From: Candidatus Latescibacterota bacterium | GTDB lineage: Bacteria > Latescibacterota > UBA2968 | Length of the DNA stretch: 64,000 nucleotides | Direction: 5' to 3' | Assembly (NCBI GenBank): GCA_965116885.1 | Contig: OZ220741.1 | Coordinates: forward strand, 1,024,001 to 1,088,000 | Shown here: positions 1 through 64,000 of the stretch, in pieces | Layout: each line of letters opens with the position of its first letter | Position numbering within the stretch: the stretch's first letter is position 1 | Notes under the pieces: generated by a model | What the model was told of the DNA's origin: nothing | What the model saw: the letters and a program-made list of their open reading frames with translations, nothing else | The model's database searches: none | Translations under genes and position numbers: made by a program

Positions 1-1334
1 TTGGCTCCTACAGTAAATACAGCAGAAGCATACACACCCATACGCTGACCCTTGATAGTACTACCAGCCTGTGGATGGGCATCTGCGGGGGTGGGAGTAG
101 TTGCACTACCATCCGTTTCTTCGCCTGCAAGTACACCTAAGGCTACCGAAGGAGCAAGGATAGGTACGGCGGCACCGTCGTTGGCAGCGTTGTTATCCGT
201 TTTCACCAGTTCAATCTGAAATGAGAGCTTGTCTGTTGGCTCGTCATAGGTAATCACACTGTTTTTGGCGACTGGCGCAGTAGCATTCGCCACACCTGCA
301 ACAGCCTTGGTAAAGACGATATTCCCATCCTCGTCAGCAAAGCTACCCGCTGTCACAGTAATAATATCGTGATCGGCGGGCGTGGTGGTAGCGGTATCGC
401 GCAATGAAATCGCAATGCTCTGGAAATCTGTCCAGGGATACGATTGCGTCTTATCGAGGCGTATCACATCAACCTTGACTTTTTTCGCGCCAAACCCTAT
501 CCAGGCACCATCTCCCGGGGCGGTAATGACAACGCGAAAACCCTCAACATCCTGAGCAGTACGCGATATGATGGGAATACTTATCATATCCGAGCGATAG
601 TTATCCGCACTGGCGGTTACCTCAACCGTGCCTGCTTCAGCAGCATTCGCAACTGGGAGGGACAACGTGCCCGTGTTATCTTTTGCAGCATCCGCTATTT
701 CAATGCTAACGGTTATATTGTCAGCAGCATCATCACTAACAACAGCGACGGCAGTCACCGTTACCGTATTGCCAGTACCCGGTGCCTCAGGTATTGCCGC
801 TTTCAAAGTTACATCCTGAGCCGCATCCGCACCCGCGGTGAAAGCGGGCGGCGTGACAGTGAGCGTTATATCACCTGTGGCATCATCATTGTCGCGGATT
901 GGGAGCATCACCGGATCACCAACATTGGTGTAAGGGTTAACCCCCCCCGAAGGCGGCGTCACGGTCAGCGTCCCCTCGTGAATATATGTCTCATCATCGG
1001 CAATATGTATCGTGGCAGTGCCTGTGGTTGCCCCAGCTATTACCTCGACAGGAACAGTTGCAGCTGGCACAACAGGGTCTGCGGTAGGATCCAAAGTGAC
1101 AGTAAAGCCTGTGGTGGTAGCTAAATCCACAGTTACCGTCACCGTTCCGGTAGCCTCGGCGACCATCGGATCCAGTGTAACAGTCACAACCACGCTACTA
1201 CCTTCTCTCACGTAGTTGTCTCTGCTGAGAGAAACTTCTAAGGTGTTTGCGTCTTGAGCAAAACTATCTGGCACCCCAAAGCCCAACACGAGCAATAGAG
1301 ACGCCAAAAAGCCAATTGTTTTGTGAAAATTCAT
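1..1334 (-). CDS. Large secreted Thr/Val/Ala-rich surface protein with Ig/Calx-beta-like segments (S-layer/adhesin-like); C-terminus runs off window start
   Basis: Manual translation from ATG 1334 (MNFHKTIGFLASLLLVLGFGVPDSFAQ, signal peptide) is open to position 1. AGGAGG SD at 1342-1347. Motifs such as TATIHIADDE and LPIRDND. Absent from the ORF track because the stop is outside the window. Confidence 0.8.
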   Translation of the reverse strand, partial: MNFHKTIGFLASLLLVLGFGVPDSFAQDANTLEVSLSRDNYVREGSSVVVTVTLDPMVAEATGTVTVTVDLATTTGFTVTLDPTADPVVPAATVPVEVIAGATTGTATIHIADDETYIHEGTLTVTPPSGGVNPYTNVGDPVMLPIRDNDDATGDITLTVTPPAFTAGADAAQDVTLKAAIPEAPGTGNTVTVTAVAVVSDDAADNITVSIEIADAAKDNTGTLSLPVANAAEAGTVEVTASADNYRSDMISIPIISRTAQDVEGFRVVITAPGDGAWIGFGAKKVKVDVIRLDKTQSYPWTDFQSIAISLRDTATTTPADHDIITVTAGSFADEDGNIVFTKAVAGVANATAPVAKNSVITYDEPTDKLSFQIELVKTDNNAANDGAAVPILAPSVALGVLAGEETDGSATTPTPADAHPQAGSTIKGQRMGVYASAVFTVGA

Positions 1335-1759
1335 CCTTCGACCTCCTAAAAAAAAGTCAGGATCGAGTAAATGATTGTTTACGAACGTTTTAATTCTACT
1401 GCGAAACTGCATCCCCTCGCGCTGTTCATCGCGCTGTTTAAGACCGGACCCCAGAACAGGGTGAGAGCCGCGACCTTTGCGACTTAGCGGAGAAGCACTA
1501 CCGTATTCCAAATTTATATCCCTCCCTTCAACAGACTTGTTTTCATATATCTTAATTCCTTTCAATACAACAAGTTACGAACAACTATGAATTAACCATT
1601 TTATTCAAGTACCTCCTTCCAAAAACAGCCTAACACACACCAATGCAACATCCTTACAATAGCGTTCAGGAGTAATGCGTTAGGAGAAATCAACACCCCT
1701 TCTGTTTTGTTTGATGTTTGGTTCATGGGAACTGCTCCACATTAATATATGACGGGCTA

Positions 1760-1788
1760 ATTATATGCAATCAAAAACATAGTGTCAA
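1760..1788 (-). promoter_or_regulatory. Perfect sigma70 consensus promoter for the surface protein gene
   Basis: Minus strand TTGACA-17 nt-TATAAT. Confidence 0.85.
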
Positions 1789-1824
1789 GCGTTTTTTCTT
1801 CGGTAATGATATGATAATAAAAAA

Positions 1825-2172
1825 GAAAGGCAAAGGCAATCAGAATCAGGATTTACAGGATTAAAGGATGGGCAGGATAAAGGCAAAAGCAAAGGCAAAG
1901 GCGAAAGGCATCCGCAGATGACGCAGATAACGCAGATGAAAAGGCAAATACAATCAGAATCAGGATAAAAGCAAAACCAACGGCAACACCTCTGGATCGC
2001 GGGTAACACCACCCCGCGATGACGGGAACCTGTCCCATAGAGGCCTTGTTCCTATGTAATATAATATAAGGAATATAAGGGAAGAACAAAAGCAAATAGG
2101 ATCAGGATGGGCAGGATAAGAGGATGGACAGGATGAAAGGCAAAGGCAAAAGGCAGAGGCAAAAGATAAAAA
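1825..2172. repeat. Composite repeat cluster: GAATCAGGAT/AAAGGC purine-rich repeats, CCGCAGATGACGCAGAT repeat, and CTGGATCGCGG..CCGCGATGAC hairpin (1992-2023)
   Basis: The same modules recur at 14052-14175, 24949-25052, 42390-42543 and 50202-50361. Confidence 0.85.
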
Positions 2173-3798
2173 TCAAAAGTCTATGAAGCGGATACCAAGA
2201 TCAGACGGGGGTTTTGGCGCATTGGGATTGACGCGCGCCATGATCTGTTGATCCAAAATGTCAGTGATGATCGGATTGTACGCCTCCCATTGACGGATCG
2301 GCGCATCATTCTCGTCGCGGCGCCAGATCTGGATATCGCCGAATTGCTTCTCCACTGTATAGCCGAGAATGGGATTGGCGAGACTGGTAGCCGCCGACAC
2401 AATATGGCTGACCGAGGTTGAAATCACCGCCGTATTATTTATCGCACGCCCTGTAAACGCATCGTAAAACGGTATCTCCCGGTGCAAATAATAATAGCCG
2501 GGGAGATTATAATAGCGTCTATCAACCTGCCACACACCCTGAACACCGGGCGTGCGGGCGAGGTAGCGATACGCGGCAAAAATCGGATCCTGATCGCGGA
2601 TGAAGGCGAATTTACCTATCTCTTTGGAAAAAGCGCGATACACCTGAGCCTGAGAAGGCAGTGCGTTTAGAATACCGCATAGTGAAATTGCCGCGAACAA
2701 AACCCCCACCAATCCCCAAACGCGCACATGCCCACCAAATCGCGCCACCACATCTGCACCAACCAAAAGCCACAGCGGAACAACCGCAAAAACGAACCGA
2801 TACTCCTTGTGCGCCTGCACAGAATGCATGAGCAACACCAGAGCGACCATCGCCAAAACAAACCCGTAACGCCGCACATCGCGCAGTGCGACAACCATAC
2901 ACAGCGCACCCAACCCGACACTCGCGAGCAAAAGCCACCATAAAAACTGGTATCCCGGGGTCTCGCCAGTACGGTCATGTGCGAGATTGAAACGGATATT
3001 CGTAATATAGGAATGAAACAAACCGCCATCCCACGTCATCGCATCGAACACACCCACCGCCAGCAGAAACACACCCGCTGCCAGCGCGAGATGAACCTTC
3101 TTCTCCGTCCTGAAAAAAAACACACCCAACAGCAACAACGCGATTGGCGCGTACTGCACGCGTATCGCCGCCACCAGCACCGCCACCAGCGCCATCAGCC
3201 ACACCGTCCTTCTCCTATCCACCGACGACCGCACACACAGCACCAGCAACGCCATCAACAGAGCCGTCGCCACAAACTCCGTCATCGGCTTGTGGGCAAA
3301 CCCCGCCAACTCATACCAGAACGCACCTGCTACCAGCGCCACCCGCGCCGATAGCTCCCCAAAATGCCGCCGCGCAAAAAAATACATCCCCACTGGAATC
3401 AGCAGAGAAATTGCACAAAATATCAGCTTGACGCCGCCCACATACCAGAACGGCTCACCGAGTCCCATTAGATCAAACACCTTCAACACCCCGGCAACCA
3501 GACCGGGCACCAGCCATGAACGCGCCCCGTAAAAAAACTCCCAATACGTAACCCCATTCCCAAAAACCAGGCGATGCGCCGGCTCCAAATACTGCATCAC
3601 TTCATCAGGATGCAAAACAAAATCGCCACCCAGCGCAATCGCCGCGCGCACAGCGAACGCCAGCGCGAGCACCGGCAACAAAAACTTCCACGGACGCTCA
3701 TCGGACGCCTGCAAATGCAACAAAGCACCTACCACAGAGACAGGCGACCTCTGCCCTCTCTCCCGGCGCGTCCTCCTTGTCTTCCTTCTCTTCGCCAT
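2173..3798 (-). CDS. GT-C mannosyltransferase, Alg9/PIG-B (GT22)-like
   Basis: HPDEVMQYLEPAHRLVFG..WEF and HKEYRF motifs; many TM helices; start chosen at ATG 3798 after a purine-rich SD. Confidence 0.75.
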   Translation of the reverse strand: MAKRRKTRRTRRERGQRSPVSVVGALLHLQASDERPWKFLLPVLALAFAVRAAIALGGDFVLHPDEVMQYLEPAHRLVFGNGVTYWEFFYGARSWLVPGLVAGVLKVFDLMGLGEPFWYVGGVKLIFCAISLLIPVGMYFFARRHFGELSARVALVAGAFWYELAGFAHKPMTEFVATALLMALLVLCVRSSVDRRRTVWLMALVAVLVAAIRVQYAPIALLLLGVFFFRTEKKVHLALAAGVFLLAVGVFDAMTWDGGLFHSYITNIRFNLAHDRTGETPGYQFLWWLLLASVGLGALCMVVALRDVRRYGFVLAMVALVLLMHSVQAHKEYRFVFAVVPLWLLVGADVVARFGGHVRVWGLVGVLFAAISLCGILNALPSQAQVYRAFSKEIGKFAFIRDQDPIFAAYRYLARTPGVQGVWQVDRRYYNLPGYYYLHREIPFYDAFTGRAINNTAVISTSVSHIVSAATSLANPILGYTVEKQFGDIQIWRRDENDAPIRQWEAYNPIITDILDQQIMARVNPNAPKPPSDLGIRFIDF

Positions 3799-3858
3799 TC
3801 CTGCCCTACTCTCCAATAAACGTTCAATGCGGTAAACACGTATGCTATTTGCCAACAG

Positions 3859-5691
3859 CTATTCTTTTCGGCGCAAGATATGTACACCCCACTCCCTGGG
3901 CAAGGGTGTAAAAGCGTGCATATTCAACTCGGGCCGCTGTGTCGGATAACGATGAACATCCGGTTCCGCGGCTACGACATAGTGCGCCTTGACCAGTTCC
4001 CAGTAATCTTCCTTTAATGTGCCAAAAACCACGATCCAGTCAGGGAGATACTCTCCAACCCAGATGTAGGGCGCATCCAGAGCCTCGATTCTGGCACGCG
4101 GCAAAGGCGAATCCTCGTCGAGCACGTAACAGAACAACACATGGTGACCCGTCGTAAAGATCAGTGCCTCCCGGTCGGCAAAACCCGACACGTACACCAG
4201 ATCGTCCTGCTCGGCATGAGTCAGCAAATAGTCGGAAACCACCCGAATGGAATCGCGGTATGGCCGATGCACTTCACGGACAAACTCAAAAAAGTGAAAA
4301 CCAAGCGTGCGCTCGCCAGTAAACAGCATGGTCATGTTAAACGGATAAGCCCCGGCACTGGTGAACAGCAGAATGCCAAGTGCAACCACACCGGCGATAA
4401 CGTGCCGACGCCATACCCATTCCACAAACAGCCCCTTCATCGCCAACAGCAACGGCAAAGCCCCTACGTAATAACGCAAATCGGCAAACGGGTGCGCCCA
4501 TACTGCCTGGCTCGACAGTGCTGCCGAAAACAACGCGAACAATGTACCCATCAAGATGATCTTTCCCGCAGCCACCAGCGGCAAGTCGTTTCCGAGGATC
4601 TTTTCAGTAATACCTGCACCAGTGTCTGTTCGCTGTCGCCTTGCCTGTCGCGATACCCTGGCCGCCCGCTTCCGTCGGACCTGATAGGCGAGCACTATCA
4701 TACCTGTAAACCACAAAAATACCGGCCATGAAATCCAATCAGCAGTGAACAAATCCCGGATATATATCCAGATTCTCAACAGCAACAAAGGCATTGCACC
4801 TCGATATTCCCCCAGGTTCGTAACGCCCGTGAAAGCGAGAAACCCGCTGCGCTCACCGCCGATAACGCCCAGCCAATAGAGGTACCCGGCTCCCACCGCA
4901 ACTACAGCCACACCGCAGATAGCGAACAACACCCACTCTCGCAGTGCAGTCATACGAGCGCGAAAAAGCAAATGATACGTCCCCAGCGAAAGCATTGTCG
5001 CCGCCCCACCAGCGTAGTGGTTAAAAAACGACAATGCCGCCACCGCCGCAATAGCAGGCAGGTACGCCAGACGTCGGCTCTGCCAGTAACACTCGTACAA
5101 ATAAAAAATAAGTATCAGCGCGAGCACCATCACCGAAAAGTAGCGAGACTGGCGGAAATACAACAACAACTGCGCCGACCAGGCAGCGAATAAAAAAATA
5201 AAGAACATCAACCGCGGGTAGTTCGACAGGTACTGGCGCAACAGCAGATAGAACACGCCGAGAGCGACGACACCTATGACAGCATGTACAATGCGCGCGC
5301 CTATCTCGTTAATGCCGAACACCGCGAACCCGGCAGCATTCAGCACATACATCAGCGGCGGCCAGGGATCGCGCAGATCATCATTGAGCGAGCGTCCATT
5401 CGTGCCGCAGACCAGATTGCGCCCATCCCAACCGAGAATATCGCCCTGCTGCAGCAAATTTTTGCCTATAAAGGCGGGAGGCGCCTCGTCGTGCCACAGC
5501 GCGGCGTAATCCAGATTGACCAGGCACAAGTACGCCGCGACCAGCAGCACGCCTATGGACGCCGCAGTATATGGCGCGGCGCGCAAACGGTCTGATAGTG
5601 ATACAAGTCTTGTCAATATATTCTCCTCATCCACCTGAATACCAGACGGACCGCATCGTAGCGCAGTTGTTCCATTCAACCTACCGCTCAT
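3859..5691 (-). CDS. GT-C glycosyltransferase, ArnT/PMT-like
   Basis: LWHDE loop motif, multiple TMs, RQSRYF; ATGA overlap with upstream gene (start uncertain). Confidence 0.7.
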   Translation of the reverse strand: MSGRLNGTTALRCGPSGIQVDEENILTRLVSLSDRLRAAPYTAASIGVLLVAAYLCLVNLDYAALWHDEAPPAFIGKNLLQQGDILGWDGRNLVCGTNGRSLNDDLRDPWPPLMYVLNAAGFAVFGINEIGARIVHAVIGVVALGVFYLLLRQYLSNYPRLMFFIFLFAAWSAQLLLYFRQSRYFSVMVLALILIFYLYECYWQSRRLAYLPAIAAVAALSFFNHYAGGAATMLSLGTYHLLFRARMTALREWVLFAICGVAVVAVGAGYLYWLGVIGGERSGFLAFTGVTNLGEYRGAMPLLLLRIWIYIRDLFTADWISWPVFLWFTGMIVLAYQVRRKRAARVSRQARRQRTDTGAGITEKILGNDLPLVAAGKIILMGTLFALFSAALSSQAVWAHPFADLRYYVGALPLLLAMKGLFVEWVWRRHVIAGVVALGILLFTSAGAYPFNMTMLFTGERTLGFHFFEFVREVHRPYRDSIRVVSDYLLTHAEQDDLVYVSGFADREALIFTTGHHVLFCYVLDEDSPLPRARIEALDAPYIWVGEYLPDWIVVFGTLKEDYWELVKAHYVVAAEPDVHRYPTQRPELNMHAFTPLPREWGVHILRRKE

Positions 5692-7580
5692 TCCCGCCAC
5701 ATAATCTCGGTAATAGCGAGACCGCCGCCGTTGAGATCGTCCTTACTCTGGTGCGGATTGGCAACGCGAAAGCGCACGCGCACATCGCCGGACAACTCCG
5801 ACAGCGGAGCGCATACATTCTTACTCGTCTTATTGTCCAGATCAAACGACTGCGGTGACACATCAGCGTAAGAGATAGCGACTTTCAGCGGATCCTCTGG
5901 CGGATGGAACGGCGCCAGGACAGAGAAGCACAGTGTTGCATCGCTATTTGCATCTACCAGCACACTTGAGCTTTGCCCGATACTCAGCGGACCGAGGTTG
6001 GTACCGACCCAACCCGCCTTGAACGCAGCAGAATCTTCCCCATCCTCAGACAGCTTCTGCAGTTCAAAAGGCGTATCGTCCAACGCGGCAATAGTATTTT
6101 TGCCCACAATATAAATATTTGCCTGTGGATAGTAATAAACGAATCGGTCATCCACGTACTGAAAGTATCGCTGAAACCCCGCCGAAAAGGTGATCACACG
6201 CTCAGCAGCATCAAAGTATTGGAACTTAGAATATTCGTGAGACAGGACATTGTGCGGCCGTACATCCGTCAGAACCAGTGACGCCACCGCCTCGTCCATA
6301 ATAAACTCGCCCATCGTGTTATCGACAATAAGCCCGTGGGTTATATCGGTAGCGTGGTCAACCGGCGCAATGTTATCCATATACGAAAAACTGAACCCAT
6401 CGCGTATGACATTCTCGCGGACATGGACATTACCCGTCAGCGTGGCAGTCAGAGAAACGCACAGAACCAACTGCAGCAGGGCGGACATCAGAATATGGCG
6501 TCGGTCCGAGTGTTTCCGCGCAACATCCGGCTGCGTCATCTCCCGCAGTAAGGCGGACACCAGAGGCCAGAACATCACCACCATCACCGGTGCCATCGTA
6601 TAGGGATAAAAGGTACCAGCCAGCGGGTCCTTCGCCATCAAGTGCCACAACACCCACGGCAGAACGGCAACAACTGCGACCAGAGGCAGCAGGCTCCGTT
6701 GCACAACAGCGAGCAGAGCCAGTGCCAACATCGGAATGTACACGTACTCGCGGTCGGACGCGATAAAAGCCAACCGTTCCAAAATTAGATCCACAGTCAG
6801 GTGCGCGTAAGGCGGCGAGCCGACAAACTTCCACACAATCGTGTCGTCGCTCGGAGAAAAGGATTGCCGCACCAGAAACGCCACAACGCTGTACCCAATA
6901 CAAATGAGAGACACCAGCCCGAAAAACCGCCAGATATCCCGTCGTTCCCGCACGCACCACCAGAAGTACGCGGCCAGCAGAATGAACAGACCGAACCCGT
7001 GCAACCCCGCGTCCTCCCGGACACTGAGCAGCCCGGCCAATGGCAAAAAGGGCAACCACCACAAACGCCGATATTCACGCAGACGTATCCAAACCGCGAT
7101 AAACAAGGCGATAAACGCGGGCATCGCCATCTCCACATGGGGAAAACTCGTCGATGTGAACACGAACGGATTAAGCCCTGTAGCGACAGATACAACCGCG
7201 AGCAACCAGCAATTCATCGCCCTGTAGCCAATCAAAAAAACCGCCAGACTGACCATCCCTGCCCAGGCACCCTGCACAATTGAAAAATAGACCTGCTCGG
7301 ACAAAAAAGATGAAAATATCTGGTAAATCCATGAAAGAGGAAAAAAGAAAAGAAACACATGACGCCCCAGCATCGGAACATCTTCTATACTGGGAATACC
7401 CGTGACCTTCGGCGTCAGAGCATGGGTTGCCAGATAGGCAAACCAGCCAGCATCGTAAAGCGGGGCACCGTGAACGTAAAAGAGGTGAAGCAATGAATTG
7501 GCAATGACCACCTGCGGCAAAACAAAACACACCGCCGCGAGCAAAGCAGTTCGATAGCCGAATCGATTAGTCAAGCACAC
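5688..7580 (-). CDS. Polytopic membrane protein, putative GT-C glycosyltransferase with periplasmic C-terminal domain
   Basis: YDAGWF, PHVE and VREDAG motifs in a multi-TM protein inside the GT-C cluster. Confidence 0.6.
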   Translation of the reverse strand: MCLTNRFGYRTALLAAVCFVLPQVVIANSLLHLFYVHGAPLYDAGWFAYLATHALTPKVTGIPSIEDVPMLGRHVFLFFFPLSWIYQIFSSFLSEQVYFSIVQGAWAGMVSLAVFLIGYRAMNCWLLAVVSVATGLNPFVFTSTSFPHVEMAMPAFIALFIAVWIRLREYRRLWWLPFLPLAGLLSVREDAGLHGFGLFILLAAYFWWCVRERRDIWRFFGLVSLICIGYSVVAFLVRQSFSPSDDTIVWKFVGSPPYAHLTVDLILERLAFIASDREYVYIPMLALALLAVVQRSLLPLVAVVAVLPWVLWHLMAKDPLAGTFYPYTMAPVMVVMFWPLVSALLREMTQPDVARKHSDRRHILMSALLQLVLCVSLTATLTGNVHVRENVIRDGFSFSYMDNIAPVDHATDITHGLIVDNTMGEFIMDEAVASLVLTDVRPHNVLSHEYSKFQYFDAAERVITFSAGFQRYFQYVDDRFVYYYPQANIYIVGKNTIAALDDTPFELQKLSEDGEDSAAFKAGWVGTNLGPLSIGQSSSVLVDANSDATLCFSVLAPFHPPEDPLKVAISYADVSPQSFDLDNKTSKNVCAPLSELSGDVRVRFRVANPHQSKDDLNGGGLAITEIMWRE

Positions 7581-7592
7581 ACCCCACCTCCA

Positions 7593-8822
7593 TCAGGCAA
7601 TCCAGAGGTTCAAGCTAAACTTGTGCAACAAATACAACTGCAAAGCAAACATCGCAGCACAAACCGCATAAATAAGCCATGACCGTTTGACATTTCTCGC
7701 CAGCGCCAACGCGAGGAACGGAATCGCAACCAAAAAGAAACGGGGAAAAGACACACCAATCCCCATTGCCGTCTGGCAATATATAAGCGGCAGATAAAAG
7801 CACAGCAAGCCCCACTCCTTATACAAAACAAAAATCAGAGCACACAGCATAGCAGCGACAACAAAAATCTTGTTAAACAAACTCTCTCTCGCACCAAACC
7901 AACTCGTGCTCTCACTGGAAAGATACGCAACAAAATGCCCCGGATTGATCAGATTGGATATGCTATTGACACCAAAGGTATCTTGCCCGGACACACCTGC
8001 CAGAGGATCTCCCGTAGTAAAACCAAAAAACGCCAAATACAACATTCCCCCAACCAAAAAAGCATAAAAACAACTCAAATAGTAATTCCAGTTGAAAGCA
8101 ACCGAATCCGCTATCGCACTTACATAAGCATCTTCTTTTCGCGCCCTTCGCCGCCTTTGACTCCGCGTCTCCGTTTTTCTCTTTCCCGATCTAAAATGCT
8201 CTACGAGCACATAAGCAAACAGACCAACAGCAAAAAACAATGCTGTTCCCCTCGTCAACGGCAACAATGCCGCATAGACCCACCTCTTTCTACTTTTCGT
8301 AACCAGAAGATGATAAACAAGTCCCAATTGCAGAAACAGAAACAACGCCTCTGTATAAAAAACCGAAATAAAAAAGGCAGTGGGAAATGCCAGCACAATC
8401 AGAACAGCCAGATAAGGCTTCTCACAGCCAAAATGTTCGCCCAGCTTGAACAAAAAATAACAAAATCCCGCAGTCAACAAATAACTCAGCAAAGCCGCCG
8501 CTACCATTCGCGGAACAACATAGCTCAGAATGTGAATTAACACGGGATACAATGGAAAAAAAGCGCGAGGACTATCTGGCGTCTCCTCGTAATTGTACCC
8601 CCAATCAGACAACAGCAAATAATACTGCCCATCCCAGTTGGCAAATGGAATATACCACGATGACACATCGTCCTGTCCGGTGTACCAGCGATTCCACAAA
8701 TTCGGTACATTGTCAAAATCTGAATAGGCATAAAAAGAAATCAATATTGCCGACACAATCAGCGTTTTGACGACCAATGCCATACCAACTGCATATTTTT
8801 CTTTCAGGGTGAATCTCAGCAT
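7593..8822 (-). CDS. GT-C mannosyltransferase, PIG-V (GT76)-like
   Basis: NWDGQYY..GY, AFFPLYP, FPTAFF..YTEALF and SFPRF motifs typical of PIG-V-like proteins. Confidence 0.75.
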   Translation of the reverse strand: MLRFTLKEKYAVGMALVVKTLIVSAILISFYAYSDFDNVPNLWNRWYTGQDDVSSWYIPFANWDGQYYLLLSDWGYNYEETPDSPRAFFPLYPVLIHILSYVVPRMVAAALLSYLLTAGFCYFLFKLGEHFGCEKPYLAVLIVLAFPTAFFISVFYTEALFLFLQLGLVYHLLVTKSRKRWVYAALLPLTRGTALFFAVGLFAYVLVEHFRSGKRKTETRSQRRRRARKEDAYVSAIADSVAFNWNYYLSCFYAFLVGGMLYLAFFGFTTGDPLAGVSGQDTFGVNSISNLINPGHFVAYLSSESTSWFGARESLFNKIFVVAAMLCALIFVLYKEWGLLCFYLPLIYCQTAMGIGVSFPRFFLVAIPFLALALARNVKRSWLIYAVCAAMFALQLYLLHKFSLNLWIA

Positions 8823-8908
8823 TGCAACCTTTCTTTTTTGCAATAAAAAACAAACGCCTCACGGGTCGGCAAAAGACCTGGGAGGCACTTGAAGAAAGAT
8901 AGAACCTT

Positions 8909-9019
8909 CTGGATCGCGCGGGACGGCACGGGGGCCGTCCCCTACAACGGCAGGCCACGATGACACCTTAGAGGCAAAGGCGAACCTCTGGATCGCGGAT
9001 GACGCCACCCCGCGATGAC
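8909..9019. repeat. Two CTGGATCGCG..GATGAC hairpin repeats, the first containing a nested GTAG-type REP (8920-8945)
   Basis: Direct comparison with intact 32-nt copies. Confidence 0.8.
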
Positions 9020-9058
9020 GGTGATGGATTATTGGCGTCATGCGTCAGAACAACCGCG

Positions 9059-10012
9059 TCATGCATCCAACGCTTGCTCAAATGCGTCAAGATTGGACAC
9101 CTGGATCGCTGCACGATGCAACTGCTTGAGACGTTGCAGATCGTCAATCGCGGCAAGGCGAGCAGATAGGGGGTGCGCTTCGCTCAGGTCAAATCGAATC
9201 TCCAACACGTCGAGGATATCTTCGATGGCACGTTGCCTGACCCCCTGCTCAATGCCTTGCTCAATGCCTTGCTCAATGCCTTGCTCAATACCTTGCTCAA
9301 TGCCTCGTTCAATACCTTCCTCAATACCTAATTGCTTGATGTATTGTGCAAACGACGATTCGCGCATAATGGCATCCATAAGACCCTCCTGTAAGAGAAT
9401 GCGATTGATCAGTGTCTGATCATACGCTAACCCACTCAATATCATCATCCTGCCCAAAATGTCAACCTTTATTGATTCATCCACCCGCAGTGCATTCGTC
9501 GCGTCAACACAGTGGCGAAACCACGCATCCGAGTCCATCCTATCAGGACGTTTCATCAAGGTGGTAAACGGAAACAAGCCCGAAGGTCCGCCATCAAGAA
9601 TCTCCTGTCCCTCTATCTCACTCAGCCGAATCACTGTGTATTCTATCAGAACGCGACGACCGAGAAAATCCTGGACATAATACCCCGGATCGCGACGACC
9701 TGCATTGCGCCGCAAGTAGATCACACTGGAGTAAATCGGCAGGTCGTGCTGCTCTATCGCACGGATCATATAGCCCGCCATGCGAAGCGGCATAGAGGGA
9801 TCGTCAGTGGTTTGAAACTCCGTATGGATCAACGCCTCCTTGCCTGCGATAAGGACGCGAATGAGGCTATCGGCGTATCGTGTATCAACCGTGCTTTGCT
9901 CTGTGTCGAGGATGTCCAGGACTTCTACATCGTCCTGTTCAAGTGTGAGGCGGATGAAGTCTTTGGGATAGGTCTGGATCAGATCTTTGGAGACGGTGTC
10001 ATATTTGGCCAT
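9059..10012 (-). CDS. Rpn/YhgA-like PD-(D/E)XK nuclease, copy A, with GIEQ repeats
   Basis: ADSL..HTEFQT nuclease motif, RMAGY, C-terminal (GIEQ)n followed by a helical domain. Confidence 0.8.
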   Translation of the reverse strand: MAKYDTVSKDLIQTYPKDFIRLTLEQDDVEVLDILDTEQSTVDTRYADSLIRVLIAGKEALIHTEFQTTDDPSMPLRMAGYMIRAIEQHDLPIYSSVIYLRRNAGRRDPGYYVQDFLGRRVLIEYTVIRLSEIEGQEILDGGPSGLFPFTTLMKRPDRMDSDAWFRHCVDATNALRVDESIKVDILGRMMILSGLAYDQTLINRILLQEGLMDAIMRESSFAQYIKQLGIEEGIERGIEQGIEQGIEQGIEQGIEQGVRQRAIEDILDVLEIRFDLSEAHPLSARLAAIDDLQRLKQLHRAAIQVSNLDAFEQALDA

Positions 10013-10305
10013 GTGGAATGCCCAGGGTCTGATGGATGAGTTTTACACGCAACAGTCAGACCCTGAGCAAATATCAGGCCAACGTCACAGAAATTGAATG
10101 ATAAATTGTATGGACGGAAATTCAAATAGCCGCATCAGGCTTTTAATATGCTGGATGGCACCTTTAACTTAAATGGAGGGATTGCTTTTGGAGATATATA
10201 AATGGAACGCGCTGGGAGACAAAAGTGTACGTTTTGATCTATAGAGGAGGGGATAGGGTGAAAGATATGTGCTTTTATTTTTATACTGGATCGCGGCTAT
10301 AAGAT

Positions 10306-10578
10306 TTAACGGCTGGCGGGTGCCCGGCCAGATATGGCTTCGCGCAAGCCCTCCAGCAAACCTTCCAATTTCGCCTGTTGACGCTCCATCGTACCCATCC
10401 GCGCTTCCAACTTCTCAAATCGCTCATCCAACTTCTCAAATCGCTCATCCATTTGATCAAGCCGTGCATTCACTTGCACTTTGAAATCTTTCAACTCCTC
10501 ACGGACATTCTTCTGACCGTTCAAGATCAGACTCGCAAGCCCAACGCCAACGGCAATAATCGTTATCATTTCTGTCAC
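10306..10578 (-). CDS. Small membrane-anchored coiled-coil protein
   Basis: N-terminal TM, heptad repeat DERFEKL x2 (21-nt tandem), GTGA overlap with the Rpn copy B stop. Confidence 0.7.
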   Translation of the reverse strand: MTEMITIIAVGVGLASLILNGQKNVREELKDFKVQVNARLDQMDERFEKLDERFEKLEARMGTMERQQAKLEGLLEGLREAISGRAPASR

Positions 10579-11456
10579 GCATCCAACGCTTGCTCAAATG
10601 CGTCAAGGCTGGACACCTGAACCGCTGCACGATGCAACTGCTTGAGACGTTGCAGATCGTCAATCGCGGCAATGCGAGCAGATAGGGGGTGCGCTTCGCT
10701 CAGGTCAAATCGAATCTCCAACACGTCGAGAAGATCTTCAATGGCGCGTTGCCTGCCCCCCTGCTCAATGCCCTGCTTCATAATGTATTGTGTAAACGAC
10801 GATTCGCGCATAATGGCATCCATAAGACCCTCCTGTAAGAGAATACGATTGATCAGGGTTGGATCATACTCTAACCCACTCAATATCATCAACCGCTCCA
10901 AAATGTCAACCTTTATTGATTCATCCACTGGCAGCGCATTCGTCGCGTCAACACAGTGGCGCAACCACGCCTCCGAATCTATCCTATCAGGACGCTTCAT
11001 CAAGGTGGTAAACGGAAACAAGCCCGAAGGTCCGCCATCTATAATGGCCTGTCCGTCTATCTCACTCAGCCGAATCACTGTGTATTCTATCAGAACGCGA
11101 CGGCCGAGAAAATCCTGGACATAATACCCCGGATCGCGCCGACCTGCATTGCGCCGCAAGTAGATCACACTGGAGTAAATCGGCAGGTCGTGCTGCTCTA
11201 TCGCACGGATCATATAGCCCGCCATGCGAAGCGGCATAGAGGGATCGTCAGTCGTTTGAAATTCGTGATGCACCAATGCCTCCTGACCAGCGATCTGGAC
11301 GCGGATGAGGCTATCGGCGTATCGTGTATCAACCGTGCTTTGCTCTGTGTCGAGGATGTCCAGGACCTCTACATCGTCCTGTTCAAGTGTGAGGCGGATG
11401 AAGTCTTTGGGATAGGTCTGGATCAGATCTTTGGAGACGGTGTCATATTTGGCCAT
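10575..11456 (-). CDS. Rpn/YhgA-like PD-(D/E)XK nuclease, copy B
   Basis: Paralog of 9059-10012 with only one GIEQ unit. Confidence 0.8.
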   Translation of the reverse strand: MAKYDTVSKDLIQTYPKDFIRLTLEQDDVEVLDILDTEQSTVDTRYADSLIRVQIAGQEALVHHEFQTTDDPSMPLRMAGYMIRAIEQHDLPIYSSVIYLRRNAGRRDPGYYVQDFLGRRVLIEYTVIRLSEIDGQAIIDGGPSGLFPFTTLMKRPDRIDSEAWLRHCVDATNALPVDESIKVDILERLMILSGLEYDPTLINRILLQEGLMDAIMRESSFTQYIMKQGIEQGGRQRAIEDLLDVLEIRFDLSEAHPLSARIAAIDDLQRLKQLHRAAVQVSSLDAFEQALDA

Positions 11457-11769
11457 GTGAGATGCCCTGAGTCTGATGGATGAGTTTTACACGCAACAGT
11501 CAGACCCTGAGCAAATATCAGGCCAACGTCACAGAAATTGATGATAAATTGTATGGACGGAAATTCAAATAGCCGCATCAGGCTTTTAATAGGCTGTATT
11601 GCGCCCCTAACTTGAATGCAGAAAGCACCTTTGGAGATACATACACGGGGAACGTGCTGGGCGTTACGCGTGTACGTTTTGATCTATAGAGGAGGGAATA
11701 GTGTGAAAGATATGTGCTTTTATCTCAATCTGGTCGGACAAATCCCTTTTTATTGCGAATCGAGATGTG

Positions 11770-13170
11770 TCAAAGCAATCCATACCGCTTCATCCTATTC
11801 CTCAAAACCGTCCTCGAAATAGCCAGAAGCCCGGCTGCCTGAACCTGGTTCCCCTCTGTTCGTCGCAAAGCCTCACAAAGCAGTGCCTTCTCAAATGCGG
11901 GCAGACTCATCTGATCCTCGGGAAAGGACTGCACCACGCGATCAACGCTACTGACCGGACCAATCTCAAACAGCTCAAAACTCAGATCATCAGCATCAAT
12001 CTCGCCACCCCCGCACAAAATCGCTGCCTGCTCAACCGCATTCTTCAGCATCCGGACATTGCCCGGAAACGCCTGTCTTTGAAGCAACGCCTCAGCCGCC
12101 CTCGAAAATCCCACCAGCGGCTTCTGCAAATCGCGGGCATAACCAGCCAAAAAGTGCCGCGCCAGAAACAGAACATCTCCCCCGCGCTCCCGCAACGGCG
12201 GCACCTGAATCGCGAACACATTCAACCTGTAATACAGATCCTCTCTGAACGTCCCTTCCCGCACCGCGACATTAAGCACCCTATTCGTCGCCGCAACCAC
12301 GCGCACATCCACCGCGACCTCATCGCGACTCCCCACGGGACGGATGCATCGTTCCTCCAGCGCACGCAACAAACGCACCTGCATCTCCAGCGACATATCC
12401 CCAACCTCATCCAGAAACAGCGTCCCCCCATCTGCCAGTTCAAAATAGCCCTTCTGGTCTGCCCTCGCATCTGTAAACGCGCCCTTCTTATGCCCAAAAA
12501 ACGCGCTCTCAAACAAATTGCCCGGAATCGCAGAACAATTCACCGGAACAAACGGACCGCCAGCGCGACCACTCTCGCTATGCACAGCCCGCGCAACCAA
12601 TTCCTTCCCCGTACCCGTCTCGCCAACAATCAACACCGTCGTATAATCAGTCGCAGCCACCTGCTGAATCTGCGCCTTCATCTTCACAACCGCCTCACTC
12701 TCACCGATCAGCGCATTCAAACCGCGCTTCTCTCGCGCCTGTGCCGCCATCCTATCCAGCCTCGCCTGAACCCTATCCTTCTCTTTGCGAAGCGCCTGGT
12801 AGCGCACCGTGCGCCGGATAGCCGCCTGCAACGCCTCCACCTTAAAAGGCTTCGTAAAAAAATCAAACGCCCCTTCTCGCAACGCGCGAAACGCATGCTC
12901 GGACTCATTAACGCCCGTAATCACAATCACCTCAATCTCGGGCGCAACAGACCGCATCCGCCGAAGCACCTCAAACCCATCCAGGCCGGGCATCTTCACA
13001 TCTGTAATCACAATATCCACAGCCTGGCTCTCCACCACCTCCACACCCCGCTCGCCATTCGCCGCCTCAATAACCGTATGTCCTCTCGCAATGAGAAACT
13101 TCCCAATAGCAGTTCGGATATGTGTATCGTCATCGATCACCAAAACCGTCATGCTGACCTGCTCAGGCAT
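11770..13170 (-). CDS. Sigma54-dependent NtrC-family response regulator (REC-AAA+-HTH)
   Basis: VIDDD/TDVKMP/KPF receiver, GETGTGKE, GAFTDA, Fis-type HTH. Confidence 0.93.
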   Translation of the reverse strand: MPEQVSMTVLVIDDDTHIRTAIGKFLIARGHTVIEAANGERGVEVVESQAVDIVITDVKMPGLDGFEVLRRMRSVAPEIEVIVITGVNESEHAFRALREGAFDFFTKPFKVEALQAAIRRTVRYQALRKEKDRVQARLDRMAAQAREKRGLNALIGESEAVVKMKAQIQQVAATDYTTVLIVGETGTGKELVARAVHSESGRAGGPFVPVNCSAIPGNLFESAFFGHKKGAFTDARADQKGYFELADGGTLFLDEVGDMSLEMQVRLLRALEERCIRPVGSRDEVAVDVRVVAATNRVLNVAVREGTFREDLYYRLNVFAIQVPPLRERGGDVLFLARHFLAGYARDLQKPLVGFSRAAEALLQRQAFPGNVRMLKNAVEQAAILCGGGEIDADDLSFELFEIGPVSSVDRVVQSFPEDQMSLPAFEKALLCEALRRTEGNQVQAAGLLAISRTVLRNRMKRYGLL

Positions 13171-13406
13171 TCTTATTTCCCCCTATCATTCGCAAGCGTT
13201 TGTTTGCAATTTTGGGAAAATAAGACGGGATTGGCAAAAAGCAAGGCCACTCAGATAGAATACGAGCAAATTATGCTTTTGTGCATTTTAATGCTTTTAT
13301 GCATTTCATTAAAAGCCTGTGAAGCGGATACGATCAAAAAAAAATACGGGGACCGCCCCCTACAATATTGGAACCGTCCCCATATATTATAATGATTATA
13401 ACGCAA

Positions 13407-14027
13407 TCACTTCTCAATACTGTGTTCAAGCCTGCCGATCTCGTCGCGCAGCCTGGCGGCTTCTTCGTACTCTTCCAGCGCGACCGCCTCTTGCAAACGC
13501 GCCTTGAGCGCATCTACTTGCTGCGTCACCTGATCGGGTGCCTCTTCAGTGGCTTCTTCCTCTCCTGCAGACCTTATAAAAGCAGCAATATTCTCAACGC
13601 CTTCAATGGGCGTCTCGGCCTCTTGCATCTCGACCGACAGCCCCGCCTCCTCAATCACCTGGTCTGCCACAAAAATCGGGGCATCAACGCGCAACGCCAA
13701 TGCCAGCGCATCGCTCGGACGCGAATCAATAACAATTGATTCCCCATCGCGGACAAGCGCGATCTCCGCAAAAAACGTCTCGTCCCGCAACGCACTGACC
13801 AGCACCTGCTCAACGCGTACATCAAACCCCTCTAAAATATCACACAACAAATCATACGCAATGGGACGCGGCGGCGGCTCATCGTGAAGCACCAGAGAAA
13901 TCGCAACCGCCTCAAAATTGCCAATCGCAATCGGCAAAAAGACCTTCTGGTCCTTATCCTTTAACCAGACCAGCGGATGACTGCTATTGGGTTCGAGCTG
14001 CACGGCAATCACTTCCATTTCTGTCAT
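13407..14027 (-). CDS. Bifunctional nuclease family (DUF151) protein with C-terminal UVR domain
   Basis: LPIAIGNFEA, PRP..YDL, DSRPSDALALA, EEYEEAARLRD. Confidence 0.9.
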   Translation of the reverse strand: MTEMEVIAVQLEPNSSHPLVWLKDKDQKVFLPIAIGNFEAVAISLVLHDEPPPRPIAYDLLCDILEGFDVRVEQVLVSALRDETFFAEIALVRDGESIVIDSRPSDALALALRVDAPIFVADQVIEEAGLSVEMQEAETPIEGVENIAAFIRSAGEEEATEEAPDQVTQQVDALKARLQEAVALEEYEEAARLRDEIGRLEHSIEK

Positions 14028-14051
14028 GCGAGAAATCCTTTTGGTAAAGCA

Positions 14052-14175
14052 ACCACAGATGAACACAGATAAACACGGATAAAAGGCTAAAACAATATAG
14101 AAGGATACAGAGGCAAAAAGCAAGCGGAATCAGGATGTGCAAGATGAAAGGATGGACAGGATAAAGGCAAAAGCA
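14052..14175. repeat. CCACAGATGAACACAGAT repeat plus GAATCAGGAT purine-rich repeat
   Basis: Similar to 1840-1940 and other copies. Confidence 0.7.
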
Positions 14176-14183
14176 ACCCCCTC

Positions 14184-14212
14184 TTGACAGCCTGTGCGTC
14201 GCATTGTATCAT
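14184..14212 (+). promoter_or_regulatory. Sigma70 promoter of the FGE gene
   Basis: TTGACA-17 nt-TATCAT. Confidence 0.65.
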
Positions 14213-14258
14213 TTTATAATCAAGAATTCACACACCCCATAACCTCAGGAGAATCGCT

Positions 14259-15206
14259 ATGTCCTCCCCCTGCTGCGGTGCGAGCAGACCTGTCTCATCT
14301 AAAAAAAGAAAAACGCGCAAACAAAAAAACAGGCGCAGAAGTGATACATCCCTCAAAAACATGATCCGCATATCGGGCGGCACCTTTCTCATGGGAACAG
14401 ACGGCGACGAAGGCTTTGCAGAAGACGGCGAAGGCCCCATGAGAGAAGTCACAGTCGATCCCTTTTACCTCGATACGTGCGCCGTCACCAACGCCGACTT
14501 TGCCAAATTCGTCCGCGCAACCGCGTACAAAACCGAAGCCGAACGCTTTGGCTGGTCCTTTGTCTTCCACCTCTTTGTACCTCCCAACACCGCATCGCAC
14601 ATCTCGCAAACCGTCGTCGATACCCCCTGGTGGTTTGCTGTTGACGGCGCCTGCTGGCACCGCCCCGAAGGACCGGGAACAAATGTCAACAACCGCTGGA
14701 ACCACCCCGCCATCCACATCTCGTGGAACGACGCCGTTGCCTATTGCAACTGGACGGGAAAACGCCTGCCCACAGAAGCCGAATGGGAATTTGCCGCACG
14801 GGGCGGCCTAAACAGCATGCGCTACCCCTGGGGAGACGACCTCGAACCCGGTGGCAAACACATGTGCAACATCTGGCAGGGCACATTCCCCGAAGAAAAC
14901 ACCAGAGCAGATGGACACATCGGCACCGCCCCCGTCACCTCATACCCCCCCAACAACTACGGCATCTACAACATCTCGGGCAACGTCTGGGAATGGTGCA
15001 GCGACTGGTTCAGCCCCACCTTTCACCTCAAAAGTTCCGCCGTAAATCCCACGGGACCCCACATCGGACAGGCGAAAAGCATGCGCGGCGGCTCCTACCT
15101 GTGCCACGACTCCTACTGCAACCGATACCGCGTTGCTGCCCGCAGCGCAAACACCCCAGACAGCTCCACGGGCAATCTGGGGTTTCGGTGTGCGAGAAAT
15201 GCATAA
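14259..15206 (+). CDS. Formylglycine-generating enzyme (sulfatase-modifying factor, SUMF1 family)
   Basis: RLPTEAEWE, GNVWEW, RGGSYLCHDSYCNRYR with the catalytic Cys pair. Confidence 0.93.
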   Translation: MSSPCCGASRPVSSKKRKTRKQKNRRRSDTSLKNMIRISGGTFLMGTDGDEGFAEDGEGPMREVTVDPFYLDTCAVTNADFAKFVRATAYKTEAERFGWSFVFHLFVPPNTASHISQTVVDTPWWFAVDGACWHRPEGPGTNVNNRWNHPAIHISWNDAVAYCNWTGKRLPTEAEWEFAARGGLNSMRYPWGDDLEPGGKHMCNIWQGTFPEENTRADGHIGTAPVTSYPPNNYGIYNISGNVWEWCSDWFSPTFHLKSSAVNPTGPHIGQAKSMRGGSYLCHDSYCNRYRVAARSANTPDSSTGNLGFRCARNA

Positions 15207-15242
15207 AAAAAACGGAAGACGCAAAAACGTCTTCCGTTTTTT
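15205..15242. terminator. Bidirectional intrinsic terminator between FGE and rplI
   Basis: aaaaaaacggaagacg-caaaaa-cgtcttccgtttttt hairpin with A and T tails. Confidence 0.8.
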
Positions 15243-15247
15243 CTATC

Positions 15248-15273
15248 GGGACGGCACAGGGGCCGTCCCCTAC
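15248..15273 (-). repeat. GTAG-type REP palindrome supplying the rplI stop codon
   Basis: GTAGGGGACGGCCCCTGTGCCGTCCC on minus strand. Confidence 0.85.
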
Positions 15274-15713
15274 TCTCTAACCACCCACACCTTCACAGAC
15301 ACCACAACCCCTGCATAAAGCCGAATGGGCACATCATATACCCCCAATGCTCGAATCGGCTCTTTGAGCGCTATGTCTCGGCGATCAATATCGAACCCCA
15401 GATCACTGAGTGCAACTGCGATTTGCTGTGCCGTCACCGATCCAAAAATGCGATCCTCTTCGCCAGCCCTAACCGCCACATTGCACGAAACCTCTCTCAA
15501 AGCCTCTGCCAGTGACTCGGCATCGCGCGTTTCACGAGCGCGTTGGGCTTCGCGTTGCTGGCGCACCTTCTCGTACACCGCCATATTGTGCTCATTTGCA
15601 ATCAGCGCCACCGAACGAGGCAGCAAAAAATTTCGCGCGTACCCATCCTTCACCTCAACCACATCGCCAGCATTGCCCAGACTATCCACATCTGCTGTAA
15701 GAATAATTTTCAT
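15270..15713 (-). CDS. rplI: 50S ribosomal protein L9
   Basis: LGNAGDVVEVKDGYARNFLLP, FGSVT. Confidence 0.97.
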   Translation of the reverse strand: MKIILTADVDSLGNAGDVVEVKDGYARNFLLPRSVALIANEHNMAVYEKVRQQREAQRARETRDAESLAEALREVSCNVAVRAGEEDRIFGSVTAQQIAVALSDLGFDIDRRDIALKEPIRALGVYDVPIRLYAGVVVSVKVWVVRE

Positions 15714-15777
15714 AGTGTATTCCGAATATTAAGCGGACGGCCCCTGTGCCATCCCGATGAACACCGTTCCTTAATTC

Positions 15778-16032
15778 CTACCGAATCGAATCATTCACAT
15801 AAGGCATAAGCGCGAGAAAGCGGGCACGCTTAATCGCGCGCACCACAGCGCGCTGACACTTTGCACAGGTACCCGTCATCCGCCGGGGAACAATTTTCCC
15901 GCGCTCGGTAACAAACCGGCGCAACAAACGCTCATTCTTATAATCGACAACCACCGGCTGCGCGTCACCTTCAAATCGGCTATCCCTTTTGCTCTCGCAA
16001 ATATAGCAAACTTTCACGCGTCCTCTATTCAT
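15778..16032 (-). CDS. rpsR: 30S ribosomal protein S18 (Zn-binding type)
   Basis: [39 protein letters not shown]. Confidence 0.95.
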
Positions 16033-16376
16033 TGGGCAACCTCCTCTACTGGAACTTCTTCAGCCGCCTCTTCAACCTCCTCTTCCTCTTGAGGAGGAAT
16101 TTCAGTCTGAAGAATCAGATGCCGCAAAATGGCCTCATCCAAACGGCACGCCCGCTCGACATTTGCAATCGCGCCCTGATCGGCCTGAAAATAAAAAATT
16201 GTATAGTCGCCCTGCTGTCGCTTTTGAATCTCATAAGCGAGCCTGCGCACGCCCCAGCGGTCGATATTGACCACCGTAGCGCCCCAATCGGCGAGCAATG
16301 ACGCATAGCGTTCGACCGTCTCATCCGCATTCTCCTGCGTATCGACAATCAAAGCCATCTCGTACTCTCGTGACAT
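16029..16376 (-). CDS. rpsF: 30S ribosomal protein S6
   Basis: [14 protein letters not shown]. Confidence 0.96.
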
Positions 16377-16438
16377 AAACTATCCCCCATGGACGTGTGG
16401 TTCAGAAAACCGTGTTCTGAACGGGGTTGGAAAATGAC

Positions 16439-16552
16439 GGGCGAGGCATGCCTCGCCCCTACACATCTGCGTACATCTGCGAAAACGCTCAAATGAACTG
16501 GCCTGGGAAGCGGCCAGTTGTACACCGCTCATTCGCGTTTTTTTCTGCGGAT
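16439..16552. repeat. GTAG REP (16439-16462) and CATCTGCG-family element carrying a 35-nt hairpin insertion (16495-16529)
   Basis: Compared with 36134-36157 and with the empty element at 19911-19974. Confidence 0.8.
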
Positions 16553-18546
16553 CACACCAACAAAGGAGCCAGAATCAGCGAAACCACCGACATCAACTTA
16601 ATCAAAATATTCAACGCGGGACCAGACGTATCTTTTAACGGATCGCCAACCGTATCGCCAACCACGGCAGCTTTATGCGCCTCGGACCCCTTCCCCCCCA
16701 AATTGCCCTCCTCGATCAACTTCTTCGCATTGTCCAGCGCGCCCCCACTATTTGCCATCATCAGCGCCAGCAACACACCCGACACAGTCGCACCCGCCAG
16801 CATACCGCCCAACGCCTCTGCCCCCAGAACAAAGCCCACCAGCACCGGCGTCAAAACAGCCACCAGCCCCGGCACCACCATCTCGCGCAAAGCCGCGACA
16901 GAACTGATATCGACACAGCGACGCGTATCCGGCTTGCCCGTCCCCTCCATCAACCCTGGAATCTCGCGGAACTGGCGACGCACCTCTTCAACCATCTTAA
17001 ACGCCGCATTGCCCACACTCGTCATCGTCAACGCCGCCACGCAAAAAGGCACACCAGCGCCCAAAAACAAACCGATCACAACCAGAGGTTTGACCAGATT
17101 AATAGACTCGATCCCCACAGCCGTCGAATACGCGGAAAACAGCGCCAGCGCAGTCAGCGCAGCAGAACCAATCGCAAACCCCTTGCCAATCGCCGCCGTC
17201 GTATTCCCGAGCGAATCCAACTCATCGGTAATCTCGCGCGTCTCCGGGCCCAAATTCGCCATCTCGGAAATACCGCCCGCATTATCTGCAATCGGACCGT
17301 AAGCATCCACCGCCATCGTAACACCCACAGTCGATAACATACCCACAGCCGCAATGCCAATACCGTATAACCCCGCAAAGTGAAACGACCCGGCAATGGC
17401 AACACAGATACCCAAAACCGGCAACGTCGTACTCTCCATCCCCACCGCCAAACCCGCGATCATATTCGTCGCCGATCCCGTCTCCGAAGAATGGGCAATG
17501 CGCTTAACAGGTGCCCCGCCCGTATAGTATTCCGTCATCAGTGCAATGGCAATACCAACGAGACAACCAAAGAGAATCGCCCAAAACACCCCGCGAGCCA
17601 AACCGAGATATTCCGCCGCAAAAAAAGACCCCACAAGCATCAAAACAGCGGAAATATACGTGACATAGCGCAGGGCTGCATCCGGGCTTAAAGACTGCAA
17701 AACGCGAATGGACCCCACCCCGATCAGCGACGCCAACAAACCGATCATAACCACGACAAGAGGATATTGCATCGCGGCGACCCGCACCATCTCCGAATCG
17801 CCTCCCAACCCGCTCAACGCCGTGCCGCCAGCCGTTGCCGCAATCGCAACCGTCGCAATAATAGACCCCACATAAGACTCAAAAATATCCGCCCCCATCC
17901 CGGCCACATCGCCCACATTATCGCCCACATGATCTGCAATAACAGCCGGATTTCTCGGATCGTCTTCCGGTATCCCGGCCTCCACCTTACCCACCAGATC
18001 TGCACCCACATCTGCCGTCTTCGTATAAATACCCCCCCCAACCCGGGCAAAGAGCGCAATAGAACTCGCCCCCATAGCAAAACCATTAATCATAGCCGCC
18101 TGATCGGGTTTGCCATAAAAATAAAAAAGCAAGCCCACGCCAAAAAGCCCCAGACTTGCTACAGACAACCCCATCACTGCGCCACCAGAAAACGCGACAT
18201 TTAACGCCTTATCCCGCCCGCTCTCACTGGCGGCATAAGCCGTCCGCACATTTGCCTTGGTCGCCGCCTTCATCCCGATAAAACCCGCGCCAAGCGAACA
18301 GAGCGCGCCGCCCAAAAAAGAGATGGCCGTGGGCAAATTAATACCCCAGCACACCAGCGCGAACACCACAACAATAAAAACAGATAGCACACTGTATTCG
18401 CGCTTCAAAAAGGTCACGGCCCCATCCTGGATATCTGCTGCGATCTCTCGCATCAACGCCGTGCCCTCTGGTTGTCTGGCAACATAGAGATAAATCAAAC
18501 CAGCGCAAACCAGCCCAACCACGCCCAGCACAGGTGCCAAAATCAT
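16552..18546 (-). CDS. hppA: Membrane-bound ion-translocating pyrophosphatase, K+-dependent type (probably Na+-PPase)
   Basis: [38 protein letters not shown] signature of K+-dependent enzymes; the track's longer start lies in a REP. Confidence 0.95.
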
Positions 18547-18563
18547 AAAAATCTCCAAAATCA

Positions 18564-18587
18564 GGGCGAAAAAATTTTCGCCCCTAC
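18564..18587 (-). repeat. GTAG-type REP (GGGCGAAAA..TTTCGCCC subfamily)
   Basis: Palindrome with CTAC end; also at 19142, 22670 and 22859. Confidence 0.8.
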
Positions 18588-18590
18588 ATA

Positions 18591-19169
18591 TCAACCCGCA
18601 TTATACCGATTCATCGCCCGTTCAATACCTTCTGTCGCCCAGCAAAGCGCGCCCTTAGCCGCATGCCCAACAGCATCTACAATCACATCCCCATCTTCGA
18701 ATGGAAACGCACCCAACACATAATCGATCATCCCATCCACCTCGGCGGGATGCCCAATACCGATGCGCAACCGCGGAAAATCCGCAGACCCCAACGCGCG
18801 TTCAACAGACCGCAAACCATTGTGCCCGCCGTGACTTCCCGTGCGCCGAAAGCGCAACCGCCCCAAATTCAGATGCACATCGTCAACCACCACCAGCACA
18901 TCTGCTGGTCCAACCTGAAAACACCGCACAGCCTCCGCCGCGCCCAAACCGCTCTTATTCATATAAGTCAGCGGCTTGACCAGCACCAGATCATCTGAAA
19001 ACCTGCACCACGTACAAAACTCAAACGCATGCCAGGGCTTGTGTTTCCCCAGCGCATCAACCACCCCAAACCCCACATTGTGGCGCGTACGCGCATAGCG
19101 CGCGCCCGGATTGCCCAGCCCCACAATCGCCTTTATGGTACGGGCGAAAGATTTTTCGCCCCTACTCAT
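18591..19169 (-). CDS. pth: Peptidyl-tRNA hydrolase
   Basis: [38 protein letters not shown]; start uncertain, N-terminus REP-derived. Confidence 0.93.
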
Positions 19170-19857
19170 CGCCTTCTTCGTCATCGTCGCGCCTTCTACC
19201 GCGCTCAATAAGCTCTGGCTCCTGCATCTCTTCGCCTTCTTCGCCCTCAGCGACCACGCCTTCTTCGTCCTCCACTTCCTCTTCTTCTTCGAGCACAAGC
19301 GCGGGCGCAGCCACTGCAAACATCGTGCGGTCGCTATCTGTCACAATAGACAAATCATCGCTATCCAGGACGATATCCGAAACGTGCAGCGAATCCCCGA
19401 TATCCAAATCCGACACATCAACCGCAATATTATCGGGTATATCTGTAGGCAGGCACTCGACCTCAAGCTCGTGCAACATCTGTTCCAGAATCCCCTCGCC
19501 AATCCGCACCCCAACGGCCAACCCCGTAGCTTGAACAGGCACCTCAACCACAATTTTGCGCGTCAAATCAATGCGGTGAAAATCCACATGCAATATCTCG
19601 CCGCGCACGGGATGATACTGAATATCCTTAATAATAGTACTCTGGCTCGTATCGCCTGCGCTCAGCGAAATAATCGCATTGCGACCGTGTGCCTTCAGCA
19701 AATCGGACAATGTGCGATAATCCACAGAACAGGCAACAGACGCGGAATCTTCGCCATAAACAACCGCGGGCAACTGACCGCGATAGCGCAAGCGCTTGGC
19801 AAATTTTTTTCCCGACGCCGTGCGAACATCTACAGTGAGAGAAACTTGATCGGACAT
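19162..19857 (-). CDS. rplY: 50S ribosomal protein L25/Ctc
   Basis: LPAVVYG, QYHPVRGEILHVDF, acidic tail. Confidence 0.96.
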   Translation of the reverse strand: MSDQVSLTVDVRTASGKKFAKRLRYRGQLPAVVYGEDSASVACSVDYRTLSDLLKAHGRNAIISLSAGDTSQSTIIKDIQYHPVRGEILHVDFHRIDLTRKIVVEVPVQATGLAVGVRIGEGILEQMLHELEVECLPTDIPDNIAVDVSDLDIGDSLHVSDIVLDSDDLSIVTDSDRTMFAVAAPALVLEEEEEVEDEEGVVAEGEEGEEMQEPELIERGRRRDDDEEGDE

Positions 19858-19910
19858 ATTTATTCTCCAAAATCAGGGGCTGGGAAAACCCGTCCCCAGT
19901 CCCTCTTTTT

Positions 19911-19974
19911 TATCTGTATTCATCTGCGAAAAACGCTCAAATCATTCGCGTTTTTTTCTGCGTCATCTGCGGAT
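19911..19974. repeat. CATCTGCG-family element (empty-site version) abutting the ispE stop
   Basis: catctgcgaaaaacgctcaaatcattcgcgtttttttctgcgtcatctgcggat. Confidence 0.7.
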
Positions 19975-20841
19975 TCAAACCGGACAACACAAAAACGCCC
20001 GAAACTGTTCGGCCTTAAACCGCGCCCAAACAGCCTCGGCAACATCTCGAGACTCAAAAACACCGTAAAGCGTGGAACCACTGCCAGACATCGACGCAAC
20101 AATTGCGCCGGCATCTGTCAACCGCGACAAAATATCGCGCGTCTCTGGATGCGACTGAACAATAAGCGGCAAAAAATCATTCTCAATGCGCTCAAAAAAA
20201 CCCGAAACGGGCAAATTTTTTACAGAATTAAGGAAACTATCATATTCACCATGCTCTGTCAAGGTCTTTTTATAATTTGCAAACGCCCACCCCGTATGCA
20301 CCTGAAACCCCGGACAAACCAGCACATAAACCACATCCGCAGACCACGGCACATACCGCAAATGCTCCCCCCGACCCGAAACCACTGCCGTCCCCTTTTG
20401 CCGCACAAAAAACGGCACATCGGACCCCAAAGTCGCGCCTATCTCGCGCAGTTCGCCACCTGAAAGACCCGCATCCCACACCCGATTCAAAACCCGCAAC
20501 ACAGCCGCCGCATCTGAACTTCCGCCCCCCAAACCCGCCGCCATCGGAATCCGCTTCTCCATCACAACCTCAACCCCCCGGTCCATCCCCGTATAAGCCC
20601 GAAACGCCGAAACCGCCTGATAAACCAGATTCTCTGGCCCCGTGGGCAAATCCGCATCGTCGCACGACAAAATAATCCGACCCTGCTCGGCGTGCCTGAA
20701 AACGAGGCGGTCACGCAGATCCACAGTCTGAAAAACCGACAAAATATCGTGAAACCCATCGCCGCGCCGCCCGAGAATCTTCAGCCCCAAATTGAGCTTT
20801 GCATACGCGTATTCTACAATATCCAAAACACTATCTCCCAT
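19975..20841 (-). CDS. ispE: 4-diphosphocytidyl-2-C-methyl-D-erythritol kinase
   Basis: AKLNLGL, KRIPMAAGLGGGSSDAA, LGSDVPFF, MSGSGS; start approximate. Confidence 0.95.
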   Translation of the reverse strand: MGDSVLDIVEYAYAKLNLGLKILGRRGDGFHDILSVFQTVDLRDRLVFRHAEQGRIILSCDDADLPTGPENLVYQAVSAFRAYTGMDRGVEVVMEKRIPMAAGLGGGSSDAAAVLRVLNRVWDAGLSGGELREIGATLGSDVPFFVRQKGTAVVSGRGEHLRYVPWSADVVYVLVCPGFQVHTGWAFANYKKTLTEHGEYDSFLNSVKNLPVSGFFERIENDFLPLIVQSHPETRDILSRLTDAGAIVASMSGSGSTLYGVFESRDVAEAVWARFKAEQFRAFLCCPV

Positions 20842-20887
20842 TGACGCCTTTGGTAAAATATAATACATTCAAAAAATAAAGACCCTT

Positions 20888-20949
20888 CTGGATCGCGGCT
20901 TACACCCTGCCGCGATGACACACGGGACGGCACGGGGGCCGTCCCCTAC
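20888..20949. repeat. CTGGATCGCGG hairpin (20888-20919) plus GTAG REP (20924-20949)
   Basis: Matches the other copies. Confidence 0.85.
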
Positions 20950-20955
20950 AACACC

Positions 20956-23900
20956 ATGCGGAATTTCTACATGATCCTTATTATAAAAACATTACCCCGC
21001 GGTATCACCACGGCTTTTTGCATCCTCCTCGCCATCTCATCCCACCTCTGCGCGCAGGGGACCCAGGATGAAAACGCCCATTACGAACTCGCACAGCGAA
21101 TCTTCAACGATGGCCTCTATGCCGATGCCGCGCGGGAATATAAACAATTCATCATCAACTACCCCAACAGCAAGCGACTGCCCGATGCCATGCTGCGCGT
21201 TGGACAGGCGCTTGCCAGAGCCGAACAATACGACCGCGCACGCGAAGCCTTGCAGCAATTTATCGACCGCTATCCCACCCACATCGAAGTAGGTCGTGCA
21301 ATGCGCGCACGCGCCAATGCACTCAGCCAACTTGGAGAACACACCCGAGCTGGTGCAGTCTATCGCGACGTACACGCGGCCTATCCCGCCTCGACAAACG
21401 CGCCCCATGACCTCTTATCCGCCGGTGAGAACTACCACAAAGGCGGCGCCTTGCCAGAAGCCGGCGCAGCCTATCGCCTACTCGTCGAACAATATCCCAA
21501 ATCGCCTCTGTTCAACGAAGCCACCTTCAACCTGGGCAGGGTTCTACTTGAAGAATCGCGCACCGAAGAAGCCCTCGTGCAATTTCGCACCCTCGCCGAA
21601 CATCCCGGTTCCGCAAAGCGCAAGCCCGACGCCCTCCTCGAAATGGGCAACATCGCCCTATCGCGCGACAACCTCTCGGAAGCAGAACGCATCTTTGCAA
21701 CCCTGCGCGCCAGATATCCCGCAACATCCGCCGCCCAGAACTCGCACCTCATCACAGGCGCATGGCACGCCGGCAAAAACGACTGGGCAAGCGCTGAAAA
21801 AACCTATAACAACGCCCTCGTAAAAATACCGAACAACACCCGTCGCCAACAGGCCCTGTTGGGAAGTGCAAATGCAAAACGCAAACTCGGCAAAAGCGAA
21901 GGTGCGCTACAGCGCTACGCCTCATTTCTGAGAGCCTATCCCAAAAGCCCCTTCCACGCCCACGCCCTGATAGGCTATGGCCGCGCATTTGCAGACCTGA
22001 AAAATTATCGCAACGCACTGGACGCCTTTAGAAATCTACAGGAAAAATATCCAGACGCAGACGTCAGCATCCAGGCTTATGGCGACATTGGAAACATCTG
22101 GCGCGCGCTTGGAACGCACCAAAAAGCATTGACAGCGTATCAAACATACCTCACGCGCATACAATCCCCTATCGAAAAAGCCAATGCACGACTACAAATT
22201 GCGCAAATATGCGAAGACCTGCACTGGTACGACCTCGCAGCCGAAAATTATCGCACCCTGATCAACAGCCCAATCGCACACTGCGCCGCCGAAGGTCAAA
22301 TTGGCCTCGCACGCGTATTTGAAAAAACAGGAGAACCCGCACTCGCACTGCGAGAATATCGCACCTACATCAAAAACCACGGCGACGCCTCGCACGCCGA
22401 AACAGCGGAAACGCGCATCTATCTCCTCACCGAATTTGGCACAGAAACCGACCGCGACCGCATCTATATCGACCTCCTTGCCGACCTCCCCGGCATCGCC
22501 GACGACCCACACACACAATTAAAACTGGGCAAAACCTTCTACAACCGAAAATACTACAACCGCGCAATCACCCACCTCGAAACCGCGCTAACAGCCCAGG
22601 GGCTACCCCTTGAAGCACCCGACGGGTGGGCAGAACACACGATCGCATCGGCTAACGATGACACATCCAGTACGGACGAAAAATCTTTCGCCCCAACATC
22701 CGACGACACACTCGCCCTTGCAGCCGAAGCCGCACGCGCAGCCGAAGCCATTCTCGCATTGGCTGATGGGCGGGAACAGGAGGACATGCGGGACGGCACG
22801 GGGGCCGTCCCCTACACATCTGAAGACATACCCGCCGAAGGACCCAGCGACACATCCGGTACGGGCGAAAAATCTTTCGCCCCTACATCCAACGACACAT
22901 CTAATAATGATACACCACCTGATGACGACACGCCCATACCCGATGAATCGGCATTCATCAACGCCCCTGCCTGGGCATCTGAAGCCTATTATCTCCTCGG
23001 CAACAGCTACTTAAAACAGGCGCGCAGAGCCACCCTCGAAAACAAATCCCCCGACGAATGGCAAAACAAGGGCCTCGCAACACTCAAAATACTCGTCAAA
23101 ATATTCCCCGACAACGACCATGCGGAAAACGCCGCACTCGCCGTCATACACACAGAAACAGCCCACATACAACCCGACACCCTGCGCGCACAAACGCGCC
23201 TGAGTGCCTATCGCGCATATCGCAAAACACATCCCAACAGCCCCGATTTGCTCCTGCGAATCGCCGACGCCCACTTCGCCAACACCCACATCGACAGCGC
23301 CCTGAGCCTGTACCTCCAAATAGAAAAAAAAGCTGGCGATCCCACACTGAAAGAAAAAGTCGCCTATCGCATCGGCTTGTGTCAGGCCAGGCAACAACAA
23401 CACGTACGCGCCGAAGAAACCCTGAAAAATTTCCTCTTCAACTATCCGCAGAGCAACCTGACACCACACGCGCAATTTCAACTGGGACGCATACTCCTCG
23501 ACCGGGAATTTTACGCCAGTGCAGCCGAAGCATTCTCCGAACTCCTCTCCGCATCTCCAACGCTCGCACTCCAGCGATCTGCCCGCTCGCTATTGGCAGA
23601 AAGCTACCATCGCACAGGCAACTATCAACGCGCCATAGAAATAGACGAAAGCCTGATCACCCACAACACCACCCCTCAACTATTGCGACGCCTCGCCGAA
23701 TCTTACGCGCACAACAACCAGCGCGACAAAGCCATCACAACTTATAACATGTACCTCCGCAAATATCCACAAGCACCCGACGCCGACAGCATCGCCTACA
23801 CACGCGCCGAACACCTGACATCGCGCAACCGCACATCGGAAGCCCTCACCGCCTTCCGCGAATTCTCCAAAAAATATCCCAACAGCCCGCTCGGCACACA

Positions 23901-24972
23901 GGCGGATCAAGCCGTGGGCGACCTCCTCTTTCAAACGGAAAAATACGCCCAGGCCATCACCGCGTATCGCCGCGTACCAGAACCCGCACGCAACGAAACC
24001 ATGGCCGCCCGCGAAGTCTTGAGCCTCTACCGCCTCCGGCGCATTGGCGAAGCCAACAAAGCCGCGGGCCAATTCAAAAAAACCTATAAAACGGCAACCG
24101 AATGGCTCGCCCGCTTCGAAGTCGAAAAAGGCAGATATCAACTCGCCGTCAGAAACCCAAAAAAAGCGCGACAAATTTTTGAAGACATCTCAAAAAAATA
24201 CGCCGCCACCGAAGCAGCGGCCGACGCGCGTTATTACATCATCCGCGCCCATCGCGACGAAGGACCCGACAAAGACGGCAACAACGAACCCTATCTCAAC
24301 GCACTCACCGCATTCATAAAAAATTATGCCGACAGCCCGCACTGGGTAGATGCCAACATCGAACTCGCCGAATTTTGGGAACGCAACGAAGAATACAACC
24401 TCTCTGCACGCGCATATCGCAACGCCATTGAAAAAGGCGTCGCCCAATCCAAAAAACCCGACATCCTCCACAAACTCGCAAAAAATTACAGCAACCTCAA
24501 CGCCTATGACCTCGCCATCAACTTTGCGCGCCAGCTCATCCGCGAATTTCCCCAACATCCGCTTGCTCTAAGCGCCCGCATCGACATCGGCACCATTTAC
24601 CTGCCCAACAAAGGCGACCACGAACAAGCCATAACAGAACTTCGCCCCCTGCTCAAACTCGTGACCGCAGAAGACGAAAAAGCCAACATCCAATACGCCA
24701 TCGCAGAAAACTATTTTGAAATGGGCGACTACACCAACGCACTCCGAGAATTTTTGATCTTGCGCTACAACCAGAACGCGGGGGTCATGTGGATCGCATC
24801 TGCACAAATGAAAGTCGCAGAATGCTATGCGGCACAGAATAATATTGAACAAGCCATACAAGAACTCGAAGCCATTAAAAGCCGCCACGGCGCAGCCAGC
24901 ATGTACGGCATTGGCGCGGAAAAGCGCATTCAACAGATAAAAGCACAGTCTGAATCAGGATTTACAAGATGA
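20956..24972 (+). CDS. Large periplasmic TPR protein (BamD/CpoB-like repeats)
   Basis: Signal peptide, many TPR units ending YPxS; acidic linker at about 22600-22960. Confidence 0.85.
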   Translation: MRNFYMILIIKTLPRGITTAFCILLAISSHLCAQGTQDENAHYELAQRIFNDGLYADAAREYKQFIINYPNSKRLPDAMLRVGQALARAEQYDRAREALQQFIDRYPTHIEVGRAMRARANALSQLGEHTRAGAVYRDVHAAYPASTNAPHDLLSAGENYHKGGALPEAGAAYRLLVEQYPKSPLFNEATFNLGRVLLEESRTEEALVQFRTLAEHPGSAKRKPDALLEMGNIALSRDNLSEAERIFATLRARYPATSAAQNSHLITGAWHAGKNDWASAEKTYNNALVKIPNNTRRQQALLGSANAKRKLGKSEGALQRYASFLRAYPKSPFHAHALIGYGRAFADLKNYRNALDAFRNLQEKYPDADVSIQAYGDIGNIWRALGTHQKALTAYQTYLTRIQSPIEKANARLQIAQICEDLHWYDLAAENYRTLINSPIAHCAAEGQIGLARVFEKTGEPALALREYRTYIKNHGDASHAETAETRIYLLTEFGTETDRDRIYIDLLADLPGIADDPHTQLKLGKTFYNRKYYNRAITHLETALTAQGLPLEAPDGWAEHTIASANDDTSSTDEKSFAPTSDDTLALAAEAARAAEAILALADGREQEDMRDGTGAVPYTSEDIPAEGPSDTSGTGEKSFAPTSNDTSNNDTPPDDDTPIPDESAFINAPAWASEAYYLLGNSYLKQARRATLENKSPDEWQNKGLATLKILVKIFPDNDHAENAALAVIHTETAHIQPDTLRAQTRLSAYRAYRKTHPNSPDLLLRIADAHFANTHIDSALSLYLQIEKKAGDPTLKEKVAYRIGLCQARQQQHVRAEETLKNFLFNYPQSNLTPHAQFQLGRILLDREFYASAAEAFSELLSASPTLALQRSARSLLAESYHRTGNYQRAIEIDESLITHNTTPQLLRRLAESYAHNNQRDKAITTYNMYLRKYPQAPDADSIAYTRAEHLTSRNRTSEALTAFREFSKKYPNSPLGTQADQAVGDLLFQTEKYAQAITAYRRVPEPARNETMAAREVLSLYRLRRIGEANKAAGQFKKTYKTATEWLARFEVEKGRYQLAVRNPKKARQIFEDISKKYAATEAAADARYYIIRAHRDEGPDKDGNNEPYLNALTAFIKNYADSPHWVDANIELAEFWERNEEYNLSARAYRNAIEKGVAQSKKPDILHKLAKNYSNLNAYDLAINFARQLIREFPQHPLALSARIDIGTIYLPNKGDHEQAITELRPLLKLVTAEDEKANIQYAIAENYFEMGDYTNALREFLILRYNQNAGVMWIASAQMKVAECYAAQNNIEQAIQELEAIKSRHGAASMYGIGAEKRIQQIKAQSESGFTR

Positions 24973-25124
24973 AAGGATGAACAGGATAAAGGCAAAAACC
25001 AGGATCAAAAGCAAAATCTCTGGATCGCGGCTCAACACCCTGCTGCGATGACGGGCGGGCACGGGGGCACCGCCCCTACATCCAATGACCGTATCCGCGT
25101 AGGGGACGGCCCCTGTGCCGTCCC
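24949..25124. repeat. Composite element: TCTGAATCAGGA purine-rich module, CTGGATC hairpin (25020-25052) and inverted REP doublet (25053-25079, 25099-25124)
   Basis: Direct sequence comparison. Confidence 0.85.
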
Positions 25125-25156
25125 GAACAACAGCCCCAACACTAAATATAATAACC

Positions 25157-26677
25157 ATGCCCACCGACCAAAAAGAAGCCCTCATCATCGTCGATCAGCC
25201 CACCGCACTGGGTCGGGACCTGCGTGCCGCGCTCGAAGAACTCGGCTGGCAAACCCTTGTGACCAACAGCGTGAGACCCGCCAGAAAACTGATCTCTGAA
25301 AGCCAGTTTGACCTGCTCATCCTGGACGAAACCACATTGCCCGAAGCCGACGTACAACTCGCCGACACATTATCTGAGCAACCTGAAAAAATCCCCATCT
25401 TCGCAATCACCACCCGGGAAGGGACCCAACTCCAAACAGCGCCCTCACTCGAACCCGATGCCCTGCTCTCCTATCCGTTCATCCCCGCAGAATTGCAGGA
25501 CGCCCTGACGCAAAAACGCACCCGACCCGACACCACCATCCTCGGCCGCTCAGGCGCCATACAACAAATCCGGGAAAGCGTGGCACAAATCGCGCCCACC
25601 CCCGTCAGCGTACTCATCACAGGAGAAAGCGGCTCCGGAAAAAACCTCATCGCCGAAGCCATCCACCGGCAAAGCGCGCGCAGCCGCGAACCCTTTCTCA
25701 TCATCAACTGCGGCGCAATCCCCGAAACCCTCCTCGAAAGCGAACTCTTCGGCCATGAAAAAGGTGCATTTACCGACGCGCGCACGCAGCGGTCTGGCAT
25801 CTTTGAAGCCGCCAACCGCGGCACCGTCTTCCTCGATGAAATCGGCGAAATGTCGCTCTCTGCACAGGTGCGCTTATTGCGCGTCCTCGACGCCAAAGAA
25901 GTCACCCGCCTGGGCAGCACCGCCCCAATAGCCGTTGACGTCCGCGTCATAGCCGCCACCAATCGCAACCTGCAACAAGCCGTTGCCGAAGGCAAATTCA
26001 GGCAAGACCTCTACCAGCGCCTTCGCGTCATCGAAATCGAAATGCCCCCATTGCGCGCCCACCCCGAGGACATCCCCCTCATCGCGCAAAACATCATCCA
26101 AAAACAAAGCGACGAACTCCGCATGCCCCCCATAGAGTTCGCACCCGACGCGATGAACGCACTGCAACAATACCACTGGCCGGGCAATGTCCGGGAACTC
26201 ATCAACCTCATCGAACGCCTCATGATCCTATCAAAAACCCGACACATATCCGCCCTGGACCTCGCGCAATACCTCGACACATCCCCGGTGACAGAACCAT
26301 CTTATCTCCCTGTCCTCGCGGGCAAAACACCTGCAGAATCCGATCGCGACCTCCTCTACTGGGCAATACTCGAAGTCGCCAAAGACGTCAAAGAACTCAA
26401 AGCCTATATCATGCAAAGCATGCAAACATCGCCCCCGCCATCTCTACCCGTCTCCATCTATGACACACCCATAGAAGACACAGAAATCACAGAAACCGCA
26501 GGTGCAGGTTTAGAACCTGAGCCTACCGAAGAAGACATACGCCCCTTGCGAGAACTCGAACGCGAAGCCATCGCCAATGCCCTGCGCGTAACCGGCGGGC
26601 ACCGCGAACGCACCGCAAAACTACTGGGCATGGCCGTACGCACGTTGTACAGGAAGATCGATCAATACGATTTGTAA
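25157..26677 (+). CDS. Sigma54-interacting transcriptional regulator with atypical receiver domain
   Basis: GESGSGKN, ESELFGHEKGAFTDA, WPGNVREL, HTH; receiver has SYPF in place of KPF. Confidence 0.9.
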   Translation: MPTDQKEALIIVDQPTALGRDLRAALEELGWQTLVTNSVRPARKLISESQFDLLILDETTLPEADVQLADTLSEQPEKIPIFAITTREGTQLQTAPSLEPDALLSYPFIPAELQDALTQKRTRPDTTILGRSGAIQQIRESVAQIAPTPVSVLITGESGSGKNLIAEAIHRQSARSREPFLIINCGAIPETLLESELFGHEKGAFTDARTQRSGIFEAANRGTVFLDEIGEMSLSAQVRLLRVLDAKEVTRLGSTAPIAVDVRVIAATNRNLQQAVAEGKFRQDLYQRLRVIEIEMPPLRAHPEDIPLIAQNIIQKQSDELRMPPIEFAPDAMNALQQYHWPGNVRELINLIERLMILSKTRHISALDLAQYLDTSPVTEPSYLPVLAGKTPAESDRDLLYWAILEVAKDVKELKAYIMQSMQTSPPPSLPVSIYDTPIEDTEITETAGAGLEPEPTEEDIRPLRELEREAIANALRVTGGHRERTAKLLGMAVRTLYRKIDQYDL

Positions 26678-26681
26678 TGAC

Positions 26682-26789
26682 GGGCAACCACAAGGGATTG
26701 CCCCTACATCTGACCGTGTACGCGTAGGGGACGGCCCCTGTGCCGTCCCGGATGACCACCTGCGGGCGACCACAGGGGGTCGCCCCTAC
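26682..26789. repeat. Three GTAG-type REPs in alternating orientation (BIME-like)
   Basis: 26682-26707, 26724-26749, 26764-26789. Confidence 0.85.
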
Positions 26790-26911
26790 AAAACCAATAA
26801 CCATTGATTCCCTATATCGCCTCCGATTTTCGGAACCATCTCATAGGGTCGTGGGTCTAATCGTCGAAATTCTTAATTTTTAATTTTTAATTCCAAAAAG
26901 GAGTTTCCGCC

Positions 26912-28381
<1,470 letters not shown>

Positions 28382-28392
28382 GGATCGAAATA

Positions 28393-29523
28393 ATGAGCAC
28401 CTCTGAAGCGCGGCTCATGATAGCCGCCAGCGAAACCGACGCCGACATGTACTACGCCACGCGCTTTCTCGCGCCCGACCCCTTCATCTTCTTTCAAATC
28501 GGCGCAAAAAAACACCTCCTCATGTCCGACCTGGAACGCGACCGCGCGCGCGATCAAGCCCAGGTCGATCACGTACTCTCCCTATCCGAATACCAGGAAA
28601 AAGCAAAAAAAAACGACACCGACGAAGAACCCTCTCAAATCGATGCCTTACACGAAGTACTACAAGAAAAAAATATCAACCGCCTGAACGTCCCCCGCGC
28701 CTTCTCCATTGCCACGGCAGACGACCTGCGCGAACGCGGCTACACAGTGGCATTTCCAGAAGGCGCGTATTGGCCCGAACGAGAAATTAAAACCCCTGAT
28801 GAAATCGAACACATCCGCGAAGTCCAGCAACACACCGAAGCCGCAATGGACGCCGCCATAACCCTCATCCGCAACTCGGAAATCCGCGGCGACCGCCTCT
28901 ACCACAACGGCGAACCCCTCACATCGGAACGCGTCAAACGCGAAATAAAATTTCTCCTCCTCGAACGCGACTGCACAGCCGGTCACACCATCGTCGCTGG
29001 CGGCGATCAAGCCTGTGACCCGCACAACGAAGGCACCGGCCCCCTGCACGCGCACCAATCCATCATCATCGACATCTTCCCCCGCTCAAACACCACCGGC
29101 TACTTCGCCGACCTCACCCGCACCGTCGTCAAAGGCGAACCCTCTGCCGACCTCCAGAACATCTACGACGCAGTACTCGCGGGACAAAACCTCGTCCTCG
29201 ACAGCATCCGCGCAGACGCAGACGGCCAGGCCATCCACCGAGCACTCACAGAACTCTTTGAAAACCGCAACTTTGAAACCGGCAACATAGACGGCCGCAT
29301 GCAGGGCTTCTTCCACGGCACGGGCCACGGCCTGGGCCTCGAAATCCACGAACCCCCGCGCATCGGCAAAACCTCGGGAACCCTTCGCGCAGGGCACATC
29401 GTCACCGTTGAACCGGGCCTCTATTATCCCGGTCGAGGCGCCGTACGCATCGAAGACCTCGCCGTCGTCACCGAAGACGGCCTCGAAAACCTGACGACCT
29501 ATCCGAAATTTCTCACCTTGTGA
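28393..29523 (+). CDS. Xaa-Pro aminopeptidase (M24B)
   Basis: DLTRT, HGTGHGLGLEIHE, TVEPGLY, RIED. Confidence 0.92.
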   Translation: MSTSEARLMIAASETDADMYYATRFLAPDPFIFFQIGAKKHLLMSDLERDRARDQAQVDHVLSLSEYQEKAKKNDTDEEPSQIDALHEVLQEKNINRLNVPRAFSIATADDLRERGYTVAFPEGAYWPEREIKTPDEIEHIREVQQHTEAAMDAAITLIRNSEIRGDRLYHNGEPLTSERVKREIKFLLLERDCTAGHTIVAGGDQACDPHNEGTGPLHAHQSIIIDIFPRSNTTGYFADLTRTVVKGEPSADLQNIYDAVLAGQNLVLDSIRADADGQAIHRALTELFENRNFETGNIDGRMQGFFHGTGHGLGLEIHEPPRIGKTSGTLRAGHIVTVEPGLYYPGRGAVRIEDLAVVTEDGLENLTTYPKFLTL

Positions 29524-29591
29524 TATAACGCAAAACGGGATTGATGCACAGAGGCAGGTTATAAATACAACCTATTCGTCTATATCGTCCT

Positions 29592-31322
29592 TCACGCCTC
29601 ATTCTCCACCCGAGCCGTAATAACATCAATCCCCTCATACTTCCGATGATGCACCGACGAAGCGTAATGCCGCAAAAGCCGGATCGAAAACTCGTGATCA
29701 TCCTCGGCATACGCATCCTCACCCAGATACGCGATCTGGTCTTCGATATTCTCGCCATCCGAAGCCGCCAAAAACTCTATTTCCGCTGTCCCTTCATCCC
29801 TGCGGATACTCAAAATCAGCCGCCGCGGTGTACTGGAAGACGCCTCTTCATCCTCCTTTATAAGACTCACCAGCATCTCCTCCCCGACCGAACGCAGGCG
29901 GTATTGACCACTCTCCGTCCAACCGTACTTCTCGGCAAACGCAACGAGAAACTCGTCAATCGCGGGCAATGCAGACAACTCCAGCGGCACTTGAATTTTT
30001 CTCCGCCGCGAACCGGTCAGTTCCACCAAAAGCGTCATGCCAATAACCGTCAGGCTCCCCACCGTAACCCCGCTATCGAGCAACTCGTGCACAAACCCGT
30101 CAAAAAATCCAGCAATACTCCCAGAAGAAAGCCCAACCATTATCGATACCGCGATGACGATACTCTTGCGATGATCAATCTTATCATCGAACGCCACCTT
30201 TGCCCCTTCCACGAAAAGCCCGCCAAATACGATGATATAGACAGCTGCCAGAACCGGACTCGGAATCGCAATGAGAAAAGCCCCCAACTTGGGCAAAAAT
30301 GCCACCCCGATCATAAACAACCCCATGTACACACCCACCATCCGCGCAGCCACGCCTGTAAGAGAGACATACGTTGCGGTAAGTGCCCAGGGCGTCGTGG
30401 CAGAGGGAATGCCCAGAAAGCCCACGATCAAATTGCCCACGGAGTAGGCATTGAGACCGCCTTGAACGACCCTGAAATCCTGTGCCTGTACCTCTCGGTG
30501 CGAAGCTCTTTGGATCACGCCAATATCCCCAACAGCCTTCACAAAAGTCACCAAACCGACAAAGATAAAAGCCGGCAGAAGTCCCCAAAATTCAACGCCA
30601 AAGGTCAAATCTAAACCTTCCCAGACGGGAACGGGAAAACCAATATAGGCAGCTTCGACCACACCGCTGTTATCGTACAACCCCAAAGGCACTGCGACAA
30701 TCAGACCCGCCAAAATGGTGATACCGACTATCCACAGCCGCCAGATCTGTGGCGCACGCAAAATTATCAGTACCCCAACAAACAAAGATATTGTCAGGGT
30801 CGCAATAACGCGATCAACGGGCAAATCCTGTGTCGATTTCACAACATCGTTAAACAGGAAGGGAGCTGCCGTAGCTGCGACCAACATCACAATTGTGCCA
30901 CTGACGGTTCGCGTAAATATTCGGCGCAACAGCGGAAGGTACATCGTGAGGACCAACTGAACGAGCGTCGAGACAACGGTCAAAATCGCCAGTAAGCCCG
31001 GTCCGCCTTTTTCTAAGGCAAGCGTAGAGATCGCAATAAAAGGAATATTGAAACCCGTCAAAATGAGAAGTCCAGTCCCAATTCGACCACGGAAAGCCTG
31101 AATAATTGACGTGAATCCGCACGTTATCAAGGCCATAAACACGGCCCACGGCAAATAAGCCCCGGTCTCGCCCGATGATCGGATGACCACAGTCGTAAAC
31201 ACCACGACCATGACGATATTTGGCGATGCCATCTGAACGGCAGAGAGTATGGCTACAGACCGGGGACATTTGTCCTCTGGTTCGTAGCGAATACCTTCGT
31301 TTATTTTTTTGACTTCGGCCAT
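29592..31322 (-). CDS. NCS2 (xanthine/uracil permease-like) membrane protein fused to a C-terminal RsbW/HATPase-like domain
   Basis: IRYEPEDK N-terminus, SIIQAF, PKLGAFLIAIPSPVL NCS2 features; about 140-aa soluble tail with an anti-sigma-kinase-like pattern. Confidence 0.75.
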   Translation of the reverse strand: MAEVKKINEGIRYEPEDKCPRSVAILSAVQMASPNIVMVVVFTTVVIRSSGETGAYLPWAVFMALITCGFTSIIQAFRGRIGTGLLILTGFNIPFIAISTLALEKGGPGLLAILTVVSTLVQLVLTMYLPLLRRIFTRTVSGTIVMLVAATAAPFLFNDVVKSTQDLPVDRVIATLTISLFVGVLIILRAPQIWRLWIVGITILAGLIVAVPLGLYDNSGVVEAAYIGFPVPVWEGLDLTFGVEFWGLLPAFIFVGLVTFVKAVGDIGVIQRASHREVQAQDFRVVQGGLNAYSVGNLIVGFLGIPSATTPWALTATYVSLTGVAARMVGVYMGLFMIGVAFLPKLGAFLIAIPSPVLAAVYIIVFGGLFVEGAKVAFDDKIDHRKSIVIAVSIMVGLSSGSIAGFFDGFVHELLDSGVTVGSLTVIGMTLLVELTGSRRRKIQVPLELSALPAIDEFLVAFAEKYGWTESGQYRLRSVGEEMLVSLIKEDEEASSSTPRRLILSIRRDEGTAEIEFLAASDGENIEDQIAYLGEDAYAEDDHEFSIRLLRHYASSVHHRKYEGIDVITARVENEA

Positions 31323-31431
31323 ATTTGAACTTGTGCGTTGCGTGAAAACGATTAAAACTGCTCATGGCTACGCTTCAAACGCAGCCATGAGCGATGGCGT
31401 TTTGTCGCCTGCTAAGGCTGTTATGAGCGGC

Positions 31432-33405
31432 TCAATCGGCCGGTTCGCCAAAGTAGCTCGAGCCGAAAATCAGGCCATCGTAGCGAATCACCCATGCATG
31501 TGCATCCAGTATTACGCCGGTTCGCACGTGGGGCCGCTGATAGTGAATCCAGTGCCCCTCCTCGGTCGCACGCACTATTTCTTTGCCAAGTTCAAAGCCG
31601 GTGCTGGGTATCTTGACAACTTCGATGTTGAGGCCCACCGCTCCGGGCGCAATGAGGAAGACAGCGACGAGGCCATTCTCGTCAATCAGAAACAAAGACC
31701 ATTGGCCTTCGATGCTCTCCCGGCTGCTGTAGTAGGCGACGGTAGCTTCCAGGCCCTCCTGTTTGTACTTATCTATCGCGGCCTGCACGTATGCCTTGGT
31801 GGCCGATTCGGGACTCTCCGGGGCAGGGTAATAGCCCGAAGCGAAAAGCAGCCCATCGCGCCGGATGGCATAGCCCACCTTGGGCACCTCCACCAGCGTC
31901 ACCGGATGCGGCCACAGGTATTCCACCCAAACGCCCACGCCTTCCTCCGCCTTGGCCAGCGCCTTACCCAGTTCGTAGCCATCGGAACCCACCACATTCT
32001 TGAGGTCCGTGCCGATCAGTCTGGGAATCAGCGGGTGGACGTGATAGATGTCGTCCGCGTCGGTGGCGAACAAATACCACTCGCCCTCAATGGAGGCCAC
32101 GCTGTTGTAGTATGCCTTCATCGCCTCCAGGCCGTCGCGCTCGTAGCGCTCAATGGCCCGTTGCACGTACGCCAAGGTGTACTCCCTCGGATCGGCACCC
32201 TGCCAGGGCGGCGGTCCCGCCTCGATGTCCGAGGTGTAGTAGCCCGATGCGAAGATCAGCCCGTCGTGCCGCACCACCCAGGCCGCCTTGTGTTCTTCCC
32301 GTAGCGTTACCGGGTTCGGCCACAGGTATTCCACCCAATGGCCTTCCTCCGTAGCCTTGGCTATCTCCTTCCCCAGTTCGTAACCGTCCGAACCCACCAC
32401 GTCCTTGATGTCCGTGCCGATCAGGTGCGGGAATATCGGATGCGCCAGATAGAGATCATCGGCCCCGATGAGGAACAGGTAAAATTGCCCATCCACGCTT
32501 TCCCGGCTGTTGTAATACGCGATGGTCGCTTCCAGGCCCTCTCGGTCGTAGTGCGCGATCGCCTTGGCGATGTAATTGTGGGTGGCGTCGGCCAGATTTT
32601 CCCGCAGCGTGAAATGCCCGGACATGAAAACGAGGTCGTCGTGCCGAATGAGGAAGCTGCGCTTGGGGCCTAACTGTCGGGTTATGGAATGGATATCTTG
32701 ATGATCCACCCAGAGACCTTCCGTAGGCACTTCTTCCATCGGGGGGAATGGTGCGCCAGTGGGCGCGGGCGCACCGACGCGAATGGATAAACCACTTGCC
32801 AGTATGATGCTTTGCTGCGGGTCAATGATAGTCATGTGCCGCTCGCCTTCGATGCTCTCCTGGCTGCTGTAGTATGCGAGCGTGGCTTCTCGGCCATCGC
32901 GCTGGTAACGCTCAATGCCCTTCATCACAAAGGCCATGGTCAGCGCGTCGTCTTCATCGGCGGCCATCGGCGGAGAACTCAGAACCTGCGCCCTGCCACC
33001 TATCGGCAAAGACAACATCACCTCAGCACCCGCATTCAACGGGATGCTCGACCACGAACCTACCTCACTCCCATCCTGCACAGCACGCGCCTGATAATAC
33101 CCACTGCCGCCAGTAATCTCTATCTGCGCCTGACCCTCATCATCCGTCATACCCGACCAGTCATAGCTCGCAGACTGACCCGCAACAGAACGCGAAAACT
33201 CGACCATCACACCACTGACTGGCCCCTCATCCTCGTGCACCGTCGCCACCACGACCAGAGAATGCCCGGCCACTGCCAATTTACTCAACGGACGACCAAC
33301 CTGCTCCTCTGCCACCTGAGACTGCGTCCCACGATCCCCACCACAACTCCACAGCCCGCCAGCCACCAGCGCGAGCACGAACACGCGACAAACATCTCGA
33401 AACAT
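31432..33405 (-). CDS. Lipoprotein with N-terminal Ig-like domain and four single Cache-like domains
   Basis: Lipobox LWSC; four repeats of AIxxYxxxGLEA..YLF..HP..GxWVEYxWP..RHDGLIFASGYY. Confidence 0.8.
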   Translation of the reverse strand: MFRDVCRVFVLALVAGGLWSCGGDRGTQSQVAEEQVGRPLSKLAVAGHSLVVVATVHEDEGPVSGVMVEFSRSVAGQSASYDWSGMTDDEGQAQIEITGGSGYYQARAVQDGSEVGSWSSIPLNAGAEVMLSLPIGGRAQVLSSPPMAADEDDALTMAFVMKGIERYQRDGREATLAYYSSQESIEGERHMTIIDPQQSIILASGLSIRVGAPAPTGAPFPPMEEVPTEGLWVDHQDIHSITRQLGPKRSFLIRHDDLVFMSGHFTLRENLADATHNYIAKAIAHYDREGLEATIAYYNSRESVDGQFYLFLIGADDLYLAHPIFPHLIGTDIKDVVGSDGYELGKEIAKATEEGHWVEYLWPNPVTLREEHKAAWVVRHDGLIFASGYYTSDIEAGPPPWQGADPREYTLAYVQRAIERYERDGLEAMKAYYNSVASIEGEWYLFATDADDIYHVHPLIPRLIGTDLKNVVGSDGYELGKALAKAEEGVGVWVEYLWPHPVTLVEVPKVGYAIRRDGLLFASGYYPAPESPESATKAYVQAAIDKYKQEGLEATVAYYSSRESIEGQWSLFLIDENGLVAVFLIAPGAVGLNIEVVKIPSTGFELGKEIVRATEEGHWIHYQRPHVRTGVILDAHAWVIRYDGLIFGSSYFGEPAD

Positions 33406-33482
33406 AACAATCTCCCTTACAAAATGGTTTTCTCTGCCACAACTGCGAACTGCAATAAAATACTTTAGCTTTTATGAGCGGC

Positions 33483-35093
33483 TCAATCGGCCGGTTCGCC
33501 AAAGTAGCTCGAGCCGAAAATCAGGCCATCGTAGCGAATCACCCATGCATGTGCATCCAGGATTACGCCGGTTCTCACGTTGGGCCGCTGGTAGTTAATC
33601 CAGTGCCCGGCCTCGGTCGCACGCACTATTTCTTTGCCAAGTTCAAAGCCGGTGCTGGGTACCTTAATGTTCTCGATGTTGAGACCCACCGCTCCGGGCG
33701 CAACAAGGAAGACAGCGATGCGCCCATTCTCGTCAATCAGGAACAGGGACGATTGGCCTTCAATGCTCTCCCGGCTGCTGTAGTAGGCGACGGTGGCTTC
33801 CAGGCCCTCCTGTTTGTACTTGTCTATCGCGGCCTGCACGTATGCCTTGGTGGCCGATTCGGGACTCTCCGGGGCAGGGTAATAGCCCGAAGCGAAAAGC
33901 AGCCCATCGTGCCGAATGGCGTAGCCCACCTTGGGAACCTCCGCCAGTGTCACCGGATGCGGCCACATGTATTCCACCCAAACACCCACGCCGTCCCCCG
34001 CCTTGACCAGCGCCTTGCCCAGTTCGTAGCCATCGGAACCCACCACATTCTTGAGGTCCGTGCCGATCAGTCTGGGAATCAGCGGGTGGACGTGATAGAT
34101 GTCGTCCGCGTCGGTGGCGAACAAATACCACTCGCCCTCAATGGAGGCCACGCTGTTGTAGTATGCCTTCATCGCCTCCAGGCCATCGCTCTTGTAGCGA
34201 TCAATGGCCCGTTGCACGTACGCCACGGTGTACTCCCTCGGATCGGCACCCTGCCAGGGTGGCTGTCCCGCTTCGGTGTCCGAGGTGTAGTAGCCCGATG
34301 CGAAGATCAGTCCGTCGTGCCGCACCACCCAGGCCGCCTTTTGTTCTTCCCGTAGTGTTACCGGATTCGGCCACAGGTATTCCACCCAGTGACCTTCCTC
34401 CGTAGCCTTGGCTATCTCCTTCCCCAGTTCGTAACCGTCCGAACCCACCACGTCCTTGATGTCCGTGCCGATCAGGTGCGGGAAAATGGGATGTGCCAGA
34501 TAGAGATCATCGGCCCCGATGAGGAACAAATAAAAATGCCCATCCACGCTTTCCCGGCTGTTGTAATACGCGACGGTCGCTTCCAGGCCCTCTCGGTCGT
34601 AGTGCGCGACCGCTTTGGCAATGTAATTGCGGGTGACGTCGGCCAGATTTTCTTGCAACGTGAAATGCCCGGCCATGAAAACGAGATCATCGTGCCGAAT
34701 GCGGAAGCTGCGCATGGGGCCTAACTGTCGGGTTCTGGGATGAATACTTTGATGATCCATCCAGATGCCTTCCGGAGTGACTGGACCGAATCCGGGCGCG
34801 GGCGCACCGACGTGAACGGGTAAACCACTTGCCAGTATGACGCTTTGCTGCGGGTCAATGATAAGCATGAACCGATCGCCTTCGATGCTCTCCTGGCTGC
34901 TGTAGTATGCGAGCGTGGCTTCCCGCCCATCGCGGTCGTAGCGCTCAATGCCCTTCATAACATAAGCTTTTGTGAGCGCATCGTCCTCATCGGCGGCCAT
35001 CGCAGAAGAACTCGTAACCTGTGCATTACCACCAACCCACAGTGCGCCAGCCACCAATGCCAGTACGAACATACGACAAATATCTCGAAACAT
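33483..35093 (-). CDS. Secreted protein with four single Cache-like domains (tandem paralog)
   Basis: Near-identical to the C-terminal part of 31432-33405; signal peptide, no lipobox Cys. Confidence 0.8.
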   Translation of the reverse strand: MFRDICRMFVLALVAGALWVGGNAQVTSSSAMAADEDDALTKAYVMKGIERYDRDGREATLAYYSSQESIEGDRFMLIIDPQQSVILASGLPVHVGAPAPGFGPVTPEGIWMDHQSIHPRTRQLGPMRSFRIRHDDLVFMAGHFTLQENLADVTRNYIAKAVAHYDREGLEATVAYYNSRESVDGHFYLFLIGADDLYLAHPIFPHLIGTDIKDVVGSDGYELGKEIAKATEEGHWVEYLWPNPVTLREEQKAAWVVRHDGLIFASGYYTSDTEAGQPPWQGADPREYTVAYVQRAIDRYKSDGLEAMKAYYNSVASIEGEWYLFATDADDIYHVHPLIPRLIGTDLKNVVGSDGYELGKALVKAGDGVGVWVEYMWPHPVTLAEVPKVGYAIRHDGLLFASGYYPAPESPESATKAYVQAAIDKYKQEGLEATVAYYSSRESIEGQSSLFLIDENGRIAVFLVAPGAVGLNIENIKVPSTGFELGKEIVRATEAGHWINYQRPNVRTGVILDAHAWVIRYDGLIFGSSYFGEPAD

Positions 35094-35190
35094 AACAACC
35101 TCCCTGTTAAAATGGTCCTTTCTGTGACAACTACAAAAAAATAAACTACTTTTCGCGAAATATAAAGCCTTTTTTTGCGGATCACACTTC

Positions 35191-36111
35191 TCACGCCCTC
35201 GGATGAAACGTTCGGTGCACCTCCTTCAAATACTCCCGATCGACATGGGTATAAATCTGCGTCGTTGAAATATCCGCATGCCCCAGCATCTCTTGCACCG
35301 CCCGCAAATCTGCGCCCCCCTCCAGCAAATGCGTCGCAAAAGAATGCCGCAACGTATGCGGACTCACCTTCTTCTCCAACCCCGCCAGCACCACGTATTG
35401 CCTCAGCAACTTCCACACGCCCATCCGCGAAAATGGACCACCGCGAAAATTCAAAAACACCTCGGACCCCGTACGCGGCTTGACCAACTCCGGACGCACC
35501 GCATCCAAATACTCAGTCACCCACTCAATACCCTCTGACCCAATCGGCACCACCCGCTCGCGCCCGCCCTTGCCCAGCACCCGAACCACCTCCACATCAA
35601 ACAGCAAATCCACCAGCGACAACCCGATCAACTCCGACACCCGCAGCCCCGCCCCGTAAAGCATCTCTATAAGCGCGCGATCCCGCAACCCCAGGGGCGT
35701 CTCCACATCCGGCGCCAGCATCAACCGCTCAACCTCGTAAATATTCAGCACCGACGGCAACTTTCGCCCCAATTTGGGCGGCTTCAAATGCTCCGTCGGA
35801 TCCCGGCGCGCCAGACCCTCCCCTATCAAAAACCTGTGAAACATCCGCACCGCCGTCAAATTGCGCGCCACACTCGACGCCTCCAGCCCCATCTCCGCAA
35901 GCAAATCCAACAGCGCGGACACCTCCGCCTGAGAAATCGCATCCGGCGCATCAATCCCCAAATCCGTCAACAGCGTCAAATACCGGCTCAAATCGCGTTG
36001 ATATGCACGCGCCGTATTATCCGATAACCCGCGCTCCAGCGTCACAGAATCGAGAAACCGCTGCAACGCGCGTTCCAGTTCTGGGGCAATTATCATCTGA
36101 TCTATAGACAT
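35191..36111 (-). CDS. xerD: Site-specific tyrosine recombinase XerD
   Basis: RDRA, GLRVSEL, SPHTLRHSFATHLLEGGADLRAVQEMLGHADISTTQIY, HPRA C-terminus. Confidence 0.93.
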   Translation of the reverse strand: MSIDQMIIAPELERALQRFLDSVTLERGLSDNTARAYQRDLSRYLTLLTDLGIDAPDAISQAEVSALLDLLAEMGLEASSVARNLTAVRMFHRFLIGEGLARRDPTEHLKPPKLGRKLPSVLNIYEVERLMLAPDVETPLGLRDRALIEMLYGAGLRVSELIGLSLVDLLFDVEVVRVLGKGGRERVVPIGSEGIEWVTEYLDAVRPELVKPRTGSEVFLNFRGGPFSRMGVWKLLRQYVVLAGLEKKVSPHTLRHSFATHLLEGGADLRAVQEMLGHADISTTQIYTHVDREYLKEVHRTFHPRA

Positions 36112-36133
36112 GATTTCTCACCATCGAAAAATC

Positions 36134-36157
36134 GGGCGAGGCATGCCTCGCCCCTAC
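36134..36157 (-). repeat. GTAG-type REP supplying the uvrC stop codon
   Basis: GTAGGGGCGAGGCATGCCTCGCCC, identical to 16439-16462. Confidence 0.85.
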
Positions 36158-38001
36158 ATTTTCTTCAACCCCTCACAAATCACCTCAGCCAACCGCATCC
36201 CCACTCCCTCGACCTCTGCCACCTCCGCCACCTCTGCCTCCCGGATCCGCTTTACCGAACCGAAATGCTTCAACAGCGCGATGCGCCGCGACGGACCCAC
36301 CCCGGGAATCTCATCCAGCTCCGACGTCAGCGTCCGCTTATCGCGCAACTTGCGGTGGTATTCAATCGCAAACCGGTGCGACTCATCGCGCAACATCTGC
36401 AACAACTTCAACGACGACGACGTTTTGGGAATATTCTGCGGATCGGACAAACCCGGCACAAACACCTCCTCCAGCCGCTTTGCCAGCCCAATCACCGGCT
36501 GATCTTCAATCCCCAAACCCCGCAACGCCTCAACCACGCTCGAAAGCTGCCCCTTGCCCCCATCGACCAACAGCAAATCGGGAAACGACTTCCCCTCCTC
36601 CATCAACCGCTTAAACCGCCGCGTCACCACCTGCTGCATCATCGCAAAATCATTGGGCCCCTCCAACCCCGTAATTTTAAAATGCCTGTACTCGCGCTTC
36701 CGCGCCCTCCCATCCACAAAACACACCAGCGACGCCACCGGATCCGACCCTTGAATATTTGAAATATCCACCGCCTCGATCCACCGCGGCGGCTTCTCCA
36801 GGTGCAAATCGCGCTGAAGCGCCTGCACTGCTGCCGGTGCTTGCGACCTGCGATTCTCGCGCTTCAAACGCCGCTCTGCCAACAACAGCCGCGCATTATT
36901 CTCCGCCATCTTCACCAACCGGAACTTATCCCCCCGCTGGGGCACGCGCATCTCAACCCCGCCCTCTGAACGCTCTGTAAGCCAATCGAGCACCGTCTCC
37001 CGATCCTCAATATCACACGGCAGACACACCTCTCGCGGCACAAAAGTAGCCGTCGCGTAAAACAACTGCACAAATGCCGAAACCACCTCCTCTTCAGACG
37101 CATCCAGCACCCCCCCGATAAAATAATTCTGCCGCCCGATCAACCGTCCATCGCGCACCTCCATCACCACCCCGCAAGCCTCGTCATCTTCCCGCGCAAT
37201 CGCAATCGCATCCCAATCCGTCAAAGCATTGGACACCACCTTTTGCCGACTCGCGGCCTGTTCCAGGGCCCGAATGCGATCCCGATAAATCGCCGCCTCC
37301 TCGTACCTCAGCGCCTCTGCCGCCCGCTTCATCCGCTCTTTAAGCGTCACCATAACCTGCGTATGCCGCCCCGTCAAAAACAACACCGCTTCATCCACGA
37401 TCTTCTGATACGCCCCTGCCACAATCAACCCCTCGCACGGCCCGTCACACCGCTTGATCTCGTAATCCAGACACAGCCGCACATTGGCCTTTGGCAAATC
37501 GTAATCACAACTTCGGATCCGAAACAACCGGTGCATCGTCTCCACCATCCGCCGCATCGCCTTCACATCTGTATAAGGACCCAAATAGCGCGACCCATCC
37601 TTCACCACATCGCGCGTCACCACAACGCGGGGAAACGCCTCTTTTGTAATGCGGATATACGGATACTTCTTGTCGTCTTTCAAACTGATATTGTAGCGCG
37701 GCTTGTGTGCCTTGATCAAATTCGCTTCTAAAATCAACGCCTCCAACTCCGTATCCGTAACAATATATTCCAAATCGCGCACATTGCGAACCAGCGCCCG
37801 AAACTGTCGCCGCCCATCATGGGCATTGGGACGAAAATACTGCTGCACCCGGCTGCGCAACACCTTTGCCTTGCCGATATAAATAATCTGCCCCTCGTCG
37901 CCCTTCATCATGTACACACCAGGCTCTCTGGGCATCAATGCAACAATACCGTCGATGTGCTCGCGAACAGTGTTGCGGTCGCGTTTCGATTCATCGATCA
38001 A
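36154..38001 (-). CDS. uvrC: Excinuclease ABC subunit C
   Basis: PGVY..IYIGKA, EANLIK, PDLLLVDGGKGQL, HhH tail. Confidence 0.96.
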   Translation of the reverse strand: MIDESKRDRNTVREHIDGIVALMPREPGVYMMKGDEGQIIYIGKAKVLRSRVQQYFRPNAHDGRRQFRALVRNVRDLEYIVTDTELEALILEANLIKAHKPRYNISLKDDKKYPYIRITKEAFPRVVVTRDVVKDGSRYLGPYTDVKAMRRMVETMHRLFRIRSCDYDLPKANVRLCLDYEIKRCDGPCEGLIVAGAYQKIVDEAVLFLTGRHTQVMVTLKERMKRAAEALRYEEAAIYRDRIRALEQAASRQKVVSNALTDWDAIAIAREDDEACGVVMEVRDGRLIGRQNYFIGGVLDASEEEVVSAFVQLFYATATFVPREVCLPCDIEDRETVLDWLTERSEGGVEMRVPQRGDKFRLVKMAENNARLLLAERRLKRENRRSQAPAAVQALQRDLHLEKPPRWIEAVDISNIQGSDPVASLVCFVDGRARKREYRHFKITGLEGPNDFAMMQQVVTRRFKRLMEEGKSFPDLLLVDGGKGQLSSVVEALRGLGIEDQPVIGLAKRLEEVFVPGLSDPQNIPKTSSSLKLLQMLRDESHRFAIEYHRKLRDKRTLTSELDEIPGVGPSRRIALLKHFGSVKRIREAEVAEVAEVEGVGMRLAEVICEGLKKM

Positions 38002-38025
38002 AGGGTTATCCTTTCAACATCGCAC

Positions 38026-38060
38026 GGGCGGGCACGGGGGGACGGCCCCTGTGCCGTCCC
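38026..38060. repeat. Internally deleted REP doublet
   Basis: gggcgggcacggggg joined to gacggcccctgtgccgtccc, the outer ends of the 25053-25124 doublet. Confidence 0.7.
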
Positions 38061-38069
38061 GAACATCAA

Positions 38070-38564
38070 TCACAAATCCACAATCTCCACATCCATCGCA
38101 TTCAAATCCAGAATCCCCACCGTCTCCCTGCCCGTCGTCCACCCACACGCCTCCCCGGGATTAATCACCAGCGTATCGCCTCTTCGCACATCGATCTCGT
38201 GCGTATGCCCGTAAAAAATCACATCATAAGCACCGCTCTGTGATAGGGCATCCACCTCATCTGGCTCGTGCAGCATCAAAATGCGCTTGCCCTCCCACTC
38301 GTGTACATAAGGTGGGCGGTGAATCGGTCCCAAGCTCTCAAAAAGTGCCCGCAAACCGAACTTCTCCCCATCGTTATTCCCAAAAACCCCCACAAAAGGC
38401 ACCGTCAAATCCCCCATCCAGCGCGCATTAAACGGCGCGATATAATCGCCCCCGTGCAGCACCAGCCCCACGTCCCGCGCATTAAAAAGCTCAACCGCTT
38501 TCTCAATTGCGTGTTTATTGTCATGTGTATCCGTAATCAAACCGACAAGATGTGATTTTCCCAT
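38070..38564 (-). CDS. YfcE/MJ0936-family metallophosphoesterase
   Basis: DTHDN, HGGD, GNND, GHTH, NPG. Confidence 0.9.
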   Translation of the reverse strand: MGKSHLVGLITDTHDNKHAIEKAVELFNARDVGLVLHGGDYIAPFNARWMGDLTVPFVGVFGNNDGEKFGLRALFESLGPIHRPPYVHEWEGKRILMLHEPDEVDALSQSGAYDVIFYGHTHEIDVRRGDTLVINPGEACGWTTGRETVGILDLNAMDVEIVDL

Positions 38565-39014
38565 AGTCAGACTCCCGTTATCAGATCAATTCTTCTGGAG
38601 GAACTCGATTTTCATAATTATATGCATATAATTTCCCAAAAAAAACAAAAAATCTTATCTTATACAGATGTAGATAAAGTAGTAAATGGAAAAAGTAAAG
38701 TTAGAAGTGTGCATAATTCATTTGTTGTAGTACAGCGAAGTATAAAGTTTTTTTCATGCCTTCGGCGACCTACTTTTTTTCAGCAGCAAAAAAAAGTAGG
38801 CGAGCGGGGTACAACTGACCGTTTCTCAGGTCAGTTCAAAAATGCCGCTCTCAAACGCCGAGGGGCTGGCACAGCGCAAAACGTTTTTGGGGTAATACGC
38901 CATACTGTGGCCTTCAGATTACAATGCCATAAAGATGTCTGCTGCGAATCGGACTTGCGCGCTGTGCCCGATGGCTCATTTGATTTATGAGTTAAATACA
39001 GGAGCAGACCCCTT

Positions 39015-39893
39015 ATGCCCATACTAAAAATCGGCCTCCCCTCCGGAAGCCTTCAGGAATCTACGCTCACCCTGTTTGCCAAAGCCGGTTATCGCATCCA
39101 CGCCAGCCACCGGTCTTACACGCCCGTCATCGACGACCCCGAACTCGAGGGCTTATTTTTGCGCGCCCAGGAAATCGCGCACTACGTCGAACGCGGCGTC
39201 CTCGACATTGGCCTCACCGGCATCGACTGGATCCGAGAAAACGAAGCCGACATCGTCGAAATCGCCGAATTTGCCTACAGCAAAACCTCATCGCAACCCG
39301 CGCGCTGGATCATCGCAGTCCCCGAAGACTCGGACATTCAGACCGTACAGGACCTGCAGGGCAAGCGCGTCGCCACCGAACTCGTCACAGCCACGCGCAA
39401 CCACCTCAAAAACCACGGCATAACCGCCGAAGTCGAATACTCCTGGGGATCCACCGAAGCCAAAGTACGCGTGCCCGGCCTCGTCGATGCCATCGCCGAA
39501 CTCACCGAAACTGGATCCTCTCTGCGCGCCAACAACCTGCGCGTCATAGACACCATGTTTGAAACCACGCCCAGACTCATCGCCAACAAAACAGCGTGGA
39601 ACAATGCGTGGAAACGCGAAAAAGCGCAACACATTGCCACCTTGCTCATCGGTGCGTTCAACGCCGAAGACAAAGTCGGCCTCAAAATGAACGTACGCCG
39701 CGCAGACCTCGCGCAAATCGTCAAAAATCTACCCGCGCTCAACAACCCCACCATCGCCAACTTACTCGACGAAAACTGGGTTGCAATTGAAGTCATCGTA
39801 GATGAGCGCGTCGTGCGCGACCTCATCCCAAAACTCAAAAAAGCAGGTGCCGAAGGCATCATCGAATATCCCTTGAATAAAGTGATCTATTAA
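39015..39893 (+). CDS. hisG: ATP phosphoribosyltransferase (long form)
   Basis: GLPSGSL, DIGLTG, ETGSSLRANNL, C-terminal regulatory domain. Confidence 0.96.
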   Translation: MPILKIGLPSGSLQESTLTLFAKAGYRIHASHRSYTPVIDDPELEGLFLRAQEIAHYVERGVLDIGLTGIDWIRENEADIVEIAEFAYSKTSSQPARWIIAVPEDSDIQTVQDLQGKRVATELVTATRNHLKNHGITAEVEYSWGSTEAKVRVPGLVDAIAELTETGSSLRANNLRVIDTMFETTPRLIANKTAWNNAWKREKAQHIATLLIGAFNAEDKVGLKMNVRRADLAQIVKNLPALNNPTIANLLDENWVAIEVIVDERVVRDLIPKLKKAGAEGIIEYPLNKVIY

Positions 39894-39946
39894 CCCCTGA
39901 TTTTGACTCTTATCCTGTACATCCTTTCATCCTGCACATCCTGATC
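39893..39946 (-). repeat. Purine-rich GATCAGGAT repeat in reverse orientation filling the hisG-hisD gap
   Basis: Reverse complement reads gatcaggatgtgcaggatgaaaggatgtacaggataag. Confidence 0.7.
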
Positions 39947-41251
39947 ATGATCGAACTCATCACATACAACCGCGACAAAACACCCCCAAAACTCGACGCC
40001 ATCCTCTCGCGCAGCCCTGACTTCTCCGCCGAACAGGAAGCCACCGTGCGGGAAATCGTCACCACCGTAAAAAAACAGGGGGATCGCGCCCTGCTCGCGT
40101 ACACCAAAAAATACGACGGCATCGACATAATCGACATCCGCGTGCCCGAAACCGAAATCAAAGCCGCCCATCGCAACGCCGACCCCAAATTCATCGAAAT
40201 CATAGACGCAGCCGCGACAAACATCCGCAAATTTCACGAAACCCAGCGACAAACATCCTACTTCATCGAAGACGGCGACGGCGTCATCCTCGGCAAACGC
40301 ATCCTCCCCATCGAACGCGTTGCCCTGCTCATCCCCGGTGCAAGTGCCCCCCTATTCTCCACCCTGCTCATGGCCGCCATCCCCGCGCAAATCGCAGGCG
40401 TCCCGCACCTCTGCATCGCCACGCCCCCGCAGCCAAACGGCGCCATACACCCCGCCGTCCTCGCCACAGCCCATCACCTGGGAATATGTGAAATCTACAA
40501 AGTCTTCGGTGCTCAAGCCATTGCCGCACTCGCCTATGGCACCGACACCATACCCCGCGTTGACAAACTCGTCGGACCCGGCAACCCATACGTCCAAATC
40601 GCAAAAAAACTCGTCTTCGGAACCGTTGACATCGACATGATCGCCGGACCCAGCGAAATCGTCGTCCTCGCCGACCACACCGCAAACGCCAAACACATCG
40701 CCGCCGACCTCCTCTCACAGGCCGAACACGGCAGCGGCTTTGAAGCCGCAGTCTGCATCACGCCCTCTGCCGACCTCGCAACGCAAATCGCCGACGAAAT
40801 CGCCCATCAAGCCGCCGACCTGACACATAGAAAAGCCATACAAAACGCACTCGACCGCTTTGGCGCAATCGTCGTCGTCCGCGACCTCGCCGAAGGCATT
40901 GACCTCGCCAATCGCATGGCACCCGAACACCTCGAACTCATCGTCGCCGACCCCTGGACACATCTCCAATCGGTTCGCCATGCCGGTGCCGTATTCCTCG
41001 GCGCGGCATCATCCGAACCCGTGGGCGACTACTACGCGGGCACCAACCACATCCTGCCCACAGCCGGCGCCGCCCGATTCGCGTCATCTGTTGGCGTTGA
41101 CACCTTCACCAAAACCATCAGCATCTTACAATATACCGACCAACGCCTGCAAAAAACCGCGGGCCACATCATCAGCATGGCCGAAACCGAGGGCCTCGAC
41201 GCCCATGCCAATGCCATCAGACAAAGGATAAAGGCGGACCTACCCCCCTAA
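39947..41251 (+). CDS. hisD: Histidinol dehydrogenase
   Basis: GPGNPYV, IDMIAGPSE, QAEH, APEHL, GDYYAGTNHILPT. Confidence 0.97.
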   Translation: MIELITYNRDKTPPKLDAILSRSPDFSAEQEATVREIVTTVKKQGDRALLAYTKKYDGIDIIDIRVPETEIKAAHRNADPKFIEIIDAAATNIRKFHETQRQTSYFIEDGDGVILGKRILPIERVALLIPGASAPLFSTLLMAAIPAQIAGVPHLCIATPPQPNGAIHPAVLATAHHLGICEIYKVFGAQAIAALAYGTDTIPRVDKLVGPGNPYVQIAKKLVFGTVDIDMIAGPSEIVVLADHTANAKHIAADLLSQAEHGSGFEAAVCITPSADLATQIADEIAHQAADLTHRKAIQNALDRFGAIVVVRDLAEGIDLANRMAPEHLELIVADPWTHLQSVRHAGAVFLGAASSEPVGDYYAGTNHILPTAGAARFASSVGVDTFTKTISILQYTDQRLQKTAGHIISMAETEGLDAHANAIRQRIKADLPP

Positions 41252-41323
41252 CCCCCCTTCCTGCGAGGAAGGGGGGAACCAGGTCTCCCCTCCCCGTCTC
41301 GGGGAGGGGCCAGGGGAGGGGTT
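41239..41323. repeat. C-rich/G-rich double-hairpin intergenic repeat overlapping the hisD end
   Basis: cccttcct-gcg-aggaaggg and cccctcccc-gtctc-ggggagggg stems inside an outer C-rich/G-rich inverted repeat. Confidence 0.65.
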
Positions 41324-41333
41324 CCAAACCACA

Positions 41334-42413
41334 ATGACCCATCTCCAAAACATAAAACCCGAAGTCCGCGCCCTGCACGGGTATCATCTCACCGCCTACG
41401 ACTGTCCCATCAAGCTCAACCAGAACGAAAGCCCGTTTGACGTACCCGACAGCTTGAAAGACGACATCTTGCGCGCTGTGCGAGACAAATCCTGGTCGCG
41501 CTATCCCGAACCCATGCAAATGGACCTCGTCGAAGCACTCGCCGACCACGTGGGCGTCCAACCCGAAGGCCTCATCGTCTGCAACGGATCGAATACCCTC
41601 GTACAACTCGTCCTCGGCGTCGTATCTGCCCCCGGTGTCCAGGTCGTCATCCCCTCGCCCTCATTCTCTCTTTACGGCCTCTACACCGACATATTCAGCG
41701 GGCGCGTCCTCGACGTTCCCCTCACACAAAACTACGGCTTTGACATCCCAAAATTATGCGATGCCGCCAGCCAAAAAAATGTGCGCCTCATCATCCTCTG
41801 CTCCCCCAACAACCCCACGGGATGCGCCATCTCAAACGCGGACCTCGACAAACTCCTATCCAGCACCAGCGCCCTCGTCATGGTCGATGAAGCCTACGGC
41901 GAATTCTACAACCAGACCGCCATAGACCTCTTGCCCAAACACCCCAACCTCATCGTCCTCAAAACCCTCTCCAAAGCATTTGGCGCCGCGGGCATCCGCA
42001 TTGGATATCTCATCGCCCATCCCGACTTACGCGACGAAATCATCAAAGGCAAAATCCCCTTTGACATCAACATCTTCTCGCACACAGCAGCCATGGCCAT
42101 CCTCAACCACAAAGACCTCATACAAAAACGCATCGCATCTATATGCTCAGAACGCGAGCGCGTCTTCCAATGCCTCGCCCAAATAGACGGCGTCACCCCT
42201 TATCCATCACACGCCAACCTCATCCTCTTTGAAGTCGCCGATCCAGATGCTGTCTTCACCGGCTTGATCGAACAGGGCATACTCATCCGCAACGTCACAT
42301 CCTATCCCATGCTCGACAGGGCACTGCGCGTATCCATCGGCACAAAACGGGAAAATGACTGCTTTTTGGAGGCACTTGAAAAAACACTGTCTGAATCAGG
42401 ATTTTCAGGATGA
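41334..42413 (+). CDS. hisC: Histidinol-phosphate aminotransferase
   Basis: NQNE, CSPNNPTG, DEAY, TLSKAFG..RIG. Confidence 0.95.
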   Translation: MTHLQNIKPEVRALHGYHLTAYDCPIKLNQNESPFDVPDSLKDDILRAVRDKSWSRYPEPMQMDLVEALADHVGVQPEGLIVCNGSNTLVQLVLGVVSAPGVQVVIPSPSFSLYGLYTDIFSGRVLDVPLTQNYGFDIPKLCDAASQKNVRLIILCSPNNPTGCAISNADLDKLLSSTSALVMVDEAYGEFYNQTAIDLLPKHPNLIVLKTLSKAFGAAGIRIGYLIAHPDLRDEIIKGKIPFDINIFSHTAAMAILNHKDLIQKRIASICSERERVFQCLAQIDGVTPYPSHANLILFEVADPDAVFTGLIEQGILIRNVTSYPMLDRALRVSIGTKRENDCFLEALEKTLSESGFSG

Positions 42414-42543
42414 AAGGATGGACAGGATAAAATCAAAACCAGATGAAAAACAAAGACAAAACCAGATGAAAAACAAAGACAAAACCAGATGAAAAACAAA
42501 GACAAAACCTTCTGGATTGCGGCTAACACCCTGCCGCAATGAC
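42390..42543. repeat. Composite element with three perfect 23-nt tandem units (42435-42503) and a CTGGATTGCGG hairpin
   Basis: aaaaccagatgaaaaacaaagac x3. Confidence 0.85.
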
Positions 42544-42602
42544 GGCACTAATATCCTTGTTTTGCTGACTGCTGATAGCTTGTTTTCACGAAAGACAAAC
42601 CC

Positions 42603-44024
42603 ATGCCAAAACCAACAGACGTAAAAATCAAATCCGTCGCCACCTACTTCCTCCCCGTACAAACGCGCATCCCCTATCGCTTTGGCACCGAACAACTCGA
42701 CAGCGTCACCTGCGTCAGAGTCCGCATCGACGTCGAAGACCGGCGCGGCAACATTGCTTCTGGCTGGGGAGAAACACCCTTGAGCGCGCCCTGGGCATGG
42801 CCATCGCCACACCTCACGTATGCCATCAGAGAAACGGCCATGAAAAACTTCTGCCTCAAAATCGGACGCGCATGGGCAGATATCGACACAACGGGGCACC
42901 CCATAGAAATCGGCCACGCATTCCAGGAAAACATCCTCCCCAATCTCCTATCGGCCTTCAATATCGAACAACAAAACACCACAGGGGACATGCCCCGCCT
43001 ATCCGCACTCGTCTGCACATCGGCTTATGACCTCGCCCTGCACGACGCTTATGGCATGCTTCACAACATCGACATCTACGACACGTACAACGCAGACTTC
43101 ATGAACGCCGACCTCGCGCACTACCTCGACCCCGCCGACATCGACTACAACTTCTCCGGTCGCTATCCCGAAAACTATCTCATCCGCCCGCGACCAAACC
43201 GCCTGCCCGCCTGGCACGCCGTAGGCGGCAACGACCTCCTCGACGACGCCGAACGCACAGGCGATGAACCCGACGACGGCTATCCCGTAGTCCTTCCCGA
43301 CTGGATACGGCGCGACGGCATCACCTGCCTCAAAATCAAACTCACCGGACAAGAACCCGGATGGGATTACGACCGCATCGTCCACATCGGACAAATCGGC
43401 ATCGAAAACAACGCCATGTGGTTGTGTACAGACTTCAACTGCACCGTCCGGGAAGTCGATTACGTCAACGACATCCTGGACCGCCTCCTCACCGACCACC
43501 CGCGCATCTATCAAATGATCCTCTACGTCGAACAGCCCTTCGCTTACGAACTATCCGACAACCCCCTCAACGTCCACAGTATCTCTGCGCGCAAACCCCT
43601 CTTCATGGACGAAAGCGCGCACGACTGGCGCGTGATATGCCTGGGGCGGCAACTCGGCTGGACCGGCGTAGCCCTCAAAACCTGCAAAACCCAGACCGGC
43701 GCCCTGCTCTCCCTCTGCTGGGCGCGCGCACACGGCATGACACTCATGGTACAGGACCTCACAAATCCCATGCTCGCGCAAATCCCCCACGCCCTGCTCA
43801 CCGCCCATGCCGGCACCGTCATGGGCTTTGAAACCAACGCCATGCAATTCTACCCCGACGCCTCAATCCCCGAAGCCGCCATACACCCCGGCGTCTATCG
43901 CCGACAAAACGGTCACATCGACATCTCCACAGTCGAAGGACCCGGCTTTGGATACAAACACCATTTGATTGACCGCACACTACCCGAACCTGCTGACCAC
44001 CGATTCGTCTATGAACTGGCCTGA
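42603..44024 (+). CDS. Enolase-superfamily (mandelate racemase/MLE-like) protein
   Basis: KIK motif, DFN, EQP, DES, ALKTCK. Confidence 0.8.
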   Translation: MPKPTDVKIKSVATYFLPVQTRIPYRFGTEQLDSVTCVRVRIDVEDRRGNIASGWGETPLSAPWAWPSPHLTYAIRETAMKNFCLKIGRAWADIDTTGHPIEIGHAFQENILPNLLSAFNIEQQNTTGDMPRLSALVCTSAYDLALHDAYGMLHNIDIYDTYNADFMNADLAHYLDPADIDYNFSGRYPENYLIRPRPNRLPAWHAVGGNDLLDDAERTGDEPDDGYPVVLPDWIRRDGITCLKIKLTGQEPGWDYDRIVHIGQIGIENNAMWLCTDFNCTVREVDYVNDILDRLLTDHPRIYQMILYVEQPFAYELSDNPLNVHSISARKPLFMDESAHDWRVICLGRQLGWTGVALKTCKTQTGALLSLCWARAHGMTLMVQDLTNPMLAQIPHALLTAHAGTVMGFETNAMQFYPDASIPEAAIHPGVYRRQNGHIDISTVEGPGFGYKHHLIDRTLPEPADHRFVYELA

Positions 44025-44047
44025 GAGACGGCCAGTTGTACCCCGTT
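44013..44047. repeat. 35-nt hairpin element (also at 16495-16529 and, inverted, at 38803-38837)
   Basis: GAACTGGCCTGAGAGACGGCCAGTTGTACCCCGTT. Confidence 0.8.
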
Positions 44048-44086
44048 CCGTCGATTCGTTGATTCGTTTTAAAAAAGGCACATTCC

Positions 44087-44677
44087 ATGTCCTCACGCAC
44101 CGCACACATCCAGCGCAAAACCTCTGAAACCGACATCGACCTCACCCTCGCCCTCACGGGCACGGGAGAATCGCACATCGACACGGGCATTGGCTTTTTT
44201 GACCACATGCTCACAGCCCTTGCCCGCCACGGCTTATTCGACCTCACCGTCACCTGTAAAGGCGACCTCGAAGTCGATGCCCACCACACCGTCGAAGACG
44301 TCGGCATCTGCCTCGGTCAAGCACTATCTAACGCACTGGGCGACAAAGCCGGCATCGCGCGATTCGGCGCTGCGTACGTACCCATGGATGAAGCCCTCGC
44401 CCGCGCCGTAATCGATCTCTCTGGACGCGCACACCTGATCTATAACGCCGCATTCGCCGAAGAACGCATCGGCGCATTTCCCACGGCACTGGGCCTCGAA
44501 TTTTTCACCGCACTCGCGCACAACAGCCGCATGAACCTGCACATCGACCTCATCCGCGGCAACAACGCGCACCACGGCATGGAAGCCATCTTCAAAGCCG
44601 TCGCCCGATCCCTGCGACAAGCCGTCACCCTCGACAACAGAATCAGCGGCATACCCTCAACCAAAGGAAGCCTGTGA
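44087..44677 (+). CDS. hisB: Imidazoleglycerol-phosphate dehydratase
   Basis: FFDHML, DAHHTVED, PMDEAL, NAHH..E, PSTKG. Confidence 0.96.
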   Translation: MSSRTAHIQRKTSETDIDLTLALTGTGESHIDTGIGFFDHMLTALARHGLFDLTVTCKGDLEVDAHHTVEDVGICLGQALSNALGDKAGIARFGAAYVPMDEALARAVIDLSGRAHLIYNAAFAEERIGAFPTALGLEFFTALAHNSRMNLHIDLIRGNNAHHGMEAIFKAVARSLRQAVTLDNRISGIPSTKGSL

Positions 44678-45228
44678 ACGCAAAACCCGCAGCATTCATC
44701 GACCGCGACGGCACAATCAACATCGAGGTCCACTACCTCAACCGCGTGGAACAACTCCAACTCATCCCACGCGCGGGAGAAGCCATTGCGCGCCTCAACC
44801 AGGCCGGTTATCCCGTCATCGTCATCACCAACCAATCCGCCATAGGTCGCGGCCTGCTCACAGAAACCGGACTCTCTGAGATCCACCGCGAACTCAAACA
44901 TCAATTATCAGCCTACAACGCCTCCATCGACGCCATCTACCATTGCCCCCATCACGAAAAAGACAACTGCACCTGCCGCAAACCCGCGCCGGGCATGATC
45001 TTGCGCGCCGCCAATGAACACAACATCGACCTCGCGGGTTCTATCATGATAGGCGACAACGCAACCGACCTCGAAGCCGGATGGAACGCCGGCTGTCGCG
45101 CAGCCCTCGTGCGAACCGGCTCTGGCGAAGACGCCCTGAAAAAAATCGACCGACAAACGCGCGACCGCATAAGCTATATTGGCAACGACTTATTCGACAT
45201 CGTAAACTGGATGCTCACACATGCGTAA
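44674..45228 (+). CDS. gmhB: HAD-IIIA phosphatase, heptose-1,7-bisphosphate/histidinol-phosphate phosphatase family
   Basis: DRDGT, TNQS, CPH..CTCRKP, IGD. Confidence 0.85.
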   Translation: MNAKPAAFIDRDGTINIEVHYLNRVEQLQLIPRAGEAIARLNQAGYPVIVITNQSAIGRGLLTETGLSEIHRELKHQLSAYNASIDAIYHCPHHEKDNCTCRKPAPGMILRAANEHNIDLAGSIMIGDNATDLEAGWNAGCRAALVRTGSGEDALKKIDRQTRDRISYIGNDLFDIVNWMLTHA

Positions 45229-46642
45229 ATTTCCCCCCATAGACCTCTCCAAAGTCAAAACCCACGCGCTCTCGGAACGCGACAGCAAAGTCGCGCTCTC
45301 GGGATTTGCCACCCCTGCGCGCAGTGGCGCGTCCTTTGGCCATTTTCTCACCAGCCTGCCCGACATCTTAATCGGTGCCGACTTTCGCCAATTCGCGCGC
45401 CAACTCGCCCGTGCCATCCAGAACAAAAAAACCATCGCCATCGGCATAGGCGGTCACGTCATCAAATGCGGCCTATCCCCCGTAATCATCGACCTCATGA
45501 AACGCGGCTACATCTCTGCCATAGCCATGAACGGCGCCACAGCCATCCACGACATCGAAATCGCCATGCACGGACAAACATCCGAAGACGTCGCCCACGG
45601 ACTTCAAGACGGCTCCTTTGGCATGGCGCGAGACACCGGTGACTTTATCAACCACGCCATCAACGCATCAGCAGGCGGATACGGCAGCGCACTCGGCAAA
45701 AAAATCACAGACACAGACCTGCCACACCGCGACCACAGCATCCTCGCCCATGCCCATATATTAGACATACCAGCCACTGTACACGTCGCCATAGGCACAG
45801 ACATCACGCACCAGCAACCAGGAGTTAGTGGCGAAGCCATTGGCCGCGCGACCTTTGAAGACTTTCGCACCTTCTGCTCTGTCGTCTCCACCCTCGAAGG
45901 CGGCGCGTACCTCAACATTGGCTCTGCCGTCATCCTCCCCGAACTCTTTCTCAAAGCCCTCACCGTAGCCCGCAACCTCGGTCACACCGTCGATCACTTC
46001 ACCACAGCCAACTTCGACATGATCCAGCACTATCGCCCGCGCGTCAACGTCGTACAGCGCCCCACCATGCAAGGCGGCGAAGGCTACGCCTTTACCGGCC
46101 ACCACGAACTCATGATCCCCCTGCTCGCGCACGCGCTTACCTGCATGCTCGAAGCCCCTCCCCCCGACCACAAAATGATCACCCGCGAACGGGCCATCCA
46201 AATACGCAACCGCCTCAAAGACATCGGCGCAAAAGTCGTCTTCACCAACGGCTGTTTTGACCTCATCCACCGCGGCCACGTCACCTACCTCCAAAAAGCC
46301 AGCACACACGGCGAAGTCCTCTTCCTGGGCCTCAACACCGACGCATCCGTACGCCGTCTCAAAGGTCCTGATCGCCCCATCTTACCCCTCGAAGACCGCG
46401 CCGGAGTACTCGCCGCCCTCGAATGCATCGACTATATTATCCCCTTTGCCGAAGACACCCCCAAAAACCTCATAGCCGCCCTCTTGCCCGACGTCCTCAT
46501 CAAAGGCGGAGACTATCAACCCGAAGAAATCGTCGGACGCGAAGAAGTCGAATCCCACGGGGGCATTGTCACCACCATCCCCCTAATCGAAGGCCAATCC
46601 ACGACCAGCATCATCGAAAAAATTCGCGGAGGCAACACATGA
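45221..46642 (+). CDS. Fusion of a deoxyhypusine-synthase-like domain and heptose-1-phosphate adenylyltransferase (RfaE2)
   Basis: N-terminal GGHVIKCG/MNGA..IHD/IGTDI/GSAVILPE; C-terminal FTNGCFDLIHRGH..LNTDASVRRLKG..KGGDY. Confidence 0.8.
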   Translation: MRKFPPIDLSKVKTHALSERDSKVALSGFATPARSGASFGHFLTSLPDILIGADFRQFARQLARAIQNKKTIAIGIGGHVIKCGLSPVIIDLMKRGYISAIAMNGATAIHDIEIAMHGQTSEDVAHGLQDGSFGMARDTGDFINHAINASAGGYGSALGKKITDTDLPHRDHSILAHAHILDIPATVHVAIGTDITHQQPGVSGEAIGRATFEDFRTFCSVVSTLEGGAYLNIGSAVILPELFLKALTVARNLGHTVDHFTTANFDMIQHYRPRVNVVQRPTMQGGEGYAFTGHHELMIPLLAHALTCMLEAPPPDHKMITRERAIQIRNRLKDIGAKVVFTNGCFDLIHRGHVTYLQKASTHGEVLFLGLNTDASVRRLKGPDRPILPLEDRAGVLAALECIDYIIPFAEDTPKNLIAALLPDVLIKGGDYQPEEIVGREEVESHGGIVTTIPLIEGQSTTSIIEKIRGGNT

Positions 46643-47613
46643 CCCGGGACCGCCTCCGCGAAATACTCCATTCATTTTCCAATCGCCGCGTCACAGTCAT
46701 CGGCGACCTCATGCTCGACCACTACCTGTGGGGCATAACCAGACGCATCTCTCCCGAAGCACCCGTACCCATCGTCAATATCGAATCTGAAACCCATCGC
46801 CCCGGAGGTGCCGCCAATGTCGCTTATAACCTGCGCGTACTCGGTGCTCAGGTCACCGCTGCCGGCGTCATCGGGCAAGACCTCAATGGCGAACACCTCA
46901 AAACCGCACTAAACAAAGAAGGCATTGACCTCTCCGGCATAATCGAAACCCCACATCGCCCCACAACATCAAAAACGCGCATCATGGGACACACACAATA
47001 CCGACAACAACAGCAAATGATGCGCATCGACAGAGAAGTCGCCCTCCCTGTCACCGGCAAACTCCTCAACCAGCTCCGCGATGCCATAGCCCAGTCTCAC
47101 GCACCCGACGCCATCTTTGTATCCGACTATGCCAAAGGCGTCGTCACACCCGACCTCATGGACACCGTGCGCCGCAACACCTGCCCCATCATCGCCGATC
47201 CAAAAGGCCGCAACTTCGACAAATACCGGGGTGTCACCGCCATCTCGCCCAACCAATCTGAAGCACTCGGCGTATTTAACCTATACGATACCGACGAAAA
47301 AACAATCATCGACACCGGACATCGCCTCGTCAAAGAATACGAAATCGCACAGGTCTATATGACCCGCAGCGAAAAAGGCGTCGCTCTCTTTGAGACTGAC
47401 GGCCGCGTCACCCACATCCCGGCCACCGCCCGTCAGGTATTCGATGTCTCTGGCGCGGGCGACACCACAGCCGCAGTCTATACCCTTGCCCTCATCTCGG
47501 GCGCCTCACCCGCCGAAGCCGCGCATATAGGCAACCTCGCAGGCGGCATCGTCGTCGGCAAAGTAGGCGTTGACACTGTATCGGTTGACGAACTCACAAA
47601 CGCCATACAATAA
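46639..47613 (+). CDS. rfaE1: Heptose-7-phosphate kinase (RfaE1, PfkB family)
   Basis: GDLMLD, RISPEAPVP, GGAANVA, SDYAKG, DVSGAGDT; ATGA overlap. Confidence 0.9.
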   Translation: MTRDRLREILHSFSNRRVTVIGDLMLDHYLWGITRRISPEAPVPIVNIESETHRPGGAANVAYNLRVLGAQVTAAGVIGQDLNGEHLKTALNKEGIDLSGIIETPHRPTTSKTRIMGHTQYRQQQQMMRIDREVALPVTGKLLNQLRDAIAQSHAPDAIFVSDYAKGVVTPDLMDTVRRNTCPIIADPKGRNFDKYRGVTAISPNQSEALGVFNLYDTDEKTIIDTGHRLVKEYEIAQVYMTRSEKGVALFETDGRVTHIPATARQVFDVSGAGDTTAAVYTLALISGASPAEAAHIGNLAGGIVVGKVGVDTVSVDELTNAIQ

Positions 47614-47614
47614 C

Positions 47615-48715
47615 ATGAACATCTTACACACCCTATACGACGACATCGACAACCCCTGGTGTGGTGGGGGTGGTGCCCTGCGCACATGGGAAATAGCCCG
47701 TCGCCTGTCGCACAAACACCAGATCACTATTATAACAGGCGCGTATCCCAACGCACCCAGAGAAGAAACCCGAGAAGGCGTACACATCCGCCGCGTGGGA
47801 TCAGACCGCTCGTATCTCCGGAGCCGAATGAGCTTTGCCCACCACGCCTCCCGCGAAATCGCCCGCGCAAACACCGACCTGTGGGTCCATCAATTCTCTG
47901 CCTTTGCTCCCCTCTTCGTCTCCGCAAAAAAAAGACGCGACAGCCTCCTCGAATTCTTCCACTTCATGGACGACCACGCCATTGCAAAATATCCCGTGCT
48001 CGGCCACATTGCCCGAAAAGCCGAACAGCGCGCCCTGCGCCTTCACCCGCACATCCTGACCATCTCGCCCACCGTCACGCGCCAGCTTGAAAAACGCGCG
48101 ACAAACGCGCAATTTCACCTCGTCTATACCGGCGTCGATCAAATCTGTTTTGAAGCACCCTGGGCAGAACAGGACTACATCCTCTATTTTGGGCGCATGG
48201 ACATCCACAACAAAGGCATCGACATCCTCCTATCCGCCTTTGCCAAACTCAACGCACCCGACATCCGCCTCATCCTCTCGGGACGCGGAACCCCGCAAAG
48301 CAAACGCGAAATACGATCTCTCGCCAATCAGCTCAACATCGCAAACCGCGTCGAATTCACCGGCGCCGTCACACCCGAACAAAAAAATAGCCTCATGGGC
48401 CATGCCCTCTTTGTCTGCACCCCCTCGCGCTACGAAGGCTGGGGCATTGTCGCCATTGAAGCCGCAGCCGCTGCAAAAGCCGTCATAGGCACCGACATCC
48501 CCGGATTGGCAGATGCCATCCGCGCCGATGAAACCGGCCTTCTCGTCCCCCCCGAAAATCCCCAGGCACTCGCCAACGCCATGAACCGCCTGCGCAGCGA
48601 CGCCCTCCTGCGCAAACGCCTGGGAACAGCGGGCCGCAAATGGGCTGCACAATTCACCTGGGACCGCACGGCACAAGCGCAAGAAGAAGTCTATTTGAAA
48701 GTCGCCAATGACTAA
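47615..48715 (+). CDS. GT4 glycosyltransferase
   Basis: FGR..KG, EGWGIVAIEA, TGLLV. Confidence 0.9.
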   Translation: MNILHTLYDDIDNPWCGGGGALRTWEIARRLSHKHQITIITGAYPNAPREETREGVHIRRVGSDRSYLRSRMSFAHHASREIARANTDLWVHQFSAFAPLFVSAKKRRDSLLEFFHFMDDHAIAKYPVLGHIARKAEQRALRLHPHILTISPTVTRQLEKRATNAQFHLVYTGVDQICFEAPWAEQDYILYFGRMDIHNKGIDILLSAFAKLNAPDIRLILSGRGTPQSKREIRSLANQLNIANRVEFTGAVTPEQKNSLMGHALFVCTPSRYEGWGIVAIEAAAAAKAVIGTDIPGLADAIRADETGLLVPPENPQALANAMNRLRSDALLRKRLGTAGRKWAAQFTWDRTAQAQEEVYLKVAND

Positions 48716-50225
48716 ACGAACCCCAACACACCTCTTCATCTTCCTCCTCTGCATCTACGCCCTCACAGCGGGCGGGCATTACGGAGGCGATGGCTTTTGG
48801 AATTACCTCACCGCACAAAGCCTAATGCGCGACGGCGACCTCGTCATCTCCGATGAAAGTTTCACCCTGCCCGAAATGCAAAAACACCTCAATGCGGTCA
48901 CGTCGTCTGGACGCCAGTATTCCAAATACGGTCCCGGCATGCCCCTCGCAGAAATACCCTTCTACGCCATTGGCCTCCTGCTCACCGGCATCTTTCCCAA
49001 TATCCCCGCCGACTACCTCACCATGTTCACCACATCGATGACCAACGTGGTCATATCCGCCCTGTGGGTCCTCTTCTTTTATTTTATCATTCAATCATTC
49101 AATTACCCACCATCCACCACAAAGTGGCTCACAGGCGCCTTTGCACTGGGCACAATGGTCTTTCCATACTCCGGATACGGATATCCAGAACCGCTCGTGG
49201 GACTCGGCCTGCTCATCGCAACGCACAGTCTCATCAAACGCTCTCCCTCACCCATCCTTGCGGGAATTGGCTTTGCCATTGCCATCCTCACCAAATTCTA
49301 CACCCTCGTCCTCCTGCCAATCCCCCTGCTCTACCTGCGCCGCAACCGATATGCCACATCGCGGCGGCTCGCCATCTTCTTATCGCCCATCGTCGCAGCC
49401 TGTCTCATAATCGCCTATCACAACCACCTGCGTTATGGCAACATCTTACTCACCGGATACCACCTGGACATACTCGCCCAAAAAGGCGGTTATCTCGCCT
49501 TTATACCCACGCAGATCTTCACCGCCTTTTACGGCCTGCTCTTCAGCACCGGACGCGGCCTCATCTTCTTTTTTCCCTTGATATGCCTCCTCCCCATCGC
49601 CTATCACAAATTCAAATCATCGCACCCAGATGAAGCGCGCCTTTTTCTCGGCTTCACCTTAACACTATTTGTTCTTCTCTTACCCATGATCGACTGGCAT
49701 GCCGGATCCTCATGGGGACCGCGTTATTTGCTTCCCATCCTCCCCTTTTGTATCTTCCCGCTCGGCGCACTCGCCGACATCAAGTGGACGCGCCGCCTCA
49801 CCGTCCTCGGCTTCTTCGTACAACTCCCCGCTGTACTGATGAACCCCTATCTCTTTACGCACCTTGTACAGGACAAAAAAATGGGCGCAACAATCTTCGC
49901 ACCTCACCAGATGGGCGACCTCCTCTTCTCACCCAACCTATCCCCAATCCTCGGCGGCTACTACCAGCTCACCTCGGCAATCTGCCGCCTCACAACAGGG
50001 CAATCGCTCAACTACACCATCTCCTCTGGCACAGAGCGCTTCGTCTCTGCATCTCTGAAAAATTACGACCTCATCGATATATGGTGGGTCAATGTCCTGC
50101 GCACAAACATCCTCAGCCCAACCATGACCCTCGCACTCATCCTCGGCGTAATCTGCCTCATACTCATCGCCATCTACTCTGCGCGGCAAGCCATGAAAAA
50201 GTCTGAATCAGGATGGGCAGGATGA
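48708..50225 (+). CDS. Polytopic membrane protein, putative GT-C glycosyltransferase
   Basis: Multiple TMs, YSKYG, EP, WGPRYLLP. Confidence 0.65.
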   Translation: MTKRTPTHLFIFLLCIYALTAGGHYGGDGFWNYLTAQSLMRDGDLVISDESFTLPEMQKHLNAVTSSGRQYSKYGPGMPLAEIPFYAIGLLLTGIFPNIPADYLTMFTTSMTNVVISALWVLFFYFIIQSFNYPPSTTKWLTGAFALGTMVFPYSGYGYPEPLVGLGLLIATHSLIKRSPSPILAGIGFAIAILTKFYTLVLLPIPLLYLRRNRYATSRRLAIFLSPIVAACLIIAYHNHLRYGNILLTGYHLDILAQKGGYLAFIPTQIFTAFYGLLFSTGRGLIFFFPLICLLPIAYHKFKSSHPDEARLFLGFTLTLFVLLLPMIDWHAGSSWGPRYLLPILPFCIFPLGALADIKWTRRLTVLGFFVQLPAVLMNPYLFTHLVQDKKMGATIFAPHQMGDLLFSPNLSPILGGYYQLTSAICRLTTGQSLNYTISSGTERFVSASLKNYDLIDIWWVNVLRTNILSPTMTLALILGVICLILIAIYSARQAMKKSESGWAG

Positions 50226-50361
50226 AAGGATGGGCAGGATGAAAGTCAAAACCTCTGTCTGAATCAGGATGGGCAGGATGAAAGGATGGACAGGATAAAG
50301 GCAAAAACCAGGATCAAAAGCAAAACCTTCTGGATCGCGGCTTACGTCATGCCGCGATGAC
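50202..50361. repeat. Tandem TCTGAATCAGGATGGGCAGG modules plus CTGGATCGCGG hairpin (50330-50361)
   Basis: Near-identical to 24949-25052. Confidence 0.85.
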
Positions 50362-50384
50362 GGCACGATTATAGCGTGCAGCAC

Positions 50385-50413
50385 TTGACGCAGCATCTGA
50401 TTTACTATACAAT
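50385..50413 (+). promoter_or_regulatory. Sigma70 promoter candidate
   Basis: TTGACG-17 nt-TACAAT. Confidence 0.6.
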
Positions 50414-50463
50414 GCCACATACTAACGCACCTCGCGGAACAACCTCAAACATGGATATAAACT

Positions 50464-52866
50464 ATGCCTGACCGCCGTTCTTCTCAACCAAAACCCCCTT
50501 CTACACTCACCAACCTCCTATCCCGCCCCTGGGTACCCATTGTATTCTTCGCCCTGCTCACCGCCGGTTATTTTTATCACATCCTCTTCACGGGCGACGT
50601 GATCTACGGCAGCGACACCGGCGCAGAATTTCATAGGGGCAACGAACCCTTTGCAGAAGCCCTGAAAAAATTGCCGCCAAAAAACTGGAGCCGATTTATG
50701 GGCGGCACCCCGGAATCGTCCGCGCTGCGATCGCAATACTATCCCCTCATCGTCATCGACCTCTTCACCAGCGAACACCGCTATTTTGGCTGGCGTTATA
50801 TCTTCGCCATGTTCACAGCCGGCTACTTCATGTACCTCTGCACACGCAGCTTTGGCCTCCACCCCCTCGCCGCCCTCATCGCAGGTGCGGCCTACGCCTC
50901 TGCCCCTGCATTCCTCTCCTTCACCCATGCCGGACACTATGCAAAAATGACCGTCATCGGCCTCTTCCCCCTCATGTACTGGGCACTCAACCGCGGCATG
51001 GACACGCGGCGCATCATCTATTTTCTCATCCTCGGCGGCACCGTCGGCATCGCCATCTACAGCCCGCACCTCCAGATGGCCTACTTTGCCCTCTGGGCAC
51101 TGGGTCTACTCTTTCTCTACAAACTCATAAAGGACCTGTTCCGTACCCAAAATAAAAAAACCGCCCTCTATCAAACCCTCCTATCGGCAGGCGCGATCTG
51201 CCTGGGCCTCGCCATAGGTGCAGAAGGCGTCATTCCCCAATACTGGAACACAAAAACATCGTCAAAACGCGCCGCCACCGAACAAACATCCGACGATGGC
51301 TACGAATTTGCCTCGTCCTGGTCGCTTCACCCCGAAGAAATATTCGCCCTCGCCATACCCGAATTTGTCGGCTTTGACACAAACACAACACCCCACAAAT
51401 ACTGGGGACGCAACGCCTTCAAAATCAACTCGGAATACGTCGGCATCGTCCCCCTCTTCTTCGCCATCTTCGCCCTCTCGCGCATACGAAAAAAGAACCA
51501 CATCGCATTCCTCCTCGGCCTCTTCATACTCGCCGTCGCCTATGCACTCGGACCCCACACCCCCCTGCACAAACTCCTGTACCACCTCATCCCCGGCGTC
51601 AGCGTACTGCGCGCGCCCGGCATGATCGCCTTCCTCTTCTCTTTTGCGCTATGTGCCCTCGGCGCGTACGGACTCCACCGCCTCATAACCGACGACACCG
51701 CCCCCGAAACCGCAAAAAAACTCGGCATCGCAGGCGGAATATGCACCGCAATCCTCCTCCTCTTTGCCTTCGTCCCCTCTGCACTCCTATCCTTATGGCA
51801 AAACATCGTCTGGACGGACATATCCGCATGGCAAGAGATCATAGTAAAAACCAGAGATACATCCCTCACCCGTCAGCAAATCGCCCAGGCGAACCTCCCC
51901 CTCACAGGACAGGGCGCATTGCTCGCCGCAATCTTCGTCGGCACGCTCACCGCCGTCTCGTATCTCCGCGCACAAAACAAACTCCAAATCCACACCTTTG
52001 CCCTCGTACTCCTCGCCATCCTCCTCATCGACACCTGGCGCATCGACAAAATGTTTCTCAACTACGTCAACCCCAACCGCGTACCACCACAGGAGCGCGT
52101 CAACGCCGACGCCGTTGCATTCCTCAAACGCGACAACAGCCTCTTCCGCGTATTCGCCCTACCAGACCACAACCAGATGCCCCTGCCCGGCATAGACCTC
52201 GTAACCGGCTTTAACGACTTTGCCATCAGACGCTACGACCACATCCTCAAATCCGGAGCCATCAACAACCCCGCGATCCTCAACCTCCTCAACACCAGAT
52301 ACATCGTCGCACCTTCTGAACTGAACATCCCCTATCTGCAAAAAATTGCCGGGCGTCAGGGACTGCACATCTACCGCAACCCCGGCGCGCTACCGTGGTT
52401 TTATCTCGCCCCCCAATACGAAATCATCCCCGATGAAAACCAGATCCTCCAAAAACTGAGCGACCCCAACACCAACCCCATACAAACAGCACTACTCGAA
52501 GAAACTCCCGGCATCGCCTCCGACACCAACGCCAGCGAAACAGACAGCATTGAACGCCTCGAATACAAAGAACACCAGGGCTACCTCAAACTCAGCACAA
52601 CAGCCCCGGGCCCCCGCATCCTCGTCATCTCGCAAAACCACCACCCCAACTGGACTGCCACCGTCAACGGCGAACCCAAACCCCTCATACGCGCCAACTA
52701 CCTCTGGACCGCAGTCGCCCTTGAACCGGGCGAACACATCGTCGAACTCACCTACCGCGACCCCATCGTAGCCACCACGCGCTGGATCACACTCGGCGGT
52801 ATCGCCATCCTCCTCATCGCAATTCCCCTCTGCATATACAATGAAAAAACCGACAACACCAACTGA
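50464..52866 (+). CDS. YfhO-family GT-C membrane protein
   Basis: Multi-TM; C-terminal HHPNWTATVNG..RANY..GEHIVELTY. Confidence 0.8.
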   Translation: MPDRRSSQPKPPSTLTNLLSRPWVPIVFFALLTAGYFYHILFTGDVIYGSDTGAEFHRGNEPFAEALKKLPPKNWSRFMGGTPESSALRSQYYPLIVIDLFTSEHRYFGWRYIFAMFTAGYFMYLCTRSFGLHPLAALIAGAAYASAPAFLSFTHAGHYAKMTVIGLFPLMYWALNRGMDTRRIIYFLILGGTVGIAIYSPHLQMAYFALWALGLLFLYKLIKDLFRTQNKKTALYQTLLSAGAICLGLAIGAEGVIPQYWNTKTSSKRAATEQTSDDGYEFASSWSLHPEEIFALAIPEFVGFDTNTTPHKYWGRNAFKINSEYVGIVPLFFAIFALSRIRKKNHIAFLLGLFILAVAYALGPHTPLHKLLYHLIPGVSVLRAPGMIAFLFSFALCALGAYGLHRLITDDTAPETAKKLGIAGGICTAILLLFAFVPSALLSLWQNIVWTDISAWQEIIVKTRDTSLTRQQIAQANLPLTGQGALLAAIFVGTLTAVSYLRAQNKLQIHTFALVLLAILLIDTWRIDKMFLNYVNPNRVPPQERVNADAVAFLKRDNSLFRVFALPDHNQMPLPGIDLVTGFNDFAIRRYDHILKSGAINNPAILNLLNTRYIVAPSELNIPYLQKIAGRQGLHIYRNPGALPWFYLAPQYEIIPDENQILQKLSDPNTNPIQTALLEETPGIASDTNASETDSIERLEYKEHQGYLKLSTTAPGPRILVISQNHHPNWTATVNGEPKPLIRANYLWTAVALEPGEHIVELTYRDPIVATTRWITLGGIAILLIAIPLCIYNEKTDNTN

Positions 52867-54373
52867 AGCATCCGCCATCCAGCGCATAGCGCACGGCGCG
52901 ATCCAAACCTTCGGCAGCACCTACCCCGCGCGAATCATCAACTTCGCGGTCCTCCTCCTGCTCTACCAGATCCTCGTACCCGAAGACTTTGGTGCCATCG
53001 CAACAGCCTATTCCATCCTCGCCCTTGTCATCGCCATCCGCGACCTCGGATTGCACTACGCCCTCTTGCACGAACACGACAACGTCCACGACCTCGCACC
53101 CACGCACTTTGTACTCAGCGTCAGTCTGGGCAGCATCAGCACACTCCTCGCCCTTGTCATCGCCCTCTATTCCGAACACCTCTTTGAACTCACCCGCACA
53201 TTCAACACGTACATCACAGACACCGATACAGAACAAACCTATCCCAAAGTCGCCATAGCCCTATGCATACTGGGCACTTTCGACCTCTTCCGAACAGCCG
53301 CCCTCACCGCCGAAACCCAGCTTCAACGCGACCTCGAATTTGGACGCCTCGCCTTTGCACATGCGGGAGGAACCATCCTCGCAGCCCTCGTCGGCCTCGC
53401 CCTCGCCTACCTCGGATACGGCAAATGGGCACTCATCCTCGGATTCTTCCCATACAGCGTCACCTATATCCTCGTCTATTGCACCGTCGTCTGGCTTCGC
53501 CATCCCCCACCAATAGGCCAACTACACACCTTCAACGCGCAAGCCGCACGGCGCATGATCCGCTACGGCTTATGGTTCTGGATCGGCGGCATACCCAAAA
53601 TCTTCATTCAACACTACGACAAACTCATCATCAGCCTGTTCTTCACCTTGAGCCTGCGCGGGATATACGACGCCGCACACAGCTTTGCACAAATACCCAC
53701 CGGAGCAATCACCATGGTCATGGTACGCATCACCGCCACAGTGTACGCGCGCTACCAGAACAACCGCGACCAACTCTCCGCAGCATACCGCCGAACCTCG
53801 CGCCTCATCCTCCGCACCACAGTTCCCATCTCCCTCGTACTCGCCCTCGAAGCCAACCGATGGATACACATCTTCAAACCCGACTGGGCACCTGCAGCCC
53901 CCCTCCTCCAATGGCTCATCATCTACGCCCTCTGCCGTCCTATCCTCGACGATGTACACGCCCTATTCTACAGTACAGGCAGCCCCAAAAGCATTGCAAA
54001 ATTCTCTGCGGCTCAAGCCCTCATCCTCCTCATCCTCGCCCCCTATCTCGCCCATCACATGGGAGCCATAGGCATCGCCATAAGCATGAACGCCATCGCC
54101 ATCGTCGGCCTCATCCTCGCACTCATCCTCGTACGCGCATACGTCGATATCCCCATCGCCAAAACTTATGCCCCCCCACTCATCGCCGCAGCCATTGGCA
54201 CCGGCATGCACTTTGCCAGTACCGAATGGCTCGATACATTGCCAATCCCAATAGGCGTCCTCGCCGGCAGCGCGATCTTTATCACAGGTTATGGCTCCGG
54301 CCTGCTCCTCGTCGAACGCAAAACACTCATCGACGAAATCAAAACCGTCATCCGCGCTATTATAAAAAAATAG
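52841..54373 (+). CDS. Oligosaccharide flippase (Wzx/PST family)
   Basis: ILVPEDFG, DLG, multiple TMs, DKLII. Confidence 0.85.
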   Translation: MKKPTTPTEASAIQRIAHGAIQTFGSTYPARIINFAVLLLLYQILVPEDFGAIATAYSILALVIAIRDLGLHYALLHEHDNVHDLAPTHFVLSVSLGSISTLLALVIALYSEHLFELTRTFNTYITDTDTEQTYPKVAIALCILGTFDLFRTAALTAETQLQRDLEFGRLAFAHAGGTILAALVGLALAYLGYGKWALILGFFPYSVTYILVYCTVVWLRHPPPIGQLHTFNAQAARRMIRYGLWFWIGGIPKIFIQHYDKLIISLFFTLSLRGIYDAAHSFAQIPTGAITMVMVRITATVYARYQNNRDQLSAAYRRTSRLILRTTVPISLVLALEANRWIHIFKPDWAPAAPLLQWLIIYALCRPILDDVHALFYSTGSPKSIAKFSAAQALILLILAPYLAHHMGAIGIAISMNAIAIVGLILALILVRAYVDIPIAKTYAPPLIAAAIGTGMHFASTEWLDTLPIPIGVLAGSAIFITGYGSGLLLVERKTLIDEIKTVIRAIIKK

Positions 54374-54422
54374 GAGCGAGCACACAGGCTCGCCCCTGAC
54401 ATTTACCTGACAAAATTTTAGG

Positions 54423-54770
54423 TCACACAGCAGCCTCTGAAGATCTTTCGCGCTCCAAAAGCTGTAAACACAACGCACGTATCTGTTCCAACTCGTGCAA
54501 AAATTCGCGCTGGGCTTCTTCGGCGGGCAAACTCTCAAATAAATCTGGCAACTGCACCCCGTGGCTCATAACCATATTGGCTTCTCGGCTTTGGAAATGC
54601 TTGCGAACATAGAGACAGTTATCCGCGTGATAAAAGCGTCCAATCGCCTCAGAAGGACTCAAAGCACCACTGTGCAATGACTGCACAAGCCCCAGATTCA
54701 AAAATGCGAACAACGCCAACCCAGACTCCCCATTAGAATCTGAAAGAAGAATGCGATGATGTGTTTTCAT
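54423..54770 (-). CDS. Small hypothetical protein (DUF3969-like, possible immunity protein)
   Basis: 115-aa helical ORF; family assignment from recalled resemblance only. Confidence 0.5.
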   Translation of the reverse strand: MKTHHRILLSDSNGESGLALFAFLNLGLVQSLHSGALSPSEAIGRFYHADNCLYVRKHFQSREANMVMSHGVQLPDLFESLPAEEAQREFLHELEQIRALCLQLLERERSSEAAV

Positions 54771-54916
54771 AAATTCACTGATTCAGATGCATAGACATTT
54801 GGATAGAGATAGAGTGGCATTCAAAAGACCTCACACGAGCAATATATCTCTTATTCTTATCAAAATACATCTATAACGCATATATATCAAGCCCCTCTCG
54901 GACGTTTTTTTGCATA

Positions 54917-54945
54917 TTGACATTTATCTCTATCTCCCTTATTAT
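54917..54945 (+). promoter_or_regulatory. Sigma70 promoter candidate
   Basis: TTGACA-17 nt-TATTAT. Confidence 0.55.
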
Positions 54946-54976
54946 TCTAAAAATAATAATTATTGGAAGAATAATA

Positions 54977-56383
54977 ATGAAATTCTACAATCGAGAAACA
55001 GAACTCGCACTCCTTCGAGAACTCACCGAAAGATCGGCGCAATATTCTCAATTCACCGCGATCTTTGGGCGCCGTCGCATAGGAAAAACAGAACTCGTGC
55101 GCCAGCATCTCCAGAACCGCGGCATCTATTTCTTTGTCGAAAAACGCCCCTCAAATGCGCTCCTCGCCGAATTTTCCGCCACCCTCAAATCGCACATTGC
55201 CCACGCGCCCGCATTCACAGATTGGAAAGACTTTTTCGTATTCCTCTTTGCCGAAACCCAACGCCACCCCCTGATCGTCGTCTTCGATGAATTTCAAAAC
55301 TTTCTCACCATCGAACCCGCCATCTATTCCATCCTCCAGAACGCGTGGGACACCTATCACAAACAATCCAGAATCCATCTCATCGCCATAGGTTCTGTCG
55401 TCGGCCTGATGAAAAAAGTCTTCCAGGACGCCAAAGAACCCCTCTACGGCCGCCTCACCCGGGAAATAGACCTCAGCCCTTTACCCATCGACGCCATCTA
55501 TCAAATCACCACAGACCTCGGCTTTCAATCGCCCACAGACATCCTGACCCTCTACGGCATCTTTGGCGGCATGCCCCGGTACTACGAAATCATAGAAAGC
55601 ATGGGCCTGGGCGGCAGCACCATCCCCCACATTCTCCATCGCGCACTGTTCACCCCCTTTGCCCCCTTTCGCAATGAAATGCGCGACATCATCCTCTCCG
55701 AATTTGGAAACACGGCCCACACCTATTTGGCAATTCTCGAAGCCATCGCCACGGGCAAAACCCGCCGATCTGAAATCGCAGGTCCCGCCGGACTACCAGC
55801 CACGAGCCTGTCCAAATACCTGCGCGAATTATCCGACCTATTCGACCTCATCGAACGCGAAGTACCCATCACTGAGCAATCGTGGAAAACAAAAAAAAGC
55901 CGCTATAAAATCCGCGACCCCTTTATCACATTCTGGATGCGATTCATCTACCGGCAATTGAGCATCTACGAATCGGGCAACTTCCCCTATTTTCTCAATC
56001 GCCTCGATACCTCCGTCTCGGAATTCATGGGCTTCGCCTTTGAAAACATCACGCGAGAACTCTTAATCCAACGCAACCACCACAACGCTGCGCCCTTCTA
56101 CTTTCACAGAATCGGACGCTGGTGGGACAGACAAAGCGAAATAGACCTCGTCGCCCTCAACCCCGAAACCCGGCAAACCCTCTTTGTAGAATGCAAATGG
56201 ACATCCTCCCCCGTTGGCACAGACGTCCTGCAAACCCTCAAACACCGCGCCCAAAACCTCCCAACCTCAGACGCTTTCTACCTCATCGCCTCAAAATCCG
56301 GATTCACCGACACCCTCAAAAACCTCCGAGGCTCACACCTTCACCTCTGGGACTCGAACGACATCGCGACATTTTTGATTTAG
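54977..56383 (+). CDS. Archaeal-type AAA ATPase with DUF234 and C-terminal PD-(D/E)XK-like domain
   Basis: FYNRETEL, GRRRIGKT, FDEFQ, GGMPRY, EIDLVA..ECKW. Confidence 0.88.
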   Translation: MKFYNRETELALLRELTERSAQYSQFTAIFGRRRIGKTELVRQHLQNRGIYFFVEKRPSNALLAEFSATLKSHIAHAPAFTDWKDFFVFLFAETQRHPLIVVFDEFQNFLTIEPAIYSILQNAWDTYHKQSRIHLIAIGSVVGLMKKVFQDAKEPLYGRLTREIDLSPLPIDAIYQITTDLGFQSPTDILTLYGIFGGMPRYYEIIESMGLGGSTIPHILHRALFTPFAPFRNEMRDIILSEFGNTAHTYLAILEAIATGKTRRSEIAGPAGLPATSLSKYLRELSDLFDLIEREVPITEQSWKTKKSRYKIRDPFITFWMRFIYRQLSIYESGNFPYFLNRLDTSVSEFMGFAFENITRELLIQRNHHNAAPFYFHRIGRWWDRQSEIDLVALNPETRQTLFVECKWTSSPVGTDVLQTLKHRAQNLPTSDAFYLIASKSGFTDTLKNLRGSHLHLWDSNDIATFLI

Positions 56384-56456
56384 AAATTGACCTTTCCCCC
56401 TCAAAACCCTATGTTTTTTCCTCTCAATCTTATAATCACGGACTAAAAACGCATCC

Positions 56457-57509
56457 ATGAAAACCCTCCTCGTCACTGGTTCATCGGGCCTCATCGGCTC
56501 AGAAGTCTGCATCTATTTTGCCGAACAGGGCTATATTGTCCACGGCATTGACAACAATCAACGCGCCGTCTTTTTTGGTCCCCAGGGAGACACGCGCTGG
56601 AATCAAAAGCGCTTAAACAACGTCCTAAAACACTTCCACCACCACGAAATAGACATCCGCGACCGTATGGGCATCTGCGAACTCCTGTCCCAAATAAAAC
56701 CCAACGCCATCATACACGCAGCCGCCCAACCCTCACACGACCTCGCCGCACGCATCCCCTTCGACGACTTTGACACCAACGCCGTCGGCACGCTCAACCT
56801 CCTCGAAGCCGCGCGTCAAACCTGTCCCGAATCTCCCTTCATCCACATGTCCACCAACAAAGTCTATGGCGATGCCCCCAACCACATTCCCTTAAAAGAA
56901 CTGGACACCCGCTATGATTACGACGACCCCGCGTACAAACACGGCATCCCCGAAACATTTACCATTGACCAGTCCAAACACTCGCTCTTCGGCGCATCCA
57001 AAGTCGCCGCCGACATCATGGTACAGGAATACGGGCGTTACTTTTCCATGCCCACCTGTTGCCTGCGCGGCGGATGCCTCACCGGACCCAATCACAGCGG
57101 CGTTGAACTCCACGGCTTCTTGAGCTACCTGATCAAATGCAACATGGAAAACCACACATACACCATCTACGGCTACAAAGGCAAACAGGTACGCGACAAT
57201 ATCCACGCCCTCGACGTCGCCCGTTTCATGTGGGCCTTTGTCCAATCCCCCCGATGCGGCGAAGTCTATAACCTCGGCGGCGGCAAAAACAACAGTTGTT
57301 CCATCCTCGAAGCATTCGATCTCGCTGCCCAATACTCCAACAAAAAAATGCAATACACCTATACCGACCAGAACCGCGAAGGCGACCATATATGCTATTA
57401 CAGCGACCTTCGCAAAATGAAATCGCACTACCCCGACTGGGACATCACAAAAACCCTCGAAGACACCTTTGCCGAAATTGTCTCAAGCTGGCAAAAACGA
57501 CTCATATAA
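56457..57509 (+). CDS. NAD-dependent epimerase (CDP-paratose 2-epimerase-like)
   Basis: [26 protein letters not shown]. Confidence 0.88.
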
Positions 57510-57524
57510 TCGGAGAACCGTATC

Positions 57525-58481
57525 ATGAAAATCCAGGTCTATGCCTGCCACGAAGGCGTACAGGAAAGTCTATTGCGCGAATGGGTCGCACGCGGCCATG
57601 AAGTCTATCTCACCGAAGGCGTTGGAAAATGGGATGAAACACGGGCACCAGTAGCCCTGGGCGTCAAACGCGAATGGCCAAAAAATCCCGATGTCTTATG
57701 GGTCGGCTCAACGCAGGACGTGGGACAGGCCTTTGTGTACAAATGGAAAAAATTCCGTCCCAGTATTCCCATCGTACTCACGCACTGGTGGATACCATCA
57801 ATCAGGCGATTTGCGGGAACCGTGTACAAATTCGCCCATCAAGTCAGCGTGTGCGAATGGGGCCGCGAATATCTCCTGAAACGCTGGAACATAGACTCCG
57901 CAGTCATGTACTGCCCCGTAGATCCAGACATCTTCACCTTAAGAGAAGAAGCCCCCGACCCCAAACGCGTCTTATGCGTGGGCAATCACTTCGCATCGCG
58001 CGACATCATGGGCTGGGAATATTTGGAACCCATCATGCACAAAGTCTATGAACAAGACCCCGAAGTACACTTCGAATTCCTGGGCGTCAATCCCGAAATC
58101 GACCCCAACAACTATCCCAATGTCTCCACACGCGCCCTCCCCCAAAACGAAATGCCCGACTACCAGGCCAGAGCGCGGTGCGTTGTCATCACCACCACCT
58201 TCAACCTCATCCCGCACTCGCTATTGGGCGCAATGGCACTGGGCCGCAACATCGTCGCATTTGATCTCCCGTCCCTACACGAAGTCATCGAACACGAAAA
58301 AAGCGGGTACCTGATCCCCCGTTACGATACCGACGCCTTTGCCAAACAAATCCTCCAACTCACCAGCACACCCGTCAATCCAGAAATAGGCCGCAAAGCA
58401 CGCGAAAACGTACTGGCCAAATGCGACTACCGGCTCGTGGCATCGCAGTATGAAGCATTTTTTGAAAAAATCACAACATAA
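57525..58481 (+). CDS. GT4-like glycosyltransferase
   Basis: GT-B C-terminal pattern AMALG..EVIEHEKSGYL. Confidence 0.75.
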   Translation: MKIQVYACHEGVQESLLREWVARGHEVYLTEGVGKWDETRAPVALGVKREWPKNPDVLWVGSTQDVGQAFVYKWKKFRPSIPIVLTHWWIPSIRRFAGTVYKFAHQVSVCEWGREYLLKRWNIDSAVMYCPVDPDIFTLREEAPDPKRVLCVGNHFASRDIMGWEYLEPIMHKVYEQDPEVHFEFLGVNPEIDPNNYPNVSTRALPQNEMPDYQARARCVVITTTFNLIPHSLLGAMALGRNIVAFDLPSLHEVIEHEKSGYLIPRYDTDAFAKQILQLTSTPVNPEIGRKARENVLAKCDYRLVASQYEAFFEKITT

Positions 58482-58498
58482 ACTGTGACTACAAAGAA

Positions 58499-60643
58499 AT
58501 GCAAGACATCAACAAAACACTTTTTTACGCCCTGATCGCGCTCTACGGCATCCTCATCCTGAGCACATTCCACCAGTATGGCATCACCATTGATGAACCC
58601 CCTCAAGTAGCCTATGGACAGGCCGTATTTGACTGGTATTTTGGCCAGGATACAGCCGACGACTTTGCTCGAAAAATCAAACAAATTGATCTGGAATTAT
58701 ACGGCGTCTTATTCAACCTGATCGCTTACTGTGCGTCTGAAATCCTTCCCTTTAACCTCTATGACACTCACCATCTTATCAACGCAATCGCAGGACTGCT
58801 CGGCGTTGTGGCCGTTTACAAAATCGGCTCAACACTGGGCACATCATCCACGGGCTTGCTCGCAGCGGTCCTTCTCTTGCTCATCTCCCGTTATTACGGA
58901 CACACCTTTAACAACCCAAAAGATATCCCCTTTGCCATCTGTTACGCCTGGAGTCTCTATCACTTAATCCGGGGTCTATCCGAGATCCCCCATCTCTCAT
59001 GGAAAAGAATCCTCTTCACAGGACTGAGCATTGGATTGACCCTGGGCACGCGCATTGGCGGATTAATCCTTTTTGGCTATCTCGGTTTATTCTGGACCCT
59101 AACTTATTTCTTAGACGCGATGAGAACACCCCAAAAAAAAATCGCGCACCTCAAAACATACGCGATTCAAATGGCTTCAATCATTGCCATTGCCTGGATT
59201 GCCATGCTCGCATTCTGGCCCCGAGCACAGCAGGAGCCGTTTACCTATCCATTTTACGCACTGCGCTATTTTTCACATTTTACGCATCACGCGACCACAT
59301 TTTTCGACGGGCAGATAATACAAAGTGTTGATGTGCCGCGAACCTACGCGTTGCAATGGTTCGCCATGGTCCTGCCCGAACTCCACATCCTGTGTCTCGT
59401 CGCGGGTCTATTCTATCTCGCCTGTAATTTCAAAAAACTCACCCTATCGCGTTCCCACCTGCAATGGATACTCGTCGCCTTCGCCGCTGCTTTCCCACTC
59501 ATTTACGTTATCTCAATTCACGCGCCCCTTTACGATGGTTTTCGACACCTCCTATTCATTTTTCCACCGCTCGCCGTCATCTGTGCAGGTGGTTTAGAAC
59601 GCGCAATTCGATACCTCACCAATCGCCTCCGCGTCTTCCTGATTATACCTGTCCTCCTCGCTGGATTCCATATTTACGACATGATTCTTCTACACCCCAA
59701 TGAATATGTGTACTTCAATCGCATTTATGCCGGCGGTCTTTTCAAAGCATCTCAAAAATACCAAACCGACTATTGGGAAAATACCTACAAACAGGGCATT
59801 GCCTGGCTCGATATGCATTATGCCACACTCTCGGGAGGCCGCAAACTCCGCATTGGTGCGGGAAGCCAAAATGCACAATACTTGCTCAATAAAGAGCGAT
59901 ATGTATTCGAACCGGTGCCAGAACACATCGATCTGTATTTGAGTACAACCCGCGATGATCGCCACAAGTTGATCCCCGGAGAAATCCTTCACACAGTCCA
60001 GAGAGACCGGGTACCTCTTTTTTATGTTATTCGCCCCGATAGTAGTTATAATACAGATCCATTCTTCACCAACCAGGCCATCCGGTATAAAACATTAGCG
60101 TGGAAACACATCAGAAATAAAAATTATTCAGCGGCCCGCGACGCTTACAAAAAAGCCCTCCATCACGACCCTGACGATCCGCTTGCACACACCAACATAG
60201 GCATGGCTTACTACAACTTAAAAGAATACAAAAAAGCACGAGAACACCTTGAACGAGCAATCGCGCTTGCGCCTGAATACACCACAGCGTACAAGCACCT
60301 GGGAAATGTATATGACGCCCTCAAACAATATCCCAAAGCACTATCCACATATCGCAAAATCCTGGCCCGGGAGCCAGGCCTTGTAGGTATCCAGTACAAC
60401 ATAGGCGTTGTCTCACTCAAACAATTGCAATTTGAATCTGCTATTGAGGCATTTGAAAAGGTCCTCAAATCCAATCCCGAGTATCACAATGCCCATCTGG
60501 GACTTGCAATGTCATACGAAAAGAGCAATCAGATTTTAAAAGCGATTGACGCCTATCGCAATGTGCTAAAATACAAAGGACCCGATCCCAGGATCAGAGC
60601 CAAAATACAAGCACTTCAAGATTCTTCTACATCTTCAATGTAA
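58499..60643 (+). CDS. GT-C (PMT-like) membrane protein with C-terminal TPR repeats
   Basis: GITIDE, NNPKDIPFA, YDGFRH, TDYW; several TPRs. Confidence 0.75.
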   Translation: MQDINKTLFYALIALYGILILSTFHQYGITIDEPPQVAYGQAVFDWYFGQDTADDFARKIKQIDLELYGVLFNLIAYCASEILPFNLYDTHHLINAIAGLLGVVAVYKIGSTLGTSSTGLLAAVLLLLISRYYGHTFNNPKDIPFAICYAWSLYHLIRGLSEIPHLSWKRILFTGLSIGLTLGTRIGGLILFGYLGLFWTLTYFLDAMRTPQKKIAHLKTYAIQMASIIAIAWIAMLAFWPRAQQEPFTYPFYALRYFSHFTHHATTFFDGQIIQSVDVPRTYALQWFAMVLPELHILCLVAGLFYLACNFKKLTLSRSHLQWILVAFAAAFPLIYVISIHAPLYDGFRHLLFIFPPLAVICAGGLERAIRYLTNRLRVFLIIPVLLAGFHIYDMILLHPNEYVYFNRIYAGGLFKASQKYQTDYWENTYKQGIAWLDMHYATLSGGRKLRIGAGSQNAQYLLNKERYVFEPVPEHIDLYLSTTRDDRHKLIPGEILHTVQRDRVPLFYVIRPDSSYNTDPFFTNQAIRYKTLAWKHIRNKNYSAARDAYKKALHHDPDDPLAHTNIGMAYYNLKEYKKAREHLERAIALAPEYTTAYKHLGNVYDALKQYPKALSTYRKILAREPGLVGIQYNIGVVSLKQLQFESAIEAFEKVLKSNPEYHNAHLGLAMSYEKSNQILKAIDAYRNVLKYKGPDPRIRAKIQALQDSSTSSM

Positions 60644-60653
60644 ACGCAATATC

Positions 60654-61592
60654 ATGATTTCAATTATCGTTCCCCTATACAACGAAGCACCGAATCTCGG
60701 ACCTCTAACCGATCGCCTGCACAGAGCGTCATCACAATGGCAAATGCCCTATGAAGTCATCTTTGTCGATGACGGCAGCACGGACAACAGCCGATCCATC
60801 CTCGAAGAAATTCACCAGAAGCACCCCAACCATCACTACCTCGGTCTCTCTCGAAATTTCGGACATCAACCAGCCTTGTGTGCCGGGCTCAGCCGTGCCA
60901 GAGGTAAAGCCATAGTCCTCATTGACGCGGATCTTCAAGACCCACCCGAATGTATTGCGCTTTTACTCGACAAATGGCGTGAAGGATACCAGGTCGTTTA
61001 CGGCATTCGCCAACATCGCAAAGAAAACTTCCTCAAACGCGCTTCCTACTGGATTTTTTATCGCCTTTTAAACAAACTCGCAAATATTTCCACACCCTTA
61101 GATGCCGGCGACTTTTGTGTCTTAGATCGCCAGGTGGTCGATCATCTCAATGCCCTGCCCGAACGCAACCGCTTCATGCGCGGCCTGCGCGCGTGGGTGG
61201 GCTTCTCGCAAATAGGCGTAACTTATGAACGCCAGGCGCGTTTTTCAGGAAAAAGAAAATACACCCTTCGCCACTTGCTCAAGCTGGCAATAGACGGCCT
61301 CACCAATTTCTCGATTCGCCCGCTTCAATGGGTCGGCATAATTGGCGTGCTCGTCTCCATCTTTTCTTTTTCAGGCCTTCTGTTTTACGGTATTCTAAGA
61401 ATTTTCGATCTGTCATTTTGGGGACACAGCCCTGGGGATGTTCCGGGCTTCACAACCCTGATCTTCGTAATCCTCTTCGCCAGCGGCATCCAGATGCTCG
61501 CGCTTGGCATCCTGGGTCTATACATGGGACGTATCTTCGAAGAAATCAAACAGCGCCCCCTTTACATCATCGAAAAAACATCCGACGAGTAG
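60654..61592 (+). CDS. GT2 polyprenol-phosphate glycosyltransferase (GtrB/DPM-like)
   Basis: VPLYNE, VDDGS, SRNFGHQ, DADLQDPP, two C-terminal TMs. Confidence 0.92.
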   Translation: MISIIVPLYNEAPNLGPLTDRLHRASSQWQMPYEVIFVDDGSTDNSRSILEEIHQKHPNHHYLGLSRNFGHQPALCAGLSRARGKAIVLIDADLQDPPECIALLLDKWREGYQVVYGIRQHRKENFLKRASYWIFYRLLNKLANISTPLDAGDFCVLDRQVVDHLNALPERNRFMRGLRAWVGFSQIGVTYERQARFSGKRKYTLRHLLKLAIDGLTNFSIRPLQWVGIIGVLVSIFSFSGLLFYGILRIFDLSFWGHSPGDVPGFTTLIFVILFASGIQMLALGILGLYMGRIFEEIKQRPLYIIEKTSDE

Positions 61593-61597
61593 TTTTT

Positions 61598-63175
61598 ATG
61601 AAAAAAAAACGCCGACAAAAAACGACCTCTACGTCCTTCGACCTCGCGCAATACGAACGCAAACCCTATTTTCTCGCCGCGCTTGGCCTGTGCGGATTGC
61701 TCATGGGCATTCTCCTCTTCGACGCCAACCTCTCCCTCACCGGCGACAACGCCCAATTCATCAACCTGGGTCGCTCTCTTGCAGAAGGGCATGGACTCTC
61801 GGAAACCATCGAAGGCGAACCCATCCCACACACCAAATACCCCTTTGGATTTCCGCTCCTCCTCGCCATTGTCCACATCCTCTTCCCCGCCAACCTCATC
61901 GCACTCAAAAGCCTCGTCGTCCTCCTCTACGCCATCTCGATCCCACTCACCTATCTCCTCATCCGCCGCTTTGCGCCTCCTCCCATGGCACTCGGCACAA
62001 GCGCGCTATGTCTCGCCTCTCCCCTCCTGTTGGATTACTCACACCAGGTCATGTCCGAAATTCCTTTTCTCCTATTTTCTCTCATCGCACTCCTCCTCCT
62101 CCACCGCGCACACAGTAACTCATCCACGAAGGTCACAAAGGACACGAAGGGGAAAAAACCTTTTCTTTTTCGTGTTTCTTTATGTTCGCTCCTTCTCGCA
62201 ATCATCGCCATCATCGCAGCCTACTACATCCGCAGCGCGGGCATCATCCTCATCGGCACCGGCATACTCTATTTTGCCCTGCACAAAAAATGGAAAGAAG
62301 CGGGCATCATCGCCACGGGCAGTCTCCTCCTCGCCCTGCCCTGGCAAATCCGCAACGCATCACTCGGTGGCACCCCCTATATCAAACAACTCCTCAGCAT
62401 AAACCCCTATCGTCCGGAAGAAGGCGCGCTCACATTCACCACGCTAATCGAACGCATCATTGTAAATCTCGAACTCTACGGCCTGCAAATCATCCCCTAC
62501 ATCTTCCTGCCCAGCTTTATCGACACCCACTACTTTGTCGGATCCGTCTTCTCCGCCCTGATCCTCTACGCCCTGATCGCCGGACTCATAAAACGGCACT
62601 TGCTCATCGTATATCTCACCTGCTATCTGACCCTCTACATCCTCTGGCCCGATATATGGACTGACACGCGCTTTCTCATCCCGGTCATCCCCATCCTTTT
62701 CTACACCATCCTCACCAGCCTGGACGAACTCCTCCACCTTCTCGCCCGAGCACTAAAAAAAACCGCCTCGCGCGCGGGTGTCGTATTCTTCTTTCTCTTT
62801 CTCCTCGGCTCAAATATCTTCGAGACCAACAACCTCGCCAAATACACCGGACAGTTACCTCTCGACTGGGCCAATTACTTTATCGCTGCAGAATGGATCG
62901 GAAAAAACACCGAACCCGATGTCAAAATCGCCTGCCGCAAGCCCTATCTCATGAACGCGATTGCCAACCGCAAAGCCACGAGCTACGCCTGGAAAACCCC
63001 GGATCAAGTCATTGCCGACTTTGAAAAAAACAGCATCGAAATCGTCGTTGTCGATCAGCTCGGATTCAGATCCACACCCGAATTTCTCATCCCCGCCATT
63101 GAGGCGTATAAAAATCGCTTTGAAATCATTCACATCGTACGCAATCCCGACACCTACGTCTTGACATTCAAATGA
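61598..63175 (+). CDS. GT-C (ArnT/GT39-like) membrane protein
   Basis: GDNA, YPFGFP, MSE, RFLIP; start at ATG 61598. Confidence 0.75.
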   Translation: MKKKRRQKTTSTSFDLAQYERKPYFLAALGLCGLLMGILLFDANLSLTGDNAQFINLGRSLAEGHGLSETIEGEPIPHTKYPFGFPLLLAIVHILFPANLIALKSLVVLLYAISIPLTYLLIRRFAPPPMALGTSALCLASPLLLDYSHQVMSEIPFLLFSLIALLLLHRAHSNSSTKVTKDTKGKKPFLFRVSLCSLLLAIIAIIAAYYIRSAGIILIGTGILYFALHKKWKEAGIIATGSLLLALPWQIRNASLGGTPYIKQLLSINPYRPEEGALTFTTLIERIIVNLELYGLQIIPYIFLPSFIDTHYFVGSVFSALILYALIAGLIKRHLLIVYLTCYLTLYILWPDIWTDTRFLIPVIPILFYTILTSLDELLHLLARALKKTASRAGVVFFFLFLLGSNIFETNNLAKYTGQLPLDWANYFIAAEWIGKNTEPDVKIACRKPYLMNAIANRKATSYAWKTPDQVIADFEKNSIEIVVVDQLGFRSTPEFLIPAIEAYKNRFEIIHIVRNPDTYVLTFK

Positions 63176-64000
63176 CCACCCGAGAAAAAATACTCATCTT
63201 CCGCCCCGATCACATCGGCGACCTGCTGCTCACCACGCCAGCGCTCTACGCCCTTCGCAAAGCAAAACCACACGCACACATCGGCATCCTCGTCAGTTCC
63301 TGGTCATCCCCGATCCTATCGGGAAACCCGGACATCGACGACATATTGATCTGCGACCTCCCCTGGCTCGACCGCGGTGAAAATCCCTCCTATCTACCGC
63401 TCTTGCCAATCATCCACCAGATCAGATCACAGCAATACGACCACATACTCAACTTTCGCATCGCCGCAAAAGCCGCCGCATTCTCTCGCCTGCTCGGCAC
63501 CAAAGAACGCTGGGGATTTGACGTCTTAAAATCGCGCTGGGCCTGGACACATGCCGTCCCTTATAATCCCAACCAGCATGTCGTAGATAACTACATGACC
63601 CTTGCGCGTGCATATACCCGCAGCGAAGACACACCCGTAAACTTCCGCATCTTTCCCGAAACAGCCGACCTGTCCGGCATTGACGAATTTATGCACAACA
63701 GCCCACCTGCCATTGTCCTCGGTGTCACATCTGGTCGCCCCGACAAATCCTGGCTCCCCGACCGCTGGGCAAAAGTTGCCGATCACATCGCCAAAGACGG
63801 CTTTCGCATCCTCCTCAACGGCGGACCCACAGAAGAAACAGACGTTCAGATGGTACAATCGCTCATGCACCATCCCGCAGAAAATCTCGTCGGTCGCTTT
63901 TCGCTGCTTCAATTCGCCGGACTGCTCAAACGCTGTGCTGCCATCATCACACTCGACTCATTTCCCATGCACCTCGCAGCGGCCCTCGGCATCCCAACCA
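63172..64000 (+). CDS. GT9 heptosyltransferase (partial, runs off window end)
   Basis: Manual translation MTTREKILIFRPDHIGDLLLTTP..KSW..DSFPMHLAAALGIP. Confidence 0.88.
   Translation, partial: MTTREKILIFRPDHIGDLLLTTPALYALRKAKPHAHIGILVSSWSSPILSGNPDIDDILICDLPWLDRGENPSYLPLLPIIHQIRSQQYDHILNFRIAAKAAAFSRLLGTKERWGFDVLKSRWAWTHAVPYNPNQHVVDNYMTLARAYTRSEDTPVNFRIFPETADLSGIDEFMHNSPPAIVLGVTSGRPDKSWLPDRWAKVADHIAKDGFRILLNGGPTEETDVQMVQSLMHHPAENLVGRFSLLQFAGLLKRCAAIITLDSFPMHLAAALGIPT

Follow-up and report, generated by a model that had tools for sequence, protein, structure and literature searches.

Before 2025, according to PMC12344293, TRAP and TTT were the only secondary carriers for which a soluble binding protein was known; with the recently proposed TAXI-GltS, they share the coupling of this protein to a carrier of the elevator type. 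The authors of the TAXI-GltS proposal, in that paper, suggest that such a coupling is made possible by the elevator mechanism, and further classes are expected and wanted as a test of this idea. If the reading we favour below is true, the Cache-NCS2 pair described here would be such a further class, with both components of unrelated folds. On the carrier side, the relationship between SLC26, SLC4 and SLC23 and the regulatory STAS domain are described in PMC6497670.

The window is the whole stretch of DNA that was analysed, 64,000 nucleotides from Candidatus Latescibacterota bacterium (GCA_965116885.1 OZ220741.1:1024001-1088000). ORF calling and translation give, at 29592..35093 on the minus strand, three genes encoding two exported poly-Cache proteins and then an NCS2-fold permease:

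33483..35093, minus strand: Cache-A (P0003), 536 aa; four sCache_2 repeats in tandem behind a signal peptide that has no Cys
31432..33405, minus strand: Cache-B (P0002), 657 aa; recent tandem copy of Cache-A, longer at the N-terminus by about 120 residues and with the lipobox-like LWSC
31360..31392, minus strand: terminator- or attenuator-like 15-bp hairpin with a U-rich run behind it, in the gap that separates the stop codon of Cache-B from the start codon of the permease
29592..31322, minus strand: permease (P0001), 576 aa

A first reading made from the DNA alone (hereafter the sequence-only reading) had the three co-oriented ORFs right in position, but gave 110 nt for the gap between Cache-B and the permease, which is 109 nt (31323..31431). 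Both components, Cache protein and permease, have more than 1000 homologues at E <= 0.001 in public data, so that these ORFs are real genes and not chance ones. Cache-B is a recent tandem duplicate of Cache-A, as judged from 87% protein identity over 531 aa and 91% DNA identity over 1570 nt. A strong ribosome-binding site precedes both Cache genes—at Cache-A, a Shine-Dalgarno-like AGGGAGG lies 5 nt 5' of the ATG—and none is obvious on the permease gene. The hairpin, with a folding energy of -35.2 kcal/mol vs -24.5 for shuffles (z -3.4), is kept in two related loci (L001 and L003). Rfam gave no match at E <= 1 in 29000..36500 of the window; in six related loci its matches are limited to rRNA and tRNAs, so that no riboswitch offers a clue to the ligand. 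Neighbouring genes of the pair in the window encode a Xer-like recombinase, UvrC and an M24 peptidase.

Altogether the pair has the appearance of a module, so far undescribed, by which a small organic acid is taken up or sensed. The explanation that we favour, with a confidence a little short of even, is a secondary transporter assisted by a binding protein, whose solute would bear a carboxylate and whose pseudo-kinase tail would be regulatory. The module would be self-contained, made of an extracytoplasmic poly-Cache ligand-binding protein, whose gene is duplicated here, and of a divergent NCS2-fold permease. We infer that the Cache protein, exported or tethered to the membrane, would capture the solute in the pockets of its repeats 2 and 3 and dock on the permease, perhaps via the degenerate repeats 1 and 4; that the permease, an elevator-type secondary carrier with a Lys for the nucleobase-binding Glu, would import the solute; and that the RsbW-like tail would not phosphorylate but have a regulatory and/or dimerising role like that of STAS in SLC26/SulP. 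The folds and domain identities, the lost nucleobase and ATP motifs, the conserved pocket residues and the conserved pairing of the genes are shown by the analysis; the class of ligand, the docking, the direction of transport and the part played by the tail belong to the proposal.

Such a module would resemble TRAP (DctPQM/SiaPQM), TTT (TctABC) and TAXI-GltS, which, according to PMC12344293, genetically couple an extracytoplasmic, often lipid-anchored binding protein to an ATP-independent elevator-type carrier, handle carboxylate-type ligands and have multiplied binding-protein paralogues; at our locus ligand binding and the elevator type are proposed, and a carboxylate would be the probable ligand. 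There are differences: four tandem Cache (PAS-like) domains stand here for the two-lobed DctP, TAXI or TctC fold, and an NCS2/SLC23-fold carrier for DctM, TctA or GltS; the pair has a pseudo-kinase tail and no small Q/TctB-like subunit; and the genes are mostly divergent instead of translationally coupled.

The domain identity of the Cache proteins is well established. Pfam sCache_2 (PF17200) matches two stretches of each (E 1.6e-18 for Cache-A, 1.5e-16 for Cache-B), with scores of 67.6 and 61.1 bits that are above the cut-off of 25, and the PDB sequence matches are sensor domains of sCache_2 chemoreceptors: 4k08, 4exo, 2qhk and 5g4y. When Cache-A is cut into four segments and these are aligned, their identity to repeat 2 is 55% for repeat 3, 45% for repeat 4 and 30% for repeat 1, which indicates four homologous units. 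The four Cache-like domains announced by the sequence-only reading are thus found as homologous segments, but only repeats 2 and 3 are canonical (the degenerate character of the two others comes from the alignment of repeats):

34644..34991, minus strand: Cache-A repeat 1 (residues 35-150); degenerate; lacks the Tyr/His/Lys of the pocket and has a deletion in the pocket loop
34248..34643, minus strand: Cache-A repeat 2 (residues 151-282); Y188, F190, H201, Y239, W241 and K252 at the positions of the PscD propionate pocket
33867..34247, minus strand: Cache-A repeat 3 (residues 283-409); same pocket pattern, Y323, F325, H336, Y375, W377 and K388
33486..33866, minus strand: Cache-A repeat 4 (residues 410-536); degenerate pocket

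The same reading had described these proteins as exported and devoid of transmembrane or output domain, rightly so: each has a hydrophobic N-terminal signal and no other predicted membrane segment, and neither Cache-A nor Cache-B has a further Pfam domain above the curated cut-off, or a membrane-signalling or output part.

The pocket residues were mapped by HMMER alignment of repeat 2 to 5g4y and of repeat 3 to 4k08. The propionate/acetate pocket of PscD is formed by Tyr90/Trp92/His103/Tyr143/Trp145/Lys156 (PMC5062169), and both repeats match the pockets of PscD and Adeh_3718 residue for residue, with Phe for Trp92 as the sole change; an alignment of 113 homologues shows no variation at any of the twelve positions. 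The Tyr/His/Lys carboxylate triad is found in repeats 2 and 3, and is absent in repeats 1 and 4. As this triad is common across sCache_2 domains generally (PMC5062169), it points to a class of ligands and not to a single one. Our Cache proteins share with the C2/C3-carboxylate chemoreceptors PscD, McpP and Adeh_3718 the triad, the aromatic sandwich and the second Tyr (repeats 2 and 3), but they differ in that no transmembrane signalling protein carries the domains: a secreted protein has four of them in a row, two of which have lost the pocket.

A signal or anchor sequence occurs at the N-terminus of all homologues inspected, with a loose lipobox pattern in 34 of 113, and next to a single permease there are often several Cache genes or a very long one, e.g. 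1700 aa in L027. Multiplied paralogues and N-termini of this kind are typical of binding proteins, which favours the binding-protein-assisted carrier; the strong ribosome-binding sites of the two Cache genes here, with none obvious for the permease behind the hairpin, are counted with them. In the papers searched no Cache domain acts as the binding protein of a transporter, and the known context of these domains is signalling, two points against this carrier; we know of no earlier transport role for Cache domains; if true, the role proposed here would be the first one. As a homologue is named "cytochrome c" in one source, and a preprint deals with sCache_heme, a heme-Cache was considered and rejected: a CXXCH motif is present in neither protein of the window. 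A tblastn of Cache-A against plasmids gave one match only, an unrelated Cache protein at 33% identity.

Whether the tailed permease neighbours poly-Cache genes elsewhere was a check raised by the sequence-only reading. The best 80 of 212 relatives, from Latescibacterota-labelled and Chloroflexota MAGs, served as locus sample, a narrow one, with 76 of the 80 loci in Chloroflexota MAGs, mostly Dehalococcoidia. By tblastn, a poly-Cache gene adjoins the permease gene in 79 of these 80 loci, in favour of the sequence-only reading; the exception, L042, has an upstream sequence of 49 nt only. When the 1301 ORFs of the 80 loci were clustered, permease and Cache protein alone proved widespread: no third gene is conserved, the commonest other neighbour being found in 9 loci. 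A few loci also contain extra permease paralogues that no Cache gene directly adjoins, a point against the binding-protein-assisted carrier. Arrangements could be given for 77 rows, 61 divergent, 11 convergent and 5 co-oriented, and the permease tree requires at least 5 changes of arrangement; the median gap between the two genes is 159 nt (69 loci with both ORFs called). The adjacency, the otherwise changing surroundings and these rearrangements, at least 5, mean that the pairing is not due to chance.

The prevalence of divergent loci (61/77), not forming one operon, is an argument against the binding-protein-assisted carrier, and so is the lack of any fused Cache-permease form among longer proteins, a search which is weak as a null. 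Both observations fit another explanation, that the genes are co-regulated from a common intergenic region and mechanistically independent: the permease would be an ordinary carrier for a non-nucleobase solute, the Cache protein a ligand buffer, a scavenger or the sensor of another receptor, and a common substrate pathway alone would keep them together. That NCS2 carriers normally need no binding protein counts for it as well. Nevertheless linkage in 79 of 80 loci, through changing surroundings and at least 5 rearrangements, seems tighter than is usual for co-regulated pathway genes—a matter of judgement and not of measured comparison—and across the 80 loci no catabolic enzyme stands consistently beside the pair to define a common pathway, so that we hold this explanation for improbable. 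The occasional neighbours (an SSF symporter in 9 loci, a molybdoenzyme of the XDH family in 8, a formate-THF ligase in 7, and also an enoyl-CoA hydratase) do not define a substrate.

In the openly available papers searched, neither a Cache-NCS2 pairing nor an NCS2-HATPase fusion is described. Considering the more than 1000 homologues of each component and its occurrence in these MAGs, the module may be a quantitatively important route of small-organic-acid uptake in uncultured Chloroflexota and Latescibacterota-labelled bacteria. Its value is that of a sharply defined and testable two-protein system, known here by computation.

The permease divides into two parts:

30015..31322, minus strand: membrane domain (P0001 residues 1-436) of NCS2/SLC23 fold; TM8 carries Lys262, TM10 carries PWALT (311-315)
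29592..30014, minus strand: C-terminal cytoplasmic tail (residues 437-576 and the stop codon), an RsbW/SpoIIAB/UsfX-like pseudo-kinase domain of 140 residues

Residues 25-399 match Pfam Xan_ur_permease (PF00860; E 4e-31, 108.5 bits vs a cut-off of 27), and the AlphaFold model (pLDDT 73) has the 14-helix fold of UraA and UapA: with the full-length model, Foldseek finds UapA at E 4e-10, and UapA, SVCT1 and UraA at TM 0.72-0.80 on target (0.80 for UraA), SLC26 entries being also among the matches. The fold is thus that of the NCS2/NAT carriers (UraA, UapA, XanQ, SVCT1), with clear homology. In these carriers, the TM10 signature reads [Q/E/P]-N-x-G-x-x-x-x-T-[R/K/G], and the Glu of TM8, E356 in UapA, binds the substrate. 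By profile alignment, FAQNN of UapA falls on PWALT in the window and on PWA(L/A)T in the family, so that the Gln-Asn motif becomes x-Thr315 and only the final T-G of the signature (T322, G323) is kept; Glu356 falls on Lys262, which is invariant in 116 sequences. The sequence-only reading, which saw a divergent NCS2 permease lacking Q/E-N-x-G, was correct on this point. A basic residue in place of the acidic one would suit an anion.

Could the gene nevertheless encode a plain permease of the xanthine/uracil type, placed by chance beside unrelated Cache genes? The Pfam membership, the name xanthine permease (XanP) given to a homologue in one source, and the XDH-family gene near the pair in 8 loci speak in this direction. 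Against them stand the replacement of the TM8 Glu by an invariant Lys and of the TM10 Gln/Glu-Asn by x-Thr (PWALTAT over the Q/E-N-x-G region), scores far under the NCBIfam cut-offs (137.3 vs 414.15 bits for pbuX, TIGR03173; 125.5 vs 291.8 for ncs2, TIGR00801), and a Cache pairing that is not chance; this explanation appears hardly credible. The obligate Cache neighbour and the added cytoplasmic domain of 140 residues further separate our permease from NCS2/NAT. At the stretches corresponding to the TM8 and TM10 substrate site of UapA, Lys262, Asp266, Pro311, Trp312, Thr315 and Tyr318 are invariant in the close family; the wider family with the tail shows variation at the TM8 position (K/E/R/Q/N and others), a pattern that diversified specificity would produce. 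With its full NCS2 fold and its invariant predicted site, the membrane domain looks like that of a working carrier.

The tail was modelled alone (pLDDT 82, pTM 0.78). Foldseek places anti-sigma factor kinases first (8ih8, 8jzt, 6m37, 1l0o and 1th8, E 7.5e-8 to 2.7e-6; the best is 8ih8, and TM is about 0.7-0.8, with 0.79 on target for 6m37), and such matches are also recovered from the full-length permease model, which answers the fold check proposed with the sequence-only reading: the GHKL/anti-sigma-kinase fold is found with both models. At the sequence level the tail of the window has no Pfam match, HATPase_c_2 (PF13581) included, DUF7611 at E 0.27 being taken as noise; HATPase_c_2 matches weakly the tails of 6 of 24 relatives (best E 0.0066), and the tail profile gives chance-level matches only against PDB sequences (best E 0.045, GAL4). 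The GHKL ATP site comprises the N-box Asn and the G1 (DxGxG) and G2 glycine boxes. In the tail, the long helix 470-493, which bears the conserved acidic pair E481, E482 and which we take to be the N-box helix, has no Asn, and residues 522-552 contain two isolated Gly and no GxG, as read from sequence and model elements; the degenerate RsbW-like domain first proposed was therefore well recognised. Ten residues are invariant in the family alignment: E481, E482, N525, E527, S546, H552, H559, K561, G564 and D566.

Compared with RsbW, SpoIIAB and UsfX, the tail keeps the alpha/beta fold, the size and the acidic pair in the presumed N-box helix, but it has lost the N-box Asn, the DxGxG and the glycine-rich lid, no STAS or sigma gene neighbours it, and where they are free soluble dimers it is part of a 14-helix carrier. 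The comparison with SLC26/SulP is of another kind: these are also 7+7 inverted-repeat carriers of the same structural superfamily, with a C-terminal cytoplasmic domain drawn from the partner-switching toolkit, but theirs has the fold of the anti-sigma antagonist (STAS/SpoIIAA) and ours that of the opposite partner, the anti-sigma kinase (RsbW/SpoIIAB), with no sequence relationship seen between the two. If our reading is true, a regulatory domain in the cytoplasm, the counterpart of the STAS of SLC26, would be added to the NCS2/SLC23 superfamily.

The nearest structures of the tail being partner-switching anti-sigma factors points towards signalling, against our preferred explanation. The sequence-only reading had indeed proposed a transceptor to which soluble Cache receptors bring ligand or signal and whose pseudo-kinase tail binds a partner. 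Worked out as a transceptor or membrane anti-sigma system, the Cache protein would sense an extracellular ligand and signal through the permease-like domain, whose change of conformation would make the tail bind or free a cytoplasmic partner (sigma factor, STAS or other), transport being secondary or absent. Of the best-matching structures, UsfX, RsbW and SpoIIAB, several were solved in complex with a sigma factor or an antagonist. The strong conservation of the tail, with its ten invariant residues, argues for a specific binding function, and among 150 listed of 477 matches it is seen only at the C-terminus of the permease family or on fragments. Cache domains, moreover, are overwhelmingly signalling inputs. 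The existence of a stand-alone Cache class, reported in a preprint (bioRxiv 10.64898/2026.02.01.703092), was also counted on this side. On the other side, no STAS, sigma-factor or other partner gene is conserved beside the pair in the 80 loci. Classical partner-switching genes are usually clustered. Besides, the carrier fold of the membrane domain is complete and its site is invariant in the close family, with residues that differ over the wider family in the manner of transporters. Ligand delivery for uptake fits several features at least as well as signalling; in view of the site invariant in the close family, its variation in the wider one and the multiplied Cache paralogues, the "sensing" put forward in the title of the sequence-only reading is unproven, and we consider the transceptor system rather unlikely. 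The two functions might also be combined: a binding protein made of Cache sensor domains, where a Venus-flytrap fold would be usual, and an NCS2 elevator, with a tail linking the solute flux to a cytoplasmic partner, would make a two-gene module that imports and reports a small organic acid, a possibility that we consider less likely than not.

A tblastn of the tail against plasmids gave no match. In an Atlas feature search with the tail, 16 of 30 matches belonged to the HATPase_c_2-bearing set (score 0.93), which is a lead only, and the search with the whole permease added no more than clusters of about 567 aa from Chloroflexota and Pseudomonadota.

Three ORFs follow one another on the minus strand of the window, and the genes around this trio are housekeeping genes:

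33483..35093, minus strand, ORF of the Cache protein Cache-A (P0003), 536 aa
31432..33405, minus strand, ORF of the Cache protein Cache-B (P0002), 657 aa
29592..31322, minus strand, ORF of the NCS2-fold permease (P0001), 576 aa
35191..36111, minus strand, Xer-type tyrosine recombinase, upstream of the Cache genes
36154..38001, minus strand, uvrC, also upstream

On the opposite flank, genes for an M24 peptidase, an HtrA-type protease and a sigma-54 activator run towards the trio. The MAGs that provide the closest relatives of the three proteins are labelled Gemmatimonadetes in one source and Candidatus Latescibacterota in their record titles. Both Cache genes have a strong Shine-Dalgarno sequence and the permease none that is obvious; between Cache-B and the permease lies a stable hairpin that ends in a U-rich tail, and L001 and L003, two of the loci from other genomes considered below, have it too. 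The Xer-type gene lies immediately upstream of the Cache genes and separates them from uvrC; its homologues have the same place in L001-L004 and are present also in L062 and L063. It could be the chromosomal XerC/D or the mark of a mobile segment.

The permease alignment was run against one genome from each of 185,579 species and gave 212 relatives, of which the best 80 loci were kept (L001-L080); these are phylogenetically concentrated, 4 being labelled Latescibacterota and 76 Chloroflexota, mostly Dehalococcoidia. All 80 match via the permease tail. By tblastn with P0003, 79 of them have a poly-Cache gene directly adjoining the permease; the exception, L042, has only 49 nt of upstream sequence in its record. 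When the 1301 ORFs of the 80 loci were clustered, nothing was shared besides the pair, the next commonest neighbour occurring in 9 loci. The two genes are separated by a median of 159 nt (69 loci with both ORFs called). The permease tree holds 77 rows, the window and 76 loci, four loci being left out for want of one near-full-length permease frame or of a Cache match. On these rows the Cache gene is upstream and divergent in 61, downstream and convergent in 11, upstream and co-oriented in 5, which requires at least 5 changes of arrangement, against a mean of 15.3 after shuffling. The linkage has thus been kept while synteny, and even the relative orientation of the two genes, changed; such persistence is what marks a functional pair.

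In some loci there are two to three Cache genes. The number of repeats in the partner is highly variable, and in certain Dehalococcoidia MAGs the permease has a giant poly-Cache protein as its neighbour:

L027, 2728..7830, giant poly-Cache protein of 1700 aa with six significant sCache_2 stretches
L046, 6084..9536, and L077, 6424..9867, giant poly-Cache proteins of 1147-1150 aa

Within 10 kb, five loci (L005, L039, L042, L046 and L077) have two or three tail-bearing permease paralogues, and not all of these directly adjoin a Cache gene. In L003, L004 and L069 the permease frame is split or truncated in the MAG records; the cause could be pseudogenisation, or else an error of assembly or a frameshift error. 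A gene for a sodium:solute symporter (SSF) lies near the permease in 9 loci (L032, L039, L040, L041, L047, L048 and three others) and follows it immediately in at least six of these, and a gene for an XDH-family molybdopterin enzyme occurs in eight (L014, L015, L023, L030, L033, L051, L059 and L078), beside the permease in seven. These neighbours, confined to sub-lineages, may hint at the substrate or pathway.

Cache-A and Cache-B both pass the Pfam sCache_2 cut-off, and match in sequence four chemoreceptor sensor domains of sCache_2 type with solved structures (4k08, 4exo, 2qhk and 5g4y). The two proteins share 87% identity over 531 residues (91% over 1570 nt of DNA), and the upstream regions of their genes, ribosome-binding site included, are near-identical: judging from these identities, the two genes (31432..35093) are a very recent tandem duplication. 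The copies diverge mainly at the N-terminus, which in P0002 has a lipobox-like LWSC and an additional domain of some 120 aa, and in P0003 is a plain signal peptide without Cys. Cache homologues start with signal, anchor or lipobox sequences.

Split into four segments, P0003 gives four alignable tandem units, repeats 3, 4 and 1 being 55%, 45% and 30% identical to repeat 2. In the crystal structure of PscD, Tyr90, His103, Tyr143 and Lys156 donate hydrogen bonds to the carboxylate and Trp92 and Trp145 sandwich the ligand; Tyr90, His103 and Lys156 are presented there as the carboxylate triad common to single-Cache domains (PMC5062169). In HMMER alignments, Y188, F190, H201, Y239, W241 and K252 of repeat 2 fall on the six PscD pocket positions, and Y323, F325, H336, Y375, W377 and K388 of repeat 3 likewise match this pattern in Adeh_3718 (4k08). 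All 12 residues are invariant in the alignment of 113 homologues, and repeats 1 and 4 lack the pocket residues. Each protein therefore combines two Cache modules with a competent pocket and two that are degenerate, and the predicted class of ligand is a carboxylate.

P0001 matches Pfam Xan_ur_permease (E 4e-31), but its score is only a third of what the NCBIfam pbuX cut-off demands and under half of the ncs2 cut-off. Its AlphaFold model (116 homologues, pLDDT 73) superposes in Foldseek on UapA, SVCT1 and UraA, the SLC26 and SLC4 carriers coming next. Profile alignment places CECIGD of UapA TM8 over vKavGD of the permease, so that Glu356 corresponds to Lys262, and FAQNN of TM10 over PWA(L/A)T, so that Gln408-Asn409 corresponds to x-Thr315. 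Lys262, Asp266, Pro311, Thr315 and Tyr318 are invariant in the 116 permease sequences, Trp312 being kept in at least 90%. The nucleobase-recognition residues are thus gone, and a different, equally conserved set stands instead. In the wider tail-bearing family (27 sequences, 30-48% identity) the TM8 position is K, E, R, Q, N and others, which looks like diversified specificity; none of the 27 has Q/E-N-x-G.

The tail (residues 437-576) has no Pfam match, and its profile found nothing significant among PDB sequences. A phmmer search against 1.84 billion representatives gave 477 matches at E <= 0.001; the 150 listed are all either C-terminal, in proteins of about 565-595 aa, or located in fragments. 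The domain seems to belong to this permease family alone. Three independent leads point in the same direction: HATPase_c_2 is the only Pfam family matched by more than one of 24 relatives (6 of 24, best E 0.0066); an Atlas feature search with the tail gave a HATPase_c_2-bearing set for 16 of 30 matches; and the anti-sigma factor UsfX (8ih8_D) ranks 37th (E 1e-4) in Foldseek with the full-length model, as the sole non-transporter among the matches listed. A tail-only model (121 sequences, pLDDT 82, pTM 0.78) has 20 structural matches at E <= 0.001, led by UsfX (8ih8, 8jzt), RsbW (6m37) and SpoIIAB (1l0o, 1th8, 1tid), with TM-scores of 0.66-0.79 on the target; next come the RsbW domain of Rv1364c, SiaB and histidine-kinase catalytic domains. 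Together with the leads, these matches make the assignment to the RsbW/SpoIIAB/UsfX fold, of anti-sigma-kinase type, well supported at the level of predicted structure. We judged the tail by the N-box Asn, DxGxG and glycine boxes, which we take to be the motifs of the ATP site. The long helix 470-493 has no Asn, and E481-E482 are invariant in it; strand 512-521 is followed not by DxGxG but by D-G-E-N-I-E-D with invariant Asn525; and loop 532-548, of low confidence in the model, has one Gly. By these motifs, ATP machinery is absent from the tail. The conserved residues E481, E482, N525, E527, S546, R548, H552, H559, K561 and D566 nevertheless argue for some retained binding function.

Pairing, ligand class and mechanism are all drawn from sequence and predicted structure, for which binding-protein-assisted secondary transport is the most economical model. 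Outside the membrane, the Cache protein would capture a carboxylate-bearing solute and present it to the NCS2-fold carrier, whose site has a Lys where nucleobase carriers have Glu. The tail is read as serving regulation or dimerisation, on the model of the C-terminal STAS domain of SLC26, in the place of which the Cache-paired permease has its RsbW-like tail. The signal, anchor or lipobox starts, the Shine-Dalgarno sequences of the Cache genes and the hairpin before the permease are counted as support. NCS2 carriers are elevators. TRAP, TTT and TAXI-GltS are precedents for the use of binding proteins by secondary carriers, and the TAXI-GltS authors tie this use to elevator-type carriers (PMC12344293). 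On the other hand, no fused Cache-permease protein was found, transcription of the two genes is divergent in most pairs, the literature searched has no case of a Cache domain acting as binding protein for a transporter, and the relatives of the tail are signalling proteins. With these points, the sequence-only reading, for which the Cache proteins signal via a transporter-like receptor, stays a serious rival; the kinship of the tail speaks in its favor, but its weak point is that the 80 loci have no conserved partner gene. Neither a Cache-NCS2 pairing nor an NCS2 carrier with a HATPase-like tail is described in the literature searched (subscription-only papers being outside its coverage). All parts of the module belong to known superfamilies; their combination is new, and so is the mechanism it implies, be it that of a secondary transporter dependent on a binding protein or that of a receptor resembling a transporter.

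Over the whole window (1..64000), all 2-kb bins have a negative GC skew (-0.05 to -0.39) and an AT skew that is zero or positive; cumulative GC skew falls steadily to -7.5. This strand asymmetry is strong and monotonic, the plus strand being C- and A-rich throughout despite genes on both strands. Finally, a 473-aa ORF (42603..44024, plus strand) sits amid the histidine-biosynthesis genes hisG, hisD, an aminotransferase gene (putative hisC) and IGPD/hisB; its sole match is weak and below the cut-off, to the enolase-C-terminal-like MR_MLE_C (E 1.3e-5).

Follow-up and report, generated by a model that had tools for sequence, protein, structure and literature searches.

ADP-heptose serves as a sugar donor for the cell surface, and its synthesis is regarded as solved, as a pathway of five steps. 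In the window analysed here, a stretch of 64,000 nucleotides from a Candidatus Latescibacterota genome, the adenylyltransferase RfaE2 is joined in one open frame to an N-terminal domain of deoxyhypusine synthase (DHS)-like fold, and the surrounding heptose genes include neither gmhA nor hldD. The question is what this domain does in the pathway. A preliminary description had proposed that its uncharacterised family acts in nucleotide-heptose synthesis, possibly as a GmhA replacement or as an NAD-dependent modifying step. The features of the locus are collected in Table 1.

Table 1. Genes and domains at the heptose locus (positions in the window)
Feature	Position	Strand	Evidence and remarks
hisB, imidazoleglycerol-phosphate dehydratase	44087..44677	+	profile match; final his gene ahead of the heptose genes
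gmhB, heptose-1,7-bisphosphate phosphatase	44674..45228	+	NF006506, 183.8 bits (cut-off 178)
Fusion gene: GSU2086-family domain, short Pro-rich linker, RfaE2 adenylyltransferase	45221..46642	+	single open frame, 473 aa
GSU2086-family domain, DHS-like fold	45236..46135 (aa 6-305)	+	NF052581 (GSU2086_dom), 411.9 bits (cut-off 250), whole model (positions 1-301)
RfaE2/HldC heptose-1-phosphate adenylyltransferase domain	46205..46627 (aa 329-469)	+	TIGR02199 (RfaE domain II), 194.4 bits (cut-off 181.5)
rfaE1/hldA, heptose-7-phosphate kinase	46639..47613	+	TIGR02198, 343.9 bits (cut-off 345)
GT4 glycosyltransferase	47570..48715	+	PF00534; probable ATG 47615; opens a run of glycosylation genes
NAD-dependent epimerase/dehydratase, not HldD	56457..57509	+	TIGR02197, 43.8 bits (cut-off 274.6)
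GT9 heptosyltransferase-family gene	63172..64000	+	PF01075, 127 bits; 333 aa, truncated by window end

The fusion gene is real. The same fusion was found in 13 of 80 related loci, every one titled Latescibacterota, and therefore it is not an assembly artefact. Both halves of the proposed fusion were confirmed, each by a profile match above its cut-off. The N-terminal half belongs to NF052581, a family named after GSU2086 of Geobacter sulfurreducens, with no function assigned. The translation of the RfaE2 domain shows the HxGH nucleotidyltransferase motif as H350-R-G-H353. In alignments, the conserved residues of the GSU2086 domain were H79, K82, H110-D111-x-E113, T120-S-E122, H188, D214, K245, D266, R272, R280 and H295, and its structure model had a pLDDT of 95.2.

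The placement of the fusion between gmhB and rfaE1 also held, as both neighbours matched their profiles and overlap its ends: gmhB, which directly follows hisB, runs with its 3' end into the fusion start, and the rfaE1 start shares an ATGA overlap with the fusion stop. The order hisB-gmhB-fusion-rfaE1-GT4 is kept in 7 related loci. The GT9 gene reported farther downstream was recovered 16.5 kb away as the sole PF01075 match in the genome, and it is a probable consumer of ADP-heptose. The epimerase gene at 56457 was considered as HldD and ruled out by its TIGR02197 score.

Beyond the window, profile searches found gmhA and hldD nowhere in the genome, which is 98% complete. The top TIGR00441 match reached 108.7 of 209.45 bits and is a divergent SIS protein encoded far from the fusion; the top TIGR02197 match reached 115.6 of 274.6 bits, and this protein (L003) was ruled out as HldD. 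Neither lpxC nor a lipid A pathway was found in the genome.

A genome without canonical gmhA is what would be expected if the domain replaced GmhA and isomerised sedoheptulose-7-phosphate, and among the 14 Latescibacterota genomes that bear the fusion, a gmhA copy near 200 bits occurs in G097 alone. However, a GmhA-like SIS protein is retained in all 14. In G. sulfurreducens, GSU2086 is placed between gmhA and hldE, and a defect follows from insertions in any of the three, so that gmhA and GSU2086 have separate phenotypes; a gmhA-type gene is also the direct neighbour of the family gene in loci L115, L116, L117 and L131, SIS/GmhA-type domains are fused to the family domain in many proteins, and gmhA at canonical scores (188-197 bits) coexists with it in 5/5 tested Bacteroidota carriers. 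Because the family adjoins or fuses with GmhA-type domains elsewhere, a replacement of GmhA is unlikely. The GmhA model was absent among the 14 NCBIfam matches of the fusion protein (E up to 0.1), and GmhA structures ranked 23-24 in the fold search, with Z of 9.4-9.5 against 20.6 for the top match. We rejected this part of the preliminary description on co-occurrence, adjacency and fusions, and believe that it retains scarcely any probability.

The gene that the GSU2086 family excludes, in a nearly exclusive manner, is hldD. Among 251 Bacteroidota genomes, GSU2086 was found in 23, hldD in 127, and both in none. Among 151 Desulfobacterota genomes, the numbers with both, GSU2086 only, hldD only and neither were 8, 94, 26 and 23, respectively, so that hldD occurs in 0/23 and 8/102 carriers of the two phyla. 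The 8 double carriers have the main-type gene in 5 cases (L114-L118) and divergent copies in 3 (L111-L113). Of 121 Latescibacterota genomes, 92 carry GSU2086 and none has hldD above the cut-off. Among genomes with neither gene, a heptose kinase was present in 4 of 5 tested, 3 of them above the cut-off. The hldD searches scored 8-16 candidates per genome. Fisher P values for these patterns were 1e-8 to 1e-27, and they are overstated because the genomes are kin. An anti-correlation with hldD within one Latescibacterota genus was discarded as a threshold artefact, the 160-bit matches there being generic UDP-sugar epimerases (L088, L091).

The simplest reading of this clean exclusion is that both families carry out the same net reaction, and the near-complementary distributions of the two families fit a stand-in for HldD. 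HldD acts by transient oxidation at C6. The fusion protein has no SDR or TIGR02197 match; its GSU2086 domain is DHS-like instead of SDR, unrelated to HldD in sequence, and its cofactor is probably a different one.

The fold relatives bear on this cofactor. The top match of the GSU2086 domain was the AgrE C-terminal domain (Z 20.6), and 3C2Q, of the ornithine cyclodeaminase type, matched with Z 19.4. The nickel-pincer-dependent ornithine cyclodeaminase (TIGR00300) and the ArgZ/AgrE C-terminal domain are represented by 6LRF, 6JUY and 3C2Q. The HHalign probability between TIGR00300 and the GSU2086 family was 96%. They have an H-D-x-E motif in common, in which H110, D111 and E113 align to H240, D241 and E243 of TIGR00300; these residues are kept in 119, 118 and 120 of 120 GSU2086-family sequences, respectively, and the motif in 34/34 TIGR00300 sequences. 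Both families are also associated with larC. They differ in that the N-terminal domains of TIGR00300 are missing from the GSU2086 domain, whose context is one of sugar-phosphate genes, and the TIGR00300 whole-protein model gave the fusion protein only 22.4 of 410.8 bits, over aa 57-120. A PDB sequence search returned weak matches only.

The likeness to DHS was clear in fold (Z 19-21) and weak in sequence. DHS structures matched with Z 18.9-19.5, rmsd 3.6-3.7, 255-266 aligned residues and Foldseek TM 0.56-0.65, whereas identity was 11-17%, the heptose gene context sets the domain apart, and the scores lay below the curated cut-offs of PF01916 (23.2 of 27 bits), NF002630 (22.1 of 364) and TIGR00321 (19.6 of 304). 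DHS uses NAD. The domain could, like DHS, stand in for HldD with ordinary NAD+, and its link to larC would then reflect shared ancestry and habitat; HMM and fold scores do differ little between DHS and the cyclodeaminase, and a larC match is missing in 12 of the 50 genomes that were taken, without filtering, from the related loci (38/50 have one; the two archaeal genomes are among those without) and in 3 of 92 Latescibacterota carriers (G114, G005 and G019, 89-91% complete). Against this, larC was found in 23/23 Bacteroidota carriers and 6/228 non-carriers. In the Desulfobacterota sample, larC was present in 102/102 carriers, and the larC-negative genomes had GSU2086 in 0/15 and hldD in 13/15. 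In Latescibacterota larC is near universal (118/121 genomes, 89/92 carriers), and the host genome encodes larB, larC and larE. LarA-type genes were present in 8/10 carriers tested, so the lar genes can have other clients.

Few enzyme scaffolds are known for the rare nickel-pincer cofactor (LarA homologues, an ornithine cyclodeaminase and NphT, which acts on sugars), and hundreds of genomes are noted to carry the cofactor genes without a known client (PMC13524815). The TIGR00300 family is described as binding a nickel-pincer adenine dinucleotide non-covalently (PMC13524815; primary source Desguin 2025, Int J Biol Macromol 330:147799). In LarA racemases/epimerases and NphT, the nickel-pincer hydride transfer is like that proposed here, and the folds differ.

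Published Tn-seq values for G. sulfurreducens (PMC5585712, selected rows of Table 1 and Table S2; log2 fumarate/parent and electrode/parent) were compared. Those of gmhA, GSU2086, hldE and gmhB were +1.77/-3.69, +1.50/-3.19, +1.01/-3.07 and +1.53/-1.73, respectively. By gene order and lengths (genome G212), GSU0140, GSU0141, GSU0536 and GSU3295 were assigned as larB, larC, larE and a LarA homologue, respectively. In the rows compared, larB, larC and larE (+1.91/-2.16, +1.90/-2.32 and +1.45/-2.57) and the nickel transporter (nikMN +1.61/-2.02, nikQ +0.73/-1.57, nikO +0.94/-1.71) shared the pattern of gmhA, GSU2086 and hldE, whereas the LarA homologue (-0.36/-0.12), hypB (-0.66/+0.60) and hypA (+0.84/+0.51) did not; cooS (-0.42/-0.34) and GSU2088, adjacent to GSU2086 (+0.27/+0.04), also lacked it (PMC5585712). 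The authors reported read-through from their terminator-free cassette (PMC5585712). Insertions in hybL were also depleted on electrodes (-0.16/-1.48). In Geobacter larB-larC lies upstream of the essential pgpA. The lar-gene defects in these rows are milder than that of GSU2086, and hldD was absent among the 13 rows named epimerase (PMC5585712).

The three lar/nik loci that share the heptose-gene pattern are unlinked, and this, with the LarA homologue outside the pattern and the larC counts, speaks against plain NAD+, which we regard as improbable. Of the NAD-dependent step proposed earlier, the dinucleotide dependence fits best, and a nickel-pincer nucleotide is likelier than NAD itself. We believe that the cofactor of the GSU2086 domain is likely nickel-pincer, probably in the adenine dinucleotide form by analogy with the TIGR00300 cyclodeaminase. 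Among the conserved residues, the His and Lys at H79, H110, H188, H295, K82 and K245 may be candidates for binding nickel and the thioacid arm.

The wider family bears on the reaction. It has 1,171 representatives at E < 1e-30 in a 50%-identity library, and in 67/80 related loci the gene stands alone. Of the proteins among the best 150 representatives, 23 have at least 400 aa, and 16 of these carry a heptose-pathway-type partner, most commonly RfaE2 (8); both domain orders occur. HldE joins an RfaE2-type domain to the kinase, and here RfaE2 is joined to the GSU2086 domain. Fusions of the domain to all four pathway steps exist, and therefore fusion alone does not locate its step. Such promiscuity, and the 39/80 related loci with no heptose or LPS marker (in stretches of up to 6 kb per side), would suit a non-catalytic domain, for nucleotide sensing or as a scaffold, or an enzyme of DHS type, modifying polyamines or proteins, that only travels along. 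We consider either very improbable in view of the dense invariant set of His, Asp, Glu, Lys and Arg, the exclusion with hldD, and scores far under the DHS cut-offs. That the family acts in nucleotide-heptose synthesis, as first proposed, is supported. Kinase, adenylyltransferase and phosphatase genes accompany the family elsewhere as they do here.

A nickel-pincer enzyme could also serve another hydride step, epimerising a different carbon or a heptulose phosphate, or making or salvaging heptose-7-phosphate together with the divergent SIS protein, with HldD dispensable for some other reason. Divergent subfamilies (L092, L093) sit with SIS, PfkB-type kinase and HAD genes and without RfaE2 (the family tree, made by a quick method, was used to tell subfamilies apart and not for the order of events). 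In the genus of the window, the GSU2086 family and the divergent SIS are missing together: the 4 of 20 genomes without the one are those without the other, and RfaE2 is present in only 6. The divergent SIS protein has Asp and Glu where the aligned canonical GmhA has Glu and Gln, and SIS fusions are common. On the other side, the clean hldD exclusion is most simply the same net reaction, and the 5/5 tested Bacteroidota carriers have canonical-scoring gmhA. A second paralog in the genome, with a dispersed second module, had seemed bound to be a sugar-phosphate enzyme for want of a nucleotidyltransferase; this was weakened by a GalU-like nucleotidyltransferase gene, so that the second paralog may also act on an NDP-sugar. 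Overall, we hold this other-step reading to be unlikely, with a small but real share of the probability.

We lean towards the GSU2086 domain being a nickel-pincer-dependent heptose C6 epimerase in place of HldD; heptose epimerisation as such is likely. The cofactor made by LarB, LarE and LarC would be supplied to the N-terminal domain. In the host, heptose-7-phosphate is turned into ADP-heptose by RfaE1, GmhB and the fused RfaE2. The substrate may be ADP-heptose or a heptose phosphate; the fusion would pass ADP-D,D-heptose from RfaE2 to the epimerase domain. There, the cofactor may abstract a hydride from the C6 alcohol, the 6-keto intermediate would remain bound, and return of the hydride to the opposite face would leave net redox unchanged. 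In lineages that lack hldD, the net outcome would be conversion of the D-glycero- to the L-glycero-D-manno-heptose, and in the host the product would serve the single GT9 in building a surface glycan.

In our literature search, which mostly lay outside subscription journals, GSU2086 appeared in a table mention only, and neither a link between deoxyhypusine synthase and heptose nor a non-orthologous nickel heptose epimerase was found; the listings of broader searches showed no work on the family. No work joining the GSU2086 family, the hldD exclusion, larC and the Tn-seq pattern was found. Heptose, DHS and Geobacter are unmentioned in the main text of PMC13524815, as are heptose and GSU2086 in the 12 supplements searched of its 17.

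With slightly less assurance, we favour the view that the GSU2086 family is a widespread nickel-pincer sugar epimerase in a novel role, a second and unrelated solution to the HldD step, which would make envelope heptose nickel-dependent in several phyla. If this is true, the dependence would cover much of Desulfobacterota, part of Bacteroidota, Latescibacterota and several candidate phyla, and the family would fill the hldD gap across whole phyla. This would also account for four genes of the Geobacter electrode-growth list that have lacked an explanation, and Geobacter offers a genetically tractable, non-pathogenic host for a direct test. A route for heptose salvage may operate in the divergent subfamilies. 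The larBCE genes would gain an envelope function, which would account for their retention in many genomes.

The preliminary description had read the gene as a deoxyhypusine synthase (DHS)-like domain fused to RfaE2 and lying between gmhB and rfaE1, with a GT9 gene further downstream, and both points were confirmed. Within one frame, NF052581 (GSU2086 family protein) matched residues 6-305 (411.9 bits, cut-off 250) and TIGR02199 (RfaE domain II adenylyltransferase) matched residues 329-469 (194.4 bits, cut-off 181.5). The start of the fusion is overlapped by gmhB and its stop by rfaE1, the trio forms the tail of the his operon, and the sole GT9 gene of the genome lies 16.5 kb downstream. The absence of canonical gmhA and hldD from the window also holds genome-wide (a single contig, 98% complete): the best match to gmhA was a divergent SIS protein (108.7 vs 209.45 bits), and the best match to hldD had 115.6 vs 274.6 bits. 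The gmhB gene may double as a histidinol phosphatase; the genome's next-ranking homologue shares 30% identity. The enolase-superfamily insertion in the his operon is kept in 6 related loci, and relatives have different insertions near the ATPase/DUF234 gene.

Coordinates of the features discussed (C1, the window's own genome; L numbers, related loci)
Feature	Sequence	Position	Strand	Remark
Fusion gene	window	45221-46642	+	473 aa, stop-free frame
gmhB	window	44674-45228		directly 3' of hisB
Enolase-superfamily gene	window	42603-44024		473 aa, function unknown; within his operon, between hisC and hisB
Archaeal-type ATPase/DUF234 gene	window	54917-56383		breaks up the run of glycosylation genes
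SIS	C1	4051571		dispersed orthologue of L092 SIS-HAD-GSU2086-PfkB operon member
Second GSU2086 paralog	C1	2525999		dispersed orthologue of L092 operon member
PfkB	C1	1495811		dispersed orthologue of L092 operon member
HAD	C1	612963		dispersed orthologue of L092 operon member
GalU-like	C1	104587		listed with the dispersed set
Divergent GSU2086 gene, LarA homologue, GalU-like gene	L090	2068-7039		adjoining
Divergent GSU2086 gene, LarA homologue, GalU-like gene	L106	5320-10495		adjoining
Second DHS-like family	L108	936-2180	+	directly 3' of kdsB
Second DHS-like family	L109	1255-2472	-	directly 3' of kdsB

The nearest relatives of the fusion (92-95% identity) come from records titled Candidatus Latescibacterota. 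The fusion was present again in 13 of the 80 related loci and in 14 of 121 Latescibacterota genomes (NF052581 and TIGR02199 matching one open frame), and in a tree made by a quick method the fused rows formed one clade of nine with one unfused row among them. The fused arrangement is specific to this lineage and in itself of modest interest. A profile search gave, in its top 150 representatives, 23 proteins of at least 400 aa, and 16 of them carried a heptose-pathway-type partner: RfaE2 (7), a whole HldE (1), SIS (3), HAD/GmhB-like (4) or a kinase (1). RfaE2 stands N- or C-terminal to the GSU2086 domain, depending on the protein, and this variable order suggests that fusion took place more than once. 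Within at most 6 kb on either side, a heptose-synthesis gene was found in 29 of the 80 related loci (including 15 that do not belong to the closest 15, L008-L021 and L071) and a heptose or LPS marker in 41, while 39 had no such marker. In Geobacter sulfurreducens, GSU2086 is flanked by gmhA and hldE. Gene neighbourhoods and fusion partners thus support the earlier proposal that this uncharacterised family acts in nucleotide-heptose synthesis, and the family belongs to the heptose pathway. A tandem pair of GSU2086 domains makes up P0003, a Paenibacillus-type protein of about 660 aa, and some 60 others like it. In the Latescibacterota genus g15, a stand-alone RfaE2-type gene was present in 19/19 genomes, 15 of which are without GSU2086 and 15 without a GmhA-like gene.

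The suggestion that the DHS-like domain replaces GmhA was rejected on separate phenotypes, adjacency, fusions and co-occurrence. In the tabulated data of PMC5585712, gmhA and GSU2086 insertions are each costly in the same G. sulfurreducens strain. A gmhA-type gene (178-198 bits) lies immediately upstream of the GSU2086 gene in L115, L116, L117 and L131 and was found in 5/5 Bacteroidota carriers tested. GSU2086-SIS fusions are frequent, a GmhA-like SIS is kept in all 14 fusion-bearing Latescibacterota genomes, and in the window's genus the 4 of 20 genomes without the family are also those without the divergent SIS. We infer that the isomerase serving the window's heptose cluster is most likely this divergent SIS; the protein keeps both histidines, and two other positions conserved in the aligned canonical sequences differ.

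The GSU2086 family excludes hldD, though not strictly. Among sampled genomes, which include kin and are not independent, and with 8 to 16 hldD candidates scored per genome, the 251 of Bacteroidota (the phylum of G123, a record so titled) had the family in 23, hldD in 127 and both in 0. A 61-genome subset, chosen post hoc by regular spacing in the sample and taken as one class with kinship not given, had the family only in 22, hldD only in 39, and both or neither in 0. The 151 of Desulfobacterota (the phylum of G121, Desulfoluna) had both in 8, the family only in 94, hldD only in 26 and neither in 23; one of the 102 carriers is a partial match at a contig end. In Latescibacterota, hldD was above the cut-off in 0/121. 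Against strict exclusion, 5 of the 8 double carriers have a main-type GSU2086 gene (L114-L118), and a heptose kinase was found in 4/5 tested genomes with neither gene.

The family is also linked to the nickel-pincer cofactor genes. In the Bacteroidota sample, larC was present in 23/23 carriers vs 6/228 non-carriers; in Desulfobacterota it was present in 102/102 carriers, and 0/15 larC-negative genomes carried the family (hldD in 13/15). Since larC is near-universal in Latescibacterota (118/121, the three misses being carriers of 89-91% completeness), this phylum is uninformative. Of the unfiltered genomes behind 50 of the 80 related loci, 38 had larC, which was found in neither of the two archaeal genomes among those 50. 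LarA-type genes were found in 8/10 carriers tested, four of them weak matches. Through their LarA homologues, the L090 and L106 neighbourhoods connect divergent GSU2086 genes locally with an enzyme family known to use the nickel pincer. The second uncharacterised DHS-like family (406-415 aa; L108, L109) may likewise depend on the nickel-pincer cofactor and serve Kdo synthesis; larC lies 1.3 kb beyond the L108 gene. The L108 protein had no Pfam match, and the family had no NCBIfam match at 1e-20; its Atlas cluster has 3704 members, Synergistota being commonest.

The mutant fitness pattern was read from Table 1 of PMC5585712 and from a selection of the rows in its Table S2. Table 1 lists 39 genes, among them gmhA, GSU2086 and hldE as well as GSU0140, GSU0141, GSU0536 and nikMN. 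In genome G212, larB (249 aa)-larC (390 aa)-pgpA-cinA, cysK-larE and flavodiiron-LarA-glcD-glcF have gene orders and lengths matching those at GSU0140/GSU0141, GSU0536 and GSU3295, respectively; by this synteny, not by direct sequence, GSU0140/GSU0141 were assigned as larB/larC, GSU0536 as larE and GSU3295 as the LarA homologue. All seven Table 1 genes named above were enriched after fumarate outgrowth (+1.0 to +1.9) and depleted on electrodes (-2.0 to -3.7), and the LPS-core genes GSU2251-2257 were likewise fumarate-enriched (+1.7 to +2.9) (PMC5585712). The pattern was not seen in GSU3295 (-0.36/-0.12), hypA, hypB, cooS or the upstream glycosyltransferase GSU2088, and the authors report read-through relieving polarity (PMC5585712). 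In these tables, therefore, the lar/nik genes behave like the heptose genes: the cofactor genes matter, and LarA, the known client, does not. As caveats, larB and larC both precede the essential pgpA, hybL is also depleted on electrodes (-1.48), and GSU0013, a regulator with no relation to these genes, has this pattern too (PMC5585712).

A domain model built from a 90-sequence alignment (mean pLDDT 95.2) matched the AgrE C-terminal domain best (Z 20.6, rmsd 3.5, 220 aligned), closely followed by DHS (Z 19.5, 262 aligned) and 3c2q (Z 19.4), with sirtuins (Z 12.5) and GmhA (Z 9.5) far below; Foldseek ranked DHS first. The profile matched the TIGR00300 cyclodeaminase family with 96% probability across 144 columns, with an H-D-x-E motif in common. 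Four histidines and two lysines are conserved at 91-99% across the GSU2086 family. The TIGR00300 ornithine cyclodeaminase is stated in PMC13524815 to use nickel-pincer adenine dinucleotide non-covalently.

LpxC was found in 0/5 genus genomes tested (the window's own and four relatives), and tblastn with LpxK and LpxL gave no match in the own genome; the heptose here is therefore probably not destined for canonical LPS. The downstream glycosyltransferases suggest a surface or protein glycan as acceptor. A KdsB-like gene is present in the own genome although LpxC is absent. The genome also has larB, larC, larE, two LarA-like genes and a stand-alone second GSU2086 paralog (39% identity, different subfamily). 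With the dispersed SIS, HAD and PfkB genes, this paralog possibly makes up a second heptose-type module, which is retained in genus members without RfaE2.

In the mechanisms of DHS and HldD, a hydride is removed and then returned, as it is by cyclodeaminase and LarA. Taken with the DHS fold, the hldD exclusion, the apparent need for larBCE and the adenylyltransferase fusion, this makes a heptose C6 epimerase dependent on the nickel-pincer cofactor the best interpretation of the GSU2086 domain. Its substrate may be ADP-heptose or an earlier phosphate: the domain is most often fused to RfaE2, but divergent subfamilies adjoin SIS, kinase and HAD genes without RfaE2. We found no paper proposing a function for the family, which is named only. 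We consider it highly probable that the domain uses the cofactor and likely that it performs the HldD-equivalent reaction. New here are the Bacteroidota larC counts, the pattern of the Geobacter mutants together with the control genes, and the joint reading of cofactor and reaction, which we favour on balance.
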